A stretch of DNA of 64,000 nt from positions 203,784 through 267,783 of the IMG/VR virus record IMGVR_UViG_3300020188_000808. The stretch is one strand, 5' to 3'. This document shows, piece by piece, positions 1 to 64,000 of the stretch. The notes beneath the pieces are model-generated. The model did no database searches and was not told the DNA's origin. It worked only from the letters and a program-made list of their open reading frames with translations. How positions within the stretch are numbered: position 1 is the first letter of the stretch; every line of letters starts with the position of its first letter. The position numbers and the translations under genes are program-made.

Positions 1-2041
1 TCTTAGTAATAAACAAACCTGACTCAGCAACAATTTCTCTACCTGCCGCAATAACATCTGATCTGCTCTTTGGACAATGAAATGCTTCTTGCATAAACTT
101 TGGAAATGTTTCATTCGCCGCTTCACATACTTGATCATATAATGTAATAACACTATCTTTTGTCCAAGGAATTTTTCCAGCATCAATATCTGCTTTTAGT
201 ACAGGGTGGGCACTAAAGTAAACAGAATCAGTATCACCATAGATAATACTATCACCTACATGATCATATGTGCCTGTAATAACTTTATTAACTTCTGCAC
301 TCATATGTTTTGCGATAGCTCTACCTGTTAGTGTTGTTGATTGACCAATCCGCGGATCAAAGAATCTACAACCAGGATTAAGAATTGCACCATACAAACT
401 GTTCAAGTTAATCTTCTTAACCAACTGTCGTTTATCCCAAAACTCAACTTCAATTCTGTTTCCAGCATCAATAGCTTTGCCTTTTTGTTTTTGTAAATCT
501 TTACGTTCACTATACCAACGTTTAAGAAGTCCTGGAATAACACCGTCAAATTCATTAGTTAAGATAGTTCCGTTAGCAGTTAGCATCCATGGCTTGTGTG
601 AATCAAATATTAGTTTGTATATCTCAGCACCACTAAGAATTTCACTTTCACCGTTTTCAAAGTCAACAGTAATACTAATGTCTTTCTTCTTCTCCATAAC
701 TGCTTCGTATTCAATAGTACCAAAGCGGCCTTCCCAAGCACCTGCAAATGACTTCTTCTGAAGTGTCATTGCATCTTCAACCATTGCATCAGTTAGCTCA
801 GGACGTAATTGTCCTATAACTGTTGCAGGATCCATATTTAATGCTCTAATAACAGACGGATATAGTGAATTCAAATCCATTGAACCAATCCACTTGTGTA
901 CACCTTTTTTAGGAAATGCTACATAAGCACCTGCCGCAGGATCACTGCCAGGCTCACGTTTTACTCTGTTAGGAACTTGCAAGCCTCTGTGATGTGCTTC
1001 GTTGATAATTGCTTGTTCTGTAACTGCAACTGCACCCATAGTGGTCTGTAGTAACACCGTGTTACTATGTGCAAGTTCGTTACTAAGATCAATAAACTTT
1101 AGTTTTTTGTCCAGCTTGTCCAGTAGTGCAACGTCTTGTCTGTTGTACTCAATGAACGTTCTGAAGTCATTGTTATAAAGTTGATCGAGCGTACCTTCGT
1201 ACACAGTTTTGTTTTCGCCGATCTCAAGTTCGCCAATAGCGTCGAGTCGATATGTGTGTCTTTCTTCATATGTGTATTTACGATATAATTCCAAACTATC
1301 TAAATGCACTCTGCCTATTAGGTCATAGGTTTCAGCTTTACGTCCGTACTTTTCATATTCACGTTTCTTAGGAAGTTGTTTCCATAAACAAAAACGTCTT
1401 GTATCATCTTTACTTAAAACTCTTTTTACACGATTTACAGTATATGGAATATCATAACCTTCACTGTTCCAACCTGTAAGTATATCACTGTCTTGTATAA
1501 TATCAAGAAACGCTTCTAACATGTCGCCTTCTTTTTCATACAAGTATGTGTTTGGAAAATCTTTTACTTCTTCTTTTGCTTGTTCCATTGATAAGCCTTT
1601 AGGAGGCATAGCAAATGTAACTAGACTATCTAACCATTGTAAGTGTACAGTAATAGCAGTAATAGGCATAAACGGATCACTAGGATCAGCAAAGCCACGT
1701 TCTGGATCAAAGTCTGTCTCAATATCAAAAAAGCAAACATTCAACTTAGGTGAATCTACATTTAAATAGTTTTCACTCAAACATTGGAAGATTGGATTAA
1801 TATCACTTTCAAACAATTCTTTGTTTGCGTTAATGGCTAGTTCTTTACGAAACTGTTTTGTGTTTTTAGCAACAATTCTGCTTAACGGATCGCCGTAAAT
1901 ACTTTTGTACTTACCACGTTGATCTTTATAATAAAATGTGTATTTGATTGGGTATTCTGTGTAAGAACGCTTACCATCTTTTCGTTCGACTACTCTGATC
2001 ACATCCTGATCACGATCAAACTGTGCGTCTACATAACTCAT
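1..2041 (-). CDS. Family B DNA polymerase, 5' part; runs off the left edge and is absent from the ORF track
   Basis: Manual translation from ATG at 2041 gives MSYVDAQFDRDQDV. ExoI FFDIETDFD (~1710-1735), motif A SMDLNSLYPS (~860-885), motif B KINLNSLYG (~390-415), motif C YGDTDS (~225-243). AGGAG SD at 2049-2053. Confidence 0.95.
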   Translation of the reverse strand, partial: MSYVDAQFDRDQDVIRVVERKDGKRSYTEYPIKYTFYYKDQRGKYKSIYGDPLSRIVAKNTKQFRKELAINANKELFESDINPIFQCLSENYLNVDSPKLNVCFFDIETDFDPERGFADPSDPFMPITAITVHLQWLDSLVTFAMPPKGLSMEQAKEEVKDFPNTYLYEKEGDMLEAFLDIIQDSDILTGWNSEGYDIPYTVNRVKRVLSKDDTRRFCLWKQLPKKREYEKYGRKAETYDLIGRVHLDSLELYRKYTYEERHTYRLDAIGELEIGENKTVYEGTLDQLYNNDFRTFIEYNRQDVALLDKLDKKLKFIDLSNELAHSNTVLLQTTMGAVAVTEQAIINEAHHRGLQVPNRVKREPGSDPAAGAYVAFPKKGVHKWIGSMDLNSLYPSVIRALNMDPATVIGQLRPELTDAMVEDAMTLQKKSFAGAWEGRFGTIEYEAVMEKKKDISITVDFENGESEILSGAEIYKLIFDSHKPWMLTANGTILTNEFDGVIPGLLKRWYSERKDLQKQKGKAIDAGNRIEVEFWDKRQLVKKINLNSLYGAILNPGCRFFDPRIGQSTTLTGRAIAKHMSAEVNKVITGTYDHVGDSIIYGDTDSVYFSAHPVLKADIDAGKIPWTKDSVITLYDQVCEAANETFPKFMQEAFHCPKSRSDVIAAGREIVAESGLFITK

Positions 2042-2057
2042 ATTTTAACTCCTTGTA

Positions 2058-2103
2058 TGTCACTTGGGGCTGACAAAAACCAATAAGGTCGCTTATGGCC
2101 GAC
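2058..2103 (-). promoter_or_regulatory. Two tandem hairpins with GCCNNAAG 8-nt loops upstream of the polB SD (putative translational operator)
   Basis: Minus strand GTCG-GCCATAAG-CGAC (2103-2088) and TGTCA-GCCCCAAG-TGACA (2075-2058), 4 nt before AGGAG. Confidence 0.6.
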
Positions 2104-2407
2104 TTTTACCTTCATTCTTAAAATATTCATTCGCCTCTCTTGCCTTGTCATCTATCCAAATATCATAGTGTGGCTTTCTAAAACTTAGTGTTGTGTATAG
2201 TACACCCCACTCCGCAAACTGGTCTTTAGTAAGCTCACTCCAATCTTTGCCTGTGCTACCGCCTCTAGCAGTCCAATAATGTATTTCATTGCCTTCATTA
2301 TACAACTTATTAAAGTGTTGTATACGTTGAACATCTGGTTTACTAAATTCGTACTCACTGTTATTATTATAACAGATAGTTCCGTCTATGTCAACCATAT
2401 ATTTCAT
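2093..2407 (-). CDS. Minimal HAD-superfamily phosphatase
   Basis: Probable start MKYMVDIDGTIC at 2407. DxDGT motif I, WTARG, KP..D.WIDDK. Confidence 0.8.
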   Translation of the reverse strand: MKYMVDIDGTICYNNNSEYEFSKPDVQRIQHFNKLYNEGNEIHYWTARGGSTGKDWSELTKDQFAEWGVLYTTLSFRKPHYDIWIDDKAREANEYFKNEGKSRP

Positions 2408-2682
2408 ATTACGAACAACTGTATTAATGCCCAAAGGTTCATTGCTGAGAACCAAGAACAAAGTATAATTACAAATGCCGCTTGTCTAATAACTGCACTA
2501 ACAATGCCCAAAATACTTCCAACCAAATATAATGGCACAAATATTGTTGTTGCAGGGTCTAATATAGTAAAGCTCAATATTGCACTTGCTGAGATTAAGA
2601 ACAATGCCTCAATCATTTCGCAATAGAATGCAACAGGACTTAGCCTATAACTTGTTTTAAAGAAATTGGTTACTCTATTCAA
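2404..2682 (-). CDS. Small 3-TM membrane protein
   Basis: Three hydrophobic segments. Likely TTG start at 2682, just after the upstream stop (ORF track start 2712). Confidence 0.6.
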   Translation of the reverse strand: MNRVTNFFKTSYRLSPVAFYCEMIEALFLISASAILSFTILDPATTIFVPLYLVGSILGIVSAVIRQAAFVIILCSWFSAMNLWALIQLFVI

Positions 2683-2683
2683 A

Positions 2684-2944
2684 CTACTTGTCCTTGCCAA
2701 CTGTAACAACAAGTGTTTCTAGATCATCAAATTCATCAGCAACTTTATGCCATTCACCTTTTTGGGCAATCTTAATTGCTTTATTAATAAGGCTTGGTTT
2801 AATATCTAGTTCTTCTGCTACTGCTTTTACAGTATCTTTAAGACCTGTAGTTAAGTCTTCTACTTCTTGGAGTACTGTAACTCCTTCGTTAACCAATCTT
2901 TCTAGTTTGGCTTTTTCTTCTACGCCGTATGTTCGATCGCTCAT
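2684..2944 (-). CDS. Small dsDNA-binding protein (T4 DsbA / GapR-like helical fold)
   Basis: 86 aa helical, KLERLVNEG..LKDTVKAVAEELDIKPSLINKAIKI. Strong SD and its own sigma70 promoter. Confidence 0.6.
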   Translation of the reverse strand: MSDRTYGVEEKAKLERLVNEGVTVLQEVEDLTTGLKDTVKAVAEELDIKPSLINKAIKIAQKGEWHKVADEFDDLETLVVTVGKDK

Positions 2945-2968
2945 GTTATCTCCTTAATTGTTATATAC

Positions 2969-2997
2969 ATTATACACGAACTGTAAGTGCTTGTCAA
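2969..2997 (-). promoter_or_regulatory. sigma70-type promoter
   Basis: TTGACA-17-TATAAT, perfect consensus. Confidence 0.85.
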
Positions 2998-3003
2998 CAA
3001 CTA

Positions 3004-3543
3004 TTATTCAGCTTGTGTACGATGAATTGTTAAATTACCTGCTATTACTATTCGCTCTTTGTCGTTCTTCTGTGGGGGTACTTCGTGTGTTACCCAACCT
3101 GGGAATACTGCTATAAGTCCGGGATTTGGAAATATAGCATTACCACTTGTTGGAAATACTAAAGGTGCATCATCTGGAGTTGCATCAACATAGTATACAA
3201 AACTCCAAATAGCAGGATGATGTGCATGTGGTTTACAGCTATCGCCTTTGGAATATACTGCACCCCAACAATCTGTTACTTCATACTTACCACCAACTAA
3301 ATGTTCAAGACCATTTTGTACAACATCAATAGCAAAGTTAATAATCTTTTTAAAGTCAGGATCTCTAAACATTGTCCATTCTGTCATATTTGCTTGAACA
3401 TTTGTTTTTCTAAATTGGCAATCCCCTCTAGCTCTAATTTTTTCAGCTAGTATTGGATTGAGTGTCTCGGCATCTTCATATACGTGAGTATAGATGTCAG
3501 CAGATTCTTTAAACTCTAATTTTTGCACGTTTGGTATGAACAT
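3004..3543 (-). CDS. Putative 2OG-Fe(II) oxygenase
   Basis: HAH...FPGWVTHEV...ERIVIAGN DSBH signature. Confidence 0.8.
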   Translation of the reverse strand: MFIPNVQKLEFKESADIYTHVYEDAETLNPILAEKIRARGDCQFRKTNVQANMTEWTMFRDPDFKKIINFAIDVVQNGLEHLVGGKYEVTDCWGAVYSKGDSCKPHAHHPAIWSFVYYVDATPDDAPLVFPTSGNAIFPNPGLIAVFPGWVTHEVPPQKNDKERIVIAGNLTIHRTQAE

Positions 3544-3548
3544 GCAAT

Positions 3549-3556
3549 TATTTATA
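3549..3556 (-). promoter_or_regulatory. T4-type late promoter TATAAATA
   Basis: Exact T4 late consensus, 5 nt before the ATG at 3543. Confidence 0.7.
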
Positions 3557-3576
3557 TAGGGGTGTTTAATGTATTG

Positions 3577-4461
3577 TTATTGCTGGTTCTGTCCAGCTTC
3601 AGCTTGTTTCATAAGTGCTTTGAACTTACCAAACAGTTGAGGATTAGACATCATACTTTGAATAGCAGTTGCATATGGAGCAATCGCTTTAATAATATTT
3701 GGCGGTAATGTTTCACCTGATGATATTTTATCTAAGCCTTTTGCAACTTGGGCACCACTTGCTTTACCACCAACAACACCTTTTAATGCTGTTGCTTTTT
3801 GTGCAACCTGTTGTGTTTGTTTGTTATCGTCGCCTTTTGCTAAGCCAGTAACTTTGCCAATTACGCCGCCTTGTTCTGCACCAGCTCTTTTGATATCATC
3901 TCTACTAGCACCTGTGGCATTCGCCGCAAAATCTACTGCCTTGTCTGCTACTTTACCTGCAACTTTTTTAACAATGCCTGCACCTGGTGCTTCTTTTACA
4001 AATTTGTTTTTAGCTTTATTAAATCCCTTCCATCCTGTTTCGGGCTTTAATTTAACTGCACCGTCACTCCAATCTGATCCAGTCCATGTCCAAGTTACAG
4101 TACCATCGTTGTATGCACTACCTGGTTTTAAATCATCTATTGTTTTAGGTTGTTTTTGAGTTTGTGCTTTAGGATCTGGTGTCGGTGTTGGTGTTGGTTT
4201 TGCTTTAGTCTTTGTGTCTTTTTTAGAAGTGTCGCCTTTAGCAATCCAATCATCAGTTTCTTTATCGTCAATGCCACCGCCGGGTGCGATTGGTTCTTTA
4301 CTGCCGTGTGCGCCACCAAACTTTTTTGAAAATGCTTTATTTAGATTACTAAGACCTGTACCTAAACGATTGTTGCGAACTAAATCATCTACTTTACCAA
4401 GCGATGCTTTAGTGTTTAACCAACCTCCTGGAGGTGCTTCTACAAGATCTTCAACTTTCAT
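3577..4461 (-). CDS. Lys/Gly/Ala-rich putative capsid-internal protein
   Basis: N-terminus MKVEDLVE|APPGG, internal FVKE|APGAG, PT linker. Confidence 0.55.
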   Translation of the reverse strand: MKVEDLVEAPPGGWLNTKASLGKVDDLVRNNRLGTGLSNLNKAFSKKFGGAHGSKEPIAPGGGIDDKETDDWIAKGDTSKKDTKTKAKPTPTPTPDPKAQTQKQPKTIDDLKPGSAYNDGTVTWTWTGSDWSDGAVKLKPETGWKGFNKAKNKFVKEAPGAGIVKKVAGKVADKAVDFAANATGASRDDIKRAGAEQGGVIGKVTGLAKGDDNKQTQQVAQKATALKGVVGGKASGAQVAKGLDKISSGETLPPNIIKAIAPYATAIQSMMSNPQLFGKFKALMKQAEAGQNQQ

Positions 4462-4464
4462 TGA

Positions 4465-5127
4465 CTAAGCCTTTACGCAATTATCAACGGTCTTGCCGCC
4501 TTTTTTCTTAGTACCCATACGCTTGTAGCCTTTCCAGCATACTTTGCCGTCAACGCCTTTTTGTTTTTCTTCGTCAAGTGTAGTGTAACTAGGCTTGCCA
4601 CAATCTTTACATTTACTATTTGCTACTTTTTCGTTTAGCATATTAGCTAATGTGTTTTTGTATGATTCGTTTTTCTTTTTGTCTGCTTTAGAAGCGTGTA
4701 CTGCTTTACGCTGTGCATCGTTCTTGTACTTGCCTTCATTCTTTTGATTTTCTTTGTAGCAATCGCAATGTTCGCAATCAGGTCCGCATTTACATTCTGT
4801 TACAGGCTTTCCGCAACATGCTTCTGGACACATTTTTTCTTTAGCTTCGTTAGCTGTAGATTCTGCTACTTCGTCAAACTTCATTTGGTAGTCTAAGTGA
4901 TGGTAAACACTACCTAAATAATCTGCTGATTTAGTAATTTTAGCTTGTACCCAACCTTCTAAGCCTGCTGACTCGTCAACACCTTTAAGCATTTCGTGTA
5001 GTTTGATACTGTATTTTGCAATTTTGTATAGTTCAGCTCTAGCCATTTGTACTTCATGGTCTGACTCAGCTTTGTAAGCCATGTCTGCTAAACCTTCTTT
5101 TAGTTGTTTTTTATTCATATCCATCAC
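4465..5127 (-). CDS. Modular putative capsid-internal protein with Cys-rich and CWKGY modules
   Basis: Modules: LEGWVQAKITKSADYL; CPEACCGKPVTECKCGPDCEHCDC; EGKYKNDAQRKAVHA; CWKGYKRMGTKKKGGKTVDNCV. Confidence 0.6.
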   Translation of the reverse strand: MMDMNKKQLKEGLADMAYKAESDHEVQMARAELYKIAKYSIKLHEMLKGVDESAGLEGWVQAKITKSADYLGSVYHHLDYQMKFDEVAESTANEAKEKMCPEACCGKPVTECKCGPDCEHCDCYKENQKNEGKYKNDAQRKAVHASKADKKKNESYKNTLANMLNEKVANSKCKDCGKPSYTTLDEEKQKGVDGKVCWKGYKRMGTKKKGGKTVDNCVKA

Positions 5128-5143
5128 TTTATCTCTCTAATAG

Positions 5144-5151
5144 TATTTATC
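5144..5151 (-). promoter_or_regulatory. Late promoter GATAAATA
   Basis: Overlaps the TAA stop of the upstream gene. Confidence 0.65.
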
Positions 5152-5377
5152 GTTTAGCTACTTTGCCACCAAAGAAACTGTCTGACGCATCTAGTGCATT
5201 AACCACTGTGCCGTCTGCTTTTTTCTTAGACTTCTTTTTAGGTACACCGTTCTTATCACGTGGTATTTGACCATGTGCATGTACTGGATTTGCCACAGTT
5301 GCTATAGCACCTGCACTAGTACCGCCTGCTGTTGCAGTTTCTTCTAGGTCTTTTTGAAATAGTTCACGTATTAACAT
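5147..5377 (-). CDS. Small basic putative capsid-internal protein
   Basis: MLIRELFQKDLEE|TATAGGTSAGAIA, Lys-rich tail. Confidence 0.55.
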   Translation of the reverse strand: MLIRELFQKDLEETATAGGTSAGAIATVANPVHAHGQIPRDKNGVPKKKSKKKADGTVVNALDASDSFFGGKVAKR

Positions 5378-5382
5378 AGTAT

Positions 5383-5390
5383 TATTTATC
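5383..5390 (-). promoter_or_regulatory. Late promoter GATAAATA
   Basis: 5 nt before the ATG at 5377; overlaps the upstream stop. Confidence 0.7.
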
Positions 5391-6276
5391 CTGATTTAGC
5401 CATCTTAGTTGCTGTTGCATACATAACTGCTTCAGCATCTTTGCCATAACGCTTTTTAAAGTCACTTTTATTCTTTTTCATACCCTTTACTATGCGTTCT
5501 TTTTCTGCTTCTTCGTCTTTATCTAGTTCACGTTCTTCTACAGGTTTATTAAAGTAATCCTTTAATAGTCCAGCAGTACGCTCGAACTTGTGATCTTTGT
5601 GCTTAAATCCAACTCCACCTTTAGCTTCCCAGTTTCTAATATTAGATCCAAAGTCGTCAATTAGTATGTTAGGTGTACCATCAGGTTGTTTAGCCCACTT
5701 GTATTTGTCTGCGGATATAATAACTTCTTTAGGTGGAAAAAACGCTAAGTTCTTTTTAATCCATTCACGCTTGTGTGGTTCTGCTTTAGGGTCGTTAGCT
5801 AACGGAGCACTTAATATGTTGTACTCTCCTTTTAGCTCTTTAATAATGTTTAATAAGTTTTGAGCATTTTTTGTTAATGGTAATGATAACCAAAAATCAT
5901 CTTTGTCTCTAATTGTTTGTAATGCACTTTCAATGTCTGTAATTTGTCGCCAATCTTTACCTACTATCTTCTTCCAAGCTGGAAAGAAATCAGCTAATAC
6001 TCCGTCCATGTCTACGTATATTTCACTAACTGCTGATAGTTCTTTTGATTTTAATTCTTTTATTTGCGACTCAGTCATCCCCATATTAAATAAAGTATTT
6101 GGTTTTGTATTTTTATGTGCTTTCTTATGCATAGTATACAACGGCTTTCCATCTTTGTCAACCGAATTACCAAATTTCTTTGCTTCAATACTAGTTTGAT
6201 CCACGCCAACATCAGGAGTTGTGTTAACACCTTTTACAATGCGTCCTACGCCTTCTGATATCTCATGCCATCTCAT
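5386..6276 (-). CDS. 5'(3')-deoxyribonucleotidase-like HAD domain flanked by small modules
   Basis: YVDMDGVLADF...ILSAP...KREW...LIDD. N-terminal ISE|GVGRIVKG and C-terminal VEE|RELDK..FKKRYGKDAEAVMYATATK modules. Confidence 0.8.
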   Translation of the reverse strand: MRWHEISEGVGRIVKGVNTTPDVGVDQTSIEAKKFGNSVDKDGKPLYTMHKKAHKNTKPNTLFNMGMTESQIKELKSKELSAVSEIYVDMDGVLADFFPAWKKIVGKDWRQITDIESALQTIRDKDDFWLSLPLTKNAQNLLNIIKELKGEYNILSAPLANDPKAEPHKREWIKKNLAFFPPKEVIISADKYKWAKQPDGTPNILIDDFGSNIRNWEAKGGVGFKHKDHKFERTAGLLKDYFNKPVEERELDKDEEAEKERIVKGMKKNKSDFKKRYGKDAEAVMYATATKMAKSG

Positions 6277-6500
6277 TTCTTTTTACGTCCTCTAAACCCT
6301 TGTGGCATATTTTGGTTAGTCATATAAGGTCTACTAAACCAAAGTTTAAACCAATCTTGATCACCTGGTTTTACACCCATTGCTTTTTCTTTTTTCTTTA
6401 GAGCTGTTGCAGTAATACTAGGATTTTCGTCAATCTTATACTCCGAATAACCTGAGAATTCATTAATCCCTGCTAGTCGTTGTAAAGTTTTAATATCCAT
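6273..6500 (-). CDS. Small hypothetical protein
   Basis: 75 aa, LQRLAGINE...VKPGDQDWFKLWF, tightly packed between its neighbours. Confidence 0.65.
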   Translation of the reverse strand: MDIKTLQRLAGINEFSGYSEYKIDENPSITATALKKKEKAMGVKPGDQDWFKLWFSRPYMTNQNMPQGFRGRKKK

Positions 6501-8440
6501 TACTTCTTTCCACTCTTCATGTTAGCACACCAGTGATACATTTTAGCCTTTTCGCCACTTGCATTTTTAGCACGTTTGCGTAGTGCTGTAACACTACCAT
6601 TGCAACTAGCACCTGACTTTTTTACACGCCCTGGTCTGCTTTTACCTTTTTTTTTACCGTCAGCAAAGTTTTCTTCTACATTTTCGTTATGTTTAAAGTA
6701 TTCTATTTGTCCTAGACGCTTTTCAGCCGCTTTACGACTATCGTATGTGCCAAGTTTCTTTTTACCGTCTTTACTGTAGATAACATACTTGTCACCTTGC
6801 TTACGAATAGTTTCTTCTATAGTTTCTTTTTTCTTACCGTCAGCAAAGTTTTCGTCTAGCATGTTTTCTAATACTTCATCTGCCATATGCACACGAGCAT
6901 ACTCTGCACCTGTTAAACGTAGTGCATCATATCTGTGATGTCCGTTTACAATACGTCCTTTGCGATCAATTTGTAAAGGTGCATAATCGTCGTTTAATAC
7001 GTTTACTAGTTGCTTACCTAGTTTATGCCAATGGCGTTCGCTTTGTACAGTTTTAAGTTTGTCTAGTTTAATTTTACCTGGCGACCCAAGTTTCTTTAAC
7101 TGCGGAGGTGCTTTACCGCCTGTGGGTTTGTCATCAAAATGTGCATCTTGATAACCTTGAGCATCTTGTGTTTGATAACCAATACGATTAAGTTGCTTCA
7201 TAAGGTACTTCATTTCTTTAGCACCTGCATAAGGAGCAATCATAATGTCTGGTTCATCTACATTAGATCCTGCTGGCATTGACTTTAGATTAGCTAAATT
7301 AGTACCTAATTTTAAAAAGTCGTATGCTGTGTCTGACTTAGTTAAGAAAGAATTTTTAGGATTAGGAAACATTTTACCTTCGTGGTGTCCTTTTTTAAGA
7401 GGCTTTTTCTTTTTCTTTTCACTAGCATTTAACCCACTTTGAAATGTTGCAAATTTTGCCTTGCCTTGCTCAATTTTTGAGTTAGACGCTGATGGAACAG
7501 AGTCGGAAGGACGTTCGTTAACATCAACTTCTTTAGTTAAGTTAGCTTTAAGTCTATCATATGGGTCTTGTGTTGAAATTTCTTTATTTTTTGGAACTTT
7601 AATACTTACATTAATGTTTAAGTTATTGAATAAGTTCTTAACACCGTTAACACTTTTTAGTGCTTTTTGCATTAGTTCTTTTTCATCTTCAGCTCTACTA
7701 TCGTAAAACTTAATAAATTTCTGTGCTTCTTGTGGAGTAATTAATACTTCACCACCGCTACTTGCACCACCTGTATCTTTATAACTTAATGGAAAAGGCA
7801 TACTGTCTTTTCTATCAGCAATGTTATATAATACTTCAATCTTTGGTCGTTGTTGCTTTACACTATATTCATCTAAACTTTCATCAACAATGCCCATGCC
7901 TTTTCTAACTTGGTCATACATTTGCTGTGCCATCTGTGCATTAGCAACACCTTGTTTGAAACTATCAAAGTCACCTTCTTGTGCCGCGGCTCTCATTTTA
8001 CTTGCACTCATGCCTTCAGCACCATCTGCATCAGGATCACGTTCGCCTGCACTTACAATGTTAATACTGTTAAAGTTATAGTCTTTACCGTTGTAGTCAT
8101 TTAATAATTTAGTAAATGAATCAACTCTGTCTGAACCTGCTACATATATAATATCTGTATAGCCTTTAGCTTCTAGACTTTGCATAGCTTGGATAATAGT
8201 TTTTACTTTAGGATCACCTATTTCAATACCTGGAAAACTTTTAGATGCAAAGTACATCTTTTCTGGGAATGGTAGTGGATCTGTTTTAGGTTTTTGTGTT
8301 TGACTTAAAAATAAAAAAGGATCGCCCTTTTGTGATTTTACTACGTCAGCTAATTTAGCATGTCCAATAGTTGGAGGATTCATTCTTCCAAATGCAAACA
8401 CCGCAGTCTTAGGTGCTTCAAAAAGCTCACGTAAAAGCAT
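6500..8440 (-). CDS. Multidomain protein: cytidyltransferase-like (HIGH) domain, ParB/Srx-like domain and small basic modules
   Basis: FAFGRMNPPTIGH, AGSDR, RDPDADGAEGMSASKMR. ParB-like LQIDRKGRIVNGHHRYDA. ENFADGKKK occurs twice. Confidence 0.8.
   Translation of the reverse strand: MLLRELFEAPKTAVFAFGRMNPPTIGHAKLADVVKSQKGDPFLFLSQTQKPKTDPLPFPEKMYFASKSFPGIEIGDPKVKTIIQAMQSLEAKGYTDIIYVAGSDRVDSFTKLLNDYNGKDYNFNSINIVSAGERDPDADGAEGMSASKMRAAAQEGDFDSFKQGVANAQMAQQMYDQVRKGMGIVDESLDEYSVKQQRPKIEVLYNIADRKDSMPFPLSYKDTGGASSGGEVLITPQEAQKFIKFYDSRAEDEKELMQKALKSVNGVKNLFNNLNINVSIKVPKNKEISTQDPYDRLKANLTKEVDVNERPSDSVPSASNSKIEQGKAKFATFQSGLNASEKKKKKPLKKGHHEGKMFPNPKNSFLTKSDTAYDFLKLGTNLANLKSMPAGSNVDEPDIMIAPYAGAKEMKYLMKQLNRIGYQTQDAQGYQDAHFDDKPTGGKAPPQLKKLGSPGKIKLDKLKTVQSERHWHKLGKQLVNVLNDDYAPLQIDRKGRIVNGHHRYDALRLTGAEYARVHMADEVLENMLDENFADGKKKETIEETIRKQGDKYVIYSKDGKKKLGTYDSRKAAEKRLGQIEYFKHNENVEENFADGKKKGKSRPGRVKKSGASCNGSVTALRKRAKNASGEKAKMYHWCANMKSGKK
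6654..6853. repeat. 20-bp direct repeat TTACCGTCAGCAAAGTTTTC, 180 bp apart
   Basis: Identical copies at 6654-6673 and 6834-6853 encoding ENFADGK. Confidence 0.9.
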
Positions 8441-8778
8441 TAGTACTCTCCGTCTCTAAGTGCTTCCATTTCTTCACTACAAATTACTTCTGCTAAAGAT
8501 TTATATTCTTCTTTAGTTAAAAGTTTTGTAGGATCTTTTGAAATGTTAAATTTATTACAATACTGTTCACAGCATCTATCAATCATAGGTGATAAATCTT
8601 GAGGTACTGGACTTTTGCCGCCTTTTAATTTATCTTGTAGTTTTGCCATTGTTGGATAATACTGTTTGCGATAGAACATTGGGTCGTTCTTCATAAACAC
8701 TTGTAAGTCGCCAATGACATCAAATCCTAACTCATTTTCTTTTGTTGGGTCTAAATCTGCAAACTCAGTTATTTTCAT
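8440..8778 (-). CDS. Hypothetical protein
   Basis: Probable start MKITEFAD at 8778, right after the upstream stop. DL.VFMKND.MFYRK.YYP. Confidence 0.65.
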   Translation of the reverse strand: MKITEFADLDPTKENELGFDVIGDLQVFMKNDPMFYRKQYYPTMAKLQDKLKGGKSPVPQDLSPMIDRCCEQYCNKFNISKDPTKLLTKEEYKSLAEVICSEEMEALRDGEY

Positions 8779-8779
8779 A

Positions 8780-9370
8780 TTACCACTTCCTACATGACCA
8801 GTAACGTGCCTTAGTACGTGGTCCTGGATTATCACAGTTGTGTCTAGCACGGAAACTTCTTCTACGTGCTGGATTAGACTTTTTAATACTCATTGCCTTA
8901 CCTTTGACACTTGATCCACCGTGTCCAAAGTTTACTTTTTTAACATTTCCTGTTTTAGGATCTTTTACATATACCTTAAACTTCTTAACATCACCTTGCA
9001 TAGGTTTACCAAGTTTTACTTTACGTCCTTGATATTCTGCTTCGTCTACAATATCATCTTCGTTATACCACATAACACCGTACTGTTCATAAAACTCATC
9101 ATCATCGTCATAAGTTTCTTCAATAATATCTTCGCCAAGCCCTGCACTAATTTCAATATCAAAGTCATCGTAACCTTGTTCGAACATGTAGTTTGCTAGT
9201 CTGTTAGCATACTCGTTTGATTCGTCTTCTGAAAGTTGTTTTGGTAAAGCAATTTCCCATGCTGTACCACCTTGCTCAGTTTCGTAAAGATTTTGATCAG
9301 GAAAGATACTTTCGTCTAACAACTTAGTTGTTTCCTGTTTTTCCATTACTATTCTTACAAAATGTTCCAT
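8780..9370 (-). CDS. Hypothetical protein with acidic N-terminus and basic C-terminal module
   Basis: IVDE|AEYQGRKVKLGKP...RRRSFRARHNC...ARYWSCRKW; recalled from T4-like marine phage proteins. Confidence 0.7.
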   Translation of the reverse strand: MEHFVRIVMEKQETTKLLDESIFPDQNLYETEQGGTAWEIALPKQLSEDESNEYANRLANYMFEQGYDDFDIEISAGLGEDIIEETYDDDDEFYEQYGVMWYNEDDIVDEAEYQGRKVKLGKPMQGDVKKFKVYVKDPKTGNVKKVNFGHGGSSVKGKAMSIKKSNPARRRSFRARHNCDNPGPRTKARYWSCRKW

Positions 9371-9378
9371 CTTATCTC

Positions 9379-9717
9379 CTAGTGGTTTAATAGCACACTA
9401 TTTACTGTACCTGCTGTATGTACTGCTAACACTCTTACCCAAACAAAATTGCCTGTAAAGTTTTTAAAGTAATTACCGTCACTACCTGTTTCGCTTGTAT
9501 TAGTTATATCAAACCAATCATCAGCTGTAGGAGTTACTGCTAGAGTTCCTTGCATTTTAATAGTTCCGTTAAAGCCACTAAGGTTGTATTGCACAGTATG
9601 GAACCCATCTGCACGACCGTAATAGCCGTCTCCTTTAAACTTCTCACCTGTAATAGTCTGTGTTGTACTATCTCCTAGGTGTGTGTTTTGTGTTAATATT
9701 GTTGTACTGTTGGACAT
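9379..9717 (-). CDS. Small beta-rich putative virion protein
   Basis: GDGYYG..DG.HTV...FTGNFVWVR, late promoter upstream. Confidence 0.6.
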   Translation of the reverse strand: MSNSTTILTQNTHLGDSTTQTITGEKFKGDGYYGRADGFHTVQYNLSGFNGTIKMQGTLAVTPTADDWFDITNTSETGSDGNYFKNFTGNFVWVRVLAVHTAGTVNSVLLNH

Positions 9718-9721
9718 ATAG

Positions 9722-10378
9722 TTATTTATCTAGATCTTTACTACTTATAATTTTATCAATTCTCATCAAATCCTTCTTTAAGAACAATCTAATTAAGGTT
9801 ATAGTGGCAAAATCTTTAACATACATGTACATACCTTTGAGATTATATCCGCGTTGTATGTTACTTAATACTCTATTACCTATCTTAATTTTACTTTTAT
9901 GTTTGATGCAGAAGTTCGCAAGGTTCGGATCAGCAGTTCCGTTAAGTGTAATTTTATAACCAAAGTCTATAGTATCATTAATAATAATATTAGGGGTTAA
10001 GATTGCATTATCTTTGGGCATGTGTACTACGCAAACTGCGTTTAGTTTACTAGTTATAGTTTTAACCCATTCATAGTTATTAGTGTATATTCCTAAGTGA
10101 TAACTTTCACAACGAATTTTAAAATTTTCTTTTTGTTTTATGAATAACGAAAGTAATATCTGTAGATCGGATAGTTCTTCAGAAGTAACATTTACTGTTC
10201 TAAATCCAGACCCCCATTTAACAAAACCTTCAGCTTCGTATTGTTGAATAGCAGTATCGATAGACTTTCTTGCATGAGAAAAGTTTTTATTTCTAAAAAC
10301 AAAGCCTAATGCATTATGAAAGTCTACCTTATACTTGTATTGATCGTAGAATAGTTTATGAGAATCAACTTTTATCAA
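9722..10378 (-). CDS. Hypothetical protein
   Basis: 218 aa ORF overlapping the clpA stop; start codon uncertain. Confidence 0.6.
   Translation of the reverse strand: MIKVDSHKLFYDQYKYKVDFHNALGFVFRNKNFSHARKSIDTAIQQYEAEGFVKWGSGFRTVNVTSEELSDLQILLSLFIKQKENFKIRCESYHLGIYTNNYEWVKTITSKLNAVCVVHMPKDNAILTPNIIINDTIDFGYKITLNGTADPNLANFCIKHKSKIKIGNRVLSNIQRGYNLKGMYMYVKDFATITLIRLFLKKDLMRIDKIISSKDLDK
9723..9730 (-). promoter_or_regulatory. Late promoter GATAAATA
   Basis: 5 nt before the ATG at 9717. Confidence 0.7.
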
Positions 10379-12632
10379 CTGTTTCGGGCTCCTTGACTGT
10401 ATTTACAGTAGTCTGTAAGTCAAACGCTCCGTCTTTAATGTCGATATGTAGTTTACCACCGTTCTTTAGGTCACCAAACAGTAATACTTTAGACAACGGA
10501 GTTTTAATATCATTATCAATTACACGTTGCAACGGTCTTGCACCCATCTTGGGATCAAATCCTTTGTCTACTAAGTAATCAATTGCTTCGTCTGAAATAG
10601 TAGTTACAACATTCTTTTCAGTAAGCATTGTCTTAAGATCAACTAAGAACTTACCAACAATTTTAATCATTGTATTCTTTTCTAATCTACCAAATGTCAT
10701 AACACCGTCAAGTCTGTTACGGAATTCTGGAGCAAAGAACTTTTTAAGTTCGCCATCGTCGTGGTCTTTCTCCATATCGCCAAATCCTACTGCATTAGTA
10801 TCAGCTTCAGCTGAACCTAAGTTTGTTGTAAGGATTAATACAAGGTTTCTACAGTCAGCAGTCTTACCGTTACTACCTGTAACAAATCCGTTGTCCATAA
10901 TTTGTAATAATAATGAACTTACATCTGGGTGTGACTTCTCAATTTCATCAAGTAGTAATACACAGTTTGGATTCTCTTGTACTTTAGTAATTAGTAAGCC
11001 ACTATTTTCTTCAAAGCCTACATATCCTGGAGGCGAACCAATTAGTTTAGCAACACTATGTTTCTCTTGATACTCTGACATATCAAATCTAATTAGTTTT
11101 ACACCTAATTGTTTTGCAAGTTGTTTCGCTGTTTCAGTTTTACCTACACCAGTTGGCCCCATAAACACAAACGATCCAATTGGTTTGTTTTCTGCTTTAA
11201 GTCCTGCTTGTGCTACATGAATCTTATCAACAATGCTGTCAATTGAACTGTCTTGTCCGTAAATTGCGGCTTTCATATTATGGTTTAAATTAGCAAGGTT
11301 ACTAGTTTCAGTTTCCATAATTTGTTCTTTAGGCATGTTAATCATCTTAGCAAGTTCAAACTGTACTTCTTTCATACCAACTGTCTTGTTTGGTTCACTT
11401 GTAATATTAAATCTTGAACATGCTACATCTAATAAGTCAATAGCTTTGTCAGGTAATTTTTTATCTGTTTGATATTTCACACTAAGTTTAATTGCAGTAT
11501 CAATAGCTTCTTCTGTAATAGATACTTTGTGAAAGTCTTCGTAATATTTTTTAATACCTAATAAAATATCTTTAGTAATTTCATTAGTAGGCTCGTCAAC
11601 ACTTACACGAGCAAATCTACGCATCAATGCACGATCTTTTTCAAAGAACTTTCTATATTCTTCCCATGTAGTTGATGCTACAACTTTAATATTTCCTTTA
11701 GTAAGAATAGGCTTTAGCATATTAGCTAAGTCATTTGATTGACCACTACCGCCAGCACCTGCTCCACTAATCATATGGGCTTCGTCAATAAACATAATAG
11801 TTTTGCCTTTCTTCTTAAGGCCAGCAATAACTAATTTAAATCTTTCTTCAAAGTCTCCTCGGTATTTACTACCTGCTAACATACTACCAATGTCTAAGTT
11901 GTATACTGCATATTCTTTAAGAAACTCTGGAACATTGTTATTAACAATATTATATGCAAGTCCTTCTGCAATAGCAGTTTTACCTACACCAGGCTCACCA
12001 ACTAGCAATACATTGTTCTTCTGTCTACGGCCAAGTGCTAGTGCAATGCTTTCGAGTTCTTCTGAACGTCCAATAACAGGATCAATTTTTCCTGTTTCAG
12101 CATCAGTATTAAGATTAGTTGTAAACGAACGTAATGCACGATTGGCCATCCCGGCCATTTCCTCATCTTCAAAGTTAGCTTCAAGTTCATTGTTTAGATA
12201 GTCGGCAAACTTTTCTTTTTCAATGCCTACTTCGTTAATAAAGTACAATGCCCAACTTTTCTTTTCGTTAAACATACTTAGGAATACATCGCTAACTTCA
12301 ATAGAGTTGCGACCACTAAACAACACTTGTGTAAATGCTCTGTTTAGTACACGTTCTACAGCCTGTGTTTTCTTAGGCTTCCATTTTTTAGGAAGTTCCG
12401 CTCCTTCAGGCATTAGTAAGTCGTTACATTTAGTTTTAAGATAGTTCTCTACATTCTTTTTTATAAAATCAGGGTCAGTATCATTATACCCAGATAGAAT
12501 ATTAGAAAAGTCTTCTTCACATAACATTGCAAACAACAAATGCTCTAATGTAAGATACTCGTGATTTAACTTTTTAGTTACATCAAGTGCTTTGTCAAAT
12601 ATTTTCTGTAAATTTTCGCTAGGTTCAACCAT
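10365..12632 (-). CDS. clpA: ClpA-like AAA+ unfoldase
   Basis: Clp N domain. Walker A GEPGVGKT and GPTGVGKT, GSKYRGDFEER, RFDMSEYQEKH, PPGYVG. VGF ClpP-docking loop; no ClpB middle domain. Confidence 0.93.
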   Translation of the reverse strand: MVEPSENLQKIFDKALDVTKKLNHEYLTLEHLLFAMLCEEDFSNILSGYNDTDPDFIKKNVENYLKTKCNDLLMPEGAELPKKWKPKKTQAVERVLNRAFTQVLFSGRNSIEVSDVFLSMFNEKKSWALYFINEVGIEKEKFADYLNNELEANFEDEEMAGMANRALRSFTTNLNTDAETGKIDPVIGRSEELESIALALGRRQKNNVLLVGEPGVGKTAIAEGLAYNIVNNNVPEFLKEYAVYNLDIGSMLAGSKYRGDFEERFKLVIAGLKKKGKTIMFIDEAHMISGAGAGGSGQSNDLANMLKPILTKGNIKVVASTTWEEYRKFFEKDRALMRRFARVSVDEPTNEITKDILLGIKKYYEDFHKVSITEEAIDTAIKLSVKYQTDKKLPDKAIDLLDVACSRFNITSEPNKTVGMKEVQFELAKMINMPKEQIMETETSNLANLNHNMKAAIYGQDSSIDSIVDKIHVAQAGLKAENKPIGSFVFMGPTGVGKTETAKQLAKQLGVKLIRFDMSEYQEKHSVAKLIGSPPGYVGFEENSGLLITKVQENPNCVLLLDEIEKSHPDVSSLLLQIMDNGFVTGSNGKTADCRNLVLILTTNLGSAEADTNAVGFGDMEKDHDDGELKKFFAPEFRNRLDGVMTFGRLEKNTMIKIVGKFLVDLKTMLTEKNVVTTISDEAIDYLVDKGFDPKMGARPLQRVIDNDIKTPLSKVLLFGDLKNGGKLHIDIKDGAFDLQTTVNTVKEPETVDKS

Positions 12633-13159
12633 TATGTTATGTACGCTCCAAATCTTTTTAATAATTTTGATTGCTTTTTCTTAGCAATGTCGAGTTTTAA
12701 TTTACTTACACGGTCAATGTAATTGATTCCGTATAAGTGATCGTATTCATGTCCTGCAATTCTTGCATTCCATCCTACTAGTTCTATTGTACACTCTTTA
12801 CGACTAGAGTCAAGACACTCTATTACCATTCCTGTTGGTCTTTTAACCTTAAAAAATAGTAATGGAAAACTTAAACAACCTTCTTCGCCTAACACAGTCT
12901 CCTGACTTACGGCTGTAATTTTAGGATTAATAATTGCAAAAGGTTTATTATCTTCATAACCTTCTAATCCTTCAGGTTTAATAATAAAGATTTGTGCATC
13001 AAGCCCAACTTGATTAGCACTAAGTCCTACACCGTTTTCTTTTTCCATAATTTCAATCATTTCTGATTCAATTTGTTTAGCATCGTACTTGTCAAAGTCA
13101 AACGGCGCTACTTTTTTATCTAAGAACGGGTCGGGGAATCTAAGTAGTTTTAGTTTCAT
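12632..13159 (-). CDS. def: Peptide deformylase
   Basis: GVGLSANQVG, EGCLS, HEYDH motifs. Confidence 0.95.
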   Translation of the reverse strand: MKLKLLRFPDPFLDKKVAPFDFDKYDAKQIESEMIEIMEKENGVGLSANQVGLDAQIFIIKPEGLEGYEDNKPFAIINPKITAVSQETVLGEEGCLSFPLLFFKVKRPTGMVIECLDSSRKECTIELVGWNARIAGHEYDHLYGINYIDRVSKLKLDIAKKKQSKLLKRFGAYIT

Positions 13160-13988
13160 CTTGTATCTTTCTTATTTTTTCTCTTAATAGTTCGTCGTTA
13201 ATTTTTGGTGTAACACCATTTACTTTAATATATAAGTTGCCTGTTTGTCCTTGTCGTCTATTTGGTAATCCCTGTCCACCAACACTAAAAACTGTTCCTG
13301 GGTTTGACCCTGCTGGTACATTAACACTTAATGTACGTCCGTGTATTGTTTGGATGGTTATGTTTGTGCCTAAAATGAAATCAAATAAATTTAACTTCTT
13401 GTCTATATATAAATTTATGCCATCTTGAGTGTACTCGGGGTGCTTTCTGACTCTTATAAGAACATGCAAATCACCTCTTGGTGCTTGGCTATGTGCATCA
13501 CTGCCCATGCCTGCATACCGTATTCTATCACCTGCTTGTACACCTGGTGGTAATTTAATTTCTACTGTTTCTTCTCTACCACTAGGCAATCTGTAAGTTG
13601 CAATAACTTCTTTACCGGTAACAATATCTTCTAAATCAATATCAGCACCAATAGTTATATCTTGGTTCCTCATATGTCTACGCATATTTGGGTTTGCTCC
13701 AAACATTTGTCCAAATATATCTTCAAAATTAGCACCACCAAAAGCATTTGAAAAATGACTCTGCTGTTGTGCTTGTGCTTGTTGAGGATCAGCAGTTCCA
13801 TACTGATCATACATCTGTCTTTTTTGTGGATCTTTTAGTGCAGAGTATGCTTCGTTAATTTGTTTGAACTTTTCATCACTTCCACCATTCCGATCAGGGT
13901 GGTGTTGCATACTTTGTTTCTTGTATGCTTTCTTCAGCTCTGAGTCTGTGGCGTTTCTTGGAACACCTAAAAGTTCGTAATAATCCAT
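13140..13988 (-). CDS. dnaJ: DnaJ-family co-chaperone lacking the Zn finger (CbpA-like)
   Basis: J domain with HPD, G/F linker (FEDIF), C-terminal GDL domain; no CxxCxGxG repeats. Confidence 0.9.
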   Translation of the reverse strand: MDYYELLGVPRNATDSELKKAYKKQSMQHHPDRNGGSDEKFKQINEAYSALKDPQKRQMYDQYGTADPQQAQAQQQSHFSNAFGGANFEDIFGQMFGANPNMRRHMRNQDITIGADIDLEDIVTGKEVIATYRLPSGREETVEIKLPPGVQAGDRIRYAGMGSDAHSQAPRGDLHVLIRVRKHPEYTQDGINLYIDKKLNLFDFILGTNITIQTIHGRTLSVNVPAGSNPGTVFSVGGQGLPNRRQGQTGNLYIKVNGVTPKINDELLREKIRKIQDETKTT

Positions 13989-13994
13989 AATAGT

Positions 13995-14023
13995 ATTATA
14001 TACTTATCTTAGGCTTTTGTCAA
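13995..14023 (-). promoter_or_regulatory. sigma70-type promoter of dnaJ-def-clpA
   Basis: TTGACA-17-TATAAT, 6 nt before the ATG. Confidence 0.85.
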
Positions 14024-14026
14024 GTT

Positions 14027-14368
14027 CTATTTGTCTGGATTCTTTTTAGATGTACCAGCATATAGTCCAAACCATGCCGCTCCTGCACCTACAACAATAC
14101 TAACTAATCCTGATTGCTCTAAGTTTGGATTTGGTAAATTCATGAACCATGTTGTAACATCATATAATAAGTAAATGTAAACTGACAAAAAGATTCTTGG
14201 AAAAATTCTCCAAGCATCTACAGCTCTTGCGAGAAAGATAAGATGCATATACGGATTCTTACCACTGTCAACTACATTAGTATCTACTTCTAATTCTAGT
14301 TTAACTTTTTTTGTATCTGTAGTTTCTACCTTTGTATCAGTTTCTACTTTTTTAGTTTCATTTTCCAT
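14027..14368 (-). CDS. 2-TM membrane protein, holin candidate
   Basis: Charged N-terminus, WRIFPR followed by two TM segments; lies in the lysis region. Confidence 0.5.
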   Translation of the reverse strand: MENETKKVETDTKVETTDTKKVKLELEVDTNVVDSGKNPYMHLIFLARAVDAWRIFPRIFLSVYIYLLYDVTTWFMNLPNPNLEQSGLVSIVVGAGAAWFGLYAGTSKKNPDK

Positions 14369-14792
14369 TTTTAATTTTCTCTATATTTTCTTTATTATCT
14401 TTAATTGCATCAGTTTGTGCTTTATCAATCATCTCTTGAAGACGTCTTCCTTTATCAATATCTGAATCTAAATGTAGATTTTTATTAATAACTTTTTCTA
14501 ACCTGTGAAACTTAACACGGTCATTTGGAATATATCTCCAAGTATAACCACGCTTACCGTAAACACCAAACACACTTTCACGCAATCCTATTTTAACTAT
14601 AATAGCATCATCGTCATCTAATATAATAGCATCACCCTCATTAAACGCAGGATTCATTTTAAACTTTAATCCTGACATTAGATTAGCCGCAAAATCTTTA
14701 AACCAGAAAGCAACAGAAATACTAATTAGTATTGCTATCCAAGGTGCTAACAAATCTGTTAAGCTCATTCCTAATTGATCAAATGCGTCCAT
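14358..14792 (-). CDS. Minimal MscS-like membrane protein
   Basis: TM helix then KDFAANLMSG...FNEGD.I.LD...IVKIGLR, matching MscS TM3 and beta domain. Probable ATG at 14792 with a GGAG SD. Confidence 0.6.
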   Translation of the reverse strand: MDAFDQLGMSLTDLLAPWIAILISISVAFWFKDFAANLMSGLKFKMNPAFNEGDAIILDDDDAIIVKIGLRESVFGVYGKRGYTWRYIPNDRVKFHRLEKVINKNLHLDSDIDKGRRLQEMIDKAQTDAIKDNKENIEKIKNGK

Positions 14793-14807
14793 CTTCGTCT
14801 CCACTAG

Positions 14808-14815
14808 TATTTATC
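14808..14815 (-). promoter_or_regulatory. Late promoter GATAAATA
   Basis: Part of a 13-bp repeat shared with 16972-16984. Confidence 0.7.
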
Positions 14816-14824
14816 AGTCAAAAG

Positions 14825-14858
14825 GAAAGGTTGTCCAAAATAAATTAAACAACCTTTC
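14825..14858 (-). terminator. Intrinsic terminator-like hairpin
   Basis: 10-bp inverted repeat GAAAGGTTGT/ACAACCTTTC with T-runs on both sides, just after the stop at 14869. Confidence 0.7.
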
Positions 14859-14868
14859 TAGTTTTTTC

Positions 14869-16662
14869 TTAGTTTATAGCAGGTAACTTACTGTAGTTAA
14901 CTGTATAATACCCTGATGGGTGTGTATCAACTGCGTCTGCATACTTAGTTTCTAATAGCTCTTGTGCCATTACACCTGTTTGTACTGCATTATCCCACAC
15001 ATAATTATATGTGTAAGTGTTAATACCGTTGACTTTGCCTGCAAATTCAACGTTTTCTTTTAAGCGTGAGTCTGAAAAGAATTTCTTAACACTCTTCCAA
15101 CTCTTCTTAGCACCGTCAGCAACTACATTAGCCGCATCAGTAATAGCTTTTTCAGCACTCTTAATGGCATTGTTTGCTTGATTAATAGTATTGTTACATG
15201 CATTAATGGCGCTGTTACATGCATTAATAGTGCTGTTAGCCGCTTTAACAGCGTTATTAGCATTAAATACACTTGTAGTCCACTTACCTACTTCGTTACC
15301 CCAATGTGCAACTGCATTAGCCGCATCAGTCATTGCTTGACCAGTTTGGTTAATTGCATCTTCGGTAGCACTTACTGCCGAGTTACATGCATCTACAGTT
15401 TGTTTTGCAACTTTTTCGCCTTGTTTAGCAACTACTTGTGCTTGGTTTGCAACTTTCATTGCTTCTGCTTGTGCTTTATCAATTCCATCAGTTACATGGT
15501 TCAATGCTTCGTCCATTGTTCCACCTGCGTTTAGAATAGCGTTAGCACCGTCTACTAGTGGTCCAATATCAATGTCAACATTCACATCAACATCTAGTCC
15601 AACTAGCAAAGCCGCTTGTCCGTCAATACCAAAACTAATTGTATCATCTGTATATGTAGCGTGTGCAGAACCTTGAGCACCAATTTGGCCTCCAATACTT
15701 GCACCAGCACCACCGGATACTGTTGCTCCGCCTATGTGTGCAGAACCTTCAGCATCAACTCCAACGTTAGCACCTGCAATAGCACCGCCACCTACGTCAA
15801 CTCCGTCTTTACCAATACTTGCATGTCCACCTGCTTCTGCGTATGCTTCAGCGTGAGCACCTGCTGTACCTTCTGCACCTGCATCAACACTAATATCACC
15901 TACAGGTGTATCAATACCAATCTTAGCATCTGCTGATCCTGTTGCTGTTACATCTGCACTTGCACTTGCACCAACTGTAGCCGCGGCTTCAACACCGTCT
16001 TTGTCAACTGATCCACTTGCTTTTGCGTGTGCTTCTGCTTCTGCTTTTGCTTTAGCTTCTACGTCTGCACTTGCATCTGCATGTGCGTCTACGCCTGGAA
16101 CAATTTCTTGTTCAGCATGAGCTTCAGCACCTGCACTTGCACTTGCTTCTGCACTAGCATGAGCTTCAGCGCCTGCGGCAAATGAACTATCAGTTACTTC
16201 GTAACCTGCACTTGCTCCTGCTTCAGCACTTGCACTTGCATCAGCTTCGTAACTAGCACCTGCGTGTTCGTCGCCTACTGTTTCACCTACTGATGTTTCG
16301 ACACCTGCGGCAACTTGAATTGTGTACTGAGGTCTTGAAACATCTTGGACCATTGCTTCAGCTTGTGCAACTTGTGCCTGTGCCGCCGCATAATCGTCAT
16401 CTGCTTGTTTTTGTTTTGCAATAGCATCATCATGATCTTTAATTGCTTGATCATGTGCCGCTTCAGCCGCCTCTTGTTGCTGTTGTGCAGTCTTTTGTTC
16501 GCTTTGTGCGTTTGCTTTATTAGCTTTTGCTGTATCTGCTTCTTGTTGTGCAGATTTCTTTTGATTTTCTGCTTTAGCTTTTTCTGAATTTTTTTGATTT
16601 ATTTGATTTTGAGCATCACGCTTTTGGGCTTCGGCTTTGTTTTTATCGTCTTGTGCTGACAT
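14869..16662 (-). CDS. Ala-rich coiled-coil/beta-repeat protein with C-terminal intramolecular chaperone (peptidase S74)
   Basis: C-terminus FF|SDSRLKENV...GVMAQEL...VNYSKL. N- and C-terminal heptad regions flank AxAxAG repeats. Confidence 0.75.
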   Translation of the reverse strand: MSAQDDKNKAEAQKRDAQNQINQKNSEKAKAENQKKSAQQEADTAKANKANAQSEQKTAQQQQEAAEAAHDQAIKDHDDAIAKQKQADDDYAAAQAQVAQAEAMVQDVSRPQYTIQVAAGVETSVGETVGDEHAGASYEADASASAEAGASAGYEVTDSSFAAGAEAHASAEASASAGAEAHAEQEIVPGVDAHADASADVEAKAKAEAEAHAKASGSVDKDGVEAAATVGASASADVTATGSADAKIGIDTPVGDISVDAGAEGTAGAHAEAYAEAGGHASIGKDGVDVGGGAIAGANVGVDAEGSAHIGGATVSGGAGASIGGQIGAQGSAHATYTDDTISFGIDGQAALLVGLDVDVNVDIDIGPLVDGANAILNAGGTMDEALNHVTDGIDKAQAEAMKVANQAQVVAKQGEKVAKQTVDACNSAVSATEDAINQTGQAMTDAANAVAHWGNEVGKWTTSVFNANNAVKAANSTINACNSAINACNNTINQANNAIKSAEKAITDAANVVADGAKKSWKSVKKFFSDSRLKENVEFAGKVNGINTYTYNYVWDNAVQTGVMAQELLETKYADAVDTHPSGYYTVNYSKLPAIN

Positions 16663-16949
16663 TACTTTCTCCTTTTAGATTCTAAATGTTTAATACGTGT
16701 TTCTAACTCGTCAATCTTACGAGCTATATTTGGATTTACTTTCTTCCATGCATCAGGGTCTTGATTAAACCATGTCCAACCATATCTATCTCTAATGCTG
16801 TCTAAAAGTGTGTCCCATTTACCAAATACCCATAGTGCAATACGTGTATCTCTCATATATGCAATGAATAATGCTCCAAATATACTGCCGGCAATCGCGG
16901 TATATATCCATAGTCTATCACTAGCCATGCGTTCTATCATTTCGATCAT
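16662..16949 (-). CDS. Small single-TM membrane protein
   Basis: TM LWIYTAIAGSIFGALFIAYM, Trp-rich middle, coiled-coil tail. Confidence 0.7.
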   Translation of the reverse strand: MIEMIERMASDRLWIYTAIAGSIFGALFIAYMRDTRIALWVFGKWDTLLDSIRDRYGWTWFNQDPDAWKKVNPNIARKIDELETRIKHLESKRRK

Positions 16950-16974
16950 ATTGTAATCCTGTGTATTATGTTAG

Positions 16975-16982
16975 TATTTATC
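16975..16982 (-). promoter_or_regulatory. Late promoter GATAAATA
   Basis: Upstream of 16949. Confidence 0.7.
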
Positions 16983-17142
16983 AGAAGGCACAAGCAATTT
17001 CGCCTTTGGGTTGTACCTCAATATTTTTATTATTTTTAGAATCTTTGGTAATATCAATGTCTGCACCAGGACGTACAGAACATGTACTTTTAGCACAAGA
17101 GGATAATAGGACAATCAGAGTCAACATTGCCCAAATACGCAT
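16981..17142 (-). CDS. 53-aa lipoprotein (not in the ORF track)
   Basis: MRIWAMLTLIVLLSSC-AKSTCSVRPGADIDITKDSKNNKNIEVQPKGEIACAF. Lipobox LSSC; start overlaps the o-spanin stop. Confidence 0.75.
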   Translation of the reverse strand: MRIWAMLTLIVLLSSCAKSTCSVRPGADIDITKDSKNNKNIEVQPKGEIACAF

Positions 17143-17531
17143 TACTTTTTAGTTTTGCTTTTGTCTGTAGACTCGTAATATTCTTTGTAAGATTTAATAA
17201 TTTCGTCTTGTTGAAGCATATATGCACGTATTTGTGCGAAGTTTTTACTTAGAGCTTCATAACCGTCATCTGTTAATCCAAATAATACAGGGTCAACACC
17301 GCCTGCTTTAAGTTTAGCAAATACTTCATCGGCATTGTCACTAGTAATGATAGTCCATTTGATTTCTTCTAGTTTTGGAGTTAACGGTTGTGGCAACGCA
17401 AGAGGTTCTCTTGGAACTTCTGTCTTAAAGACTTCTAGTTGCTTAACAGAACTACATCCACTAATAAGGAACGTAATTGGGATTAGCAATACTAGGACAC
17501 TCAGAGTTGATCTCAGATTTCTTAGTAGCAT
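17142..17531 (-). CDS. o-spanin (Rz1-like lipoprotein)
   Basis: Lipobox ISGC, Pro-rich segment, overlaps the 3' end of the i-spanin. Confidence 0.75.
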   Translation of the reverse strand: MLLRNLRSTLSVLVLLIPITFLISGCSSVKQLEVFKTEVPREPLALPQPLTPKLEEIKWTIITSDNADEVFAKLKAGGVDPVLFGLTDDGYEALSKNFAQIRAYMLQQDEIIKSYKEYYESTDKSKTKK

Positions 17532-17946
17532 TTTTCTCTTTCTCCGTTAATGGTGACCCCATAGCAATTTCTACACATCTCATTGCTTTTGTAGTCGCAC
17601 CGTTAATAACACGTTCAACTGATTTAGGACGTTCATCTGCAAGTTTGCCAATGTCACGTACTTCACCTTGAGCGTTAATTTTATTAAAGCGTTCGTCTAG
17701 TGCTTGGAATTCAGCGGCTAGTGTTTTATTTTGTTCAGTTAGTTTGGCTGATATAGCTTTTTGCGATTCAAAGTCAGCTTTTGCTTGTGCAATTACTTCT
17801 TTTTGATCAGCAACACTTTGTTCTAACTTTAAATTATTTGCTTCTGATGTAGCCAAGTCTGCTTTTATATTCTTAACATATACATAGCCACCGCCGGCAC
17901 CTGCCAACGCTACAACTATCATTGCTATTTTAATCGATGCAAACAT
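17461..17946 (-). CDS. i-spanin (Rz-like)
   Basis: N-terminal TM plus long coiled coil, next to the endolysin. Confidence 0.75.
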   Translation of the reverse strand: MFASIKIAMIVVALAGAGGGYVYVKNIKADLATSEANNLKLEQSVADQKEVIAQAKADFESQKAISAKLTEQNKTLAAEFQALDERFNKINAQGEVRDIGKLADERPKSVERVINGATTKAMRCVEIAMGSPLTEKEKNATKKSEINSECPSIANPNYVPY

Positions 17947-18070
17947 CTTTTACCTCATATCTATGTTGTTCACAGACGACAATTTCAATTGGCTTGTTGT
18001 CGCCGTCTGTAAACGTTTCAATTAGTTTACCTTCGTGTTGTCTACCGCAATTTTGGCAAACGTCACTCAT
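17930..18070 (-). CDS. 46-aa Cys/His protein (not in the ORF track)
   Basis: MSDVCQNCGRQHEGKLIETFTDGDNKPIEIVVCEQHRYEVKDVCID; ATGA overlap with the endolysin stop. Confidence 0.65.
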   Translation of the reverse strand: MSDVCQNCGRQHEGKLIETFTDGDNKPIEIVVCEQHRYEVKDVCID

Positions 18071-18576
18071 GCCATTGACAAAGCAAGTTCCGTTGTTTCG
18101 TCTACTCTACGTGTCCAACCTCGACCAAATGTTTCAAAGGTCTTTAATCTTTCGTAGTATCCTTGACGGTCTTCTTGGAACTCTTTAATAGTTTCTTTAA
18201 GTCCATGTGTGTCAACATATTCAGCTAATTTCTTTAGCGTGTTAGGACCAATTCCGCCATCAGCTACTGTACCAATCATAGTTTGTAAGTATTTTGCTGA
18301 ACGTCCTGTACCGGCATTAACACCAAAGTCAAATACACATAAGTCTAATCCACTTGGTAGTTCATCGCCTTTAACACGATCCCAATAATTCTTTTTGTAA
18401 ATTGGAGCAACATCTGCGACTGTTAAGTCTTTCATGTCTTTTGTTCCGCCCCATTCTTCATACACACGTTTTGTAACACCCAAGTTAGTTTCGCCACCTG
18501 GATCTTTAGGGTGATTTACATATCCGCCCTCGTGGTGTAGAATAGTTTCTAAACATTTTTGATAGTTTTCTTGCAT
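18067..18576 (-). CDS. Endolysin, glycoside hydrolase family 108 with PG-binding domain
   Basis: HEGGYVNHPKDPGGETNLG, FDFGVNAG, DGGIGPNT, FGRGWTRR. Confidence 0.92.
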   Translation of the reverse strand: MQENYQKCLETILHHEGGYVNHPKDPGGETNLGVTKRVYEEWGGTKDMKDLTVADVAPIYKKNYWDRVKGDELPSGLDLCVFDFGVNAGTGRSAKYLQTMIGTVADGGIGPNTLKKLAEYVDTHGLKETIKEFQEDRQGYYERLKTFETFGRGWTRRVDETTELALSMA

Positions 18577-18587
18577 TGTAATTTATC

Positions 18588-19298
18588 CTATTTTGTTAGG
18601 ACTACTACATACCCATTGTTCTCAACCAAATAATTTTGACCATACTTTGATATATTGTAGTCTCCAATATATTTAGTTAAGTAAATAATCTCGGCAAAAG
18701 AATTGGCATCATATGATTCAGTAATTCTTTCGTGGATGTCTTTATGCTCTCCAAAATCTACAACATTGTACTGTAATGGTTCAGCATATATTTTTGAGAA
18801 TTTAATTTTATTTTCAACAAGATCAATACTGTCAAGATAGCTTTTACTAAAAAAGTTCTTGTAGTTGTCCATATTGTTTTCGTTTACTCTTATTTCGTAT
18901 GCACCTTTATCTAATGGAACTGTTGCTAAAATGTTTTCCATTTGTGCTTCTTGGCTTTTAAAACTTTTGTAATAGCGGAATTTAAACTTATCTATGTTAG
19001 CTAATTTACCAACACCGTCTAACATTTCTATGATTTGTTTTGGAACATCTTTATGACGTTCAATTTCTACAAATACTTTATATGTTCCATCAGTCTGTTC
19101 TCCTGAAGTAACATCAGCATCTAGTATGTAAGGATAACCTTTCTCAAAAAAGTTCATTAAATCTTTTGCTGGTCCTTCAGACATGCAACTAAAACTGCAT
19201 ACTACAATATCCTTATCATCACCCATTTTACTTTTAAAACTATCAATTTCAAAAATAGGTAAAACTAAATCGTTAAGATCTCCGGCAATCAATCCCAT
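18588..19298 (-). CDS. Hypothetical phage protein
   Basis: 236 aa; IDSFKSKMG.D..I...FFEKGY..ILDADV..GE. Confidence 0.7.
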   Translation of the reverse strand: MGLIAGDLNDLVLPIFEIDSFKSKMGDDKDIVVCSFSCMSEGPAKDLMNFFEKGYPYILDADVTSGEQTDGTYKVFVEIERHKDVPKQIIEMLDGVGKLANIDKFKFRYYKSFKSQEAQMENILATVPLDKGAYEIRVNENNMDNYKNFFSKSYLDSIDLVENKIKFSKIYAEPLQYNVVDFGEHKDIHERITESYDANSFAEIIYLTKYIGDYNISKYGQNYLVENNGYVVVLTK

Positions 19299-19819
19299 TA
19301 TACTGCTCCACCTTCGACTGCGGCAGTTTCGCCTTCTTGTGCAATGTCGTCAACTGCTGGTTGAGTTGAAGCTACTGCTGGTTCTTTAACATAATCCAAT
19401 TGTTCTTTGTATCCACTATAGATGTTTAAAATAAGTTCTTTAGGCATTTTAATAGTTACTACCCAAACAGGTTCTCTATCTAGTTTGCCTTTCTTAGTAC
19501 CAGGTCTAATATCGCTTGGTTCTTTAATTTTGCGTGGTTTAAGAATAGCTGTTTTTTCGTATGATACATAACAGTCGTAATCTAATAGACGTTTTCCACC
19601 TGCTGGATCAGGCATCTTATCTTTAGGCCACATAAATGAAGCCGCTACCCAATGTCTTTCAATTTTAGGTCCTTCAACTAACTCACCATCTTCCCAGTTA
19701 GCATACACGTATAGATCTAATTCGTCTAATACACGTTCAAAGTCTTTTAAAACACTTAAAGCAGTATCACTTTCGTATATACTTTCAATGTTTGTAATAA
19801 TATCTAATACATCACGCAT
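19298..19819 (-). CDS. Hypothetical phage protein
   Basis: 173 aa; DFERVLDELDLYVYANW.DGELV.GP; late promoter at 19846-19853. Confidence 0.7.
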   Translation of the reverse strand: MRDVLDIITNIESIYESDTALSVLKDFERVLDELDLYVYANWEDGELVEGPKIERHWVAASFMWPKDKMPDPAGGKRLLDYDCYVSYEKTAILKPRKIKEPSDIRPGTKKGKLDREPVWVVTIKMPKELILNIYSGYKEQLDYVKEPAVASTQPAVDDIAQEGETAAVEGGAV

Positions 19820-19845
19820 GTCGTTTTCACCTATTCTTATACACT

Positions 19846-19905
19846 TATTTATCCGGATACGATCTATAAGTGTGCAGTTTTGTCTTGTGACCCAAATGGT
19901 AAATA
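19846..19905. promoter_or_regulatory. Divergent late-type promoters: GATAAATA on minus at 19846-19853, GGTAAATA on plus at 19898-19905
   Basis: Motifs in the divergent intergenic region before 19819 and phoH. Confidence 0.55.
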
Positions 19906-19975
19906 TTAGTGTAGGGCAGTAATACTGTGAATCTACAGTGACTGTCTTTATACTAACTCATGAAGGAGGAACTTA

Positions 19976-20695
19976 ATGGGTGCTAAAAGACGAGCAAGAG
20001 CTCATAAAACCCCCGCTGATAACAATGTTATTAGCTTTTCAAAACCACAACAAAAACAAATCAATATACTTCCTAGAAACAAAAACCAAGAAACATATAT
20101 GCTAAAACTGTTGGACCCGAAGAAAGACATAGTCTTCGGTGTTGGTCCTGCGGGAACCGGTAAGACCCTACTTGCGGTCCAGGTGGCTATTAAGTTATTC
20201 AAAGAAGGCGCAATTGATAAGATTGTTGTAACAAGACCTGCTGTTTCAGCTGACGAAGATCTTGGTTTTTTACCAGGAACAATGGAAGAAAAAATGGCTC
20301 CATGGACAAGACCTATCTTTGATGTTTTTAAAGAGTACTTTAGTGCTAAAGAACTTGAAGGTATGATGTACGATGGTGTTATTGAAATTTCACCGTTAGC
20401 TTATATGAGAGGTCGAACATTTAAGAAATCAATAATTGTTGCAGATGAGATGCAAAATGCAACACCAAATCAAATGAAAATGTTACTAACACGTATTGGT
20501 GAGAAATCACAGATGGTAGTAACAGGCGATTTAGCTCAAGCTGATAAGTTGAGTAATAATGGTTTGATTGATTTTATTAAATCGTTAGAAAAACACAGAG
20601 AAACAACGCACATTGACATAGTCAGATTCCAAACTCATGATATAGAAAGGCATGATGCAGTTAAAGAAGTATTAGCTGTTTATGGCGACGAGTAA
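19976..20695 (+). CDS. phoH: PhoH-family ATPase
   Basis: GPAGTGKT, TRPAV, LGFLPG, AYMRGRTF, DEMQN, GDLAQ; strong SD. Confidence 0.95.
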   Translation: MGAKRRARAHKTPADNNVISFSKPQQKQINILPRNKNQETYMLKLLDPKKDIVFGVGPAGTGKTLLAVQVAIKLFKEGAIDKIVVTRPAVSADEDLGFLPGTMEEKMAPWTRPIFDVFKEYFSAKELEGMMYDGVIEISPLAYMRGRTFKKSIIVADEMQNATPNQMKMLLTRIGEKSQMVVTGDLAQADKLSNNGLIDFIKSLEKHRETTHIDIVRFQTHDIERHDAVKEVLAVYGDE

Positions 20696-21448
20696 TTAAT
20701 CATCACCTGGAAGATCTATGTCGTTTTGATCAACGATGTAGGTCTTCTTAGCGTGTTGCCACTTAGACCAACTGTTAAAGATCATTCTTTGCAGTCCAAT
20801 GATAGCATTGTGTCTATCAACTGCGGTCTCACTTAGATTTCCTGTACGAGCAACAACTGTTTCTCTCTTAATAGGAATCAGTTGGCACAAAGGTTCACCC
20901 ATTTTAATTGTTGTAGGCTTAATTTCTTTTAGCATAATATTAAGCGGACTAACTAATGCACCTAAGTCATGGTCAATAATACCAGGAATTGCTTCATAGT
21001 TTCGATCTTCATGATAAAACATAGGTTGATATAAAACACTCCAATTAGACTTGCTCCATATTCTCCAAGGACAATCTAATTTAACCGCGGCTCTTACACC
21101 AAACTTAGTTAGTAGTTGTGTTTCATTCTCTACTTGATCTGCAGGATGATATGCAGAATTATAAGCTGGATCACTATAGCGTGTTTCTACGTAATTTCCA
21201 TCATCACTTGGTAAAATTTCCATATCGCACCAAGCAGGAATAACAAATCCAGTCTCCATAAAATCTTTAATGCCTGGGCATCCTTTTACAGTTTGTTCAC
21301 TGTCAATTTTATGCTTTTGTTTATTAATATACGCTGGCATCTTTTTCCAGGCTGTAGGTTTAAATTCACCAGCTGGTCTAATAGGAGCATGTTTGCGTAC
21401 AGCCCACCTTTCAGTTTCAAAAAATATTACTGGTTCTGGATTATTCAT
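20696..21448 (-). CDS. Hypothetical beta-rich phage protein
   Basis: TVKGCPGIKDFM.TGFVIPAW...PGIID.D...GEPLCQLIPIKR. Confidence 0.65.
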   Translation of the reverse strand: MNNPEPVIFFETERWAVRKHAPIRPAGEFKPTAWKKMPAYINKQKHKIDSEQTVKGCPGIKDFMETGFVIPAWCDMEILPSDDGNYVETRYSDPAYNSAYHPADQVENETQLLTKFGVRAAVKLDCPWRIWSKSNWSVLYQPMFYHEDRNYEAIPGIIDHDLGALVSPLNIMLKEIKPTTIKMGEPLCQLIPIKRETVVARTGNLSETAVDRHNAIIGLQRMIFNSWSKWQHAKKTYIVDQNDIDLPGDD

Positions 21449-22121
21449 TAATTGTTTCCATCAAAGGAAATATTTCTGCAATTACCTTTGCACATGCATG
21501 AGCAATATCCATATGTTCTTTTTGTGTACCATTAGCACCACGTAGATCAATGTAATGTAACCAACTACGCAAAGTACCATTCATGTACAGTCGTGTTTTA
21601 GTACAACCTTCGGGCAATACTGCACGAGCTTGTTCTTTTGCAATACCGTTATCAATTGCCCACTCGTATGCTTCTTTAGACGCATCAATTACTTTTTGTT
21701 GTTGCGTTTCCCAATCATTGAGTAGATTCATATCTTGTTGTGTATTACCTAGTGCAATACTATTTTGTCTGTTCTTTGTGTCCTGTAGTCGTGCTTCACG
21801 TAATACAAATTGATTGCCAAACTCTGCAGGATCTGCATAACGCTGACTAAACTCTTGGAAACTAAAACTACGATGACGCACAATTTGATGTGCAATATCA
21901 CGTGTAGTATTAATTTCTAAACAAGCACTAACCATTTCTAAAGGAGACCAATGTTGATGTTTAATCAAATACTTAATTAAACGTTCACTTGTTTCGTTGT
22001 TAATTTGTGCCGCAGGGTTACTTACCTTGGCACAAAAAGCAATAAGTTCCTGTAAATCATCAACACCTTCAGTTGAAAATTCATCCGTTGCTTTTGAGTA
22101 ACTTACTAGTCTGACCTTCAT
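21441..22121 (-). CDS. thyX: Flavin-dependent thymidylate synthase
   Basis: HWSPLE, RHRSFSFQEFSQRY, EQARAVLP. Confidence 0.95.
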   Translation of the reverse strand: MKVRLVSYSKATDEFSTEGVDDLQELIAFCAKVSNPAAQINNETSERLIKYLIKHQHWSPLEMVSACLEINTTRDIAHQIVRHRSFSFQEFSQRYADPAEFGNQFVLREARLQDTKNRQNSIALGNTQQDMNLLNDWETQQQKVIDASKEAYEWAIDNGIAKEQARAVLPEGCTKTRLYMNGTLRSWLHYIDLRGANGTQKEHMDIAHACAKVIAEIFPLMETINE

Positions 22122-22269
22122 TTTTTAATTCCTTTGTTCGATGTTCTAACCAATTAATGGCTGTGTGTATATGTCCTGTATCATGTTCACGTAAACAAGA
22201 TTTTGCATATTCAATTTCACGTTCTAATATAGTAACTGCTATTAGGTTACCGGGAAAGTCTTTTTTCAC
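22081..22269 (-). CDS. Small hypothetical protein
   Basis: GTG start at 22269 (GTGA overlap with the parvulin stop, GGAGG SD); DTGHIHTAI. Confidence 0.55.
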   Translation of the reverse strand: MKKDFPGNLIAVTILEREIEYAKSCLREHDTGHIHTAINWLEHRTKELKNEGQTSKLLKSNG

Positions 22270-22601
22270 CCAGTCCTCCAAATCACATGTACGCCAAATT
22301 CTGTTACGAATGGGTGTGGCCCTAATTCTCCAATTGGAATAGCCGCACACGCAGTCGAAAATTCTACAACCATGTCAGTTGGTTCAAACCAACCTAGGTC
22401 GCCTCCGTTATTCTTACTAGGACATGCAGAGTTTTCTTTTGCCATTTGATCAAAAGAAACGCCACCTTTTTTTAGTTCTGCTGTAATTCTTTCACCTTCG
22501 GCCATTGCTTCACCAACGCCTCGACTGTGTGTAGAATTCTTTGCTCCTTTAAATGATAGCAGTATATGACTTGCTCTCATCTTTTTCGTGTTTAGTGCCA
22601 T
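22266..22601 (-). CDS. Parvulin-type peptidyl-prolyl isomerase
   Basis: RASHIL, F...AKENSACPS...GGDLGWF, TEFGVHVI. Confidence 0.9.
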   Translation of the reverse strand: MALNTKKMRASHILLSFKGAKNSTHSRGVGEAMAEGERITAELKKGGVSFDQMAKENSACPSKNNGGDLGWFEPTDMVVEFSTACAAIPIGELGPHPFVTEFGVHVIWRTG

Positions 22602-22922
22602 TTAATCTCCTTTACCTGGTTTAGTTGACATTACATCAATTACAGGAATTTTATCTGCTAATACATCTTCTTCTCTGACCTGTGTAATATTGGGCCATTC
22701 ATAACTATATTTACTATTGATCTTAAACCAAGTACCGTCATCCTGATCCTCTGTAATAATAGCATCAACAGGACATTCAGGTTCACATACTCCACAGTCA
22801 ATACATTCATCTGGGTTAATAACAAGCATATTTTCACCTTCATAAAAACAATCCACAGGACATACTTCAACGCATGTCATATGCTTACAATTAACACAAT
22901 TATTATTAACCAAATAACTCAT
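22602..22922 (-). CDS. fdxA: 7Fe (FdxA-type) ferredoxin
   Basis: [18 protein letters not shown]...[15 protein letters not shown]. Confidence 0.88.
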
Positions 22923-22925
22923 AAT

Positions 22926-23171
22926 TTACCCCATCCAGTTCCATACACCTCTAATTGCTAATAGCAAATACATCAATTCCATTAATGCTCTAGGTATATC
23001 TTTATCTTTAATTCCCATCCAAATCCAGATACTACAACTTGCAAGAGCAACACCCCAACCTATCCATTGTATTTTTGGATCACCACCACTTAATATAAAT
23101 GCACTAACCATTGCTAGTATAAATCCTAGCCATCGCCAGCCGTCAATTTTGTGGTAGTAGCGTATTTTCAT
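22926..23171 (-). CDS. Small 3-TM membrane protein
   Basis: Three TM helices, Trp-rich. Confidence 0.65.
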   Translation of the reverse strand: MKIRYYHKIDGWRWLGFILAMVSAFILSGGDPKIQWIGWGVALASCSIWIWMGIKDKDIPRALMELMYLLLAIRGVWNWMG

Positions 23172-24082
23172 ACTTTACCAAGTTTAATTAATGTTGCGGC
23201 TAAATTAATTTCCGGATCAACTACTAATGTGTGATCTACTAGACCTTGTTTAATAATCATAATAGCTTTATCTTGTTGATCAGCATCACCGAATAAATCA
23301 ATATTGTCATAAAGCCAACGATAAATCTCTTCCATCTCTTCAGCTCTAGCACTTGCACAAACAAGTTTACGTGCTTCTGTAATTTTACCTGCTTTAAATA
23401 ATTGTACCATATCAAGTTTCCAATCAGCTTCTGTTTTATCAGCTTCGTTGGGTTTAATTAGTACACCGTCTTGTGAATTCATTTGCACCATATTAATGCA
23501 TTTACGTAAATCTGGATATGTTGCTTTTACATATGTATCAAGTGTGTCTAAGTCTGGTTGTACACCTTCTGCAATTAAAATCTCTGCAACTCTAGCAGTA
23601 AACTCTGTTTGATCTACTTTTGCAATATGAAATCCTTGACATCTACTGTGCAATGCCGGAATAATTCTATTAGGATAGTTACACGTTAAAATAAATCTGC
23701 TTGTAGTATGATATTCCTCCATAACACCACGTAGTGCGGCTTGTGCGTTAGGCGACAAATAATCAGCCTCATCTAGTAGCACAACCTTAAAGTCACCAAA
23801 TGGAATCATCTGTACAAAGTTTACAATCTTATTTCTAACTTCATCTACAGAGTTTGTTCGACTTGCGTTAATTTCTAGTATGTCTAGATCATTTAATTCT
23901 AGTTCGTTAAACAGTAGTTTAGCAAGTGTTGTCTTTCCAATACCTGCGTTACCACTAAACAACAAATGAGGAATAGTTTTGTCTTTAATCCAAGTTTGTA
24001 TTTGTTTCTTTTGATGTTCATCTCTGAACACATAACCGTCTACTGTTTTAGGACGATATTTTTCTACCCAAAGTTCTTTCAT
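23168..24082 (-). CDS. Clamp loader AAA+ subunit (RFC / T4 gp44-like)
   Basis: WVEKYRP, GNAGIGKT, INAS, LLDEAD, SRC motifs. Confidence 0.93.
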   Translation of the reverse strand: MKELWVEKYRPKTVDGYVFRDEHQKKQIQTWIKDKTIPHLLFSGNAGIGKTTLAKLLFNELELNDLDILEINASRTNSVDEVRNKIVNFVQMIPFGDFKVVLLDEADYLSPNAQAALRGVMEEYHTTSRFILTCNYPNRIIPALHSRCQGFHIAKVDQTEFTARVAEILIAEGVQPDLDTLDTYVKATYPDLRKCINMVQMNSQDGVLIKPNEADKTEADWKLDMVQLFKAGKITEARKLVCASARAEEMEEIYRWLYDNIDLFGDADQQDKAIMIIKQGLVDHTLVVDPEINLAATLIKLGKV

Positions 24083-24492
24083 GTTTGTGCCTCGCTTATT
24101 CGTTTTCTCAAATTAGATGTACTAAATGAGTGTTGTCTTTTATTATAATACAATTCTATGCCTTTGTCAACACAAATCTGCTTACCTGTAAACTCTTTAT
24201 CACGATATTCTTCGCCAATAAATCTACGATTCAATGTATATGTTAACAAAATATCTTTTAAATCTTGTTCTGTAGCATAGGGAATAATTTCATCGATATA
24301 CTTACAACCTTTTAATTGAACATATCGTTCGAACACACTTTGTATAGGTTTATTCTTTTCTGGTCTATCAATAGTTGGATCTGTTTGTAATCCAACAATC
24401 AAATAGTTGCAATTCTCACTTGCTTCTTTTAGCATAGCAACATGTCCACTATGGAACAAATCAAAACTGCTAAATGTTATTCCTACTGTCAT
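24079..24492 (-). CDS. Glycerol-3-phosphate cytidylyltransferase-like (TagD family)
   Basis: Start MTVGITFSSFDLFHSGH at 24492; RQHSFSTS. Confidence 0.85.
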   Translation of the reverse strand: MTVGITFSSFDLFHSGHVAMLKEASENCNYLIVGLQTDPTIDRPEKNKPIQSVFERYVQLKGCKYIDEIIPYATEQDLKDILLTYTLNRRFIGEEYRDKEFTGKQICVDKGIELYYNKRQHSFSTSNLRKRISEAQT

Positions 24493-25096
24493 AGTTAACT
24501 TGCTCCTTTTTAAATATAGGTAATATAATATTGCGTTGTCTTGCAAACGGAGTACTCTTACCACTAAACACGTATCCAGCAGTAACACGAGGACTTACAT
24601 CTTTAACAGGTATGCCTCTATGTAAGTAACGACTTGGAAAGACGATTAGACGTCCTTCTTTGTATTCCACTTCATCAATTTTTTTACCATCTTTCTCAGG
24701 ATCGCCATCCCAAAAATCCATACCAGTGTCACCGTGAATTAAATAAACCATAGTGTAAGCAGGTACATCATCTCCACTATCGACATGCAATCCACCTGTG
24801 TGTTCTTTTGTTGTAAGATTAATTTGTACTTGATTTAATTGTATGTCGCCAACATCATTGTCAATTAGATTCTTATGATGTTCAAAGGCGTGCCATACTG
24901 CTTTTAGTGTCCACGGAGTATTTTCTAACTCTGCTTGTGAAAACTGTTGACTAAAGATTTGATGTCCTTGATACTGACCTAAACCTCTATGTCCAAAACT
25001 AAGTGGATAATGTAATACTTGATTTATAGCTTGGTCATGTAACCATTGTGGAACTACATCATCAAGTATTACTATTTTATTGGGATCATAATTCAT
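24470..25096 (-). CDS. 2OG-Fe(II) oxygenase
   Basis: HVD...GRLIVFPSRYLHRG...PRVT. Confidence 0.8.
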   Translation of the reverse strand: MNYDPNKIVILDDVVPQWLHDQAINQVLHYPLSFGHRGLGQYQGHQIFSQQFSQAELENTPWTLKAVWHAFEHHKNLIDNDVGDIQLNQVQINLTTKEHTGGLHVDSGDDVPAYTMVYLIHGDTGMDFWDGDPEKDGKKIDEVEYKEGRLIVFPSRYLHRGIPVKDVSPRVTAGYVFSGKSTPFARQRNIILPIFKKEQVNYDSRNNI

Positions 25097-25102
25097 AGTT
25101 TA

Positions 25103-25131
25103 ATTATAAACTATGTTTGTTAGAATGTCAA
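25103..25131 (-). promoter_or_regulatory. sigma70-type promoter
   Basis: TTGACA-17-TATAAT, 6 nt before the ATG at 25096. Confidence 0.85.
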
Positions 25132-25139
25132 GTTCTTTT

Positions 25140-25553
25140 TTATAAATCGCCTTTGACTCTATTTTCGGAATAATGTGCATCAAATTCGCCGCCTGGGTAT
25201 CGTGATTTAAGTTTATCAATATTCATTTGAATTACTTCATTAGGATCAATATTTAATGCCATACATCCTTGCATCCAATACCACATAACATCACCTAACT
25301 CACGTTGCATATGCCAAATGTTGTCTTTGTCCAAAGGCTTACCTTGAAACAAGATCTTTTTAATAATCTCAGTAAACTCTCCTGCTTCAGCACCTAACCC
25401 CATAGACGCTGTTAATAGTCTAGGTAAGTTAATATCTCTATCAGTATTGTTTAATGTAGCCCAATGTGATGAAAACGCATCATTACTTGAACTTTCTTTT
25501 GATGTTACAGCATCAACAAATTCTTTATATTTATTTAGGTCTATTTCAGCCAC
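25140..25553 (-). CDS. mazG: MazG-like nucleotide pyrophosphohydrolase
   Basis: GLGAEAGEFTEIIKK...RELGDVMWY...NIDKLKSRYP. Confidence 0.88.
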   Translation of the reverse strand: MAEIDLNKYKEFVDAVTSKESSSNDAFSSHWATLNNTDRDINLPRLLTASMGLGAEAGEFTEIIKKILFQGKPLDKDNIWHMQRELGDVMWYWMQGCMALNIDPNEVIQMNIDKLKSRYPGGEFDAHYSENRVKGDL

Positions 25554-25580
25554 AAGGTATTCCTCTTCTTTTTTAAAGTG

Positions 25581-26027
25581 TTATGGTGTTCTAACGAAAT
25601 CGCTAGGATCAATTGTTGGTTGTGATAAGTCTGTTGAATGACCAATACCAAGATCTTCGGGTGCGTCTTTACTTGTAAGTAAGATAGCATTAACATCAAT
25701 TAATCTAATATCTAACTCACCTAGTTCTTCGTCTTCGAGTATAATACTTCTACTCCAACGCCCGTGTTCTACATAAATCCAATCACCAACTTCGTATGGA
25801 TCTTTATTCTCAGAACCAATAGCATAAATTTGGCACCATCGTGGACGAATGCCTCTTTCTTTACCATCGTCATGAGTAAGAATAATTCCTCCTTTGGTAG
25901 TACGTTCTCCAAAGTTCATATTATAAGCAAGTACACCATCATGAATGGGTCTTATAGTTCCTTTGATACGAGTTTTAACTTTCGGGCCTTCTCCAAAGCC
26001 TTTAACTACTTCTGGATCTAATTGCAT
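25581..26027 (-). CDS. GroES-like co-chaperonin
   Basis: IRPIHDGVL...ERTTKGGIIL...AIG...VGDWIYV. Confidence 0.75.
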   Translation of the reverse strand: MQLDPEVVKGFGEGPKVKTRIKGTIRPIHDGVLAYNMNFGERTTKGGIILTHDDGKERGIRPRWCQIYAIGSENKDPYEVGDWIYVEHGRWSRSIILEDEELGELDIRLIDVNAILLTSKDAPEDLGIGHSTDLSQPTIDPSDFVRTP

Positions 26028-26030
26028 TTT

Positions 26031-26471
26031 TTAGTCACCTTTTTTTACAAAATTACCATCTTCATCTTCTACCCATGCTGTACCTGTTTCATCAGCTTCT
26101 TCATCGATAGCCGCCATTTCTGCTTCTACTTTAGAAGTAGTAGCTTTGACTGCTTTTTTAGCTGGTGCTTTAGTTTCAGTTGCTGGTACTACTACTTGAG
26201 GTTGTGCAACTTGATCTATAGCAACATCATGATTGCCTTGATTTGGTACTTCATCTGTAACAGTTTGTGGATGATCTTTATAGTACTCTTCTAAAATATC
26301 GTCACGTTTTTTAATGATTTGACCGCCTGGGCCTAATTCATCACCACGTGCATTTACTCTAGCATTTCCTACAGCTGGTGTAAGTTCATTACGTTGGCGT
26401 AGTAGATCCATATCAACGGACTTACCTTGCATACTTTTATAAACTTTACGACCTGATTGCTTCATAGCCAT
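26031..26471 (-). CDS. Hypothetical phage protein
   Basis: YKSMQGK.VDM..L...NE...AVGN..VNARGDELGPGG; promoter-like GATAAGTA at 26499-26506. Confidence 0.7.
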   Translation of the reverse strand: MAMKQSGRKVYKSMQGKSVDMDLLRQRNELTPAVGNARVNARGDELGPGGQIIKKRDDILEEYYKDHPQTVTDEVPNQGNHDVAIDQVAQPQVVVPATETKAPAKKAVKATTSKVEAEMAAIDEEADETGTAWVEDEDGNFVKKGD

Positions 26472-26501
26472 TTTATTTCTCCTATTATATTATATACTTA
26501 C

Positions 26502-27023
26502 TTATCTCAGGAACTCACGCCAATCCAGGCCAAACTGGATTGAATTTACCTTGTGTACACCTATCAAATATAGCACATATGATGCTACGCTTGATCCACG
26601 TCCTACACCCCATACAATGTCGTTCTCACGCATAAAGTTCACAAGATATATCATATACTGTAGCAAAGGCTTCATACCTCTGCCTTCAAACTCTGCAAGT
26701 TCTTCTGCACATCTTGCTGTTTCTTCTTGTGTAGTACATTTCTCCAGCACCCAATTATGTACATTAATGGCTTTGTATGCGTCAGGCATGAACCATTCAC
26801 TTTGACATACACCGTCAAAAGTCTTTTGATCTACATCTAATGGGATATACTTTTGTAGTTTGCTAAGGCCTTGTTCTTCCATAGCACTATTGAACTTGTC
26901 TACGTCATCACTTGGATCACATAGTACAACGTGTACCTTATCCGCATGACCACTATAGATCATATCAATAAGATCTTTATTAGAAAATCGTGGAATACCT
27001 AAATCGTCAGTTTTCATAAGCAT
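26502..27023 (-). CDS. Stand-alone fragment of DNA polymerase III alpha (DnaE palm region)
   Basis: WGVGRGSSVASYVLYLIGVHKVNSIQFGLDWREFLR matches DnaE GxGRGS...LGIT.VDP....L.FERFL. Confidence 0.85.
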   Translation of the reverse strand: MLMKTDDLGIPRFSNKDLIDMIYSGHADKVHVVLCDPSDDVDKFNSAMEEQGLSKLQKYIPLDVDQKTFDGVCQSEWFMPDAYKAINVHNWVLEKCTTQEETARCAEELAEFEGRGMKPLLQYMIYLVNFMRENDIVWGVGRGSSVASYVLYLIGVHKVNSIQFGLDWREFLR

Positions 27024-27029
27024 ACACTT

Positions 27030-27058
27030 ATTTTAACTTACATTGATTAGATTGTCAA
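27030..27058 (-). promoter_or_regulatory. sigma70-type promoter
   Basis: TTGACA-17-TAAAAT, 6 nt before the ATG at 27023. Confidence 0.75.
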
Positions 27059-27257
27059 GATCTTTATTGCCGTTTTCTGGATTTGATTTGCTCGATCTAT
27101 CAATCATTTCTAATTTGTATGTGTCTAACATAGTTTGGATTTGATGTTGAGCATCAGGATTTCTAGTTTGAAACCATTTCTGTGTTAACGAATTAATTTT
27201 TTCTACAATTTGTTCGTCTGTTAGAGAACTTATATCTGATAGTAATGGATGATCCAT
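27033..27257 (-). CDS. Small helical hypothetical protein
   Basis: 74 aa, HPLLSDISSLTDEQI...LDNLINV. Confidence 0.65.
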   Translation of the reverse strand: MDHPLLSDISSLTDEQIVEKINSLTQKWFQTRNPDAQHQIQTMLDTYKLEMIDRSSKSNPENGNKDLDNLINVS

Positions 27258-27268
27258 TAATTAATACC

Positions 27269-27847
27269 TTATGCGAATTGACCAATGTATTGTGCGTAAA
27301 CTGTGATACCACCGTCATATGTCCAAACGTCAACACAAATTGGATCACTATTGCTGTTTACAACAAATGGTGCTGGAAATGGGTTATCGCCGTTTGTACC
27401 ATATTTGATAGTACCATTTTCTGTAGCAAAAGATACTGTTCTTGCTGTACTATCGCCTAATGTATCTAACAGCATAACTCTAATTCTACCTACTTTGTTT
27501 GCTGTAGGCCAATCAGTAAATGTTAGTGTAAGTGTGTTTGATCCAATAGTAAATGTTTGAAAATTACCATTAGTAAAACTAACGTTTGTTGGACCAGTTA
27601 CTGTACCACCTGGATAATGTTTTTCAGTGTTAGCAATAAAGTTTGCTCCACTTACATCGTTACCTAGAAAGTTGTTTGCCGCGTTTAATTTTGCAGTATT
27701 TGTCTGCAAATCTTCAATTTCATTCTTTGCGGCTGTGAAATTGTTCTTGATAGTATTAAAGTTATTACGAAATCCCTGGCTGTCATTATCCTGACCTGCT
27801 ACGGGAAACGTAGAATCAATACTTGTATTGTCAATATTACTTGCCAT
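27269..27847 (-). CDS. Putative virion/baseplate protein
   Basis: FPVAGQDNDSQGFRNNF N-terminus, coiled coil, beta domain; GCTAAATA promoter at 27870-27877. Confidence 0.7.
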   Translation of the reverse strand: MASNIDNTSIDSTFPVAGQDNDSQGFRNNFNTIKNNFTAAKNEIEDLQTNTAKLNAANNFLGNDVSGANFIANTEKHYPGGTVTGPTNVSFTNGNFQTFTIGSNTLTLTFTDWPTANKVGRIRVMLLDTLGDSTARTVSFATENGTIKYGTNGDNPFPAPFVVNSNSDPICVDVWTYDGGITVYAQYIGQFA

Positions 27848-27881
27848 ATTAGTTCCTCTCTAGTATATGTATTTAGCTAGG

Positions 27882-30800
27882 TTAAACATTATATTGATAG
27901 TTTCCGAATGCAATATATTGCTCATCGCTATTACCTATAGTAGCATCAACAATATATCTATCTATTTCAAAATCTAAATTCTTAAAGTCGAACCCACTAT
28001 TAGTTATATTTAATAAAATCTGTGCCGCTGTTCCTGGTTTACAATAGCATAATGGTACTGCTGTAACATATCCTAATTCTTGTACACCAGAACCTTGTGC
28101 AGTTGACATCCAAATAGGTAAGAAACTACCTTCTGTAACGCCCGCTTGTGCTATATTTTCACGCATATTTGTTACATTACTAATAAAGCGTGTTTGATCG
28201 GTAGAATTACTAATTTGTACAGCATCACTATCTACTTTAAGAGTGTTGTATGTTGGTCTAAATCTAAACGGATCACTACTTGTAGTAGCAATTTGTCCTG
28301 CTTTTAATATAGCACCATTTCTAGTTGTAATTTCAATAGTGCCGTTTGCATCGTATATAACAGATCCTGCTCTAGTAATAATTTCTAAATCGTTACCAAA
28401 CGCTCGAACATTAATAATTTGATTTACACTATTTCTAATTTGGAAAACAGCTTCACCTGCTCCTTCTTTACTAGCATCATCACGTGTTTCGTACTCAACA
28501 CTATCAACTGTAATTTTCTTTTTGTTAGCAATTCCTGTAGTTTTAGCAACCTTTCCAGTCTTTGTATCTAAAGGGTCATTTACATCTACATAAATTACTT
28601 CATACAATACTGTGTTAGTTCCGTTCTCTTTTGCTTCTGCAACTTTCAACTCACCAAATTTAAATCTTTTACGTTTATGATTTTTTCTAGAAGCCGCAAC
28701 ATACTCTTTAATTTCTTTAGTTTCAATACCAGCATATACTAACATCTTAACTTCTTTTTGTAGACCAAACTGTGCATCATTTGGTCTGTAAATACTATTA
28801 GGTGTAAAGATATTACTATCACCTATGAAATTTTTATATATTTGGCGCTGTGTAGTTTTAAATAAAGGTTTAACATATAAGTTACTGTACGTCAAATTGT
28901 CAGGATCTCTTACAACAATGTTAAACGTTCTAGTTGTAGAACTAAACCCAAATCTATCTCTTGCTTGTACTGTGAAAATAAACTTTCTATCAATAGTAGT
29001 TGTACCACCGTCAAGTGTAAATTTATTATTATCAATAGTTGAAAGACCATCTGAAGTAGGTGTTGCAAACTGTACAACTTTACCAACAATTTCACCATCA
29101 AAGTTTAAAGTTAACCCTGGTGGCAATCTACCACTTGATAATGTATAAAGTAATGAACTATCTGTAACACTTGTTAATGCTTCTACAAAAAACGTACTAA
29201 CAAAGTTAGCTTTGATACTGCCTAAGTTTTCTGTAGTTTGCCATTTAATTGTACTTTCAACTTCTCCTAAAATCTTAACTGTAAACGTTTTTCTTTTTTC
29301 AGCAATTAACTCTTGACTGATACTAGTAAAGCGTTGAGCATTAATTGTAAATTTGTATTCTTTTGTAACAGCTGGCTGATAAGGAACACGACCTGCTATT
29401 TCGCCGGTAGTAACATCTAATACTAACCCTGGTGGAATTTCACTTGGAGTATTATCTGGATTAGTTGATTCAAACGTATATGTTAGATCACCTAGTACTG
29501 TTTGAGGATCAAATACATCTAAGAAAATTGTTACGTAATTGTTAGCACGTTTAAACCCTAAGTCTGCTGGTGTTAACCAAACAGGAGTTCTTAAATAAGT
29601 GTTGTCTGCTTTGAATACCCCTGTACCAATTTGCATAACTGTGTTATCTGCACGTAGGAAATCATCACCTACTAAAAATATTTCAAATGATCTTTTAACA
29701 ACAGTATCACCGTCACTTACACTTACATCAAATGCGTATCTTCGATTTAATTTTTTTCTACTTTGTGTTGGGATAGCATCGTCATATCCTTTTGTATCAT
29801 AGTAGTAACTTTCAAAGCCGTTAGCACTTCTTAATCCAAAGTCAAACGCATATGAGTCAAACTGTGTTGCATCATAAAATCCACTACCTGCATTTTTGTC
29901 TATTGCTAGGATAGGGTCAACAATTCCAACTAATCTTCCGTCAGTTGTTAATTGTAATCCTGGTGGTATTTCTCCATCACCGTCGGCAATAAAATATTCT
30001 AATGTTTGTCCAGTTGGTAAGTCAGCATCAATTGCTTCTAATTGGAAGTCAACAATACTACTGTCTAAAATGAATGTAGCACTTCCTCTTCCTAATGGTA
30101 ATAGTCCTTCTGTTGTTGACCATACTGGATCATCAGGACCTTCTATAGTTAGAGTAAATGTTCTATCTCTTAATCCTTCTTCGTTGGTTGCACGTAACAC
30201 AAATTTAAATTCAGTAGTACGTGACACTTCAAAAGGAGTACCAACAATTTTATTTTGTTCTAAACGCATACCCGGAGGTAATTCCCCACTAATTAGTGTA
30301 ACAATATCTGTGTTTAATGTAATAGTAGTTGGGGATCCATCAGATATATAAACGTCTTTTAATACTGATTCTGTATATGTAAAGTAACTTCTTACAATAT
30401 CTCTATACCATAATTCAGTTGTTACATAGTCACTACTTCCACTTGTTTTATAGTGTAGTACTTGACCTGACAAGTATGAGTAATAATATGTACTGTACTG
30501 TCCATAAAATGTTCCTCCAGCATCTGGTATTTGTCCACCAACATATCCTTGAGATAATGCCCATTGATATGCTGTTTCTTGACCGCCTAACCATGTTACT
30601 GGAGTTGTACTATAATTAGGTGCTATGTTATTACTAGGATCAACATAACCTCCAACGTAAGGCATCATATCGTTCGTTGTAGCAACATTTGTGTCACCAT
30701 CAGTACTTTGTATTGTTAATATTCTTTTACCTTGTTTAACAGCCGTATTTGTGTTATAGTCGTCTGCCGAATTACCTGTATTTGCTTCTGATGACGGAAA

Positions 30801-31442
30801 GTAAAAACTACCATTTCTAAACATTGGGTTAAACAGTGGAGCATTAATTGTAGCAAAATCTTTAACGCCAATGTCGTCAATTTCAATCATTGCACGATTA
30901 ACTAACAGTCCGCCGTTATTAATACCAAGTAGTTTGATTTCGTTTGATTCAACATTTGAAAATTTACTAAGTTTATTAATAAGTTGACGTAGCATTTCAA
31001 TGTCTGGTGATTTATTAGTATCTTCGTCAATCACATTCCAATCATTTAACGGTTTGTCAGGAGCAACAATAATATGATCTCCTAAATAATTTTGCCAGTC
31101 GTTGATCATATTAGCACCTGTACTACCCTGAGGGTGTAAAATAATAACAACAGGTATTAGCTTGTTTGATAAAGTAGGAATAGTTGGAACACGTATAGCT
31201 GGGGTTGGATATGTTGTAGTCATACTAGCACCATATTGATCAACATGATCAATACTAATACTAATAGTACTAGCATTACTTAATGCCGATTGTGGTGGAT
31301 AACTTAAACTTTGATTGCTAGGATTATATCCGCTACCGCCGCCTATTGTTGGATCTAACGGCAGTGGAACTGATGCTGTAACTCTTTCTTGTAGAGTTGC
31401 TAAATTATAACCTGATTTTTGAGTCCAACTTGGTACTGCCAT
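27882..31442 (-). CDS. Large baseplate-wedge-like protein with Ig-like (He_PIG) repeats and an inserted alpha/beta-hydrolase-like domain
   Basis: Repeated G.LPPGL.L...G.I.G.P modules, C-terminal FDFKNLDFEIDRYIVD, esterase-like insert at aa ~93-355; late promoter at 31467-31474. Confidence 0.75.
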   Translation of the reverse strand: MAVPSWTQKSGYNLATLQERVTASVPLPLDPTIGGGSGYNPSNQSLSYPPQSALSNASTISISIDHVDQYGASMTTTYPTPAIRVPTIPTLSNKLIPVVIILHPQGSTGANMINDWQNYLGDHIIVAPDKPLNDWNVIDEDTNKSPDIEMLRQLINKLSKFSNVESNEIKLLGINNGGLLVNRAMIEIDDIGVKDFATINAPLFNPMFRNGSFYFPSSEANTGNSADDYNTNTAVKQGKRILTIQSTDGDTNVATTNDMMPYVGGYVDPSNNIAPNYSTTPVTWLGGQETAYQWALSQGYVGGQIPDAGGTFYGQYSTYYYSYLSGQVLHYKTSGSSDYVTTELWYRDIVRSYFTYTESVLKDVYISDGSPTTITLNTDIVTLISGELPPGMRLEQNKIVGTPFEVSRTTEFKFVLRATNEEGLRDRTFTLTIEGPDDPVWSTTEGLLPLGRGSATFILDSSIVDFQLEAIDADLPTGQTLEYFIADGDGEIPPGLQLTTDGRLVGIVDPILAIDKNAGSGFYDATQFDSYAFDFGLRSANGFESYYYDTKGYDDAIPTQSRKKLNRRYAFDVSVSDGDTVVKRSFEIFLVGDDFLRADNTVMQIGTGVFKADNTYLRTPVWLTPADLGFKRANNYVTIFLDVFDPQTVLGDLTYTFESTNPDNTPSEIPPGLVLDVTTGEIAGRVPYQPAVTKEYKFTINAQRFTSISQELIAEKRKTFTVKILGEVESTIKWQTTENLGSIKANFVSTFFVEALTSVTDSSLLYTLSSGRLPPGLTLNFDGEIVGKVVQFATPTSDGLSTIDNNKFTLDGGTTTIDRKFIFTVQARDRFGFSSTTRTFNIVVRDPDNLTYSNLYVKPLFKTTQRQIYKNFIGDSNIFTPNSIYRPNDAQFGLQKEVKMLVYAGIETKEIKEYVAASRKNHKRKRFKFGELKVAEAKENGTNTVLYEVIYVDVNDPLDTKTGKVAKTTGIANKKKITVDSVEYETRDDASKEGAGEAVFQIRNSVNQIINVRAFGNDLEIITRAGSVIYDANGTIEITTRNGAILKAGQIATTSSDPFRFRPTYNTLKVDSDAVQISNSTDQTRFISNVTNMRENIAQAGVTEGSFLPIWMSTAQGSGVQELGYVTAVPLCYCKPGTAAQILLNITNSGFDFKNLDFEIDRYIVDATIGNSDEQYIAFGNYQYNV

Positions 31443-31487
31443 GTTTCATATCCTTTAACTTATTAGTATTTATCGGATATCAAGTGT

Positions 31488-32366
31488 TTAGAATGCACGT
31501 TGTTGTTTAGTACTAGGACCTACGATATATGGGTATACTGGTTGGTTATTTGTATCTACAGTCATAAAGTAAGCATATGTGCCATCTGGATATTCCGGAG
31601 TTTTTGTGAAGCGTCCGTTGTATTGATCCAAAGTTCCTGTACCAATTTGAAATTCGTGATCGTTAACAAATGTTCCTGCTGTTTTTTCTGAATACAAATA
31701 GTCACGACCTGGTCTTTCACTACCATAATATTGATATGAACTTGTCATTCTAATTACTACTGACAAAGGATCGTTAAAGTCTGAATAACCAAATGGTCCG
31801 TAAATAGGATATCCATCAAAACAGTAACCTACAATTTTACTATGACCGTCTGCATGTCTAAACTTATCTCCACCAAAGTCGCTTCCAGCATAATATGTAG
31901 GAGTTGGACTTGCGTCAGTATCAATCATTGTAGTTGACCATGCTGGTCCTGTTTCACTTGATCCTGTTGGTAAAAATAAAAACATTGCTGACATATAATG
32001 ATATTGACCATTTGTTTCTGGCCATCCACCTGCATCGTCACCGCCATAATTTCCTCTAAACTGTACAGCATTATATTCAAATCCTGTAGCTGGTGCATCG
32101 TCAATTGCACTTAGTCCAGGTGGAACAACGCCAACTCCTGAACTTGGTGAGTAAAATACAACACCATTAGACATAATGCCTAGTGGAGTTAGTGCAGTAG
32201 TTAGCTGTGCGTTTGTAGTATTTTCGCCACCTCTAAATGTAAAAGAATAGTTGTATGATTGTGATTGGGCTGTATTTGCACTAGGTGCAAACGCATTATT
32301 GCCAAACGCTTTACCAAATTGTGCTGGATTAGGTAATCCATTTGATGTAATTGTTAAAGTTGCCAT
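31488..32366 (-). CDS. YHYH-domain protein
   Basis: GQYHY, GHSKIVGYCFDGYPIYGP, LDQYNGRF...YPY. Confidence 0.8.
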   Translation of the reverse strand: MATLTITSNGLPNPAQFGKAFGNNAFAPSANTAQSQSYNYSFTFRGGENTTNAQLTTALTPLGIMSNGVVFYSPSSGVGVVPPGLSAIDDAPATGFEYNAVQFRGNYGGDDAGGWPETNGQYHYMSAMFLFLPTGSSETGPAWSTTMIDTDASPTPTYYAGSDFGGDKFRHADGHSKIVGYCFDGYPIYGPFGYSDFNDPLSVVIRMTSSYQYYGSERPGRDYLYSEKTAGTFVNDHEFQIGTGTLDQYNGRFTKTPEYPDGTYAYFMTVDTNNQPVYPYIVGPSTKQQRAF

Positions 32367-32367
32367 A

Positions 32368-33072
32368 TTAGCTTATTACTCCTGCGTCAAAAGTTCTATC
32401 ATCAGGAGTCATATATCCTCCAAAGTCTATATCTGTTTCGTAAAGTAGCCAGTCACTGAAGCCCCTTACATCATTACTTAGCGTTCCAAAATCAAATCCT
32501 GCTGTATTTGGCTCAATACTTCTAATATCAATACCGTATACTAATCCTTGTAAGTTACCTGTAACAGGACCACTAAATTCACTTGCTGTAAATGTTCCGC
32601 CGTTAGTAATATCAAAACCAGCGGCATTTAAGTTTCCGCCTAATTCTGGACTTGTGTCTGTTACAATTTCTGCTGTTGAATTAACAGTTAAAACATTTCC
32701 TGATAATGATGTATTTGCACCTGTACCACCAAAGATACTAAGTGATTGGCCATCTGCAAGTGATATGCTACCTGAATCTGAAACTATAGTTAATGCTTGT
32801 AATCCTCCTGTAGCATTAACTGTAATTCCTTGCGGAGTACTAGTTAGTGTTACATTAGATCCTTGTACTAATTTTTTAAGTTGAATTTCAGCTCCAACCT
32901 TTTGTGAAAATATACCTTCGCCAACATTCCCTACATTGGCAACGGTTGTGCTTTCTGGTGAACGTAGATCTAAATCATCAAAATTTTGATTTACTTTAAT
33001 AAACGCTTCACGAAGATCATCACCTGTTCCGTCGTTTGCTAGTGTACCGATATTAATTGTTTGTAAAGCCAT
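32368..33072 (-). CDS. Baseplate/fibre connector-like protein (T4 gp9/gp10-type N-terminus)
   Basis: INIGTLANDGTGDDLREAFIKVNQNF; late promoter at 33093-33100. Confidence 0.75.
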   Translation of the reverse strand: MALQTINIGTLANDGTGDDLREAFIKVNQNFDDLDLRSPESTTVANVGNVGEGIFSQKVGAEIQLKKLVQGSNVTLTSTPQGITVNATGGLQALTIVSDSGSISLADGQSLSIFGGTGANTSLSGNVLTVNSTAEIVTDTSPELGGNLNAAGFDITNGGTFTASEFSGPVTGNLQGLVYGIDIRSIEPNTAGFDFGTLSNDVRGFSDWLLYETDIDFGGYMTPDDRTFDAGVIS

Positions 33073-33095
33073 ATTATCTCTCTTCTATAATGTAT

Positions 33096-34718
33096 TTATC
33101 CTTGTCCACTACCACTAGTACCTTTGGCACTAAACTGTATTGGACTATTATAAGGCCAATATGCTATATTACGTGTACCACCATATAATCTAGGTATACT
33201 ATTACTTGCAACAAAACTGTCAGGATTACCTGTATTATATAATTGTTCTTTTGCGTTGTTAGTCAAGAAATCTTTAAATTCTTGTGCTGTGCCTCCCGGA
33301 TTTGCTTGTAACCATAAAGCACCCATTCCTGTTATTTGCGGCGCCGCCATGCTTGTTCCACTAATTCTAGCAATAGAATATGCTGTGTTAGGTGGATAAT
33401 TTTGTTTGGTACTATATGTAGATACATTACTTGTAACACTTGTAATTTGTTCACCAGCGGCATTGATGTCTAATCGAGCACCACGCTCACTATCTTCTCT
33501 TAAAAATTCTTCTGAACCATACTGGTCACATGCCATATTGCCAACCCATACTGTATCTAATGAGTGCGGGCTACTTGGCCTATTATAAAATACAGGCTGT
33601 CCTGCGGCAATGTATCCAGCCCATGTTTCGTTGAGTGTATAATAACTGTCATATATTGTATCAGCATATTGTCCTGCGGATGATCCTGCACAAGGATGAT
33701 ATCCATTACCTGCGGCTTTAACACATATTACTCCGGCATCAGTTAATTGTTCTTGTTCAACATCAGCTGGCGTATATGCCATTGGGTGTCTACTTGCTAC
33801 TGCACCGTATTGTGTAAATGTACCACTAGTCCACGCCTGTGGTGTAATACTTTGATCAACACCTCTATAAAAAATTGATTGAATTTGTGTAGATCCAAAT
33901 TGTGAATTTCTATAATACCAACTATATCCCCAACTTTGATTTACAATAGTAGGACGTTTAAATCCTGTATTTGGATCAATTGGTTTTTGTTCGTGGAATA
34001 ATCTAATTAAATCATAACGATCAGTATCAATACTATGATTAGACCCGCCAAATATTCTCATAGAATAAATTCTTGCATTCTTTGCCCAACCATATGTTTT
34101 ACCAGCGGCAATACCTGTACAATGACTACCATGAGCACCTGCTCTATTTGAATCATTTGATGTGTTAGCATAAAAGCTACTAGGCATTGTTCCTGATAAT
34201 CCAGTTAGTTCGTACCAATCAACTTGTTGGAATCTACTTACTCCATTTGCATCTTCCCATTCAGGGTGATCAACTTGTACACCGTCATCTTGAATAACAA
34301 TGTCTACTCCGGTTCCGTCTAGTGTATAATTGTAATCAGCTGTACGTGTGCTTGAAGAATTATAATCTAAATTTGGATCAATATGTCTTTCTAAACCCCA
34401 GTTAACACTATTTGAACCGTTTACAAAACTTCTTTGAAATTCTGCATTTTGTGTAGCATATAGTTCTTGTGTTTCTATGTCTGGAACTCCTGCTACTGAT
34501 AGTACTCGCGGGTCATTTGATAATGCCGCGGCTTCTTCGTCAGTAAGATCATAATGCGTCATTCTGTTATTAGCAGGCCTAGCATTAATTACTGGTACAC
34601 TTCTATCAGGTACAATACTACTGTTTACAGAGTCATCAGTCGATGTGTCTCTTTGTAAATCGTTATCGACTACTGCAACATCTATGCCTTTTTCTGTAAC
34701 TACAATATATTCAGCCAT
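33096..34718 (-). CDS. Subtilisin-like S8 serine protease
   Basis: GVDIVIQDDG (Asp), HGSHCTG (His), AAGN (oxyanion), GTSMAAP (Ser). Confidence 0.9.
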   Translation of the reverse strand: MAEYIVVTEKGIDVAVVDNDLQRDTSTDDSVNSSIVPDRSVPVINARPANNRMTHYDLTDEEAAALSNDPRVLSVAGVPDIETQELYATQNAEFQRSFVNGSNSVNWGLERHIDPNLDYNSSSTRTADYNYTLDGTGVDIVIQDDGVQVDHPEWEDANGVSRFQQVDWYELTGLSGTMPSSFYANTSNDSNRAGAHGSHCTGIAAGKTYGWAKNARIYSMRIFGGSNHSIDTDRYDLIRLFHEQKPIDPNTGFKRPTIVNQSWGYSWYYRNSQFGSTQIQSIFYRGVDQSITPQAWTSGTFTQYGAVASRHPMAYTPADVEQEQLTDAGVICVKAAGNGYHPCAGSSAGQYADTIYDSYYTLNETWAGYIAAGQPVFYNRPSSPHSLDTVWVGNMACDQYGSEEFLREDSERGARLDINAAGEQITSVTSNVSTYSTKQNYPPNTAYSIARISGTSMAAPQITGMGALWLQANPGGTAQEFKDFLTNNAKEQLYNTGNPDSFVASNSIPRLYGGTRNIAYWPYNSPIQFSAKGTSGSGQG

Positions 34719-34744
34719 ATTATGCTCCGTCTCTTTGTTTAAAT

Positions 34745-37195
34745 TTAATCAACAACATATCCTGATTCTCCTGCTAGTCTTGGATCGTCTTGTGCTGGTG
34801 TGTTACCATCTTGGAATATACTTCTAATTGTTGCAAGTGATGGTTTACTAATTATTGGTGCAATGTATGTGTTATGGAATGCATAACCTAACGGATTGTT
34901 TGTTTGAATGCCTGCTTGGGTACGCATATCATCTGTCCACTCTGGAGCAAGACTTCCACCGTCCCATAATTCTGTGTATTCAAACATAGCAAAGTTTAGT
35001 AGGAACAAGTATTCTTTTGCGGCTACTTCAAATGCATCTGCATCTGTTTTCCAATCATCTGGATTTTCTTGATAACCTGATGGATCCCACTTGCCAGCAT
35101 CGTATGCTTCTTCCATTGCGGCATACAAATCACCTGTCTGCCAGTCAGCGGCTAAGAACTGATATAGTTTTATATCGTCTGCAGGTAACCCGTGCATGTG
35201 TAGTGTGTGGAATACGTGTTCAATAACTTCTTGTGCGTCAATGTCACCATCGCCATACCCATCACCAGTTGAGTTTAAATACCATACCATGTCATTTTGT
35301 ACAGTCGTATCAAACAGGTTAGTTAAGTTCCAAGCAAGAACACCTGCATCAGTTAAGAAGTTTGGAGTGTAATCTGCTCCTGCACCTCTTGCTACTCTTT
35401 GTATAGTTGGTAAGCCTGCGTGATAAGTTCCTGCATCACCACGGAGTGTTTTAATTAAATTTCTTTGGTATTCTTCGTTAATGCCTGCACCATTTGGATC
35501 TGTAAATAATTCAAACATACGTGCTACTTTTTCTAACCATGCATCTGGTACTGCTGTTTGTCCACCTACTGTGCCAGCACCCATAACTCTTACACCGTTA
35601 ACAGTAACTTCACGTTTGAAGAAGTCACTGCCGTCACCTGTAACATTAATAATTGGAAAATTACGATATTCTGAGTCTGCTATATCTTTAAAGGTTACAG
35701 CAAAATGCGCCGCAAATGGAAACACCCCTATTCTATTAGATGTTGCATCTGGACTCATTAAATTTCTACTGTTTGCAAAAAATGTACTTGCATTACCTTC
35801 ATCAGTAGAACCTTGAAATAATGCACCTTTGAGTGCATTGTCCTGCCACCATTTACGCAACTGTGCCGGAGACCAACCTGGGTTAAGTTGTAATAATAAA
35901 CAACTCATACCCGATACTTGTGGTGTTGACATACTTGTTCCTGAATAGGTTGCAACTGCTGATGAACTTGTATTTGTAGCACTAACAATATCAGTTCCTG
36001 CTGTATAAACATCTACTCGAGGTCCTTTATCACTTGATGATTGGCAAGCCTCTGATCCTGAATACAACGCACTATCTATATTACCTACCACAATAGTGTC
36101 AGGACCAATATTACCTGCTCCTCTATTATAATAAATTGGATTACCAGAAGCAATACCTCCTGTTGTAATACTACGTAAGATATAATTATCGTAATCTACG
36201 TCACCTGGGTAACAAAGTTTTTGACCTTGGTTACCTGCACTTTTCATATAGTGTACACCTTCGTCCTGCATTTCTTCAACTTCAGCATTTAGGTTGTACA
36301 AGTTAGCATTAAATCTATTTAAAGTATCTCCAATCATTCCGTATGCTGTACTTTTAACAGTACCAACATTTTGACCTCTAAAATTTATAGCAGTCATACT
36401 TGTAAAGTATGCTTTATATCCCCAACTAGCACCAACCACAGTTGGACGCTTAACACCTGTTACAGGGTCAACAGTTTTTGCTCTATGAAATTCTTTAATA
36501 CTATCAAACCATAATGAACTAGGAATAATATCCATAGGCATACAAAAAATATTTGCATTTTTAGCCCAGCCATAATCTTTACCTACAGCAATGCCGCAAC
36601 AATGTGTTGCATGATAACTTGATCCAGATGTATTTGAATAATCAATAGTAGAAATACTACCCATGTTTGGAAGTGTATTCCATTGAAATTCTTGTAAGCG
36701 ACTATTGCCGTCTTTGTCTTGCCATTGTACGTGATCAAATCTAAATTTACTTTCTTGGTGTACGTAGTCAATACCTGTTCCATCTAGATGGTATGGATAA
36801 ACACCACCAATATCAATATTTTGAGAACCTGAACCCCAAGCATTAGCTTCTTGTATGTGTCTACGTAGTCCCCAATTTCCTCTAAGAGTACTACTATTGT
36901 CTCTAGTCCAATTTGCTTCTTGTTCGTAGTCGACCCAGCTTTCGTCCCATTCTAACGGTTCGTTAACTCCGCCAACATCTGGATGGTTTAATAATGCTTG
37001 TGCTTCTTCGTCTGTAAGAGCAACATGAAACATTCGTTTACTAACAGGTCGTTCATTTACAATACTAATAGTTCTATCTGGAACAATGTTACTATCAATA
37101 CCATCATCCATAGATGTGTCTCTGTTAAGATCTGATAATATTAAATTTTTATCAGCACCTTTGTGTAGCGAAACAACATATTCTTTTTCTGACAT
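34745..37195 (-). CDS. Second S8 protease fused to a C-terminal zincin-like domain
   Basis: GIDYVHQES, HATHCCG, SAGN, GTSMSTP; tail EVIEHVFHTLH...AKEYLF. Confidence 0.85.
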   Translation of the reverse strand: MSEKEYVVSLHKGADKNLILSDLNRDTSMDDGIDSNIVPDRTISIVNERPVSKRMFHVALTDEEAQALLNHPDVGGVNEPLEWDESWVDYEQEANWTRDNSSTLRGNWGLRRHIQEANAWGSGSQNIDIGGVYPYHLDGTGIDYVHQESKFRFDHVQWQDKDGNSRLQEFQWNTLPNMGSISTIDYSNTSGSSYHATHCCGIAVGKDYGWAKNANIFCMPMDIIPSSLWFDSIKEFHRAKTVDPVTGVKRPTVVGASWGYKAYFTSMTAINFRGQNVGTVKSTAYGMIGDTLNRFNANLYNLNAEVEEMQDEGVHYMKSAGNQGQKLCYPGDVDYDNYILRSITTGGIASGNPIYYNRGAGNIGPDTIVVGNIDSALYSGSEACQSSSDKGPRVDVYTAGTDIVSATNTSSSAVATYSGTSMSTPQVSGMSCLLLQLNPGWSPAQLRKWWQDNALKGALFQGSTDEGNASTFFANSRNLMSPDATSNRIGVFPFAAHFAVTFKDIADSEYRNFPIINVTGDGSDFFKREVTVNGVRVMGAGTVGGQTAVPDAWLEKVARMFELFTDPNGAGINEEYQRNLIKTLRGDAGTYHAGLPTIQRVARGAGADYTPNFLTDAGVLAWNLTNLFDTTVQNDMVWYLNSTGDGYGDGDIDAQEVIEHVFHTLHMHGLPADDIKLYQFLAADWQTGDLYAAMEEAYDAGKWDPSGYQENPDDWKTDADAFEVAAKEYLFLLNFAMFEYTELWDGGSLAPEWTDDMRTQAGIQTNNPLGYAFHNTYIAPIISKPSLATIRSIFQDGNTPAQDDPRLAGESGYVVD

Positions 37196-37206
37196 TTTGT
37201 TAATCC

Positions 37207-39840
37207 TTAAACAATAGTTATGTTACCAACCATAGCTGAATGAATTGTACATTGGTATACTAACGTACTATCACTAATATCGTGTGGTACGGTAAATGTT
37301 TGTGTTCCTGTTTGTAATCCTGAAATTCCTTCACTAAATGCCGCGCCACCGTTTGATACTCTAAATTCAAATGGATGAGTTGATCCTGTAGTATTTTTAA
37401 ACACGTAGGTAAATCCTTTGTACAAAGTAAAGTTAGGATTATCAGTAGTACCACCAATTCCTGGACCACTAAATCTGTATGCAGTACTTCCATTTGCTGT
37501 AATAGTGTAATGAAGTATAGGACCATCATGTTCTGCCCAAGCAGTTCCGTTGTACCAAATCATTGATCCTTCTATTGGATTAGCAATACTAACATTGTCG
37601 TCTGGTAGTGCTATCCAATCATAGTCTGCTCCAGTCCAACTTAAAATTTCATTTGAATTTGCTGTAACTGTATTTAAATGTGCATCTACATCTGAGTTAG
37701 CATATACAGTATCTGTGAAAGTTGAATTAATTGTAATATTACCCTCAGCATCACTTGTAGTTGTAACATTTGTGCCGCCAACAAACTTAATACTTTCTTG
37801 ATTGTTAACTATTCTTAGTGTGGAGTCATCTGCACCAACACTAAATCTAAAATCATCACTAGATGACTTCCAAGATGTACCATCCCAGAATTGCATTTGT
37901 CTTTCTGAACTATTATAAACTACATCGCCTGCTTGAGCAGTTAATGTTGACATTCCGTCGGTGTCATAAGATCCTAATCTTAATACTGTTTTTTGTAATA
38001 CAACAGCATTAGCCGCATCAAGTATAATATTACTTGCACTAGTAATAGTTGGAATACCTGTTGAACTTGAAAATATTTCTGGTGCTTCAATTTTACCAGT
38101 TGCTACTAAATTAACTCCTGTTAATGTATTAGTAGTTTTATTATAAACTAGATCTGCATCACCGCCAAATTCTCCGCCGTCATTAAACTGTACTTGTGTA
38201 TCACTACCGCCTGGGATCCCTGATCCACCACCACTTGCGGCATTAATAGTAATTGTGTCTGTTGCATCATTGGTTGTAATTGTTACGTTAGTACCAGCTA
38301 CTAAAGTTAATGTATCATTTGCAGTATCTGCAACAACATTGTTTGATCCTGCTACAATGATTGTACTAAACGAATTACCGCCTGCAATGTTATCAACCCA
38401 GGCTAAATTCCCTGAACCATCTGTCTTTAAAATTTGGTTATTAGTACCGTCACCGTCTGGTAAGGTCCAAGTTACATTAGTTGTTAATGCCGCAGGACTC
38501 TTAAATGCGTTGTACTTAATGTTAGCAGTATCGTATAATCTTAATTCTTTACCACTAGTTAATCTAACAGCATCTGCAAAGTTAACTTCTGAAGCAGTAC
38601 CTGTAATGTTACCGGTAACAGCAAGTCCACTTGTTTGTGTACTAGTAGCAACAATAGTATTAAGTGAAATAACATTAGTATTTGGATTGTACGTAATGCC
38701 TGAATCTGTTTTTAATATCTGTTGACTTCCATTACCTGCCGCAACAAACGGAATGTAATGACTTGCCGCAGTATTATCTAACTGAGTAGTAACAGTTGAT
38801 GCATCTAAGTTGTTTAATGCTCTAGGACGCCAATAACTGTTTCCGTTATCCCAACTTAGTACATAATTATCTACAGGTGTAACTACTGTTACATCTACAT
38901 CGTCTAAGTCACCAATTGTTGAAATACCACCAGCTACTGTTCCTGGTTCCCATCTTGAATTTGAATTACTCCAAACTAGTGCTTGTCCATCTGCAGGAGT
39001 TGGTGCAACAACATTTGTTAAGTCACCTAATGCTCCTACTGTAATTGTAATATCACCTTCAGCTGTACTTGTAGTACTAATACCTGTACCACCTGAAATT
39101 TTAAATGATTCTCCGTTACCAATTTGTCTTAGTGTTGAGTCATCAGCACCTATGCTAAATGATGTAAAGTTTTCACCTTCGTTCTGTAAAACTTTCCATT
39201 CTCCACTGTGAGCATAATATGCTTTACCTGTTGCATGAACGTGTGCAAACATACCATGGTAAGTTGCCGCATCAGGTAAATCTTCTAACTGTGCAAATAC
39301 GTTTGCAAAGTAAACTTTACCTGTTGTATTAATATCTTGGTTAGTAGTATTACCTCTTGTAAGTATTGACTGTAAGTTATCTGATTCAGTAATAACATTT
39401 GTAAATTTAAATGTTCCTGTTTCATGATTATAATATATAACTTTTCCATCATCACCACTAGTAACAGGATCAACATTGTTTAAACTTGATAAGTTAGTTG
39501 ACTGTATACGAGCATCAACTCTTGCAGTTGAGTAATATAAATTAGTAAGTCCTTCTGGAATACTATCAGTATCAGTACCAAACACTAAGTATCCTGAGTC
39601 GTTTGCAAATGCACTTATTGCACTTGGTACAACAGGAATAATTGGTTTGTTAGTTAGATCGTTGTAGTTACCACTGAATGGATTATTGAATGATACTCCG
39701 TTAATTGTAACGTCTGTAGCATTTACAGTTCCAACATTAGTAAGCCCAGCGTTACCTAAATCTAAATTATCACCTGCTGGTAATTCTTTGATTTTGTTGT
39801 CATCTAATGTGTCAACTATAAGTGGTATTCTATTTGCCAT
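37207..39840 (-). CDS. Tail fibre-like protein with C-terminal cupredoxin-like domain
   Basis: Fibre modules (GADDSTLR twice, GGSDTQVQFND, WTLPDGDG); C-terminus HPF...YQCTIHSAMVG; late promoter at 39859-39866. Confidence 0.8.
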   Translation of the reverse strand: MANRIPLIVDTLDDNKIKELPAGDNLDLGNAGLTNVGTVNATDVTINGVSFNNPFSGNYNDLTNKPIIPVVPSAISAFANDSGYLVFGTDTDSIPEGLTNLYYSTARVDARIQSTNLSSLNNVDPVTSGDDGKVIYYNHETGTFKFTNVITESDNLQSILTRGNTTNQDINTTGKVYFANVFAQLEDLPDAATYHGMFAHVHATGKAYYAHSGEWKVLQNEGENFTSFSIGADDSTLRQIGNGESFKISGGTGISTTSTAEGDITITVGALGDLTNVVAPTPADGQALVWSNSNSRWEPGTVAGGISTIGDLDDVDVTVVTPVDNYVLSWDNGNSYWRPRALNNLDASTVTTQLDNTAASHYIPFVAAGNGSQQILKTDSGITYNPNTNVISLNTIVATSTQTSGLAVTGNITGTASEVNFADAVRLTSGKELRLYDTANIKYNAFKSPAALTTNVTWTLPDGDGTNNQILKTDGSGNLAWVDNIAGGNSFSTIIVAGSNNVVADTANDTLTLVAGTNVTITTNDATDTITINAASGGGSGIPGGSDTQVQFNDGGEFGGDADLVYNKTTNTLTGVNLVATGKIEAPEIFSSSTGIPTITSASNIILDAANAVVLQKTVLRLGSYDTDGMSTLTAQAGDVVYNSSERQMQFWDGTSWKSSSDDFRFSVGADDSTLRIVNNQESIKFVGGTNVTTTSDAEGNITINSTFTDTVYANSDVDAHLNTVTANSNEILSWTGADYDWIALPDDNVSIANPIEGSMIWYNGTAWAEHDGPILHYTITANGSTAYRFSGPGIGGTTDNPNFTLYKGFTYVFKNTTGSTHPFEFRVSNGGAAFSEGISGLQTGTQTFTVPHDISDSTLVYQCTIHSAMVGNITIV

Positions 39841-39873
39841 TTTGTTTTCCTATATCCATATTTATCGTACTCA

Positions 39874-40695
39874 TTATAGTGCCGCTATTCTTACTTGGAA
39901 GTCAGCAAAGTCGGCACTTGCCGCTACTTCTGTTTTCAGTGTTGTTAAACTAATTGTTTCTGCTTGTAATGCAGTATCCGCCAATGCACCTTGTGCTGAT
40001 GTTGCCGCATCTGTGATTCCATAACCTGATAGTGTAGTTGGTGTACTTGTAATGTCGCCAAATGCAACGGTTGTTAAGAAATTTGTTCCTGTAATAGTAG
40101 CACCTGTAAAGTCTACTGTTGTACCACTTGGATAATCTACTGTGTTAGTTCCACTACCAATAGTAACTGTACCACTTGTAGATCCGCCAATGTCAATACT
40201 AGCCAATGCGGCACCTATTAAAGTAATACCTGCTGTGCCTCCTATTGTAACACCAGTAACTGCACTTGTTGTTACTGTAGCAACTCCAAGTCCGTCATCC
40301 AATGCTGATTGTGTTGGTATTGTTAAATTTGTTAATGCTGAACCATCTAATGCTGGTAAGTTACCTACTAGCACACTAGAGTTAATAGTGCCTGCAACAC
40401 CGTCAATTATTAATGTACTGTTATCAGCAAATACACTACCTGTCACGTCACCGTCTAATGCACCTACAAATGATCCGTAGTGTGTATTAGTAGCTGAACT
40501 ATATGCTAATGAACTATCTTGTGCAAAAATATCACCTTGTATGTCTTGTGCAACGGCAACGCCACCACCTTCAAGTACAACTACTCTAGCATATAAATCT
40601 GTAAAGTTTGCATTAACTTTAGTAAACGCAACTCTAATAGGATCTCCATCACCTTTGTTAGCATATGTGCCAATGTTTATAGTTTGTTGTGCCAT
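39874..40695 (-). CDS. Short fibre/baseplate protein (gp9/gp10-type N-terminus)
   Basis: INIGTYANKGDGDPIRVAFTKVNANF; PTTLSGYGITDA fibre repeat. Confidence 0.75.
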   Translation of the reverse strand: MAQQTINIGTYANKGDGDPIRVAFTKVNANFTDLYARVVVLEGGGVAVAQDIQGDIFAQDSSLAYSSATNTHYGSFVGALDGDVTGSVFADNSTLIIDGVAGTINSSVLVGNLPALDGSALTNLTIPTQSALDDGLGVATVTTSAVTGVTIGGTAGITLIGAALASIDIGGSTSGTVTIGSGTNTVDYPSGTTVDFTGATITGTNFLTTVAFGDITSTPTTLSGYGITDAATSAQGALADTALQAETISLTTLKTEVAASADFADFQVRIAAL

Positions 40696-43600
40696 TATAC
40701 TCTCCCTACCACTGCTTCAACTGTGCCATGACCGGGATCATCTTTGGCTTGTAATGCTTTACCAATTACAGTTCCAACACTAGGGTTTGAACTTGCTATT
40801 GCGTAACCTGGAATACTTGCTGAAACAAGCATATCACCTTTGCGTACTATGCCAACAACATTTACAGGAACTCTACCTTGTAATGCTATTGCAGTAACGT
40901 GTTCGCCTTCTAAACCACTGTTCATTAAGTAACCTGGTTTCTCTGAAACTACACCAGCTACCCTTGTGTCGTCTTTTAATTTTGTACTTGTTAGTTCTTG
41001 TTCACCGCCAAATATCAATACAGTACCAACAGCGTAGTCTTGGTCTGCTAAATAATTCTCTGCTAAGTCAGCATAACGTGATTGTGTTGATGTACCATCT
41101 ATTACCGTTGCATAAACAGTATTGTATCTATTCGAACTTGTACCAATATTATACGTATCGTGTAGTCCTGGTTCAAATCCTGTTGATGTTGTTTTAACAA
41201 CTACTGCACCGTCACTAATTAACGCAATCTGTCCTGCCGCACTATAACCTGTGTTAGCACCAATACCAATACCTGTTGAGTTTGCATCAAGTTCACCTGG
41301 TGCTTCAATAAAGCTACTGTGTATCCAATCAACTGCTAGTCTGCTTTCGCCTGCTAGTGCTGAGTTAGTTTGGAATGATCCTTGTGTAACTCCTGTTGCT
41401 CCAATGTTAACCGATCCTGGAATTTCAATTGTTGGTGTAACTGAACCAGCTGATGTCATAAACAATGCACCACCAGGTGTTGAAAGTTGTATTTCATTAC
41501 CGCTAGTATCTAGTATTAAGTAGTTGTCAACTTTAAGACCTTGTACACTTGCTACTCCAACACCGTCTGTTTTAACAAGAGAGTTTATTGCTCCTGTTGT
41601 ACTAACATTTTCTTGTACACCGCCACCTTCACTAACAATAGTTGCAAATGGAACTTCACTTACATCACCGTTACTTGAGTCACCAGCCGCTCTACCAATT
41701 ACAGTACCGTCGGCAATGTTAATAATTTTTCTATAGTCTAAAGCACCATTGTCAATTGTAATCCAACCACTGTCTGCTGTAAATATATCACTATCAAAAC
41801 TAGCAACACCTAAATCATTCTGTGTAATACCAGTTGCGTTAGCTCTTGTACTTGCAGTTTCTAATGCTAGTTTACTTTGTTGTATACCTGCACTTGCATT
41901 TACATCAGCATTAATAATACTATCAGGTCTAAGTCTTAGATCAACAGTTGCTCCTGTGCCACTTCTAGCAACAACAATATTAACATCTGAACTTGCTAGT
42001 TCAACTAAGTTTGCAAATTCATCAATTGGTCCTGTTTTAACTTGTGCTGACACACCGCCTGCTGTTGAAACAATATCTGAATTTAGTATTGTTCCTGTTA
42101 CTGCGGTGTATGTAATTAAGTTTTCTGCTTCACCATTGCGTGTAACATTTGTAATTTCTACAATAGTACCTGTTGCACTTGATCCGTTACCTGTAATAGT
42201 ATCGCCTGCTACAAAGTTACCACCAGTTGCAGGTTGTGTATAAATTCTAAACTTACCTGTTGAACCAATAAGTTGATTTCCAGCTAACCCATTAGTTTTC
42301 ATATCAATTAATTCAGGAATAGTATCACCGGAATCAATTAACCCGTCAACATAACTCTTAGTTGCCGCTTCTTGATCACTTGACGGATCAGCTAAGTTTG
42401 TAAATGTAAATCCACCAGCGTTGATATTAGCTGTTAAAGATGTTGTACCGTCTCTTGCTAATGCACCTGGACCAATAATATTAGCGTATGGGTTACCACC
42501 GTGGTCCCAACCTAATCTTCTTGCAACATACCCACGTACTGCTGATTCAACCGGAACTGTATCAGTAGCGTTATCAGTCATGCCGTCATCAGCACTAAAT
42601 TCTGCTACAACAACACCACGTTTAAATCCAATACCATCCAAATTACTCAATGCAATCGAAGCACTAAATGTAACTGTACCTGTACCTTGGTCAACTGTAA
42701 AGAACTTACCTACTCTAAAGAAACCGTCTTCATCTGTACTTACGTAGAATACTCTACCCTTATCTCGTTCGTCAACTTGTCTAGCAGTTTGTTTAGGTTG
42801 TGTTGGTTGTCCTAGTACAACATTTGGATAGTTACTTGTGTTAAAGCCACCTGTACCAATGTTTAAGAAGTCATGTCCTGTTGCTCTAGTTGTTGAAATG
42901 TTAACAGTAATGTTACCGCCTTCACCACTAATTAATCCTACTCTCAATGTAACTGTATTAGTTGCATTATAAACTGAACTTACAATACCTGCCGCCGATG
43001 CCGGACTGTTAATGTCTGATCCAGCCAAGTCTTGAATGGCAATAGTACCATAGCCTGTTCTTTGTGTGTATCCTGTAACAGTATGCGTTTTACCATTCCA
43101 GGTAAAGATCATGTCACCTGCATTAAGTTGATCTAATTGTTTCTGTGAGAAAATACTAACAACAGCAATAACATTATCACCTGCTGTAGCACCCATTGTA
43201 GTACCTGTACCAGCATAAGTGCTTAACTGTGAATTTGTTTCGTCAACAACAAGTTTGATATATTCATATGTACTATCAAGTCTAACTTGCTGTGTTCCTG
43301 CCGGTAAAGCATTACCCAATGCGTTTGTAGTATTAAAACTAATAACTCTATAAATTGTATTAGGTTCTTGATCAAATATTAATGCACTACTTGGTCTAGT
43401 TGTTGCAACATCAACTCCTGATAGTTCAAGAGTTTGTCCAATTCTAATAGTACCAATTTGACCGTTTGTTAATACTGCTTTAAGTCCTGTTGTACTAGTT
43501 TGGTTAGCACCTGTTGTTGCCATGTTTAATTTATAAACAGTACTGTTAATAACACCAGTTGGAGGTGATACAGGTTGTGTTATCGCTTCAACAGTTGTAA

Positions 43601-46600
43601 TTTCGTATCTAGTAGTTCCTAATACTCCGCCGTGATCAATTTCAATTTCTGAATTTGTTCTTGGAGGTGTAGCAAACTCGTATGCATATATAAACAGTTG
43701 ATCTTCTGCGTGATCAAAATCGGCACCATCGTCAAAGATTTTAAATGGTGTAGTAAAGTTGTTTCCAGTTGTAATAATGTCCGGAATTTCGTTTGGATCT
43801 GAACCTGTACTTACTAGTCCGTATTCTCCATATGCGTTAGATCCGTTAAGTGATCTAATTTCTGAACCACTGCCTGCATAGTATGCCGCTTGACAATAAT
43901 ATGTAAACTGTGATACAAGCTCTGAAAGTCCTGTGTTAACAGCAACAGTACCGTAACCTAAGTCGTTAACTTGTGTAAAGTCGTTTGCTAACATACTTCT
44001 GTTACCAGCTGTTTGTAACACAATGTTAGTTGGCATAGGTTGATCAAAACCAGTTCCACTATTTGAAGTTGGATCTAATATAAGTGTTGCAGTACCTGCC
44101 GCCTGATCATAACTAGTAATTGCATTTACCTGGAAACGCTTGCCGTTAATATAAAATGGGCTTGGTACTTGTGGACGCTTAATTCTTAGTCCTTCACCTG
44201 CCGCACTTTGTACGTTTAGTGTGAAGTTATCTGTTTTACTGTTTACAACAGTTCGTAAGTTACCAACAAATCCGTCAATAAACATACCGCCTCTAAATGC
44301 TTGTTTATTAATACTCTGTGAGAAACTTGTTCCTGTTTGAATGTATGGTGATTTAGTTAGTACTACTCCTTCTGGATCTAGTACACACATAAAGCCACCG
44401 TGTCCCTGTACACTCATGTTACGTACGATAGTTGCGTCATTCATTAAGAAGACGTCCATATCTTTGTTTTCTTTTGGTGTACTTGAAGCGTTAGTATAAT
44501 CTGTTAAGTAATGGTAACCATAACTTGGTGAGTCAAGTGCTGGTAATACAGCAAGTCCGTTAGTAATAACGTTACCAACCATGTCAAGCAATGTACCAAC
44601 TTGTGTACTTGCCGCCGCTTCAGCCGCTGTAGAGTCAATTGTTTGTGTTGTTCTTATAGGGTTTTGTAAACTTGTATATGTAGCGTTAGCAAAAATATAT
44701 GTTTGAATTATTGCTTTTAGCTGTGCCATTGCGGCTGTAGTTTGTGCTTCTTGTCCGTTAACTAAACTAACAACACCGTCATAATATCTTGATGCATTAA
44801 GATGTGTTTTTTCATTACCACTCCATCTAATATCATATATTAATCCGTCAATGATAATTCCTGCATCTCTTTCACATTTTTGTTTATCGTAAGTAAAGCC
44901 AGCCCAAATTCCAGTACCAATTACAATCTGTGCTTCAATCCAAGCTACAACTTCATCTTTAAGAAATTCTTTGTTTGCAGTTAAGAGTTCAATAGCATTT
45001 GGGTTGTATTCCGGTTTTAATGCAAGACCATCAAATTCAGGTTCTCTATAAAAATAAGTATTAGCCCAAATTGATGTACTTGTACCTGGAGCTGGTTTAA
45101 TATTAACACGTCTAAACTCGTCACCTTTTATTGATACTCCTGCTGGAATCTTAATTGGAAACTGTTCTAAGTATGTACCCGACTCAACATGGATACTGAT
45201 ATCTTTGGTTGAAAACTTATTACCATAATCAATTTCTTCGCCAACTACTGGAGTAATTGGTTCAAGTAATTCTATTTCAATAGTATCAACTGCTGGACCT
45301 CTTGTTGTTGATACAATTCTACCAACTGCTCCAGAAGTCCTAAATGACATTAGTTTGCCTGGTACTAAGTCTTGGTTTGAAATAATGTTTTGGTCAACAT
45401 AACCTTGACCACCATTGGTAATTGTAACAGTCCATGTGCTACCTTCAACTGTTTGTGGAGCACTAGCAATAGTTGGTCCTGTTACGATTGTTTTAACAAT
45501 ATCCCATTTTGCCGCTACTGCTGTTTGTCCAACTAAGTCAACTACTTGTGCCGGAATAGTAACCTGTGTACTAACATTTTGATATAAATTAGTTTCTACT
45601 GTGTTAGTAATAACTTTAGCATGTAGAGCTTTGGCAAAGTTAAGTGACGCTATTGTTTCAGTATATTGTGTACGTCTAGCAATCTGTCCACTTGCACTAC
45701 TGTAATATCTTAATCCAGCATTTCTACTGTGATAGTTTGCAAAGGTTCCATCTAAAATATCTAATACAATACCTTCTGCAATAAATCCTAAATCTCTACG
45801 ACATAATGTTTCGTCATATAATAAGTTTGGAAATTGATCTGCTAGGTATGCAATAGTTTCATCTATAATAAATTGTTTGTTTGCATCTGTAAGAATTTTA
45901 ACTTCTTCATAACCGCTACTACTAGTAACGCCACTTGATGCAACAGTTGAATTAGTTAGCCCATTGCCATATGTAATTCGTTGTTGATAAGGTCCTAAGT
46001 TAACAGGACTTGTTATAATAATTTCTTCTGCTTTTGCCGCCGCGGCCGCAACTGAAGCATATGAATAGTTCCATGAACGACCTTCTTGACCAACTGGAAC
46101 GTTAGCCATTGTATCGTCACCTTTGGTACTTACATATAAGTTTGTTTTAGAAGGGTATGCACTATTGTCTACATAATATTTTGTAACTGCTTGTAAATCT
46201 GTAATACCGCCTGGCGTTCCTGCTCCTGCTTGAGATCCTGGATGATCATGCAAATACAATGCACCTGTCATTGTATCACCTTCACGTCTAGTAATACTCT
46301 TACGTGGTAGTGCTTCAGTACTAATCCAATTACCTGTTAGAGCTGGATCATATTCAGAATCTTGCATTGTCTGTGTGCCAGTTCCTGACCCACTAGGTAT
46401 AGCAATTTTAACTCTTGTTAACTCATCTTCATTTTGTGCTTCTGCTATTGATGTGTGGACACTTAATTGTGTAGCACTTACATATCTTAAATAATAAACG
46501 GTTCCGCTTACAAGTCCAGTAGCATCAGCACCTGTTGAATTGTATCTATAACTAATACCATTAGCAGTTGTTGAGAATCCATGTCCTGCACTTACAACAA

Positions 46601-47180
46601 TATTTCCATTTGCAAAACTAGAAATTGTAAAACTATACGCTGATGCATCAATTGGTTCGTCACGTACTCTAATTTGTCCTTCACCACCTGGTGAACCTGT
46701 TGAACGCAAGTAACGTCCGTCAGCATAACCTTTGTTAATAAGTAAATCGTCAACTCCAAAGTTAGTACCGTGTGTTGAGTTTAGTGCATTAACTGCACTT
46801 TGTGAAACTGGTGCGTTTGCAATAGCTTGGTTAGCCGCATTAAGTGGACCACCTAAACTTGGAGTGCCGTCTGTACTAATTACACTTGATACATTACTAA
46901 TTACAATTTGATTTGGACTTGTTGAGTTGATACTCATACCAGTCCCGCCAACTAGTGTTTTAAAGTCTACTGCTGTACCTTCTGCGTTAGCTTGTGGAAC
47001 TGTGTATGCAGTTAGTGTATCTGGAACATCACTTAAACTTGTAAAACTAATTTGACCGCCAATGCCAAAAACAGCATACAGTTCAGTAAAGTTTTCATTG
47101 GCTTTTCTAAAGGCTTCTCTAATACTATCACCAGTATTGTCGTTGCCCTCTGTTCCAATATTAATATTTAATTTTGACAT
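40695..47180 (-). CDS. 2161-aa virion fibre/spike protein with C-terminal auto-cleaving chaperone (peptidase G2-like)
   Basis: gp9/gp10-type N-terminus, CxRD repeats, beta-helix GDEFRRV.I.P, C-terminus Y|ADLAENY...GVVSEKPG...ALQGRVPV...IGKAL. Confidence 0.8.
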   Translation of the reverse strand: MSKLNINIGTEGNDNTGDSIREAFRKANENFTELYAVFGIGGQISFTSLSDVPDTLTAYTVPQANAEGTAVDFKTLVGGTGMSINSTSPNQIVISNVSSVISTDGTPSLGGPLNAANQAIANAPVSQSAVNALNSTHGTNFGVDDLLINKGYADGRYLRSTGSPGGEGQIRVRDEPIDASAYSFTISSFANGNIVVSAGHGFSTTANGISYRYNSTGADATGLVSGTVYYLRYVSATQLSVHTSIAEAQNEDELTRVKIAIPSGSGTGTQTMQDSEYDPALTGNWISTEALPRKSITRREGDTMTGALYLHDHPGSQAGAGTPGGITDLQAVTKYYVDNSAYPSKTNLYVSTKGDDTMANVPVGQEGRSWNYSYASVAAAAAKAEEIIITSPVNLGPYQQRITYGNGLTNSTVASSGVTSSSGYEEVKILTDANKQFIIDETIAYLADQFPNLLYDETLCRRDLGFIAEGIVLDILDGTFANYHSRNAGLRYYSSASGQIARRTQYTETIASLNFAKALHAKVITNTVETNLYQNVSTQVTIPAQVVDLVGQTAVAAKWDIVKTIVTGPTIASAPQTVEGSTWTVTITNGGQGYVDQNIISNQDLVPGKLMSFRTSGAVGRIVSTTRGPAVDTIEIELLEPITPVVGEEIDYGNKFSTKDISIHVESGTYLEQFPIKIPAGVSIKGDEFRRVNIKPAPGTSTSIWANTYFYREPEFDGLALKPEYNPNAIELLTANKEFLKDEVVAWIEAQIVIGTGIWAGFTYDKQKCERDAGIIIDGLIYDIRWSGNEKTHLNASRYYDGVVSLVNGQEAQTTAAMAQLKAIIQTYIFANATYTSLQNPIRTTQTIDSTAAEAAASTQVGTLLDMVGNVITNGLAVLPALDSPSYGYHYLTDYTNASSTPKENKDMDVFLMNDATIVRNMSVQGHGGFMCVLDPEGVVLTKSPYIQTGTSFSQSINKQAFRGGMFIDGFVGNLRTVVNSKTDNFTLNVQSAAGEGLRIKRPQVPSPFYINGKRFQVNAITSYDQAAGTATLILDPTSNSGTGFDQPMPTNIVLQTAGNRSMLANDFTQVNDLGYGTVAVNTGLSELVSQFTYYCQAAYYAGSGSEIRSLNGSNAYGEYGLVSTGSDPNEIPDIITTGNNFTTPFKIFDDGADFDHAEDQLFIYAYEFATPPRTNSEIEIDHGGVLGTTRYEITTVEAITQPVSPPTGVINSTVYKLNMATTGANQTSTTGLKAVLTNGQIGTIRIGQTLELSGVDVATTRPSSALIFDQEPNTIYRVISFNTTNALGNALPAGTQQVRLDSTYEYIKLVVDETNSQLSTYAGTGTTMGATAGDNVIAVVSIFSQKQLDQLNAGDMIFTWNGKTHTVTGYTQRTGYGTIAIQDLAGSDINSPASAAGIVSSVYNATNTVTLRVGLISGEGGNITVNISTTRATGHDFLNIGTGGFNTSNYPNVVLGQPTQPKQTARQVDERDKGRVFYVSTDEDGFFRVGKFFTVDQGTGTVTFSASIALSNLDGIGFKRGVVVAEFSADDGMTDNATDTVPVESAVRGYVARRLGWDHGGNPYANIIGPGALARDGTTSLTANINAGGFTFTNLADPSSDQEAATKSYVDGLIDSGDTIPELIDMKTNGLAGNQLIGSTGKFRIYTQPATGGNFVAGDTITGNGSSATGTIVEITNVTRNGEAENLITYTAVTGTILNSDIVSTAGGVSAQVKTGPIDEFANLVELASSDVNIVVARSGTGATVDLRLRPDSIINADVNASAGIQQSKLALETASTRANATGITQNDLGVASFDSDIFTADSGWITIDNGALDYRKIINIADGTVIGRAAGDSSNGDVSEVPFATIVSEGGGVQENVSTTGAINSLVKTDGVGVASVQGLKVDNYLILDTSGNEIQLSTPGGALFMTSAGSVTPTIEIPGSVNIGATGVTQGSFQTNSALAGESRLAVDWIHSSFIEAPGELDANSTGIGIGANTGYSAAGQIALISDGAVVVKTTSTGFEPGLHDTYNIGTSSNRYNTVYATVIDGTSTQSRYADLAENYLADQDYAVGTVLIFGGEQELTSTKLKDDTRVAGVVSEKPGYLMNSGLEGEHVTAIALQGRVPVNVVGIVRKGDMLVSASIPGYAIASSNPSVGTVIGKALQAKDDPGHGTVEAVVGRV

Positions 47181-47190
47181 GTATTATTCC

Positions 47191-47514
47191 CTAAAATCCT
47201 ATTGATTCACCACAACCACAACTTGAAGTACTTGCTGGATTCTCTACTGCAAAGTATGATCCAAACATTTCTTTCTTGTAGTCTATTGTACTACCTAGTA
47301 AAAACATCACGCTTGATGGATCTACTATAAATTTTCCATTGTTAAATTCAACTACTTCGTCATCTGCGTTCACTTCGTCTTCCATAGTCCAATCGTATTT
47401 AAATCCTGCACAACCGCCACCTTTTAACGAAAGCCGTACAGCTGGCTTTTGATGTTGTTCAACCATGTTTTGCATTTGTTCTTTGGCTGATTCTGTTAGT
47501 GTTACTATTGACAT
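47191..47514 (-). CDS. iscA: A-type Fe-S cluster carrier (IscA/HesB family)
   Basis: GGGCAG, NP....CGCGES; late promoter at 47536-47543. Confidence 0.9.
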   Translation of the reverse strand: MSIVTLTESAKEQMQNMVEQHQKPAVRLSLKGGGCAGFKYDWTMEDEVNADDEVVEFNNGKFIVDPSSVMFLLGSTIDYKKEMFGSYFAVENPASTSSCGCGESIGF

Positions 47515-47582
47515 TGCTGTGTTTCCTATTACTATTATTTATCAGTTAATCTATAATCCGAATGTGAATAAATACTGTTACT

Positions 47583-47867
47583 ATGTTTTTAAGAACTGAA
47601 AAGAAAATTCAATACTATATGCGTAAAGGTAAACGCGGACATCACCCATATCAGCGTAAAAAAACGCTAGTGTTCTTTGAGTGTGATAATTGTCACGAAG
47701 AATTTACCCGTGATAAAGGACAAGTAGACCCTAAACGGTTAACAAATGATTATTCACATGTTTGTGAAAAATGTGATCCTAAAAGATTTGCTCAAAAAGC
47801 TGGTGTACTACAACGTAAGAAGCTTAATGTTAGGGTAGATACTATGACTGATATTAGCAAATTGTAA
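47583..47867 (+). CDS. Small basic Zn-ribbon protein
   Basis: CDNC...HVCEKC; AATAAATA at 47567-47574. Confidence 0.7.
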   Translation: MFLRTEKKIQYYMRKGKRGHHPYQRKKTLVFFECDNCHEEFTRDKGQVDPKRLTNDYSHVCEKCDPKRFAQKAGVLQRKKLNVRVDTMTDISKL

Positions 47868-47890
47868 TACCAGTCACAGTACTAAAGTAA

Positions 47891-48064
47891 TTACTCTGAT
47901 TTATACAATGTCCAAGCACCATATGCGATTGCCGCATAAGCCGCTAGTTTTGCAAGAGGTCCTGCAATTAGTACAATCACGCCAACGCCAATAAGCATTG
48001 CGCCATCCCAAGATGTGCGTTCTTCAAAACGTTCACCTACCCAATTTTTAATAGTATCGATCAT
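47891..48064 (-). CDS. 57-aa 2-TM protein, holin-like (not in the ORF track)
   Basis: MIDTIKNWVGERFEERTSWDGAMLIGVGVIVLIAGPLAKLAAYAAIAYGAWTLYKSE; AAGGAG SD; CGTAAATA at 48093-48100. Confidence 0.75.
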   Translation of the reverse strand: MIDTIKNWVGERFEERTSWDGAMLIGVGVIVLIAGPLAKLAAYAAIAYGAWTLYKSE

Positions 48065-48095
48065 TATAATCTCCTTAAAAGTTAATGTGTAGTAT

Positions 48096-49124
48096 TTACG
48101 CTTTATATTGTTCGTATAGCTTAATGCTGGCTAAGTTCTTCATCTTGCTTTCGCACATAATATCTGCATAAGGCAAAAACGATAGTGCGTATTCATTTAC
48201 TAGAGGATTAGGATAGAAGTCACTGTGTGCTCTAAGTTTGCCTTTTTTGTGTCCTGCTTCTAATAGTGTAGGAAAGTCAGGCATTGTGTCGTGTGCAAAG
48301 CCTTCGGGCAATGCTTCGTCTCTGCTATATGAATAATGTATTACAGGACGTACACCACGCCAACTATCAATTATGCGAGCAAATCTATCGTCGGTGGGGT
48401 ATATGTATTCACCTTCGCGGCACCACGTATGGTGTATGTCAAGAACGAGGGCACAGGTATCAACAAGTTCGAGACTGTGTTCGACACCCCATTTGTTTTC
48501 GTCGTTTTCAATCGTGATGCAGTTTCTCGCTTCTTGAGATAATCTTGTGTTAACTGCGTGTTTGATACCGGCTGGACCCTGCCTGCCTGATATATGGACG
48601 TTGCATTTAAAGTCTTGGAATGTGCGTCCATAGCCCATCCAGCGGATGACATCGGTGTGATATTCAAATTCTTCTACGCTCCTATTTACTATATCAGGGT
48701 TGTCAGATGCCAAAACACAAAACTGGCCAGGATGCATAGACAACCGTACATCCAATTGCCTTGCCACCTCGCCGACCCTTGCAAAATGCTGTTCGCAATA
48801 TGCGACCACATCAGGTAGTTTCCAATAATAGCACCAAGTAGGCTCAGTGTATACAGGAAGTACGTCACTGCCAAGCCTAACCATTCGTAATTCATCGGGT
48901 AATCCTCCTACATATCTAATCAAGTTTTCGTATGACTTGATGTTGTGAACCATGATGTCCCACAAACGTTCTTCTGCAACATCCTTTGTTTGTCTATTTA
49001 ACCATTGAACTGTGGTGCTTCGTGTGTTCAATGGTCGTTGAATTTCTTCTAGTAACTTTTTCTTTTGTGTTTGATCTGGGTGCATGTACTTACATGCGAA
49101 GCCTATACGTTTATGAGAGTTCAT
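48096..49124 (-). CDS. uvsE: UV damage endonuclease
   Basis: RIGFAC, RLSMHPGQF, ENDE, LDIHH, RAHSD, MCESK.KN. Confidence 0.93.
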   Translation of the reverse strand: MNSHKRIGFACKYMHPDQTQKKKLLEEIQRPLNTRSTTVQWLNRQTKDVAEERLWDIMVHNIKSYENLIRYVGGLPDELRMVRLGSDVLPVYTEPTWCYYWKLPDVVAYCEQHFARVGEVARQLDVRLSMHPGQFCVLASDNPDIVNRSVEEFEYHTDVIRWMGYGRTFQDFKCNVHISGRQGPAGIKHAVNTRLSQEARNCITIENDENKWGVEHSLELVDTCALVLDIHHTWCREGEYIYPTDDRFARIIDSWRGVRPVIHYSYSRDEALPEGFAHDTMPDFPTLLEAGHKKGKLRAHSDFYPNPLVNEYALSFLPYADIMCESKMKNLASIKLYEQYKA

Positions 49125-49821
49125 CTTTTAATAGTGTCCAAGTTTCATTATAATCATTTACATTATAGCAGAAACCTAGGTCATTGTCAATGATTACTTT
49201 CTTCAAAGGATAATCATTCCCTTCAGGGTGCATAGCATCACCAAAAAAGTGTATAGTATCACTAGGACTAAAATCTTTTATAATTTGACTTTTATCAAAT
49301 CCTTTAGCAAATATGTCAATACCTGTTTCACCACCTACTACTGCTTGTAGATTTGGAAAAACTTTATTAAACTCTTTAGCTAATTTGTTGCGTTCGTTGT
49401 GTTTCTTATCGTATTCTACATAAACTTTACGTTCTAACGAATCAGCATTACGTCCTACTACACTAAAGTTTATCATACCAGGTCGTTCTTCAAAGTGTAA
49501 TCCTGTTCTTAATACAAAACGACTTTCATCTAATTTAATTTTTAACCATTTACGAGCATCATCTGGTAGTGTCCAATCAGTAGTATATACATTTTTACCT
49601 TGTTCCCATACATCACAACCTGAACAGTTGTATACACGTTTTGCTAGATTATAAGTTGCTTCGCTTATTTGTTCTATAGTTTTAGATTTATCACTGCCTG
49701 TAACAAGATATACATCATTAGTTAAACAAAATGTATTAAAGAACATTTTAAATTCTAAATCAATTAGACTACGACTTGGTGTTAGTGTTCCGTCTACATC
49801 AAATATAAATTTATTACTCAT
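49111..49821 (-). CDS. HAD IIB phosphomannomutase-like protein
   Basis: Start MSNKFIFDVDGTLTPSR at 49821; TGSD, GG..GIDI...G.DK, FFGD...GNDY. Confidence 0.85.
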   Translation of the reverse strand: MSNKFIFDVDGTLTPSRSLIDLEFKMFFNTFCLTNDVYLVTGSDKSKTIEQISEATYNLAKRVYNCSGCDVWEQGKNVYTTDWTLPDDARKWLKIKLDESRFVLRTGLHFEERPGMINFSVVGRNADSLERKVYVEYDKKHNERNKLAKEFNKVFPNLQAVVGGETGIDIFAKGFDKSQIIKDFSPSDTIHFFGDAMHPEGNDYPLKKVIIDNDLGFCYNVNDYNETWTLLKDELS

Positions 49822-49988
49822 AACCCAATTAATCCCCATCCGTGATTTGCTATTGCATTAGTGATAATAGCAAGACAAGTAATAATGTGCAAAATAACCC
49901 ACATACTACGAAGAACGGCAACCTTGTCTGCTTTTTTATTTTCGTCATATGCTTTTTGCCCTATCGCTTTACACCAATATTCCCACAC
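49818..49988 (-). CDS. Small single-TM protein
   Basis: Probable GTG start at 49988: MWEYWCKAIGQKA...ADKVAVLR followed by a TM segment. Confidence 0.55.
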   Translation of the reverse strand: MWEYWCKAIGQKAYDENKKADKVAVLRSMWVILHIITCLAIITNAIANHGWGLIGL

Positions 49989-49990
49989 AA

Positions 49991-50692
49991 TTATTTCCAA
50001 TGCTCTTTGCACCAAGGATCAATGCAGTCTTTTGGATTAGGATCTCCGTGAAATACAGCAATACTTGTTTCAGGTTTAATGATTGGATCACCTGGGCTAA
50101 CAAAGTTTCGTTTGCCGTTGTATCTATTCATTTCAGGTCGTCCACGCATTTCCCACTTGTAACTTTGAATCCATTCATCTGGCCAAAAATTAAATTGTGA
50201 TTTTACATTAGCATATAACCAATCTTGATCTCCATGGTACTTACGTGCATTTTGTTTTGGATCTTTCATAAACTCGTGATATACGTTTGCATGTTGTCCT
50301 GTTTCTAATCTAAAACAACTTGAATTCATTCTTTCCCATTGACTTTGTACGCTACGATTAAAATCACGTATTACACAAAACTCTCCTGGCTTGTAAGTAA
50401 ACAACTTATCAATGTTACCAAATACAATAACATCAAGATCTAAAAATAATACAGTACCGTAACACCCAAAGTCTGGATTAAAGAACATTGTCTTATACCA
50501 CCAACCATTGATGTCGCTGTTTAACTGCAAAGGTTTAACTTGTATGCCCATGTCAAGTCCTGTTGGATCTTCTGTAAAGCAAACAAAGTTATGTGGTACA
50601 GTAAGGTTACGGGTTACCATTCTATAAAGAACATTAACATATTCTGCTGAATACTTTTTACCGTGCTTTAGGCATACTACATGATTGGGCAA
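49991..50692 (-). CDS. GT-A fold glycosyltransferase (GT8-like)
   Basis: FLDLDV DxD motif, NSS, GDQDW, FHGDPNP. Confidence 0.8.
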   Translation of the reverse strand: MPNHVVCLKHGKKYSAEYVNVLYRMVTRNLTVPHNFVCFTEDPTGLDMGIQVKPLQLNSDINGWWYKTMFFNPDFGCYGTVLFLDLDVIVFGNIDKLFTYKPGEFCVIRDFNRSVQSQWERMNSSCFRLETGQHANVYHEFMKDPKQNARKYHGDQDWLYANVKSQFNFWPDEWIQSYKWEMRGRPEMNRYNGKRNFVSPGDPIIKPETSIAVFHGDPNPKDCIDPWCKEHWK

Positions 50693-50704
50693 TTTAACTT
50701 CCTT

Positions 50705-51256
50705 CTAAATTGACGAATTAACTGGACCATAATTTTTAGTAGTCATTGCTTTTAAAGGATTGGCTCCTAGACTTAGTGTAACTCTTGGACCTAGTATTAA
50801 AGGTTTATGATTTGTAAGTCTTGGTAAAAGCAAAGCATCACCAGTTCTACAATGATAAATTTCTTTGTTCATTGTGTCTGCATCTGTTACAAGATATGCA
50901 GTTTCACCGTATCCTTGTATAAGCAAAACAGTTTCATAATCATTGTGTAAGAATAAACTGTTATGTCCGTCACTTAATGAATAAAATAAACTAGCATTAA
51001 AATGCCCTTCAGTTTCGTGTCTTTCATAATGCTTTTGAAACTCTAACAAATATTTTTGTATACGCTTGTCTGATCCTATGTCAGAAATATGTGTACTGCC
51101 TTTTACAAATTCATCTACATTTGATACTGTAGATTTATATTGATTTATTTCTACTAGTGTTGTAAAATTAATATCGTCTAGTGCATCTGGAAATGCATTT
51201 TTGTAATGTGCTACCTTAAGATTTTTACGATCTTCGTTTATTTGGTCCCAAATCAT
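50705..51256 (-). CDS. JmjC/cupin-like 2OG oxygenase
   Basis: HND..VLLIQGYG...GDALLLPR...H...PRVTLS. Confidence 0.7.
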   Translation of the reverse strand: MIWDQINEDRKNLKVAHYKNAFPDALDDINFTTLVEINQYKSTVSNVDEFVKGSTHISDIGSDKRIQKYLLEFQKHYERHETEGHFNASLFYSLSDGHNSLFLHNDYETVLLIQGYGETAYLVTDADTMNKEIYHCRTGDALLLPRLTNHKPLILGPRVTLSLGANPLKAMTTKNYGPVNSSI

Positions 51257-51264
51257 TTTAATTC

Positions 51265-51714
51265 CTATCCTTCATAGATCGCTGAGTTTGCTCCGTGTTC
51301 GGCACATTCTACCTTTACACAATAACAACGACCGTCTGTTGCTTCACGAATCAGTTTGTCAGCAAAGTAAAATGCGTGTTCTGCAAACTTCTCTGCACCT
51401 ACACCGCCAAACTCTCTTACTTCACACAAGCCTTTGTCTTGTAGATCATAAAAGTCTTGTTTGTGCGGATCGTTAAAGTCTACACAAGTCTTATGATCAA
51501 AACTATCTTCTAACCAAGCCTTCAAAGGCTTTAGTCCGCCAAAGTCGACTGCCCAGTTTTTATTGTCTAGATGATCACATCCAAATGTAAATGTAAATGC
51601 TAGACTGTAACCGTGTAGCAAATGGCAATGTGAATGATCTGCGTTAGGTTGTCTAAAGACTGCCGAAAGACCAATGTTGTGTCCGTAATGTTTTGTACTA
51701 TAATGTTTTCCCAT
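51265..51714 (-). CDS. queD: 6-carboxytetrahydropterin / 6-pyruvoyltetrahydropterin synthase
   Basis: CHLLHGYS, VDFG.LK, FDHK, E.GANSA.Y. Confidence 0.88.
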   Translation of the reverse strand: MGKHYSTKHYGHNIGLSAVFRQPNADHSHCHLLHGYSLAFTFTFGCDHLDNKNWAVDFGGLKPLKAWLEDSFDHKTCVDFNDPHKQDFYDLQDKGLCEVREFGGVGAEKFAEHAFYFADKLIREATDGRCYCVKVECAEHGANSAIYEG

Positions 51715-51793
51715 AATATTCTCCTACTATAATGTTTTTTTTATGGGCGGCAGAGTTAGAAGGGTTGACGCCAAGTCCTTTATTCATGTATAT

Positions 51794-51822
51794 ATTATAT
51801 ATGAGTTTTGTTTACTTGTCAA
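51794..51822 (-). promoter_or_regulatory. sigma70-type promoter of queD
   Basis: TTGACA-17-TATAAT. Confidence 0.85.
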
Positions 51823-52423
51823 GTGTTTTGTGGTGTGTATTAAAACTCATTGTTATCCGTTTTTCAGTTGGATTTGGTTTTGTATAATGATACAACCAAC
51901 TTGGAAATAATATTAAGAATCCTGTCCTAACATCAAATTCCATTTCGTCTGCTGTGTATTCTGTTGCTTTAGCATGTATTTCAGACATCTTAGGACCAAG
52001 TATTGGACTTTTAAATATTAATGGAGAACTGTTTGGTTCAACAAATGGATAATATGCTCCACTGACAATACTTAGTTCGTGTCTGTGTAAATCTACACGA
52101 CCGTCAAGTTGTTGTGCATTTAACCAACTTTTTGATATTTCGGTATATTCTAAGCCTGCATGAAAACAATATTCATTGATACACATTTGTATATCGTCTT
52201 TAATTTTAAATCTGTCAAGCACGTTCATTTCTAATTGACTAGTAGTTTTTCCTTTACCAATCTCTTCAGGCCAATCGGTAACATTATTAGATTCAACGTA
52301 GTCTAATATTTCTTTATTGCTTGGATGGTCGTTTAAGTTATAAACTTGTACTAGTGTAGGAAAGATTGGATAGTCTGCTTTCCTAAACGGTCCATCAACT
52401 ATCTGTGCTTTCATGTGGGTCAA
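51812..52423 (-). CDS. 2OG-Fe(II) oxygenase
   Basis: HRH..SIVSGAYYP...FPSWLYH...KRITMSFN. Confidence 0.85.
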   Translation of the reverse strand: MTHMKAQIVDGPFRKADYPIFPTLVQVYNLNDHPSNKEILDYVESNNVTDWPEEIGKGKTTSQLEMNVLDRFKIKDDIQMCINEYCFHAGLEYTEISKSWLNAQQLDGRVDLHRHELSIVSGAYYPFVEPNSSPLIFKSPILGPKMSEIHAKATEYTADEMEFDVRTGFLILFPSWLYHYTKPNPTEKRITMSFNTHHKTLDK

Positions 52424-53042
52424 TCCTATAATCTCTTATTTTTGCATACGCGGCTCTGTCACTGTGTCGAATAGTATTAAAACTAACTGTGTATCGTTTT
52501 TCTGTTGTGTTTGACGGCACATGATGTCGCATCCAGCTTGGAAATAAACATAGCAATCCTGTTTTAGGATAACATTCTAATTCATATCTATTGTAGTCTG
52601 TTAGTCCTAGTGCTGAATAGTTCATAAAGTTTACTTGATTAGGGTTTTCAAAAACCAAAGGCGCACTACCTCCATCTACATAAGGATAGTATGCTCCGCT
52701 GACAATACTTCTTTCATGTCGATGTGCATCTACTTGTCCGTTCTGATATAACGAGTTAAACCAACTAGTTGATATTAGAGTGTAATCAACACCAAGATGT
52801 TGTGTATAAATGTCAACACATTCTTGTATAGTTTTCCAAAGGTTAGTTAGTCTTTTATCATTAAGGAACTGTTCATCTCCTGTGATGTAACTACTCTGTC
52901 CTTCGTGTACTAGTTTATGGTCACCAAATTTTGTATACGTGTTAATCATTTCCATTACAGTATTTTCATCAGGATGTCCTTCGATGTCAAATGTTGTAAC
53001 TAAACTTGGAAACGCATTATGGTGTGCAGGCTCTAACTTCAT
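52395..53042 (-). CDS. 2OG-Fe(II) oxygenase, paralogue of the adjacent gene
   Basis: HRH..SIVSGAYYP...FPSWMRH...KRYTVSFN. Confidence 0.85.
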   Translation of the reverse strand: MKLEPAHHNAFPSLVTTFDIEGHPDENTVMEMINTYTKFGDHKLVHEGQSSYITGDEQFLNDKRLTNLWKTIQECVDIYTQHLGVDYTLISTSWFNSLYQNGQVDAHRHERSIVSGAYYPYVDGGSAPLVFENPNQVNFMNYSALGLTDYNRYELECYPKTGLLCLFPSWMRHHVPSNTTEKRYTVSFNTIRHSDRAAYAKIRDYRIDPHESTDS

Positions 53043-53593
53043 TTAAGTTCCTCTAAATCTAAATTCTTTATGTTACTATACTTATCTGGCCATTTTTTTG
53101 TAGAGTAATAATTGAATGTAATATCAGGAAAGTGTTCAAATACTTTGTTTATTTGGTATATCCAATAACTTGGGTCAACTGGTCTAGCAGTTGATTTGCT
53201 GTAGTTTTTAGTATCCTTGTAAATATTTCCATGGTACAAATCAAACCCTACTAGGTTAACTGGTTCTCTCCATTCATATGCTAATCTTGCTCCAATTAGC
53301 ACAGCAAAAGGACCACTGCCCCAATGCCAAGGATCATCTGGTCTTGCTGTACCTCTGTAAGGTAAGTCAGGTAAACACTCAACTCCTTTGAAATCTTTAA
53401 ACCAGTCTTTACGAGTATATAAACTGCCCTTAAATGTGTTTGCTTCTAGTACTTCTTTAACCATTCGCTTGTCGCAACAGACTAGATGATCTACTGTATA
53501 ATCTCTATACAGGGCATTACATCCTACTTTAGTATCTCTAATCAGATCTAAATCAATGTTATATCTAGTTTCACCGTTGCCAATTACAAGCAT
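53039..53593 (-). CDS. CstII/Maf-like (GT42/DUF115-fold) putative CMP-sugar transferase
   Basis: Start MLVIGNGETR at 53593; GCNALY, SG..A...A, LVGFDLY parallel CstII IAGNGPS / RCNQFY / TSG / LSGIDFY. Confidence 0.55.
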   Translation of the reverse strand: MLVIGNGETRYNIDLDLIRDTKVGCNALYRDYTVDHLVCCDKRMVKEVLEANTFKGSLYTRKDWFKDFKGVECLPDLPYRGTARPDDPWHWGSGPFAVLIGARLAYEWREPVNLVGFDLYHGNIYKDTKNYSKSTARPVDPSYWIYQINKVFEHFPDITFNYYSTKKWPDKYSNIKNLDLEELK

Positions 53594-53598
53594 AACAT

Positions 53599-53611
53599 TA
53601 TTTAATAAATA
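53599..53611. promoter_or_regulatory. Overlapping divergent late promoters
   Basis: ATTAAATA on minus (53599-53606) and AATAAATA on plus (53604-53611). Confidence 0.6.
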
Positions 53612-53638
53612 CAATATACAAAAGGAACAAATACGAAC

Positions 53639-56020
53639 ATGACTGCATACTACGATTTTTTCAGATACGTTAAACTATATTCCCCTGACGGAACAACATT
53701 AGAAGCTACTGTAGAAGCTGATAGTGTTACAGATAGTATTAATTTTGTTAGAGGAAACGGTGTTGCTTGGAACACAGTTGATGTCGGTACAGACACGTTT
53801 AAATTTGATGTCGATTACAGTCTTAGTATTCCATTAGCAAGTACAGATATAACACTTACTGACGTTAATAATGCAACCTCAACAATCAGTTTAGTTGCAG
53901 GTGGTAATATGATTATTACTAGAGATAATGCAAATCAATTAACTATTGCGGCATTGGTTGGCGGTGTTAGTAAATCAATTCAAAACATTACAACAACTAA
54001 CCCAGTTGTAATTACAACAACAAATGCACACGCATTCACTGATGGTACAGAAGTAACTATTGTTGATGTTGTTGGAACTACACAGCTTAACGGTAACGAA
54101 TACTTCATGGACGTACAAACTAGTGACACGTTTGCTTTGTACACAGATGCACAATTAACAACACCATTAGACGGCACAGCATTTACAGCATATGTCAGTG
54201 GCGGAGTTGCTACTGCTGATTACGGTGGAGCAAAGAACGCATTTAAAACTATTCAGGTAACAGGTCAAAGTCCTGTTGTTGCTGACAACATTCAAGATAT
54301 TTTAAACCTAACAGGTGGAACAGGTATTGACATTACAACAACACCTGGAACAGACTCTATTGCATGGGCGATAGACAATACAGTAACAACACTTGCAGAT
54401 GCACAAACTTTACTAAACAAAACTTTAACATCTCCAATCATTGCGGCAATTAAACCAAGTGCAAGTAATTCATGGTCATTGCCTGATAGTAACGATACAT
54501 TTGTAGGTAAAGCTACAACAGACACGTTTACTAACAAGAGTGTTGACTTAACAAATAATACACTAACGACAACTATAGCACAATTGAATACAGCCGTTAG
54601 TGACGAAACAGTAGTAGCTAGAGATACAACAGACACACTTACAAACAAGTCAATTAGTTTAACTGATAATACAGTAACAGGTACAATAGCAGAACTTAAT
54701 ACCGCAGTTAGTGATGAAACTGTAGTAGGTAGAGATACAACTGATACACTTACAAATAAAAGTATTGATCTAACTGATAATACTGTAACAGGAACCTTTG
54801 CGGAATTTAATACTGCGGTTAGTGACGAAACACTTGTTGGACTTGATGCATCACAAACATTAACAGCTAAAACGCTAACTGATCCTATTCTATCTCCTAC
54901 TGCTACAACAGCAGGTAAGATTGAGTTTTTAGAAGGAACAGACAACGGTACTAACAAAGCAACACTAATAGGTCCTGCAAGTACTGCTGATGTAACTATT
55001 ACATTGCCAGCCGCAACAGATACACTAGTTGGTAAAGCAACAACAGATACATTTACAAATAAAAGCGGTAGTAATAGTCAGTGGACAAATGATGAAGCAT
55101 ATATTAAAGCTGACACAAGTGACACACTTACAAACAAGTCAATTAGTTTAACAACTAATACTGTAACAGGTACACTTGTAGAATTTAATACTGCGGTTAG
55201 TGATGCTACTCTTGTTTCAACAACAGGTATAGAAACCCTTACTAACAAAACTTTAACATCTCCGACCTTTAGTGGAACAGCAACATCATTCACTTCAACA
55301 GGTATTGATGACAATGCAACAAGCACATCTATCACTATAGATTCATCACAGAGTGTAGGTATTGGCGGAGCACCAGTAGCTCTTAGTGGAAATGCTACCC
55401 CAGGATTAACACTTACTTCAAATGGTCCTTTTATACTTTTAAAAGATGCAAACAACGCAAATAAAACAACATACATTTCTAATAATAGTGGGGTACTTCA
55501 ATTTGGTATAGTTGATGATGATGGCGTAACAAATAAAACTGAACATATGCAGATTACTGATACAGGTACAGTACAAGTAGCGTCAGCCGCAAATTTTGAA
55601 ACTCCTAATATTACAGGATCCATTCCAGGCATGACATTTGTTATGACTATTGGGGGAATTACAACGATAGGTGATGGTGCAACAACTGTTACAAGATATG
55701 CTACTCCAGGAAATGATTGGCAAGCAAATTTAGCCATAGGTACTAGCATGCCAGTTACTAGCAATATGAAATGTGTTGCAATGTCTGTTCTTTGTGATGG
55801 TGTGCTAACTGTTGGTTCTTCAAATGTAACACTTATGAAAAACGGTGTTGATACAACAACATCTGTTACCTTTGCTAATGGAGATGGCGGAACTGGTGAT
55901 GTAAAACAAAGCACAGTAAATAATAGCTTTGACGCTGGTGACAGAGTAGGAATCAAAGTAGTCACACTATCAGCAACTGCTAGAGCATACCTTGTTATGA
56001 CTCAGTGGGAATTAATTTAA
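53639..56020 (+). CDS. Thr-rich accessory tail fibre/virion protein
   Basis: FCCH-like domain (ITTTNPVVITTTNAH...GTTQLNG), TLTNK repeats, TLPAATDTLV; lone plus-strand structural gene. Confidence 0.75.
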   Translation: MTAYYDFFRYVKLYSPDGTTLEATVEADSVTDSINFVRGNGVAWNTVDVGTDTFKFDVDYSLSIPLASTDITLTDVNNATSTISLVAGGNMIITRDNANQLTIAALVGGVSKSIQNITTTNPVVITTTNAHAFTDGTEVTIVDVVGTTQLNGNEYFMDVQTSDTFALYTDAQLTTPLDGTAFTAYVSGGVATADYGGAKNAFKTIQVTGQSPVVADNIQDILNLTGGTGIDITTTPGTDSIAWAIDNTVTTLADAQTLLNKTLTSPIIAAIKPSASNSWSLPDSNDTFVGKATTDTFTNKSVDLTNNTLTTTIAQLNTAVSDETVVARDTTDTLTNKSISLTDNTVTGTIAELNTAVSDETVVGRDTTDTLTNKSIDLTDNTVTGTFAEFNTAVSDETLVGLDASQTLTAKTLTDPILSPTATTAGKIEFLEGTDNGTNKATLIGPASTADVTITLPAATDTLVGKATTDTFTNKSGSNSQWTNDEAYIKADTSDTLTNKSISLTTNTVTGTLVEFNTAVSDATLVSTTGIETLTNKTLTSPTFSGTATSFTSTGIDDNATSTSITIDSSQSVGIGGAPVALSGNATPGLTLTSNGPFILLKDANNANKTTYISNNSGVLQFGIVDDDGVTNKTEHMQITDTGTVQVASAANFETPNITGSIPGMTFVMTIGGITTIGDGATTVTRYATPGNDWQANLAIGTSMPVTSNMKCVAMSVLCDGVLTVGSSNVTLMKNGVDTTTSVTFANGDGGTGDVKQSTVNNSFDAGDRVGIKVVTLSATARAYLVMTQWELI
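54515..55225 (+). repeat. 37-aa (111-bp) repeats in the fibre gene
   Basis: TxDTxTNKSxxLTxNTxTxTxxxxNTAVSD units at 54515, 54626 and 54737, plus a fourth at 55115. Confidence 0.85.
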
Positions 56021-56496
56021 TTTTTAGGATTAACGATTAATAAAATATTATCGTATGTTTGTGATTTTTCAGTTTGGAAGATTAGATAGTTGCATACAAA
56101 GTTACCTGTCATGCTAACACGGTATTCTCCACCCGCCATCATATCGTTTGGAACAGCCATTGTCCATTGATTAGGAATAGGTTCTCCAGGGCGTGTGTTA
56201 CGAGTGTATTGTTTTGTAAACTTGTCTAATCTATGCGTATGTCCATCTTTATGATATGCTACACCATACACTTCTGTACTATTACATTCATGCTTTTTAG
56301 AGCCTATCATCATAAACTCTATATCGTCGTGCTGTTCAATTGGGTTGTTTACTATTTCAATTTTAACATCTTGGAATACAAAAGCGTTATTAAAACTCAT
56401 ATATGCAATACCTAGCACAATGATAGTCATTAAACTTAGTCCACTGACTACATTTGCTATTGCACGTAATAGGATGAATTTTTGATTACTTGTCAT
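56017..56496 (-). CDS. Single-TM protein with a two-Cys soluble domain
   Basis: Probable start MTSNQKF at 56496; N-terminal TM; KHEC...FVCN. Confidence 0.6.
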   Translation of the reverse strand: MTSNQKFILLRAIANVVSGLSLMTIIVLGIAYMSFNNAFVFQDVKIEIVNNPIEQHDDIEFMMIGSKKHECNSTEVYGVAYHKDGHTHRLDKFTKQYTRNTRPGEPIPNQWTMAVPNDMMAGGEYRVSMTGNFVCNYLIFQTEKSQTYDNILLIVNPKN

Positions 56497-56821
56497 TTCT
56501 AACTTTTCTAAGTTCTTTTTTAATTCTACTAAATTCAACGTGAACTTCATATAAATTATTACTTGCCCTCTGTAAGGTATTTATTAATGATTTGATTGTA
56601 AACAGAGTCCAAAACCACCAAGTTACGGCTGTCACAGCAAATGATCCTACTCCCCACCAAAATGCTTGGGCAAAGGTTATAGTATTAAAAAGAAGCAATA
56701 CTCCAGTAATCGTTAGAAATGCTGTTGGGATTACTTTCGCATAGATATCCCACAGTTCTACCTGTTTTTTAATCTTTTCTTCTATTCTCTTTTGTTGTTC
56801 TAGTTCTTGTTTTTTCATCAA
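56486..56821 (-). CDS. 2-TM membrane protein with coiled-coil tail
   Basis: Two TM helices; ATTAAATA promoter at 56851-56858. Confidence 0.65.
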   Translation of the reverse strand: MMKKQELEQQKRIEEKIKKQVELWDIYAKVIPTAFLTITGVLLLFNTITFAQAFWWGVGSFAVTAVTWWFWTLFTIKSLINTLQRASNNLYEVHVEFSRIKKELRKVRNDK

Positions 56822-56887
56822 TAGTTGCCTTTACTGTGTTCTCTACAGTATATTTAATCTAGTTAGGTGATAAATTAAAGCAGACTA

Positions 56888-58015
56888 TTAAGAACTAATA
56901 GTGCCAAATGGCTTCCATTCGCCTGGCGTTCCTTCTCTAATACATACCCACCCTACATATCCTGTTGGAGTTGGCTCTGTATTAAAAATTAGATCTCCTC
57001 TAGTGTAAATTCCGTTAGTTGGAAGTTGATCACTAAATTCAATTTTCTTACCTTGCACTTTAATTGGTGATGCAACACTTAATGCTGTATCAGGATTATT
57101 AATTCCAATACCTACATTACCTTTGAAAGTTGTAACAGTATTAGAATCAGTACCAACTTCAATTTTGTTGGTAGATTTAAGTTTAATTCTTGTAACATCG
57201 TCAGTTACTAGCTCTAAGTCGTGTGTAGTATATGATCCAGTTTTAATACTATCAAACCCAGGCTCAACGATATATTCTGCTTCATTGCTGGCTACACTTA
57301 GTTGTCCGTTTGGAGCATCTATACCTATTCCTAATCTCATTCCATCTCCGTCATAGAAGATAAACTGATCAATATTCATATTGCCTTCGGTTCTTAAATT
57401 TCTAAGTGTACCTACGCTAGTTAGATTAGAATGTGTTATGCCTGCGCCAAGTGTGTCTGAACTTAGTACTGAAACATTGCCAATCATATAATGCTTTGCA
57501 TCATGTAAGTCCAACGACTCACTACTCCATAGTCTTTCGGAGTTGGCTTGCATTACTAGTTGTTTGGTATGACCGTACCCGGTCCACATTAGACCTTTTC
57601 CAAATGGGGTATCTTGTTCACTACATTTAAATTCTAATGGACTTGTTCTTTCAAGTCTAACGTCAGCATTAATTTCTACTGCATCAATACGTTGAGCAGT
57701 GATGATTCCGCCAACCTGTAAATTCTTTTCAACTTTAATATCCCCTTTGAGTTCAACAGCATCAATGTAGTCTACAACAATTCTATCATCTTTAACAAGT
57801 AAACTTACTTTAGATGCTTGGTCGTATATACCAACACTTTTAAATGCTGAGATAGTACCTCCGTGTACTAAGTCACCTGTAATTGAATCGTTGGGCATAC
57901 CCTCTACTGTTGGAACTGATTGCTCTCGTTGTGAGATAGTTTCAATTGCATTAGCGAGTTGTGTCAACCCATTTTTAATTACTAAAAGGTCATTATCTGG
58001 AATATTACTGTTCAT
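56888..58015 (-). CDS. Putative virion fibre/spike protein
   Basis: SNLTSVGTL, GNVGIG..NP, C-terminal GD.IFN.EP...GYVGWVC...GTPG.WKPFG. Confidence 0.7.
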   Translation of the reverse strand: MNSNIPDNDLLVIKNGLTQLANAIETISQREQSVPTVEGMPNDSITGDLVHGGTISAFKSVGIYDQASKVSLLVKDDRIVVDYIDAVELKGDIKVEKNLQVGGIITAQRIDAVEINADVRLERTSPLEFKCSEQDTPFGKGLMWTGYGHTKQLVMQANSERLWSSESLDLHDAKHYMIGNVSVLSSDTLGAGITHSNLTSVGTLRNLRTEGNMNIDQFIFYDGDGMRLGIGIDAPNGQLSVASNEAEYIVEPGFDSIKTGSYTTHDLELVTDDVTRIKLKSTNKIEVGTDSNTVTTFKGNVGIGINNPDTALSVASPIKVQGKKIEFSDQLPTNGIYTRGDLIFNTEPTPTGYVGWVCIREGTPGEWKPFGTISS

Positions 58016-58020
58016 ACTAT

Positions 58021-58028
58021 TATTTATC
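58021..58028 (-). promoter_or_regulatory. Late promoter GATAAATA
   Basis: 5 nt before the ATG at 58015. Confidence 0.7.
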
Positions 58029-58037
58029 CAGAACAGT

Positions 58038-59321
58038 TTACTGAACGACTTTTAACAAAATAGTATCTTGATTAATACGACCATTAAGTTTGATGTCTAC
58101 AGCATTGATTTCGTCTAAGAATGTCTTAACTTTTCGTGACCCAGCTTGTTTAAATTCTTCAAGTTTCTCTTCAGGTTTACGTAGTGTTTTTTGTACACTA
58201 AGGGATTCGTTGAAGTTAATAATAGTAGTACCTTTGATACTAAGTCCACTACCTTCACGTCCTTGACGCATAGGATCTAAGTTCTGTGCAATATAACGTC
58301 CAAGTTTCCGTGTTTTAATATTAAACACCCAAAGCTCACTTGCAAATATAATATCTTGTGGATTAATACTTGCTAGTTTAAACTTATCATCAGTATGAGC
58401 ATACTTTAGTTTAGTAACCATTTTTTCTTTGCTTAACACACGTTTGCGAGGCTTACGTGTTGCTTTAGCAGTTTGAATAATAACGTCTAATGACCCCATT
58501 AGTAGTTTGAGACTGTCTAACTTACGTTTAAGTGCTTTAGTAGAATAAATTGCATATGCCTCTTTATACTGTGCATATGTTTCTTGATCATATTCACTCA
58601 TTTTAGCAAGTTCAGCTTTGCTAGGAAAGTTTACAACTCCATCAAGTTCTTCAATTTCTCCTATATAGAAATCTCTAATCTTTCGAGCATGTGCTTGAGT
58701 GCATTGCGAGTCTCTAAGATGTTTGCTAATATCAAATTCTCTAGGATTAAACTTCTCCATTTCGTCCATCCATTTTTCTAACCATATGTCAATCTTTTCA
58801 GACATTATAATTGACTGCTCATAAATTCGTTGTTGGATAGTTGGCTTGTATACTGTAGATTCTTCTTCTTGTTTTTTCTTAGTTTCTTCAACAACTAGAG
58901 AACCACGTGCATACAGCTCTTTTAGTGTCTTTTCAACAAACTCGGAGAATGGCTTTACTGTACCCATAGTACCAGCAAGGCTAATCCAATGTTCGTTGTA
59001 TGCAGGGTGTACATCTGGCATACCATTTGATAGCATTCTACACAATCCACCAATGGTAGGACCAAAACAATTATCTGGAAGTTTTTGAACTACTGTTGCT
59101 TTATCCTTCCATTTAGAGTTATCTAACATCCATTGCTTAACCCAGAGCTTATAGTCTGAACTTTTAAATTCCATGCGATAATAATCATTTGCAGAATTTT
59201 TCAATCGACCAAAAGTTGGACCGTCAAGTTCAAGAGCACCTTCAAACGAAGGTTCGTTGTTCTTGTTGCTTATTCGGCGAGCAACTGGCTTTTTTCTTTT
59301 TGGACCTTTTGGAATGGCCAT
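58038..59321 (-). CDS. Hypothetical phage protein
   Basis: 427 aa; LWVFNIKTRKLG.Y...IKGTTI..F...KTLRKPEE...NGRIN; TTGACT-16-TATAGT at 59355-59382. Confidence 0.7.
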   Translation of the reverse strand: MAIPKGPKRKKPVARRISNKNNEPSFEGALELDGPTFGRLKNSANDYYRMEFKSSDYKLWVKQWMLDNSKWKDKATVVQKLPDNCFGPTIGGLCRMLSNGMPDVHPAYNEHWISLAGTMGTVKPFSEFVEKTLKELYARGSLVVEETKKKQEEESTVYKPTIQQRIYEQSIIMSEKIDIWLEKWMDEMEKFNPREFDISKHLRDSQCTQAHARKIRDFYIGEIEELDGVVNFPSKAELAKMSEYDQETYAQYKEAYAIYSTKALKRKLDSLKLLMGSLDVIIQTAKATRKPRKRVLSKEKMVTKLKYAHTDDKFKLASINPQDIIFASELWVFNIKTRKLGRYIAQNLDPMRQGREGSGLSIKGTTIINFNESLSVQKTLRKPEEKLEEFKQAGSRKVKTFLDEINAVDIKLNGRINQDTILLKVVQ

Positions 59322-59404
59322 TATCTAAACTCCTCTAATTTCTATGTAATCATAACTATATAGCAAAAAGATATAAAGTCAACTAAAAATGGTGGTTCGT
59401 GTTA

Positions 59405-60733
59405 TCAAAGTTTTTCGTTAGACTCAAAGCCACGGAACGTTTTAAATCTTGGAAAACGTAAACTATACGTTTCACTATCTTGTGATTTAGTACGAGCATC
59501 TGCCCTAATTTCAATTAGCTGACCAATGAGACTAGCACGTTCAGTCCAGTACTCATCACGTTGAGAGTCAGTGAAACCGCTCCCACAGTTAAGGCGATAA
59601 TTGTATCCATCGTCTTCTCCTTCTACTATTACGGCACCTAGTCTTCCCGCATTACGTCCAGTGCCTTCTTCAACGTCTACGACTTTTAGTGTAATTTCAA
59701 TAAATGGTTTTGCCTTTAACCAAGCATGAGTTCTTTTGCATTCATAGGGTGCATCAACATCTTTGATCATAACCCCTTCGTAACCACCGTCTACAGCCGT
59801 CTTATTAAGCTCTACAAAGCGTTGTTCGCCTTCAGGAGTACTTAGGTCTACATCTTCCCATTCAAGTGCTTGTACGTGCTTTAAAACAGCTTGATTACTT
59901 TCAACCCAATGTTTGGTTATTGCACTTCTTGTTGACTGTGGTTTATCCCAACCACCTTCTTTGAAATTGGATAGTGGAATAGTATCAAATAAATGTAATA
60001 CTGCATCTTTGGCTGTACCACCGCTCTTTCTATGTACCTGCTTCATAAGGTCCTGAAAGTTAGCACTCATTACTTCACCGTCTAACACAAGGTCATATGG
60101 TGCAGGATTATCTTTGAGTACTGTTTTAATTTCTTCAATAATGTGATCAAAGTTATGAAACTGTTTACCATTACGACTAAACATTTCTACCTTATCACCT
60201 TGAATAATTGTAATAACACGAACGCCATCTAACTTAACTTCAATTTGTTTCTTACCAACCATCTTCTTTTCGTGGTTAGCAGAGTCATGTGCTAATGCAC
60301 AAGTAAATGTAGGAATTGTATATTGTGGAAACTTCTTTGCAATTTTGTTTACTGTTTTTTCTGAAACACCACAACGTAGATCTTTTATAAGTATTCTACG
60401 ATAGAACATGTTCCATTGTTCTGCGGTTGCTAGATCTTTACAAAGTATAATTGCATCTCTAGCATTATGCCCTGTAAGTTGTCTGTCAATTAATTTACGT
60501 GCTAGTTCTTTGAATGTAGGCCAAGCAAGACCTTGTGGCGTAAGTACTTCATTTTCTTCTTTTTCAGGTACTTGTTTTACACCAAAAGTAACAAGTGGAT
60601 CAAGTGCCATACGTACACCTTCAAAGAACTGATCTAGTCCTTCTTCCATTGCTTCTAAGATAACTTGTTCTTTTGCTAGGCGACTGTTGTCTGCCTCTAA
60701 TTTTGAAATAATTTCTTGTGGTTGTGTTCTCAT
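59405..60733 (-). CDS. ATP-dependent DNA ligase
   Basis: EVKLDGVR (motif I), SRNGK, LDGE, EGVMIK, WLKAK, SLRFPRF. Confidence 0.95.
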   Translation of the reverse strand: MRTQPQEIISKLEADNSRLAKEQVILEAMEEGLDQFFEGVRMALDPLVTFGVKQVPEKEENEVLTPQGLAWPTFKELARKLIDRQLTGHNARDAIILCKDLATAEQWNMFYRRILIKDLRCGVSEKTVNKIAKKFPQYTIPTFTCALAHDSANHEKKMVGKKQIEVKLDGVRVITIIQGDKVEMFSRNGKQFHNFDHIIEEIKTVLKDNPAPYDLVLDGEVMSANFQDLMKQVHRKSGGTAKDAVLHLFDTIPLSNFKEGGWDKPQSTRSAITKHWVESNQAVLKHVQALEWEDVDLSTPEGEQRFVELNKTAVDGGYEGVMIKDVDAPYECKRTHAWLKAKPFIEITLKVVDVEEGTGRNAGRLGAVIVEGEDDGYNYRLNCGSGFTDSQRDEYWTERASLIGQLIEIRADARTKSQDSETYSLRFPRFKTFRGFESNEKL

Positions 60734-60772
60734 ATTGTGCCTCTGTTGCCTTTATAATTAATTCTTATGTAT

Positions 60773-60801
60773 ATAATACAGTCAAATGTGGCTTGTGTCA
60801 A
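60773..60801 (-). promoter_or_regulatory. sigma70-type promoter of the ligase gene
   Basis: TTGACA-17-TATTAT. Confidence 0.75.
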
Positions 60802-60814
60802 CCTTTTTGTTTAT

Positions 60815-60891
60815 TGGCGCACCCGAAAGGATTCGAACCTCTGACCCCAACTTCCGCAAAGTTGTGCTCTATCCAGCTGAGCTACGGGTGC
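60815..60891 (-). tRNA. tRNA-Arg, anticodon GCG, CCA encoded
   Basis: Full cloverleaf: GCACCCG-TA-GCTC-AGCTGGATA-GAGC-A-CAACT-TTGCGGA-AGTTG-GGGTC-AGAGG-TTCGAAT-CCTTT-CGGGTGC-GCCA. Confidence 0.93.
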
Positions 60892-60899
60892 GTAAATGA

Positions 60900-60932
60900 A
60901 AACAGGCGACACAATTTAATGAGCCGCCTGCT
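60900..60932 (-). terminator. Hairpin / terminator-like element between 60956 and the tRNA
   Basis: AGCAGGCGGCTCA-TTAAAT-TGTGTCGCCTGTT followed by TT. Confidence 0.55.
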
Positions 60933-60955
60933 TTCTAGTAAAAACTAACGTTATA

Positions 60956-61204
60956 TTAGTTTACTAAACCTTTTGCAAGTGCTTTGTAACCAGCGGCTAC
61001 GATTGCTCTTGAAGGTGTTCCCAATCTGTACTTCTTAACACCATTTTTCTTAGTGTTTAGATACACAGGATGACCTGCGAATCTTAGTGATTGGATTACA
61101 GCTTGAGGATTACCTGCTTTGAATCTTGATTTAAGTTCAGCTGAGGTATACTCTTTACCTGATTGAAGTGCAGTTAATACACTATCTTGAATTGTCGTTT
61201 TCAT
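60956..61204 (-). CDS. Small winged-HTH DNA-binding protein
   Basis: VLTALQSG...T..ELKSRF..NP.A.I..LR..GHPVY...YRLG. Confidence 0.65.
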   Translation of the reverse strand: MKTTIQDSVLTALQSGKEYTSAELKSRFKAGNPQAVIQSLRFAGHPVYLNTKKNGVKKYRLGTPSRAIVAAGYKALAKGLVN

Positions 61205-61268
61205 ATATTTTCTCCTTATAAGTTTAAAACGTCTTAACTTTAAGCATTTACAGCTCTAAGTTATTAAT

Positions 61269-61297
61269 AGTATAACAGAATTAGTTTATAAAGTCAA
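61269..61297 (-). promoter_or_regulatory. sigma70-type promoter
   Basis: TTGACT-17-TATACT. Confidence 0.75.
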
Positions 61298-61313
61298 ACA
61301 GTTATGTTACCAA

Positions 61314-61901
61314 TTATACAAAATCGGGTCCATGCACCCATCCTACAATACTTTTGCGGATGCCTTTAGTGACAGGAGTTACCTTGTGTGGCAACCAACT
61401 TGGAAAGAAACAGATCTCATGTTTTTGTAAATCTGTTTGGAGACCTTGAAAATCTGGCATTAATAATAACTCGCCACCTTCAAAATCTTTTGGATCACTA
61501 AGAAGAATACTAAAAGATATCTTTCGAACCTGGCCGTGTTGTCCTTTAAAAGCCCCGTCCGAATGTGTTTCGTAGTGTCCTTTTTTGTCAGCATCATAAA
61601 CACCATACTGACAAGGTTCTAAATCTGTAATTGCATATTTAAATAATGTGTTGTTTGCATAATGAATAACATTACCAAGTAGTGCATAAAATTCTGGGTG
61701 CATACGAGTATCAATCCAATCAATGTCTGTACTACGGATTGATGTGTCGTCATCATGCTGATCGTCTGTAATATATCTTGCAGGTCGAACTTCCATTGAT
61801 TCTTCAATGCTGTCAACCATTTCCTGTGTAAGTCCCCATTCTTGTAACTTATAATAAGGAAACGGATTGTTTCGTATGTTAGGCGGAGTTAGTTGATACA
61901 T
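61314..61901 (-). CDS. Prolyl-hydroxylase-like 2OG-Fe(II) oxygenase
   Basis: HSD...RKIS...FEGGEL...FPSWLPHKVTPVTKG.RKS. Confidence 0.88.
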   Translation of the reverse strand: MYQLTPPNIRNNPFPYYKLQEWGLTQEMVDSIEESMEVRPARYITDDQHDDDTSIRSTDIDWIDTRMHPEFYALLGNVIHYANNTLFKYAITDLEPCQYGVYDADKKGHYETHSDGAFKGQHGQVRKISFSILLSDPKDFEGGELLLMPDFQGLQTDLQKHEICFFPSWLPHKVTPVTKGIRKSIVGWVHGPDFV

Positions 61902-62416
61902 TATTTAAACCTCGCTTGTATAGTTACTCTTGTTTGTTTAGCCCACGGAGTGATAGCACTCACACTATGTTGTGTTGGGTGTTGTCTATTGTCATTAAGT
62001 ATTAATCTATTAAATTTTGGCTCTTGTGCTAGTATCTTGTCATCTTCTTTATACAAGAACAATCCGCCGTCTGCTGAATCCCAATGTTGATTAAGGTAAA
62101 TTGTACCACTTGCTATATACCCTGCATCGTCATGCCAGTCTAACATACTGTTCCTATTCCACAAGTATATAAATGCTTCAAATTTTAGATCACTGTAGAA
62201 TGGATTTAAGTTTACAAATTGTTTGCGTAATTCTTTATGTGTATTATCTGACACTGGACTCATGTTAGCACTATTTGCACCTTCAACAACAATACCTTCC
62301 CAACTGTGACTGGTAGCCCAAACAGCTTCTGACGACTGGATTTTTGTTTTAATCTCAGTTGCTATGCTGTCAATTAATTTTTGACTTAGGAAATTATCTT
62401 CTACGAGTATTGCCAT
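61901..62416 (-). CDS. 2OG-Fe(II) oxygenase
   Basis: WHDD...IYLN..W...GG...H.VS...RVTIQ. Confidence 0.85.
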   Translation of the reverse strand: MAILVEDNFLSQKLIDSIATEIKTKIQSSEAVWATSHSWEGIVVEGANSANMSPVSDNTHKELRKQFVNLNPFYSDLKFEAFIYLWNRNSMLDWHDDAGYIASGTIYLNQHWDSADGGLFLYKEDDKILAQEPKFNRLILNDNRQHPTQHSVSAITPWAKQTRVTIQARFK

Positions 62417-63089
62417 TTAGTTTGTTCCATTGTTCTAATTCTTCTGGTGTGTTAATTTCCATTCCGCTAAACTCACAAGGAAGTACACCAATATTCCATC
62501 CGTTCTTTAACCAACGAAGCTGTTCTAAACTTTCGTGGCGTTCTTCTTTTGTAACAATTAAGTTATCGTATTGTTCTAATGCTTTACGTTTGTAACCGTA
62601 AATACCTAAATGCCAATCACCGTAGCCAGTCATGCCTCTCCCAAACCATAAACACTTACCTGCACCTCTAACTAGTTTAACTGTGTGAGGGTCGTTCTGT
62701 TTTTCTTCTGGCATCATTGCACACATTGTGGACACATCATAGTCTTTTAAGTTACTTAATGTTCCTTCAATCATATCTAGTGTAACATCGGGCATGTCGC
62801 CTTGTACGTTAATAAATGTATCGTACTTGCTAAAAAACTCGTGCTTAACTGCACCTGCACACCGTTCTGTGCCGTTTGCATAATCCTTTTGTTCAATAAA
62901 ACATGTGTCAGCATTGAACTGATTGTACACTTGCATACTGTCAGTTAGTACATATGTTGGTATCTTAGACGCAATACAAGCGTCATACACACGTCTAATC
63001 ATAGTCTTAGCACCCAACATAGCTAGTGGTTTGCCCGGTAAGCGTGTACTAGCAAATCTAGCCGGTATAAGAATAGCTGTGGATTTCAT
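62394..63089 (-). CDS. kdsB: CMP-KDO synthetase (3-deoxy-manno-octulosonate cytidylyltransferase)
   Basis: IPARFASTRLPGKPL, GTER, NVQGD.P, HLGIYGY, LEQLRWL. Confidence 0.93.
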   Translation of the reverse strand: MKSTAILIPARFASTRLPGKPLAMLGAKTMIRRVYDACIASKIPTYVLTDSMQVYNQFNADTCFIEQKDYANGTERCAGAVKHEFFSKYDTFINVQGDMPDVTLDMIEGTLSNLKDYDVSTMCAMMPEEKQNDPHTVKLVRGAGKCLWFGRGMTGYGDWHLGIYGYKRKALEQYDNLIVTKEERHESLEQLRWLKNGWNIGVLPCEFSGMEINTPEELEQWNKLNGNTRRR

Positions 63090-63831
63090 CTACTACCCTT
63101 TCAAAATCATTTAGTTTTAACATATTAGGCCCATCGCTAGGTGCATTGTCTGGGTCGTCGTGTACTTCTAAGAAAAAGTTTGTTACACCTAGAGCGGAAG
63201 CGGCACGAGACAAGCCAGGCACATACCCGCGATTGCCGCCACTACTATCGCCGTTACCCCCTGGCTTTTGTACCGAGTGAGTAACATCATAAACGATAGG
63301 AACGCTATAATTATCAAGCATATACTGAATGCCGGTGAAGTCAGTAACCAAAGTATTGTATCCAAAACTAGTACCCCTTTCTGTGATCCATACTTCTTTA
63401 GCACCTTCTGTTTTGCTTAATATGCCGTTGACGTCCCAAGGTGCAAGGAACTGTCCTTTTTTAATATTAACAATTTTGTCTGTTTCACATACCGCTTGTA
63501 TCAAATCAGTTTGCCTACAAAGGAATGCAGGTATTTGTAATACATCTACTGCATCATTAAAATATTCTGTAATCTTTTCAATTTGATCAATGTCATGTAC
63601 GTCAGTAAGTGTCAAACAATCTACATTATCTTTAATAATATTAAAATCATTTAGAGTATTAACAAGTCCAACACCACGCTTACCTTGCATACTACTTCTA
63701 TTGGCTTTATCAAAACTTGCTTTGAATATATATTCTATATCATACTTTCTACATACATCTGCACAATGTTGTGCAATCATTAAACTATGTTCTAACGATT
63801 CGTGTTGGCATGGTCCTGCAATAATTCTCAT
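63058..63831 (-). CDS. kdsA: KDO 8-phosphate synthase (metal-dependent type)
   Basis: AGPC, FKASFDKANRSS, QIPAFLCRQTDL, NIKKGQF, ERG, DVTHSVQ, SDG. Confidence 0.95.
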   Translation of the reverse strand: MRIIAGPCQHESLEHSLMIAQHCADVCRKYDIEYIFKASFDKANRSSMQGKRGVGLVNTLNDFNIIKDNVDCLTLTDVHDIDQIEKITEYFNDAVDVLQIPAFLCRQTDLIQAVCETDKIVNIKKGQFLAPWDVNGILSKTEGAKEVWITERGTSFGYNTLVTDFTGIQYMLDNYSVPIVYDVTHSVQKPGGNGDSSGGNRGYVPGLSRAASALGVTNFFLEVHDDPDNAPSDGPNMLKLNDFERVVDEIHSYSYTG

Positions 63832-63995
63832 GATCTCTCCGTTAGTATCAAACTACCTTGATCCCCTATTTCAATCTTAAGTTTAGTACCTTCAGTCCAC
63901 CCCTTCTCGTCAAGTATCTCTTGAGGAATAGTTAGGATTGTTTCCCCTGTTTTGGGATCATCGTGGAACAAGTCTTCGTATTTGTAAGTTTTCAT
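63828..63995 (-). CDS. 55-aa AbrB/MazE/SpoVT-like DNA-binding protein (not in the ORF track)
   Basis: MKTYKYEDLFHDDPKTGETILTIPQEILDEKGWTEGTKLKIEIGDQGSLILTERS; ATGA overlap with kdsA. Confidence 0.65.
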   Translation of the reverse strand: MKTYKYEDLFHDDPKTGETILTIPQEILDEKGWTEGTKLKIEIGDQGSLILTERS

Positions 63996-64000
63996 TTTGT

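Follow-up and report, generated by a model that had tools for sequence, protein, structure and literature searches.

The locus studied here raises the question of what a Peptidase_S74 protein might do among lysis genes. S74 domains are known above all from tailspikes and fibres (Pfam description; PMC8326128). The usual place of such genes is a tail module, whereas in the window, the 64,000-nt stretch of an IMG/VR virus record that was analysed, an S74 protein (P0001) is encoded in the lysis cassette of a jumbo phage. P0001 is a real gene: its conservation is 81–100% among further viral contigs and about 40% among remoter ones. The features of the locus are collected in Table 1.

Table 1. Annotated features around P0001 (positions in the 64,000-nt window, in the direction of transcription)
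Feature	Position	Strand	Basis
GH108 endolysin	18067..18576	(-)	PF05838, E 2.6e-31; phrog_315
i-spanin (17461-17946) and overlapping o-spanin (17142-17531, lipobox ISGC)	17142..17946	(-)	phrog_739, phrog_812, E about 1e-11
53-aa ORF (signal peptide; lipobox LLSSC) between o-spanin and P0002	16981..17142	(-)	
P0002, 95-aa single-pass membrane protein	16662..16949	(-)	
P0001, 597-aa beta-domain/S74 protein	14869..16662	(-)	ORF call; one copy in 268-kb record
P0001 aa 1-107, Q/A/K/E-rich long N-terminal helix, coiled-coil-like	16342..16662	(-)	AlphaFold, alignment
P0001 aa 116-368, conserved Ala/Gly-rich amphipathic beta domain	15559..16317	(-)	profile search, model
P0001 aa 369-515, heptad-like long helical stalk	15118..15558	(-)	AlphaFold (low confidence), weak coiled-coil matches
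P0001 aa 516-529, cationic amphipathic tail DGAKKSWKSVKKFF, predicted mature C-terminus	15076..15117	(-)	
P0001 aa 530-597, short Peptidase_S74 self-cleaving chaperone domain	14872..15075	(-)	Pfam, dyad
Terminator-like hairpin, 14-bp stem and T-rich tail, directly 3' of P0001 ORF	14825..14858	(-)	
TM148 (148 aa, one TM) and TM113 (113 aa, phrog_10198), holin-type candidates	14027..14804	(-)	

An AlphaFold run on the whole of P0001 (18 sequences, mean pLDDT 46, good for secondary structure only) predicts a helix at residues 2–105, about ten long strands over 135–365, helices over 367–531 and a small beta domain at 539–588. This bears out the layout given in an earlier note on this DNA, namely a helix, a beta domain of period 2, helices ending in KKSWKSVKKFF and an S74 domain. 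The weak coiled-coil matches of the stalk are to SMC/Rad50 and tape-measure proteins. The N-terminus is hydrophilic and P0001 therefore lacks a signal peptide, as had been claimed; nor does it match any family of fibre-like attachment domains in Pfam or PHROG, again in agreement with that note. The hairpin that follows the gene is also kept in a relative, L130.

The Pfam Peptidase_S74 match spans residues 530–578 (25.9 bits, cut-off 22; 30.3 bits and E 1.6e-7 in the genome scan), and S530 and K535 recur without exception across 11 S74 domains of the family. Their Ser-x4-Lys spacing is that of S587/K592 in MyRF and S911/K916 in endoNF. As in the endoNF tailspike and the MyRF ICA domain, the S74 domain of P0001 is C-terminal to a fibrous region and combines this dyad with a conserved Tyr cluster (YTYNY). 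MyRF is cleaved between P586 and S587, and the cut in P0001 is likewise predicted just before the serine, between F529 and S530. Relatives L021–L023, which have no S74 domain, naturally end in ...KKGWKSVKKAFKW at the predicted cut site, and in L130 the mature part is deleted and the S74 piece alone retained, beginning M-T-SDVRLKE. Homology to S74 and these natural variants together suggest that P0001 trimerizes and cleaves itself. The domain differs from its known counterparts in that it is only 68 aa long, lacks long C-terminal helices like those of MyRF (PMC8326128), and is preceded by a coiled coil and the new beta domain where known S74 proteins have a triple beta-helix.

The tail that cleavage would expose, DGAKKSWKSVKKFF, has a helical hydrophobic moment of 0.68 and a charge of +4, a combination reached by about 0.1% of shuffles. 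Across the family, 71% of 146 distinct C-terminal ends carry an aromatic residue in the last three positions (26% in the background), usually with at least two Lys/Arg; examples are ...KKLKFW, ...GFFRGLFG and the ...KKSWKSVKKFF of P0001. An amphipathic cationic C-terminus is thus a family-wide property. C-terminal amphipathic membrane-targeting helices are known in MinD and FtsA, and the family tails are similar, in that Lys/Arg line one face of a short helix at the chain end and Phe/Trp/Leu line the opposite face. The likeness is a resemblance only, and some family members, unlike MinD and FtsA, cover the motif with a domain that cleaves itself off.

A profile search with the beta domain (residues 116–368) returned 180 cluster representatives at E<=1e-3, while Pfam, NCBIfam and PDB sequence searches gave no match, and in particular none to toxin or OMP families already known. 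Judged by these searches, the domain (~240 aa) is a new, unannotated family. The earlier note had suggested a likeness to WXG100-type proteins, but Pfam reports no WXG100 or ESX-type family at E<=0.1 and this identity was rejected. Queried with the S74 region and with profiles of S74 and of the beta domain, PDB yielded nothing, or only low-complexity AQ/EA repeats, and an ESM Atlas feature search found unnamed clusters only. All 11 strands of the domain show strict period-2 amphipathy, with a mean KD of +2.08 on one face and –1.75 on the other. On the apolar face 53% of residues are Ala, 18% Val and 11% Ile, the polar face consists of Gly/Ser/Glu/Asp/Thr/His, and the 253 residues include only 6 aromatics and have a net charge of –36.

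The AlphaFold monomer model of this domain (98-sequence alignment, pLDDT 72.8) is an open meander of antiparallel strands 25–30 residues long, in which the last hairpin, the most conserved part, is yet the least confident. We found no beta-helix, triple beta-helix or beta-spiral shaft in the monomer model of P0001, and the predicted shape thus favours the earlier view that the protein is unlike an ordinary beta-helix spike. In VIA-align comparisons the top 50 structures are almost all outer-membrane barrels (Z 8.4–12), with rmsd values of 15–19 Å for the PDB matches; in the ESM Atlas, OMP_b-brl_3 and TonB-receptor barrels match with TM 0.55–0.64 over ~200 residues at ~4 Å rmsd. Foldseek gave no significant match in PDB or BFVD, and weak matches to MACPF pore hairpins. 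What the model shares with the barrel walls of TonB-dependent/SusC transporters and autotransporter translocators, and with the beta-hairpin stems of pore toxins, is an all-next-neighbour antiparallel meander of long, period-2 amphipathic strands. It departs from outer-membrane barrels as an open half-barrel of ~10 strands that is not closed, by the absence of sequence homology and, in the phage forms, of a signal peptide. With its mostly-Ala apolar face, few aromatics (and no aromatic girdle) and strong acidity, the domain is atypical for a membrane-spanning barrel, and the Ala-rich face could equally be the sheet-sheet packing face of a soluble rod.

The genes around P0001 are those of a lysis region, as had been proposed: the GH108 endolysin, i-spanin and o-spanin lie alongside, and P0001 is placed between o-spanin/P0002 and TM148/TM113. 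In TM113 two C-terminal hydrophobic segments can be seen by inspection, where a hydropathy scan scored none. Homologues of the 53-aa lipobox ORF occupy the same slot in three other loci (L125, L148 and L192). P0001 itself was considered as a spanin and rejected, as it has neither a TM segment nor a lipobox and genuine spanins are encoded upstream. The P0002 and P0001 frames overlap at TAATG, with AAGGAG 7 nt upstream of the P0001 start, in keeping with the translational coupling claimed for the pair. The idea of a two-gene cassette, with P0002 as dedicated anchor or immunity partner, fares less well. The P0002 family occurs at more than 506 IMG/VR loci, and among the 80 best P0002-like loci the beta-domain gene is present in 8 and absent from 72, so P0002 is not a dedicated partner; conversely, beta-domain genes mostly occur without a P0002 homologue. 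P0002 is a widespread core gene of the lysis cassette, translationally coupled to whichever gene comes next. In relatives without P0001, TM148/TM113 directly follow P0002, and 19 of the 72 loci keep the same cassette, spanins included, without a beta-domain gene. Together with L130, which has lost the mature part, these loci indicate that P0001 is dispensable; it is an optional, horizontally mobile cargo gene. The earlier note's observations on the sequence have thus held, as have its non-spike shape, lysis context and tail, whereas P0002 as partner and the WXG100 likeness have not.

Association with lysis genes recurs in the wider family, whose members occur in the lysis cassettes of several unrelated phages. 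In 37 non-redundant contexts, an endolysin lies at most five genes away in 8 and a lysis-type neighbour is present in 14, and small TM proteins make up 36% of immediate neighbours against a background of 14.6% (Fisher p 4e-5). Apart from 2OG oxygenases, endolysins and spanins are the top annotated neighbour classes. A 2OG-Fe(II) oxygenase gene is directly downstream of the family member in 8 loci, a link that we downgraded because the genome of P0001 alone has about 8–10 such genes. One locus (L001) has the order spanin-like, DUF4337, Lipase_3, family member, GTA_holin-like; another (L005) has the family member near GH19, Lipase_3 and DUF4337; in a third (L071) it overlaps the o-spanin gene. 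For cyanophage L012 and some other members, lysis genes are not nearby. Neither Lipase_3 nor DUF4337, the partners seen in L001 and L005, was found in the 268-kb record of P0001 (~75% complete). Phages with the family in lysis cassettes come from marine and freshwater habitats. The only cultured carrier found is Flavobacterium phage immuto, with the order endolysin, holin, small TM protein, family member (gp188) and a TM/coiled-coil protein. Megablast and tblastn searches of 50,697 phage records returned only the immuto homologue and Roseobacter phage CRP-235 (S74-only), and the BLAST low-complexity filter probably hides others. Among 151 sampled genomes of one bacterial order there were 2 full-length family matches.

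We favour, at a probability of roughly 35%, a reading of P0001 as a lysis-coupled trimer that binds membrane or lipid through a tail unmasked by self-cleavage. The protein would be made late, in the cytoplasm and without a signal peptide; the S74 domain would bring three chains together and then cut itself off, leaving a 529-aa rod of helix, amphipathic beta sheet and helix with KKSWKSVKKFF as the new C-terminus, a helix of the type that anchors peripheral proteins to anionic membranes. Access to the envelope would come only once the holin opens the inner membrane. Both sequence and predicted shape suggest that the tail, together with the sheet's apolar face (Ala/Val/Ile), could then bind or insert into envelope lipid. 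As to the target and the benefit we can only speculate: the lipid would most likely be that of the outer membrane, and P0001 would join the spanins in helping to break up or clear the envelope. That P0001 is so closely flanked by spanin and holin-type genes, and that a family member overlaps the o-spanin gene in L071, suggests a role in lysis itself. On the other hand, lysis cassettes are general hot spots for cargo genes, which counts against such a role for P0001, as do its dispensability and the family members that lie away from lysis genes.

The domain composition of the relatives bears on where the beta domain acts. Bacterial relatives have Sec signal peptides or double-glycine leaders and N-terminal B_lectin, Laminin_G_3, PA14 or RTX arrays, from which it follows that the domain normally acts outside the cytoplasm; in most phage relatives, 1–3 PA14-like domains (PF07691) take the place of the N-terminal helix of P0001. 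These heads and leaders would suit an extracellular effector that is released by lysis and has no part in bursting its own cell, either a lectin-guided, bacteriocin-like factor acting on neighbours or a coat on envelope debris and vesicles, which if left bare would trap progeny. P0001 is also optional cargo with its own terminator-like hairpin. Toxin genes without export signals adjoin the lysis genes of lambdoid prophages and their products are released by lysis. However, P0001 has a plain helix and no lectin head, many phage members consist of beta domain and tail only, and the embedding among lysis genes points back to lysis. We consider this alternative unlikely.

Equally doubtful is that P0001 is a virion fibre, whisker or decoration protein that simply lies beside the lysis genes, its beta shaft packing Ala faces within the trimer and its tail docking on the particle. 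Phage fibres typically have such a helix-beta-helix-S74 layout, and S74 itself is known chiefly from fibres and tailspikes; an Ala-rich face suits sheet-sheet packing, lectin-like heads fit adhesion, and immediately upstream of the endolysin are two genes for virion structural proteins. Among neighbours of the family, 2 of 150 match the tail-fibre PHROG phrog_3201, but no tail or baseplate protein was found among the large neighbours tested. P0001 has no recognizable attachment domain and no fibre match in PHROG or Pfam beyond the weak coiled-coil matches, family members of 255–300 aa lack any stalk, the bacterial homologues are secreted proteins, and a close relative has lost the gene. A regulator of lysis timing, with the mature trimer held on the cytoplasmic face of the inner membrane by its C-terminal helix and modulating holin or P0002, would fit cytoplasmic synthesis, the MinD/FtsA-type tail, the coupling to P0002 and the adjoining holin-type genes, but is very improbable, as the large beta domain would be superfluous and the lectin-type heads and secreted homologues make a purely cytoplasmic role unlikely.

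The lysis-coupled, membrane-binding reading would place P0001 beside known accessory lysis proteins. Spanins, the cationic peptide gp28 of phiKT ('disruptin'), mycobacteriophage LysB and corynephage LysZ are described in their sources as products of lysis-cassette genes, with a proposed action on a layer of the envelope beyond peptidoglycan (10.1101/515445, PMC5707550, 10.1101/2025.06.24.661397). P0001 is likewise encoded beside holin-type and endolysin genes, but has no sequence relation to any of them. Lacking a TM segment and a lipobox it is not a spanin, and it coexists with spanins and can be lost; lacking an esterase domain it is not a LysB. Compared with gp28, a small cationic peptide, P0001 is large and acidic, and only its C-terminal tail is similarly cationic and amphipathic. 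One of these sources puts the share of phages of Gram-negative hosts without recognizable spanins at about 15% (10.1101/515445), and factors of lysis cassettes are, by the account given of LysZ, still emerging from gene context alone.

More tentatively, and with rather little confidence, the beta domain as such may represent a half-barrel module of a new class that inserts itself into lipid or grips it: in phages a new kind of outer-membrane disruptor acting at lysis or a pore former released by it, in bacteria the active part of secreted proteins with lectin or RTX heads. In some phage versions the membrane-targeting C-terminus would stay masked until S74 cleaves itself off. If so, the S74 chaperone would serve as an activation switch outside any fibre. 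For P0001 itself, self-trimming probably exposes a membrane-binding tail, and the protein is therefore a candidate for a new envelope-attacking helper; should this be true, the role of S74 would extend from fibre maturation to the unmasking of a membrane-binding end. The recurrence of the beta domain in lysis cassettes, including that of a cultured Flavobacterium phage, makes it a concrete candidate for an envelope-active factor. Even if P0001 proves to be structural, naming the family would be warranted, since its members connect phage genes with large lectin and RTX proteins that bacteria secrete.

The gene for P0001, the 597-aa S74 protein, is embedded within a lysis cassette of the 267,783-bp phage record (completeness estimate 75%), whose final 64 kb make up the window. 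Its minus-strand gene order begins with two virion structural genes, the GH108 endolysin, the i-spanin/o-spanin pair and a small lipobox ORF, and continues with P0002 (a single-pass membrane protein), P0001, membrane proteins of 148 and 113 aa (TM148 and TM113), DnaJ, peptide deformylase and ClpA. The P0002 and P0001 ORFs share a TAATG overlap, with AAGGAG preceding the second start; the earlier note had described the sequence and its place in a lysis region correctly. A terminator-like hairpin with a 14-bp stem lies 3′ of the P0001 gene and is also kept in a related locus, L130 (IMGVR_UViG_3300047669_000517). The lipobox ORF starts on the o-spanin stop codon and may encode a second small lipoprotein of the cassette; homologues fill the same slot in three relatives (L125, L148, L192), and unrelated 61-62-aa ORFs fill it in others. 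The endolysin is swapped in an otherwise conserved cassette: in L024, which is 81%-related, a GH19 + PG_binding_1-type enzyme occupies the position of GH108. Immediately upstream of the phage DnaJ gene, the first of the DnaJ, deformylase and ClpA chaperone/protease cluster, is a sigma-70 consensus matched at all positions (12/12).

Coordinates of features in the window and in comparison loci
Feature	Location	Strand	Details
P0001 ORF	14869-16662	-	597 aa
P0002 ORF	16662-16949	-	95 aa
53-aa ORF	16981-17142	-	signal peptide + lipobox (LLSSC)
i-spanin + o-spanin genes	17142-17946	-	overlapping
GH108 endolysin	18067-18576	-	
P0001 beta sheet	15559-16317	-	aa 116-368
Sigma-70 consensus	13995-14023	-	TTGACA-17-TATAAT
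2OG oxygenase genes	3004-3543, 24470-25096, 51812-53042		
S74 remnant ORF	L130:6282-6461		59 aa
S74-less homologue	L021:7656-9251		531 aa
GH19 + PG_binding_1-type endolysin	L024:5464-6312		
Lipase_3	L001:9273-9998		241 aa
Lipase_3	L005:12045-12770		241 aa
Lipase_3	L035:6533-7504		324 aa
2OG-FeII_Oxy_5	L005:11467-12045		also at 7 other loci
Cohesin/Por_Secre_tail	L039:4932-6845		
Cohesin/Por_Secre_tail	L043:3971-5902		
Cohesin/Por_Secre_tail	L060:6047-7975		

The proposal of a two-gene cassette, with P0002 as anchor or immunity factor, did not hold up. The P0002 family occurs at more than 506 IMG/VR loci; among the best 80, a beta-domain gene is present in only 8, and a further 19 keep the i-spanin, o-spanin, P0002, (TM148), TM113, DnaJ cassette without a beta-domain gene, P0002 being coupled to the next gene instead. 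P0002 is therefore a core lysis-cassette gene, neither a dedicated anchor nor an immunity factor, and P0001 is a real, conserved gene carried as optional cargo.

In the AlphaFold model P0001 runs from a helix (residues 2-105) through about ten long strands (135-365) and further helices (367-531) to the S74 region, a small beta domain predicted with confidence. Along the long strands, residues alternate perfectly between an apolar face (53% Ala, 18% Val, 11% Ile) and a polar face of Gly/Ser/Glu/Asp/Thr/His, and the domain has only six aromatic residues. Modelled from a 98-sequence alignment (pLDDT 72.8 overall, 80-93 over the first 150 residues, lowest in the final hairpin, the most conserved part), the domain is predicted to be an open meander of antiparallel strands of 25-30 residues rather than a beta-helix, the ordinary spike fold that the earlier note had set against its own idea. 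Foldseek found no significant match in the PDB, its weak top matches being MACPF pore hairpins and TonB-dependent receptor barrels. Nearly all of the top 50 VIA-align matches are outer-membrane barrels (Z 8.4-12, though rmsd 15-19 Å), and lipovitellin reaches Z 9.3. With the family's own viral clusters set aside, the nearest ESM Atlas shapes are OMP_b-brl_3 and TonB-receptor barrels (TM 0.55-0.64, ~4 Å, 180-218 residues). On the open-meander model and these matches, the domain therefore looks like roughly one half of a large membrane-barrel wall. The polar face also holds repeated E-A-H-A motifs (9 His), and the final strand has Asp/Asn at alternate positions (LDVDVNVDID), which suggests possible metal or divalent-cation binding.

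Peptidase_S74 is the sole Pfam domain in P0001 (aa 530-578, 25.9 bits, cut-off 22), leaving the suggested WXG100 likeness unsupported; a genome scan scored it at 30.3 bits and found no second S74 domain anywhere else in the record. The spacing between S530 and K535, Ser-x4-Lys, is that of the catalytic dyad in the known S74 proteins MyRF and endoNF; since MyRF, whose S587/K592 are equivalent to endoNF S911/K916, is cut between P586 and S587 (PMC8326128), a cut in P0001 is predicted between F529 and S530. It would leave a 529-aa product ending in KKSWKSVKKFF, whose last 14 residues form a predicted +4 amphipathic helix with a hydrophobic moment of 0.68, reached by ~0.1% of shuffles. L130, with flanks 93% identical in DNA to those of the P0001-bearing L126, has between P0002 and TM148 just a short ORF (M-T-SDVRLKEN...), an S74 remnant that has an internal deletion and whose start falls exactly at the predicted cleavage site; the mature part of the P0001 homologue is lost entirely. 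The 531-aa proteins of L021-L023, close relatives with 86% beta-domain identity to P0001, end in ...KKGWKSVKKAFKW without any S74. The modules therefore part in nature precisely at F529/S530, which is good, if indirect, support for the cationic-aromatic end being the functional C-terminus.

A beta-domain profile recovered 180 cluster representatives (E<=1e-3) among 1.84 billion proteins, and no Pfam, NCBIfam or PDB sequence covering the domain was found; it is a new, unannotated domain family. Homologues at ~40% identity have the beta domain and helical tail in common and vary at both ends, most having 1-3 PA14-like domains in place of the P0001 helix and some lacking S74 and ending in ...NPKNWF. 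Short members (250-300 aa) are beta domain and tail alone; large ones (1000-1700 aa) carry N-terminal B_lectin x7, Laminin_G_3 x5, PA14 or RTX arrays, many with Sec signal peptides or double-glycine leaders. Family C-termini are strikingly alike (...KKLKFW, ...KKFFRW, ...PKNWF, ...GFFRGLFG): an aromatic is among the last three residues in 71% of 146 distinct ends, against 26% of other genes at the same loci. Four members (P0019, P0024, P0029, P0043, from bacterial L011 and other loci) have, instead of S74, a ~110-aa C-terminal domain starting G-[RK]-[IV]-[IV]-C-T, with no family match in P0024 (Pfam, NCBIfam) or P0029 (Pfam). Both P0019 and P0024 open with a classic double-glycine leader; upstream of P0019 there is a gene for an ABC transporter.

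Members occupy lysis clusters in otherwise dissimilar phages. Gene order is spanin-like, DUF4337, small TM, Lipase_3, member, GTA_holin-like, DnaJ, ClpA in L001 and GH19, member, 2OG oxygenase, Lipase_3, DUF4337 in L005; in L071 the member gene overlaps the o-spanin gene end; and in the cultured Flavobacterium phage immuto the order is endolysin gp191, holin gp190, 67-aa TM gp189, member gp188 (279 aa, ending ...KKAKFW), TM/coiled-coil gp187. Across 37 non-redundant viral contexts, small TM proteins make up 26/73 immediate neighbours against a 14.6% background (p 4e-5); 8 contexts have an endolysin no more than five genes away, and 14 have some lysis-type gene within that distance. Such proximity is not universal, as the T4-like cyanophage L012 has its member among metabolic genes. 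In three phage lineages (L001, L005, L035) the member has a Lipase_3 gene next to it, and L001 and L005 alone also encode a DUF4337 membrane protein close by; a lipase within a lysis-type cluster is unusual, the hosts being presumably Gram-negative, and no partner of Lipase_3/DUF4337 type was found in the window phage's 268-kb record (~75% complete). In 8/37 contexts the member is followed, at a distance of one or two genes, by a 2OG-FeII_Oxy_5 gene (~190 aa), which is the very next gene in 6; the genome of the window phage has ~8-10 2OG oxygenase genes, so this adjacency may be chance or may hint that the Asp/Asn-Gly turns are modified. In L039, L043 and L060, phage proteins of ~640 aa that combine Cohesin with a T9SS C-terminal sorting domain (Por_Secre_tail) also occur near members, which points to Bacteroidota hosts for these three phages.

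P0001 has a new amphipathic beta domain and an S74 dyad; its terminal motif runs through the whole family, whose members recur in lysis cassettes. Our preferred reading, with a probability of about 0.35, is a lysis-coupled envelope-active protein. S74 would drive trimerisation and self-cleavage, self-cleavage would unmask a membrane-binding tail, and the sheet may have membrane or lipid affinity; speculatively, the target would be the host outer membrane, reached once the holin fires, or else the outside world after lysis. That P0001 is an extracellular effector released by lysis seems to us unlikely. We give similarly little credence to a virion fibre, although in its favour the alanine face could equally be the packing face of a soluble trimeric rod and the beta domain is very acidic (net charge -36). 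The PHROG tally of 150 neighbours is led among annotated families by 2OG oxygenase (7), endolysin (5), spanin (3+2) and esterase/lipase (2); it includes 2 matches to a tail-fibre family, and the large neighbours tested were no tail proteins. A holin regulator, beside the holin-type candidates TM148 and TM113, is very improbable. The earlier interpretation is supported in part: a pore-former or toxin is a candidate role, whereas the partner TM protein and the WXG100 likeness do not stand. P0001 adds an unannotated domain family to the S74-processed phage proteins and to the accessories of lysis cassettes.

What the first reader, a model, noticed from the sequence alone, without database searches (positions are those of the whole stretch)
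30380..31166. Catalytically dead alpha/beta-hydrolase inserted in the baseplate-wedge-like protein
Seen: PVVIILHPQG...IIVAPD...W...PDIEMLRQLI...IKLLGINNGG...RILTIQST..D.MPYVGG, between the N-terminal segment and the Ig-like repeats. Known: PHB-depolymerase/LpqC-type esterases have LHGxG, a GxSNGG nucleophile elbow, HGxxDxxVPxxGG and a C-terminal His. Here Ser is replaced by Asn (GINNGG, 30909-30926), the oxyanion Gly by Pro, and no catalytic His is evident. Inference: a captured esterase exapted as a binding or structural module on the baseplate, e.g. for acetylated polysaccharide or polyester surfaces.
Basis: partly seen in the sequence, partly recalled or inferred. Interest (0 to 1): 0.62.

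Follow-up and report, generated by a model that had tools for sequence, protein, structure and literature searches.

The report
Dead esterase domain in phage Ig-repeat protein
A large surface-type protein of an uncultured marine jumbo phage carries an esterase-fold domain that has lost its catalytic residues but is still conserved, while sister phages keep the same domain intact, so an enzyme module was probably turned into a non-catalytic binding or structural module.

Summary
It lies on the minus strand, in residues 93-354 of the 1186-aa ORF 27882..31442.

- **Fold.** The modelled domain (pLDDT 86.8) is an alpha/beta-hydrolase. Its closest solved structure is Aspergillus oryzae acetyl xylan esterase B (9J07, Z 23.5), followed by a PHB depolymerase.
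- **Catalytic residues.** In 85 family representatives, Ser, Asp and His are present in 81, 84 and 84. They align with the 9J07 triad S149/D213/H282. The window has Asn175, Asn257 (with Asp258 next to it) and Ser337, and HG has become HP.
- **Orthologues.** Those with the same architecture form a series: intact triad, Ser to Asp, Ser to Gly, and fully dead (the window's clade).
- **Insertion.** Orthologues of 839-849 aa lack the domain. It sits in a loop of what reads as the first Ig-like repeat.
- **Selection.** dN/dS of the dead domain is 0.14-0.18, no more relaxed relative to the rest of the protein than in intact relatives.

The "baseplate-wedge" label is not supported. The C-terminal part models as a 2H-phosphoesterase-like fold. 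Virion location is inferred only from the neighbouring tail-fibre genes.

Most likely this is a former glycan esterase kept as a non-catalytic binding or structural module. I rate it a new variant of a known kind, of moderate interest.

The parts
27882..31442 (-). Whole gene, 1186-aa protein P0001. Order: N-terminal Ig segment, inserted esterase-like domain, He_PIG Ig-like repeats, C-terminal domain.
   Evidence: ORF list and translation. Orthologue P0007 is 59% identical over the full length. More than 2900 relatives of the Ig plus C-terminal part were found.
31350..31442 (-). Residues 1-31. This N-terminal segment (W-T ... E-R ... L-P-L) is read as the first strands of the first Ig-like repeat.
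   Evidence: The same segment opens the 839-849-aa orthologues, where it is followed within 5-10 residues by the TLI-G-LP-G-L motif. That it forms strands of the Ig repeat is an inference.
30327..31349 (-). The insert, residues 32-372: a Gly/Ser/Pro-rich linker plus the esterase-like domain. It is absent from the short orthologues.
   Evidence: BLASTP of P0001 against P0183 and P0199 aligns residues 6-29 and 366/381-1186 only. No esterase profile hit was found in 91 of the 120 orthologues listed. GC is 34.8% against 33.4% for the rest of the gene.
30363..31271 (-). Alpha/beta-hydrolase-fold domain, about residues 58-360.
   Evidence: AF2 model with pLDDT 86.8 and pTM 0.89. Foldseek top hit 9j07. 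VIA Z 23.5, rmsd 2.6 over 236 aa to 9j07, and Z 20.5 to PHB depolymerase 8daj. Family profile against 9j07, E 7.7e-22.
31131..31136 (-). His103-Pro104. The family's invariant H-G motif of the oxyanion loop has become H-P.
   Evidence: Column counts: His 85/85, Gly 82/85. Codons verified.
30909..30926 (-). Nucleophile elbow G-I-N-N-G-G. Asn175 (30918-30920) stands where the family has the nucleophile Ser.
   Evidence: Column has Ser in 81/85 and aligns with S149 of AoAxeB (triad given in PMC12103068). In the model it lies between strand 95-105 and helix 107-118.
30669..30698 (-). Acid loop: an 8-residue insertion (residues 249-256) followed by Asn257-Asp258. The family Asp column aligns with Asn257.
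   Evidence: Asp in 84/85. The insertion is specific to the window's clade. This stretch of the model has low pLDDT, about 55.
30432..30434 (-). Ser337, at the position of the catalytic His.
   Evidence: His in 84/85, aligning with H282 of AoAxeB. Within the window's clade this position varies (S, I, N, A).
28908..30326 (-). He_PIG-type Ig-like repeats, about residues 373-845.
   Evidence: Pfam PF05345, E 5.6e-16, 4 stretches.
27885..28907 (-). C-terminal domain, about residues 846-1186. Modelled as a 2H-phosphoesterase-like fold with a beta-rich insertion, and it contains only one His.
   Evidence: AF2 model with pLDDT 75.8. VIA wide search: the top 20 hits are all 2H enzymes, Z 11.1 down to 7.3, then a drop to 4.2. 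No H-x-T/S motif is present.
31488..32366 (-). Upstream neighbour, a 292-aa YHYH-domain protein. In cyanophages, YHYH and the esterase domain form one protein.
   Evidence: Pfam PF14240, E 8.9e-37. phrog_2576 positions 13-283 match this ORF and positions 316-565 match P0001. The intergenic 45 nt hold several in-frame stops.

Best explanation
P0001 is a large Ig-repeat protein encoded at the end of the tail-fibre / host-recognition gene cluster of an uncultured marine jumbo phage. An esterase module of the Esterase_phb / acetyl-xylan-esterase type was inserted into a loop of what reads as its first Ig-like repeat.

In sister lineages the module keeps Ser-Asp-His. There it most likely acts as a carbohydrate (de-O-acetylating) esterase on the host surface.

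In the window's lineage the nucleophile Ser (Asn175), the His (Ser337), the positional Asp (Asn257) and the HG motif (HP) are all replaced. Serine-hydrolase chemistry is therefore abolished. The fold is nevertheless kept under purifying selection.

The module most likely now works without catalysis. It would either hold on to the former substrate, a surface glycan, without cleaving it (lectin-like), or act as a structural or assembly module.

Shown: the fold, the loss of the triad, the status as an insert, and the selection. Inferred: the virion location, the glycan ligand, and binding as the retained function.
For: - **Fold:** AF2 pLDDT 86.8. VIA Z 23.5 to 9j07 and Z 20.5 to 8daj. Foldseek E 2e-08.
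- **Homology:** the family profile hits 9j07 at E 7.7e-22, with the family's Ser, Asp and His aligned to S149, D213 and H282 (the triad is defined in PMC12103068).
- **Loss of the triad:** column counts. Orthologues run from intact, to Ser to Asp, to Ser to Gly, to fully dead.
- **History:** on a tree built from the carrier part, all eight proteins of the window's super-clade lack Ser (support 95). The Ser-to-Asp forms sit in a different clade, so there were at least two independent losses.
- **Insert:** 839-849-aa orthologues lack the domain, and the N-terminal segment is conserved.
- **Selection:** dN/dS of the dead domain is 0.14-0.18 against 0.095 for the rest of the protein (ratio 1.5-1.9). 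In intact-domain relatives it is 0.18-0.26 against 0.13-0.17 (ratio 1.4-1.6).
- **Glycan theme:** other variants of the carrier bear a CBM_5_12 module or a fused YHYH domain. YHYH domains are discussed as carbohydrate-binding / host-recognition modules of marine myophage structural proteins (PMC7029224).
- **Virion link:** neighbours are gp9/10-N-like adaptor proteins and a 2161-aa tail-fibre protein. Another family member (P0022) has a below-cut-off match to the Pfam Baseplate_wedge family next to its esterase domain.
Against: - There is no direct evidence that the protein is in the virion. The carrier has no PHROG match, and its C-terminal fold is 2H-phosphoesterase-like.
- No ligand is known, even for the intact relatives.
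- Asp258 lies next to the positional Asp, and the loop is poorly modelled, so the state of the acid residue is ambiguous.
- Purifying selection would also be expected if the domain were needed only for folding or assembly of the split Ig repeat.
- dN/dS comes from a few pairwise Nei-Gojobori estimates, not from a branch model.
Confidence: 0.6

Rival explanations
1. Purely structural spacer. After catalysis was lost, the domain is kept only because the first Ig repeat is split around it, or because it contacts other virion parts. It has no ligand of its own.
For: Purifying selection fits this reading as well as it fits binding. Two clade-specific insertions flank the former active-site loop and may fill the pocket. 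The position of the former His is free to vary (S, I, N, A).
Against: Orthologues without any domain at this site are abundant and diverse, so the Ig repeat does not need it. Other variants place carbohydrate-binding modules in the same protein, which points to a ligand-directed role.
Confidence: 0.25
2. Still an enzyme. It would have a non-canonical active site, for example using Asp258 or other residues, or it would act on a different substrate.
For: Asp258 is adjacent to the canonical acid position. Related proteins with Ser to Asp keep His and Asp. Alpha/beta-hydrolases with an Asp nucleophile exist (my own knowledge: haloalkane dehalogenases, epoxide hydrolases).
Against: In the window Asn, not Asp, stands at the elbow. 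The His is absent and its position varies within the clade. The HG motif has become HP. Only three His remain in the domain, and none is at the His loop.
Confidence: 0.05
3. A decaying remnant on its way to deletion, with no function.
For: Stepwise loss of Ser, then His and Asp, across the super-clade. Between clades the domain diverges faster than the carrier: 35-48% identity against 63-75%.
Against: dN/dS of 0.14-0.18, with no frameshifts, stops or deletions in eight clusters spanning 84-100% identity. Relative to the rest of the protein, constraint is about the same as in intact-domain relatives.
Confidence: 0.1

Closest known systems
Aspergillus oryzae acetyl xylan esterase B (AoAxeB, PDB 9J07; ESTHER family Esterase_phb, between Esterase_phb and FaeC)
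   Same: Same fold: VIA Z 23.5, rmsd 2.6 over 236 aa. Family profile E 7.7e-22 with the motifs H-G, G-x-S-N-G, D-x-x-I-P-Y-x-G-G and G-H aligned.
   Different: AoAxeB is an active secreted enzyme with triad S149/D213/H282 (PMC12103068). The window has N, N(D) and S at these sites and H-P for H-G, and the domain is nested in a phage Ig-repeat protein. Pfam PF10503 does not match the window's domain.
Cyanophage S-SSM4 CYXG_00060 and relatives (phrog_2576), YHYH + esterase proteins of about 590 aa
   Same: 37% identity over the domain, E 2e-42. A YHYH partner is also present in the window, as the adjacent gene.
   Different: S-SSM4 keeps LHGSGG, GVSNGA, the Asp and the G-H motif. There the esterase is the C-terminal half of a YHYH protein. 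Here it is inserted into a different protein and is dead.
Same-architecture orthologues from marine metagenomes (for example P0168, P0169; named 'poly(3-hydroxybutyrate) depolymerase', COG3509, by JGI and Tara)
   Same: Identical domain order and synteny: two S8 peptidase genes, a 234-aa gene, YHYH, this gene, a 190-aa gene, a 77-aa gene, then a DNA_pol3_alpha fragment. The carrier part is 63-75% identical.
   Different: They retain Ser, Asp, His and HG. The window's clade does not, and it has two extra loop insertions near the former active site.
Virion-borne acetyl esterases of phage tail spikes and fibres (Vi-phage acetyl esterase domain, Pickard et al. 2010, cited in PMC7029224; phage G7C gp63.1, from my own knowledge)
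   Same: They are a functional model for the intact orthologues: an esterase on a host-recognition protein that modifies an acetylated surface glycan.
   Different: Those are SGNH-fold enzymes and are active. This is an alpha/beta-hydrolase fold and is inactive.
Cholinesterase-like adhesion molecules (neuroligins and similar), alpha/beta-hydrolase pseudoenzymes (my own knowledge; neuroligin chains appear only as very weak hits)
   Same: An alpha/beta-hydrolase fold that lost the nucleophile and is kept as a binding module.
   Different: A different branch of the superfamily. They are eukaryotic and bind protein ligands. There is no evidence of common descent beyond the superfamily.

Membership tests
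alpha/beta-hydrolase fold superfamily | Central beta-sheet flanked by helices, with a strand-turn-helix 'nucleophile elbow'. | tested here: met
   AF2 model pLDDT 86.8. All 1000 re-aligned PDB chains are alpha/beta-hydrolases at Z of 8 or more, top Z 23.5. The elbow G-I-N-N-G lies between strand 95-105 and helix 107-118 of the model.
Esterase_phb / CE1-like serine esterases (PHB depolymerase, LpqC, acetyl xylan and feruloyl esterases) | Sequence membership in the curated model (Pfam PF10503). | tested here: not met
   No Pfam hit for the window's domain at E up to 1. Only 1 of 85 family members touches PF10503. The family is a distinct sister group: its profile hits AoAxeB at E 7.7e-22 and 8daj at E 5.8e-05.
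Esterase_phb / CE1-like serine esterases | Catalytic triad Ser (in G-x-S-x-G), Asp and His. | tested here: not met
   Asn175, Asn257 (Asp258 adjacent) and Ser337 stand at columns that are Ser 81/85, Asp 84/85 and His 84/85. These columns align with S149, D213 and H282 of 9J07.
Esterase_phb / CE1-like serine esterases | H-G-x oxyanion loop. | tested here: not met
   The window has H-P-Q. Gly is present in 82/85 family members.
Esterase_phb / CE1-like serine esterases | Hydrolytic activity on esters. | not testable with these tools
   This needs an enzyme assay.
phrog_2576 (cyanophage YHYH-esterase proteins, function unknown) | Profile match. | tested here: met
   E 6.2e-41, but only to profile positions 316-565 of 587. 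The YHYH half matches the upstream ORF instead.
He_PIG Ig-like repeat proteins (PF05345) | Pfam match above the gathering score. | tested here: met
   40.8 bits against a cut-off of 24 for the whole protein. Four stretches at E 5.6e-16 in residues 370-800.
T4-type baseplate wedge proteins (gp6, gp7, gp8, gp10, gp11, gp25, gp53) | Sequence or fold similarity to a wedge subunit. | tested here: not met
   No Pfam or PHROG wedge family for P0001 or its parts. The C-terminal model gives no Foldseek PDB hit at E 0.001 or better, and VIA gives 2H phosphoesterases. The Ig-repeat part was not folded.
2H phosphoesterase superfamily (C-terminal domain of the same protein) | Two H-x-T/S-x motifs. | tested here: not met
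   There is a fold resemblance, Z 11.1 to 7.3 for 20 2H enzymes. But residues 840-1186 hold only one His and no H-x-T/S motif.

The most novel reading that the evidence does not exclude
Within one orthologous surface protein of widespread marine jumbo phages, a receptor-modifying esterase has been converted at least twice into a non-catalytic module. One route is Ser to Asp. The other is Ser to Gly or Asn followed by loss of His and Asp. The window's lineage is the fully converted end-point, and the module there works as a lectin-like adhesin for the glycan that its ancestors cleaved. This would be a natural enzyme-to-adhesin series that could identify the unknown host receptor. A further possibility is that the Ser-to-Asp relatives, which keep His and Asp, use an Asp nucleophile and perform a different reaction.
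Probability: 0.3. Interest if true: 0.6.

Novelty: new variant of a known kind. Interest (0 to 1): 0.42.

Why it matters
Phage host-recognition proteins often carry enzymes that cut or deacetylate surface glycans. Natural cases where such an enzyme is switched off but kept are rarely documented with a full set of intermediates.

Here one protein family supplies every stage:
- forms without the domain;
- forms with an intact domain;
- forms lacking only the nucleophile;
- fully dead forms.

All come from abundant but uncultured marine phages. That makes it a ready test system for how a receptor-destroying activity turns into plain binding. It also shows that one loop of an Ig-like repeat accepts whole foreign domains. 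For annotation there is a practical warning: the names 'PHB depolymerase' or 'esterase' should not be transferred to the window's clade.

Tried and rejected
- **Plus-strand reading of the given span.** It gives only stops. The gene is on the minus strand.
- **Pfam on the window's domain.** Nothing at E up to 1.
- **phmmer of the domain against PDB sequences.** Nothing significant, best E 0.17 to unrelated capsid proteins.
- **Megablast of the gene against phage genomes.** No match.
- **Word-based protein search with residues 40-380.** One hit only. For that reason I used the exhaustive representative search.
- **Read-through or a broken fusion with the upstream in-frame YHYH gene.** Rejected. 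Several in-frame stops and a ribosome-binding-site-like sequence lie between the two genes, and the two-gene layout is conserved in relatives.
- **A second, intact esterase copy elsewhere in the 267,783-base record that could supply the activity.** None found with the family profile. The record is only about 75% complete.
- **Recent foreign origin of the insert judged by composition.** GC is 34.8% against 33.4%, so there is no signal.
- **Baseplate-wedge identity of the carrier.** No Pfam or PHROG match, and no Foldseek PDB match for the C-terminal model.
- **tblastn of the carrier part against cultured phages.** Only weak matches, at 24-29% identity, to Atu_ph07 and Phosso proteins annotated as proteases.
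- **Not attempted.** Read mapping, other genetic codes and complex prediction were not needed. I could not measure distances inside the model, because no coordinates were available, to exclude an alternative triad in 3D.
Full report
**1. Where the feature lies**

The span 30380-31166 is open only on the minus strand (one search shows stops on the plus strand). It lies in ORF 27882..31442, which encodes the 1186-aa protein P0001, and covers residues 93-354. GINNGG is encoded at 30909-30926 exactly as stated.

The window is part of an IMG/VR virus record of 267,783 bases, estimated 75% complete. Window GC is 36%.

The neighbouring genes on the same strand are:
- a 2161-aa tail-fibre protein;
- proteins with T4 gp9/10-like N-termini;
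- two S8-peptidase-domain proteins;
- a 292-aa YHYH protein directly upstream;
- replication genes downstream.

**2. What the domain is**

Pfam sees nothing in the domain itself. PHROGs gives phrog_2576 at E 6e-41, but only for profile positions 316-565. Positions 13-283 of the same profile match the upstream YHYH ORF.

In cyanophage S-SSM4 the two halves form one 590-aa protein. Its esterase half is 37% identical to the window's domain (E 2e-42) and carries LHGSGG, GVSNGA, an Asp before IPYTGG, and G-H.

The word-based search gave a single relative and Pfam left the domain open. I therefore ran the exhaustive representative search, which gave 263 relatives at E up to 0.001. An alignment of 85 full-length domains (A1) was used for the tests below.

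- **Sequence link to a solved enzyme.** As a profile, A1 hits Aspergillus oryzae acetyl xylan esterase B (9j07) at E 7.7e-22 over the whole domain. Weaker hits include feruloyl esterases and a PHB-depolymerase-family esterase.
- **Model.** As an MSA, A1 gave an AlphaFold2 model with pLDDT 86.8 and pTM 0.89.
- **Fold search.** Foldseek ranks 9j07/9j08 first, followed by a feruloyl esterase, acyl-protein thioesterases and PHB depolymerase 8daj.
- **Second aligner.** VIA-align gives Z 23.5 (rmsd 2.6, 236 residues) to 9j07 and Z 20.5 to 8daj.

The fold claim is therefore confirmed. The 'PHB-depolymerase / LpqC-type' placement is right at the level of the ESTHER Esterase_phb neighbourhood (PMC12103068). 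The Pfam model PF10503 is not matched, however.

Several of the closest cellular relatives (five of the ten I scanned with Pfam) carry a T9SS sorting domain, so they are secreted enzymes.

**3. Is it catalytically dead?**

The AoAxeB paper defines the triad as S149, D213 and H282. [quoted passage not shown] In the profile alignment these residues coincide with the family's conserved Ser, Asp, His, H-G-x and S-N positions.

| Position | Family (85 representatives) | Window |
|---|---|---|
| Nucleophile Ser | Ser 81 | Asn175 |
| Acid Asp | Asp 84 | Asn257 (Asp258 follows) |
| Base His | His 84 | Ser337 |
| Gly of H-G | Gly 82 | Pro104 |

Additional points:
- An 8-residue, clade-specific insertion precedes the acid loop, and that loop is poorly modelled.
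- In the model, Asn175 sits at the strand-turn-helix elbow, and Ser337 sits in the loop after the last core strand.
- The window's domain is the only one of the 85 lacking His, and one of four lacking Ser.
- The domain has only three His, and none is in the His loop.

Canonical serine-hydrolase chemistry is excluded on sequence grounds. I could not inspect model coordinates, so an unconventional site is excluded only by argument.

**4. Is it an insert, and into what?**

A search with residues 380-1186 found at least 2964 relatives. Among the best 120:
- 29 carry the esterase domain (lengths 1014-1269 aa; 27 of them are 1160-1194 aa);
- 91 do not. Most of these are 839-849 aa, and others are about 1000 or 1090 aa;
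- three of about 1300 aa have a YHYH domain fused in front;
- one has a CBM_5_12 module.

The short forms open with the same 30-residue segment as P0001. They continue within 5-10 residues into the TLI-G-LP-G-L motif, which P0001 reaches only at residue about 383. The domain plus a linker (residues 32-372) therefore sits in a loop of the first repeat.

That this repeat is He_PIG-like follows from its motif and from internal-repeat matches. I did not fold it.

On a tree of the carrier part, domain-bearing and domain-less proteins are separated by a branch with 98% support. This fits a single gain, although a single loss cannot be excluded.

In P0166 the same site holds a further stretch of about 100 aa (read as cupredoxin-like from its motifs, my reading) before the esterase. 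The loop is therefore a hot-spot for accessory modules.

**5. The series of orthologues**

Among same-architecture orthologues:
- **Intact Ser/Asp/His:** thirteen, including P0168 and P0169, which JGI and Tara name 'poly(3-hydroxybutyrate) depolymerase' / COG3509.
- **Ser to Asp, with Asp and His kept:** five.
- **Ser to Gly:** P0163.
- **Ser to Gly and His to Asn:** P0165.
- **All three residues lost:** P0164.
- **The window's clade (P0001, P0156-P0162):** Asn at the Ser position, no His, H-P in place of H-G, and two extra loop insertions.

On the carrier tree, the window's clade and P0163-P0165 form one clade (support 95) in which every member lacks Ser. The Ser-to-Asp forms sit in another clade among intact ones. 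The nucleophile was therefore lost at least twice.

**6. Is the dead domain still selected?**

Within the window's clade the domain is 84-97% identical, against 87-99% for the Ig and C-terminal parts of the carrier.

| Clade | dN/dS, domain | dN/dS, rest of protein | Ratio |
|---|---|---|---|
| Dead clade (three pairs) | 0.14-0.18 | 0.095 | 1.5-1.9 |
| Intact clade (two pairs) | 0.18-0.26 | 0.13-0.17 | 1.4-1.6 |

These are pairwise Nei-Gojobori estimates. The dead domain is under purifying selection, and it is not visibly more relaxed than active relatives. No frameshifts or stops occur in any of the eight clusters.

The 267,783-base record holds no second copy of the family.

**7. The carrier protein**

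The label 'baseplate-wedge-like' is not supported.
- Only He_PIG repeats are recognised.
- No PHROG matches the carrier.
- Cultured phages give only weak matches, to Atu_ph07 and Phosso proteins annotated as proteases.

I folded residues 840-1186 (pLDDT 75.8).
- Foldseek finds no PDB match at E 0.001 or better.
- BFVD shows the same C-terminal module in 'Ig' proteins of uncultured tailed phages, in Atu_ph07 and in Klebsiella phage K64-1.
- The exhaustive VIA search returns twenty 2H phosphoesterases (Usb1, CPDase, LigT-like, phage Acb1) at Z 11.1-7.3, then drops to 4.2.
- The region has a single His and no H-x-T/S motif.

It may therefore be a second enzyme-derived, non-catalytic module in the same protein.

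Virion location rests on three indirect points:
- the position in the tail-fibre cluster;
- Ig-like repeats, which in phages are typically on structural proteins (my own knowledge);
- relatives of the esterase family found next to a below-cut-off Baseplate_wedge match (P0022) or fused to YHYH domains.

**8. Interpretation**

The best reading is that a virion-surface esterase that once modified a host glycan was switched off in this lineage. It was kept either as a non-catalytic ligand-binding module or as a structural module. The rivals are a pure spacer, a non-canonical enzyme, and a decaying remnant. They are weighed in the report sections.

The finding is a new variant of known kinds: esterases on phage host-recognition proteins, and alpha/beta-hydrolase pseudoenzymes. 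Its main value is the complete natural series of states in one orthologous protein of abundant marine phages.

Noticed in passing
window 27885-28925 (minus strand), residues 840-1186 of the same protein: The C-terminal domain models as a 2H-phosphoesterase-like fold: Usb1, CPDase, LigT and phage Acb1 at Z 11.1-7.3, then a drop to 4.2. It has only one His (invariant, in K-N-H-K-R-K-R) and no H-x-T/S motifs. This may be a second enzyme-derived, non-catalytic module. The same module occurs in proteins of Atu_ph07 and Klebsiella phage K64-1.
   Followed up: partly
window 31488-32366 (minus strand) and 31443-31487: The upstream 292-aa YHYH protein is in the same frame as the esterase-bearing gene but is separated from it by several stops. 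In cyanophages YHYH and the esterase are one protein (phrog_2576). In other relatives (P0253, about 1300 aa) YHYH is fused to the front of the Ig-repeat protein. The modules are being shuffled between adjacent genes.
   Followed up: partly
window 32368-33072, 39874-40695, 40695-47180 (minus strand): Three proteins (234 aa, 273 aa and the 2161-aa tail-fibre protein) share a nearly identical N-terminal stretch of about 35 residues, of the T4 gp9/10 N-terminal type. This suggests several different fibres or adaptors dock to the same baseplate site.
   Followed up: partly
window 33096-34718 and 34745-37195 (minus strand): Two tandem Peptidase_S8 (subtilase) domain proteins lie inside the tail-fibre cluster, and they are conserved in relatives. 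The 540-aa one shows H-G-S and G-T-S-M-A motifs, so it looks catalytically competent. The 816-aa one lacks an H-G-T/S motif.
   Followed up: partly
relatives P0174, P0175, P0182, P0260, P0007 (for example P0007 residues 76-342): Orthologues with G-F-D-T-G at the elbow (Ser to Asp) keep the Asp and His of the triad. Whether these are dead or use an Asp nucleophile is open.
   Followed up: no
relatives P0006 and P0008 (786 and 755 aa): These are secreted proteins with a T9SS sorting domain and two tandem copies of the esterase family. In P0006 the second copy has Ser to Gly while the first is intact.
   Followed up: no
window 26502-27023 (minus strand): A 173-aa ORF matches only a fragment of DNA polymerase III alpha (phrog_11127; PF07733 in relatives). 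It is conserved at the same place in related contigs, so it is a stand-alone polymerase-fragment gene rather than a break.
   Followed up: no

Follow-up and report, generated by a model that had tools for sequence, protein, structure and literature searches.

The leader of a queD-like gene in a giant uncultivated phage contains a small predicted H-type RNA pseudoknot. The same element, with compensating base changes, was found directly upstream of this gene in 221 of 240 loci that had been fetched by similarity to PTPS/QueD-like proteins alone. It has no match in Rfam 15, and it looks like a new metabolite-sensing switch that turns translation on. The element is very probably a real cis-regulatory RNA switch and probably, although with less confidence, a small-molecule riboswitch with ON logic; binding of a small molecule and an effect on expression were not measured. 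The analyzed stretch (the window) comprises 64,000 nucleotides and is the last 64 kb (positions 203,784 to 267,783) of the 267,783-bp IMG/VR virus record IMGVR_UViG_3300020188_000808 (G000), which has 36% G+C and belongs to a T4-like jumbo phage estimated at about 350 kb. The nearest cultured relatives seen were the jumbo phages PA5oct, Phosso and Acinetobacter phage MD-2021a, whose proteins are about 42% identical to a ClpA/Lon-like ATPase of 755 aa (phrog_4871, 808 bits) encoded at 10365-12632 on the minus strand of the window.

All sequence features listed in the preliminary description were found on the minus strand at the place given there. A sigma-70-type promoter with a 12/12 consensus match (TTGACA 51822-51817, 17-nt spacer, TATAAT 51799-51794) overlaps the stop codon of the upstream 2OG-Fe(II) oxygenase gene and is the only 12/12 match in 51000-52600. 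The transcription start is inferred to lie near 51787 and has not been mapped. In the leader, which runs from about 51787 to the AUG at 51714-51712, AAGG (51780-51777) can pair with CCUU (51763-51760) to form P1, and GGCG in the enclosed loop (51772-51769) can pair with CGCC (51749-51746) to form P2. Downstream follow AUAAAAAAAAC (A-run 51742-51735) and AGGAG (51725-51721). The motif (51780-51746) has about 50% G+C.

The regulated gene (51265-51714, minus strand) encodes a 149-aa PTPS/QueD-like T-fold enzyme (Pfam PF01242, 46 bits; phrog_2389 'QueD-like', 127 bits), whereas the NCBIfam QueD model scored 32.7 bits, below its cut-off. Alignment to a solved QueD and to a canonical PTPS showed C-x3-H-G-Y in place of the usual HGH. 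The usual upstream histidine also seems to be replaced (FRQ or YRQW), although this rests on reading the sequences. Probably co-transcribed are a cupin/JmjC-like ORF (50705-51256) and a GT8-like glycosyltransferase gene (49991-50692). The conserved gene order at 49991-53614 (minus strand) is an unknown 191-aa gene, 2OG-Fe(II) oxygenase(s), motif plus PTPS, GT8-like glycosyltransferase and UvdE. The GT8-like gene directly follows PTPS in 107 of 182 related loci, but the cupin ORF lies between them in only 4. On the opposite strand, a 793-aa ORF at 53639-56020 (plus strand) is full of near-identical repeats (of the kind TDTLTNKSI-LT-NTVTGT-AE-NTAVSDETVV) and looks like a fibre protein.

The single sequence gave no support for a structured leader, as its nested minimum free energy (MFE) was no better than that of shuffles (z-score 0.61), which is expected, and uninformative, for a pseudoknot. 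Comparison settled the question. An absence of sequence or structure conservation among phage queD leaders, together with no ligand-dependent change, had been named in advance as the outcome that would refute the interpretation; conservation was observed, and ligand-dependent change was not tested. Eighty loci fetched only by similarity to the QueD-like protein show the element just upstream of the gene, and both helices change sequence while keeping complementarity. P1 appears as AAGG/CCUU, GAGG/CCUC, GUGG/CCAC, GUAG/CUAC and UCGG/CCGA, and P2 as GGCG/CGCC, GACG/CGUC, AGCG/CGCU, AUGC/GCAU and UGACA/UGUCA. In an alignment of 33 distinct variants (A1), 94.7% of pair cells were paired, 7 of 8 pairs carried compensatory changes, none of 500 shuffles reached the observed values, and sliding the partners dropped pairing to 32-67%.

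A degenerate pattern scan of viral contigs then revealed a much wider family in which P1 is usually 5 bp (AGCGG/CCGCU, UGCGG/CCGCA, ACCGG/CCGGU and others), while in the window it has only four pairs. In the alignment based on these loci (A2), 91.3-92.8% of cells were paired. Because the pattern had fixed many loop bases, 160 further loci were fetched by protein alone, using two other PTPS subfamilies. A covariance model (R2) found the motif in 77/80 and 77/80 of them, and in 67/80 of the first set. The corresponding alignments A3 and A4 showed 94.0% and 96.4% of cells paired. Across these wider sets, 8-10 of 10-12 pairs showed compensatory changes, 0/500 shuffles reached the paired-cell and covariation scores, and slid controls over the four alignments gave 29-67%. 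The sequences are related, so the shuffle statistics overstate independence, and A2-A4 were aligned by models that contain P2; loop invariance is unbiased only in A1, A3 and A4. However, P1 and the additional helix P2a (see below) were not part of the models' structure, so that their covariation is not a product of the fitting. P1 is 99% paired in A3 and A4, with two or three covarying pairs.

P2a was proposed by RNAalifold on its own and consists of two more pairs between the loop bases UCA and the UGC preceding the P2 3′ strand. Its C-G pair is invariant, and its A-U pair becomes G-C in every UCG...CCGC variant of three PTPS subfamilies and is never broken (72+5, 49+6, 44+1). P2 is therefore extended across a U/C mismatch (U51768/C51750 in the window) by P2a (C51767-G51751 and A51766-U51752). 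In the window, L1 (ACUU) is 51776-51773, L2 comprises A51765 and the invariant C51764, and L3 (CUAACUC) is 51759-51753. Family-wide, the 35-48-nt pseudoknot has a P1 of 4-5 bp; an L1 reading N-C-U-(U) plus 0-5 further nt; a P2 of 4-5 bp continued by P2a; a two-base L2 directly before the P1 3′ strand; and an L3 of 7-11 nt (42% A, 38% U, 20% C, almost free of G). The base before the invariant C is U (52), A (24) or C (1) in 77 distinct rows. Covariance models R1 and R2 scored the window's site at 60.8 and 48.8 bits, respectively, as the only hit in the 268-kb genome. A divergent leader in locus L031 (about 2915-2990), with P1 GUGG/CCAC, a long L1, CCGC and the P2 3′ partner displaced by about 7 nt, was scored by neither model and may be a decaying or variant copy.

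The gene after the motif always belongs to the PTPS family, comprising four phage subfamilies that share S-T-K-x-Y ... S-H-C-x3-H-G-Y and one canonical PTPS. In two apparent exceptions, a methyltransferase or an unknown gene is inserted and PTPS comes second, and one contig (L302) carries a canonical and a phage-type PTPS in tandem behind one motif. Each of eleven large phage records (69-303 kb) contained exactly one motif, and each of the five of them that were searched for the PTPS family contained one PTPS gene, next to the motif. R2 gave no hit other than the 67 sites in the 483 kb of phage DNA searched around the first set of loci, and the FolE/QueE-like cluster of G000 carries no second copy. 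The motif was absent from 19 of the 240 loci, in some because the contig ends there, so it is dispensable in some lineages.

Conservation of a peptide was ruled out, since loop-length differences are not multiples of three and upstream AUGs fall in different frames; a small upstream ORF starting at the inferred transcript start was rejected because neither its frame nor its start is conserved. It is also very unlikely that the motif is a DNA-level promoter or operator element, or a chance similarity. Interleaved inverted repeats that keep complementarity while their sequence changes, with G-U pairs tolerated on the sense strand (31 G-U against 17 A-C cells), indicate RNA, and 221/240 occurrences cannot be chance. 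In 38 of 79 related leaders, including the window, a promoter scoring ≥10/12 ends 6-17 nt before the motif, placing it at the extreme 5′ end of the mRNA. The one observation in favor of a DNA element comes from about a third of leaders ('type A', e.g. loci L286, L248 and L290). These lack a strong upstream promoter; the motif follows the stop codon of the preceding gene, and a near-consensus promoter (TTTACA, 17 nt, TGnTATAAT) is embedded in L3, the P2 3′ strand and the loop of a hairpin that sequesters the Shine-Dalgarno (SD) sequence. Transcripts from it would lack the aptamer, so it could bypass the switch; this arrangement is unexplained. Metatranscriptome assemblies from salt marshes (14 runs) contain the stretch, although as assembled contigs they show neither ends nor strand and could include DNA carry-over. 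Contigs of related strains diverge from the window just upstream of P1, at 51780, 51781 and 51796.

The A-run, which had been taken for a displaced AUAAAAAAC tail, was not supported as part of the motif. It occurs only in the window's closest relatives (A8 in the window and L002, A5 in L047, A4 in L008 and L027) and is absent from other lineages. In the window it is a variable spacer (51742-51735) inside the loop of the sequestering helix, and its length differences between near-identical relatives look like slippage without sequence constraint. What is conserved is complementarity: the last bases of the P2 3′ strand and the 4-8 bases that follow can pair with the SD or start-codon region. In the window, CCCAUAA (51747-51741), whose first two bases are the last two of the P2 3′ strand, pairs with UUAUGGG (51716-51710) in the MFE of 51749-51703 (-6.2 kcal/mol). 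Elsewhere the equivalent pairs are CCAUUAUU/AAUAAUGG, UGCCAUUG/CAAUGGCA and GUCAUC/GAUGGC. In type A leaders a local hairpin, CCUAUG...CAUAGG, takes the GG of the SD sequence, and one variant carries the compensatory change CCUAUA/UAUAGG. All three platform types use the same switching strand.

The MFE of the stretch from P2 to AUG+12 paired the switching strand with the ribosome-binding region (51725-51710 in the window) in 72/81 distinct leaders and in 92/94 of the unbiased sets, where the two exceptions have the same hairpin. The sequestering helix shares 2-4 bases with the P2 3′ strand. Cognate duplexes were more stable than permuted pairings (-7.23 against -5.52±0.20, and -8.41 against -6.92±0.20 in the second set; 0/5000 trials in each case), and also more stable than shuffled strands (-4.18) or the L3 control (-3.02). 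A simple anti-SD role for CCUUCU in the P1 3′ strand and L3 was considered as well, but it holds only in part of the family and was replaced by the P2-strand sequestor. No terminator-like site was found, and a transcription-termination switch was therefore dropped.

P2 and the sequestor need the same GCC and exclude each other. In the favored model, the sequestering helix forms without ligand and blocks initiation, whereas a ligand locking the pseudoknot would take the shared GCC away from the sequestor and open the ribosome site. The pseudoknot, its covariation, its exclusive association with PTPS/QueD-like genes and the competing helix are results of the comparison, whereas the binding of a small molecule and the ON logic are our inferences. 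ON control of a biosynthetic gene is unusual.

Two other readings accept the RNA structure but not a ligand. It is possible, though unlikely, that the leader is a protein-binding translational operator, in which the QueD-like enzyme or another phage RNA binder shifts the same equilibrium, in the manner of the T4 gene 32 leader. That leader likewise has a 5′ H-type pseudoknot upstream of an A/U-rich linker and the ribosome site, but it is a nucleation site for gp32, senses no metabolite, and its 3′ strand has no known alternative pairing with the start codon. The phage is T4-like, in half the cases the pseudoknot sits at the very 5′ end of the mRNA, it is followed by an A/U-rich linker of variable length (16-37 nt from the P2 end to the AUG), and conserved loop bases would suit a protein as well as a metabolite. 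Only the anatomy is compatible; protein binding was not assayed. However, the element precedes four divergent PTPS subfamilies and one canonical PTPS with the same loop bases, so a self-binding enzyme would have had to keep one RNA-binding surface across all of them. The layout, with an invariant unpaired C between two stacked helices, is that of small ligand pockets, and no candidate RNA-binding gene is syntenic. Less likely still is a ligand-independent device setting translation efficiency, mRNA stability or temperature response, or timing expression through co-transcriptional folding. Two mutually exclusive folds can act as a thermometer or kinetic timer, and nothing tested here demands a ligand. 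Yet eleven or more loop positions are invariant in sets fetched without reference to the motif, much more than a simple structural competition needs, and the exclusive link to one enzyme family argues for pathway-specific sensing.

A scan against Rfam, which the preliminary description had proposed as a check, returned no family for the leader. At gathering thresholds, Rfam 15 gave only a tRNA gene in the whole window (60818-60891, minus strand, 63.8 bits), and a permissive scan (E≤10) of 51600-51900 against all families gave only noise hits, a fungal snoRNA and a lncRNA piece. The preQ1-I model RF00522 (gathering threshold 39 bits), run on the whole genome at E≤10, gave four hits of 9-12 bits, none at the queD leader. 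Literature searches found no description of the element.

The layout is nevertheless close to preQ1-I as summarized in a review (PMC11625349): a minimal H-type pseudoknot of similar size in front of a queuosine-pathway gene, with a P1 of about 5 bp closed by G-C pairs, a specificity C preceded by U or A immediately 5′ of the P1 3′ strand, and an A/U-rich loop that should cross the P1 minor groove. It differs in that (i) L3 is not an adenine run into P2 but ends in an invariant A-Y-U-C, followed by the P2a bases and a C before P2; (ii) L1 reads N-C-U-(U); (iii) the ribosome site is not part of P2 but lies 16-37 nt beyond it; (iv) the P2 3′ strand is the anti-start, predicting ON, the opposite of all known preQ1 switches; and (v) it was found only in phages that lack QueC. 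We therefore regard the element as working like a preQ1-I-type pocket but not as a member of that family. An ordinary, divergent preQ1-I switch turning queD off when preQ1 is abundant is very unlikely, given the lack of a model hit, these differences and the lack of QueC in the 56 records examined, without which the phages cannot make preQ0 or preQ1 themselves; binding of either compound was not assayed.

Among other switches, the guanidine-III riboswitch (ykkC-III, RF01763) is likewise an H-type pseudoknot of about 41 nt that turns genes on at the level of translation, but it gave no hit at E≤10, its conserved loop sequences differ, and it is associated with guanidine exporter or carboxylase genes rather than PTPS/QueD-like genes. 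The Vibrio vulnificus add adenine riboswitch has the same regulatory logic, in that the 3′ strand of an aptamer helix alternatively pairs with the SD/AUG region and ligand binding releases the ribosome site, but its aptamer is a three-way junction of the purine class without sequence relationship. The THF-II riboswitch (folE motif, RF03111) senses a pterin-type heterocycle and controls a gene of the GTP cyclohydrolase branch, but it is a bacterial hairpin with internal loops, gave no Rfam match here and is predicted to be OFF.

Outside the uncultivated phages, the motif was not found in the genomes searched. R2 gave nothing at E≤0.1 in 609 sampled genomes of Bacteroidia, Alpha- and Gammaproteobacteria and Cyanobacteriota, of which only the best 40 candidates per genome were scored. 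A non-exhaustive degenerate pattern scan of 185,579 prokaryote genomes yielded chance matches only (best 18.7 bits with R1) and says nothing about bacteria. No bacterial example that would hint at the ligand was found in the genomes sampled. Searches by blastn of the locus and of the 39-nt motif against 50,697 phage records gave nothing relevant. In six cultured phages with the nearest QueD homologues, the gene sits in tightly packed QueE-QueC-QueD-FolE operons with no room for the motif, and R2 gave only noise.

The genome context keeps more than one ligand possible. At 186000-197000 of the G000 record (L362), outside the window, one same-strand cluster holds a 2OG oxygenase, a phosphoribosyltransferase (PRT), an unknown gene, a HIT protein, an unknown gene, FolE, a QueE-like radical-SAM gene (phrog_2076, 172 bits) and two more unknown genes. 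In 26 related loci the QueE-like gene lies close to PTPS, directly downstream of it in locus L303, and PRT or HIT genes precede the motif. QueC was absent from 56 records, apart from partial PP-loop matches, two of them just above the family's cut-off, and TGT was absent from G000. Together with the separate QueD-like gene, this suggests a 7-deazapurine nucleotide route through a PRTase rather than DNA transglycosylation; the gene set recalls routes that attach a 7-deazapurine base to PRPP, as in tubercidin and toyocamycin biosynthesis, rather than the preQ0/DpdA route. The cultured cyanophage BUCT-ZZ01 has a similar QueE-PRT-QueD-FolE set. One locus instead has a short-chain dehydrogenase after PTPS, as in pterin pathways. 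Also outside the window (150000-171500 of G000), nine radical-SAM open frames of 314-457 aa are clustered within about 21 kb, and a similar cluster of eight lies in a related 157-kb record; their function was not examined.

By analogy with preQ1-I (PMC11625349), the invariant C before the P1 3′ strand would read the Watson-Crick face of a guanine-like heterocycle stacked between P1 and P2. Candidate ligands are a 7-deazapurine (CDG, preQ0, preQ1 or a nucleotide of these) or a pterin (H2NTP, CPH4); for an ON switch, a guanine-like heterocycle is the most plausible kind, either the substrate H2NTP or a 7-deazapurine. The interpretation offered in the preliminary description was thus supported in part. 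A conserved pseudoknot that no described family matches, its tight link to a queD-like gene, the anatomy of a cis-regulatory switch and the resemblance to preQ1-I without standard membership were all borne out. The displaced tail was not, the loop is not simply non-canonical since part of it forms P2a, and the proposed ligands (7-deazaguanine, pterin, GTP) were not tested.

Possibly, though we hold this only tentatively, the element represents a new riboswitch class so far known only from giant (about 350 kb) uncultivated T4-like phages, using a preQ1-I-like pocket with inverted (ON) logic to sense a guanine-like intermediate of a phage-encoded 7-deazapurine or pterin pathway, through which the phage would time production of a modified nucleotide. 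If confirmed, this would add a riboswitch class with an exceptionally small aptamer, apparently confined to viruses and short enough for immediate biochemical and structural work. It would be a natural example of a preQ1-I-like fold rewired from OFF to ON, and perhaps retuned to another ligand, which bears on how minimal pseudoknot pockets evolve new specificities. It would also mark the QueD step as the controlled point of a 7-deazapurine or pterin pathway in abundant marine, salt-marsh and freshwater jumbo phages, and so give a handle on what these phages make and when.
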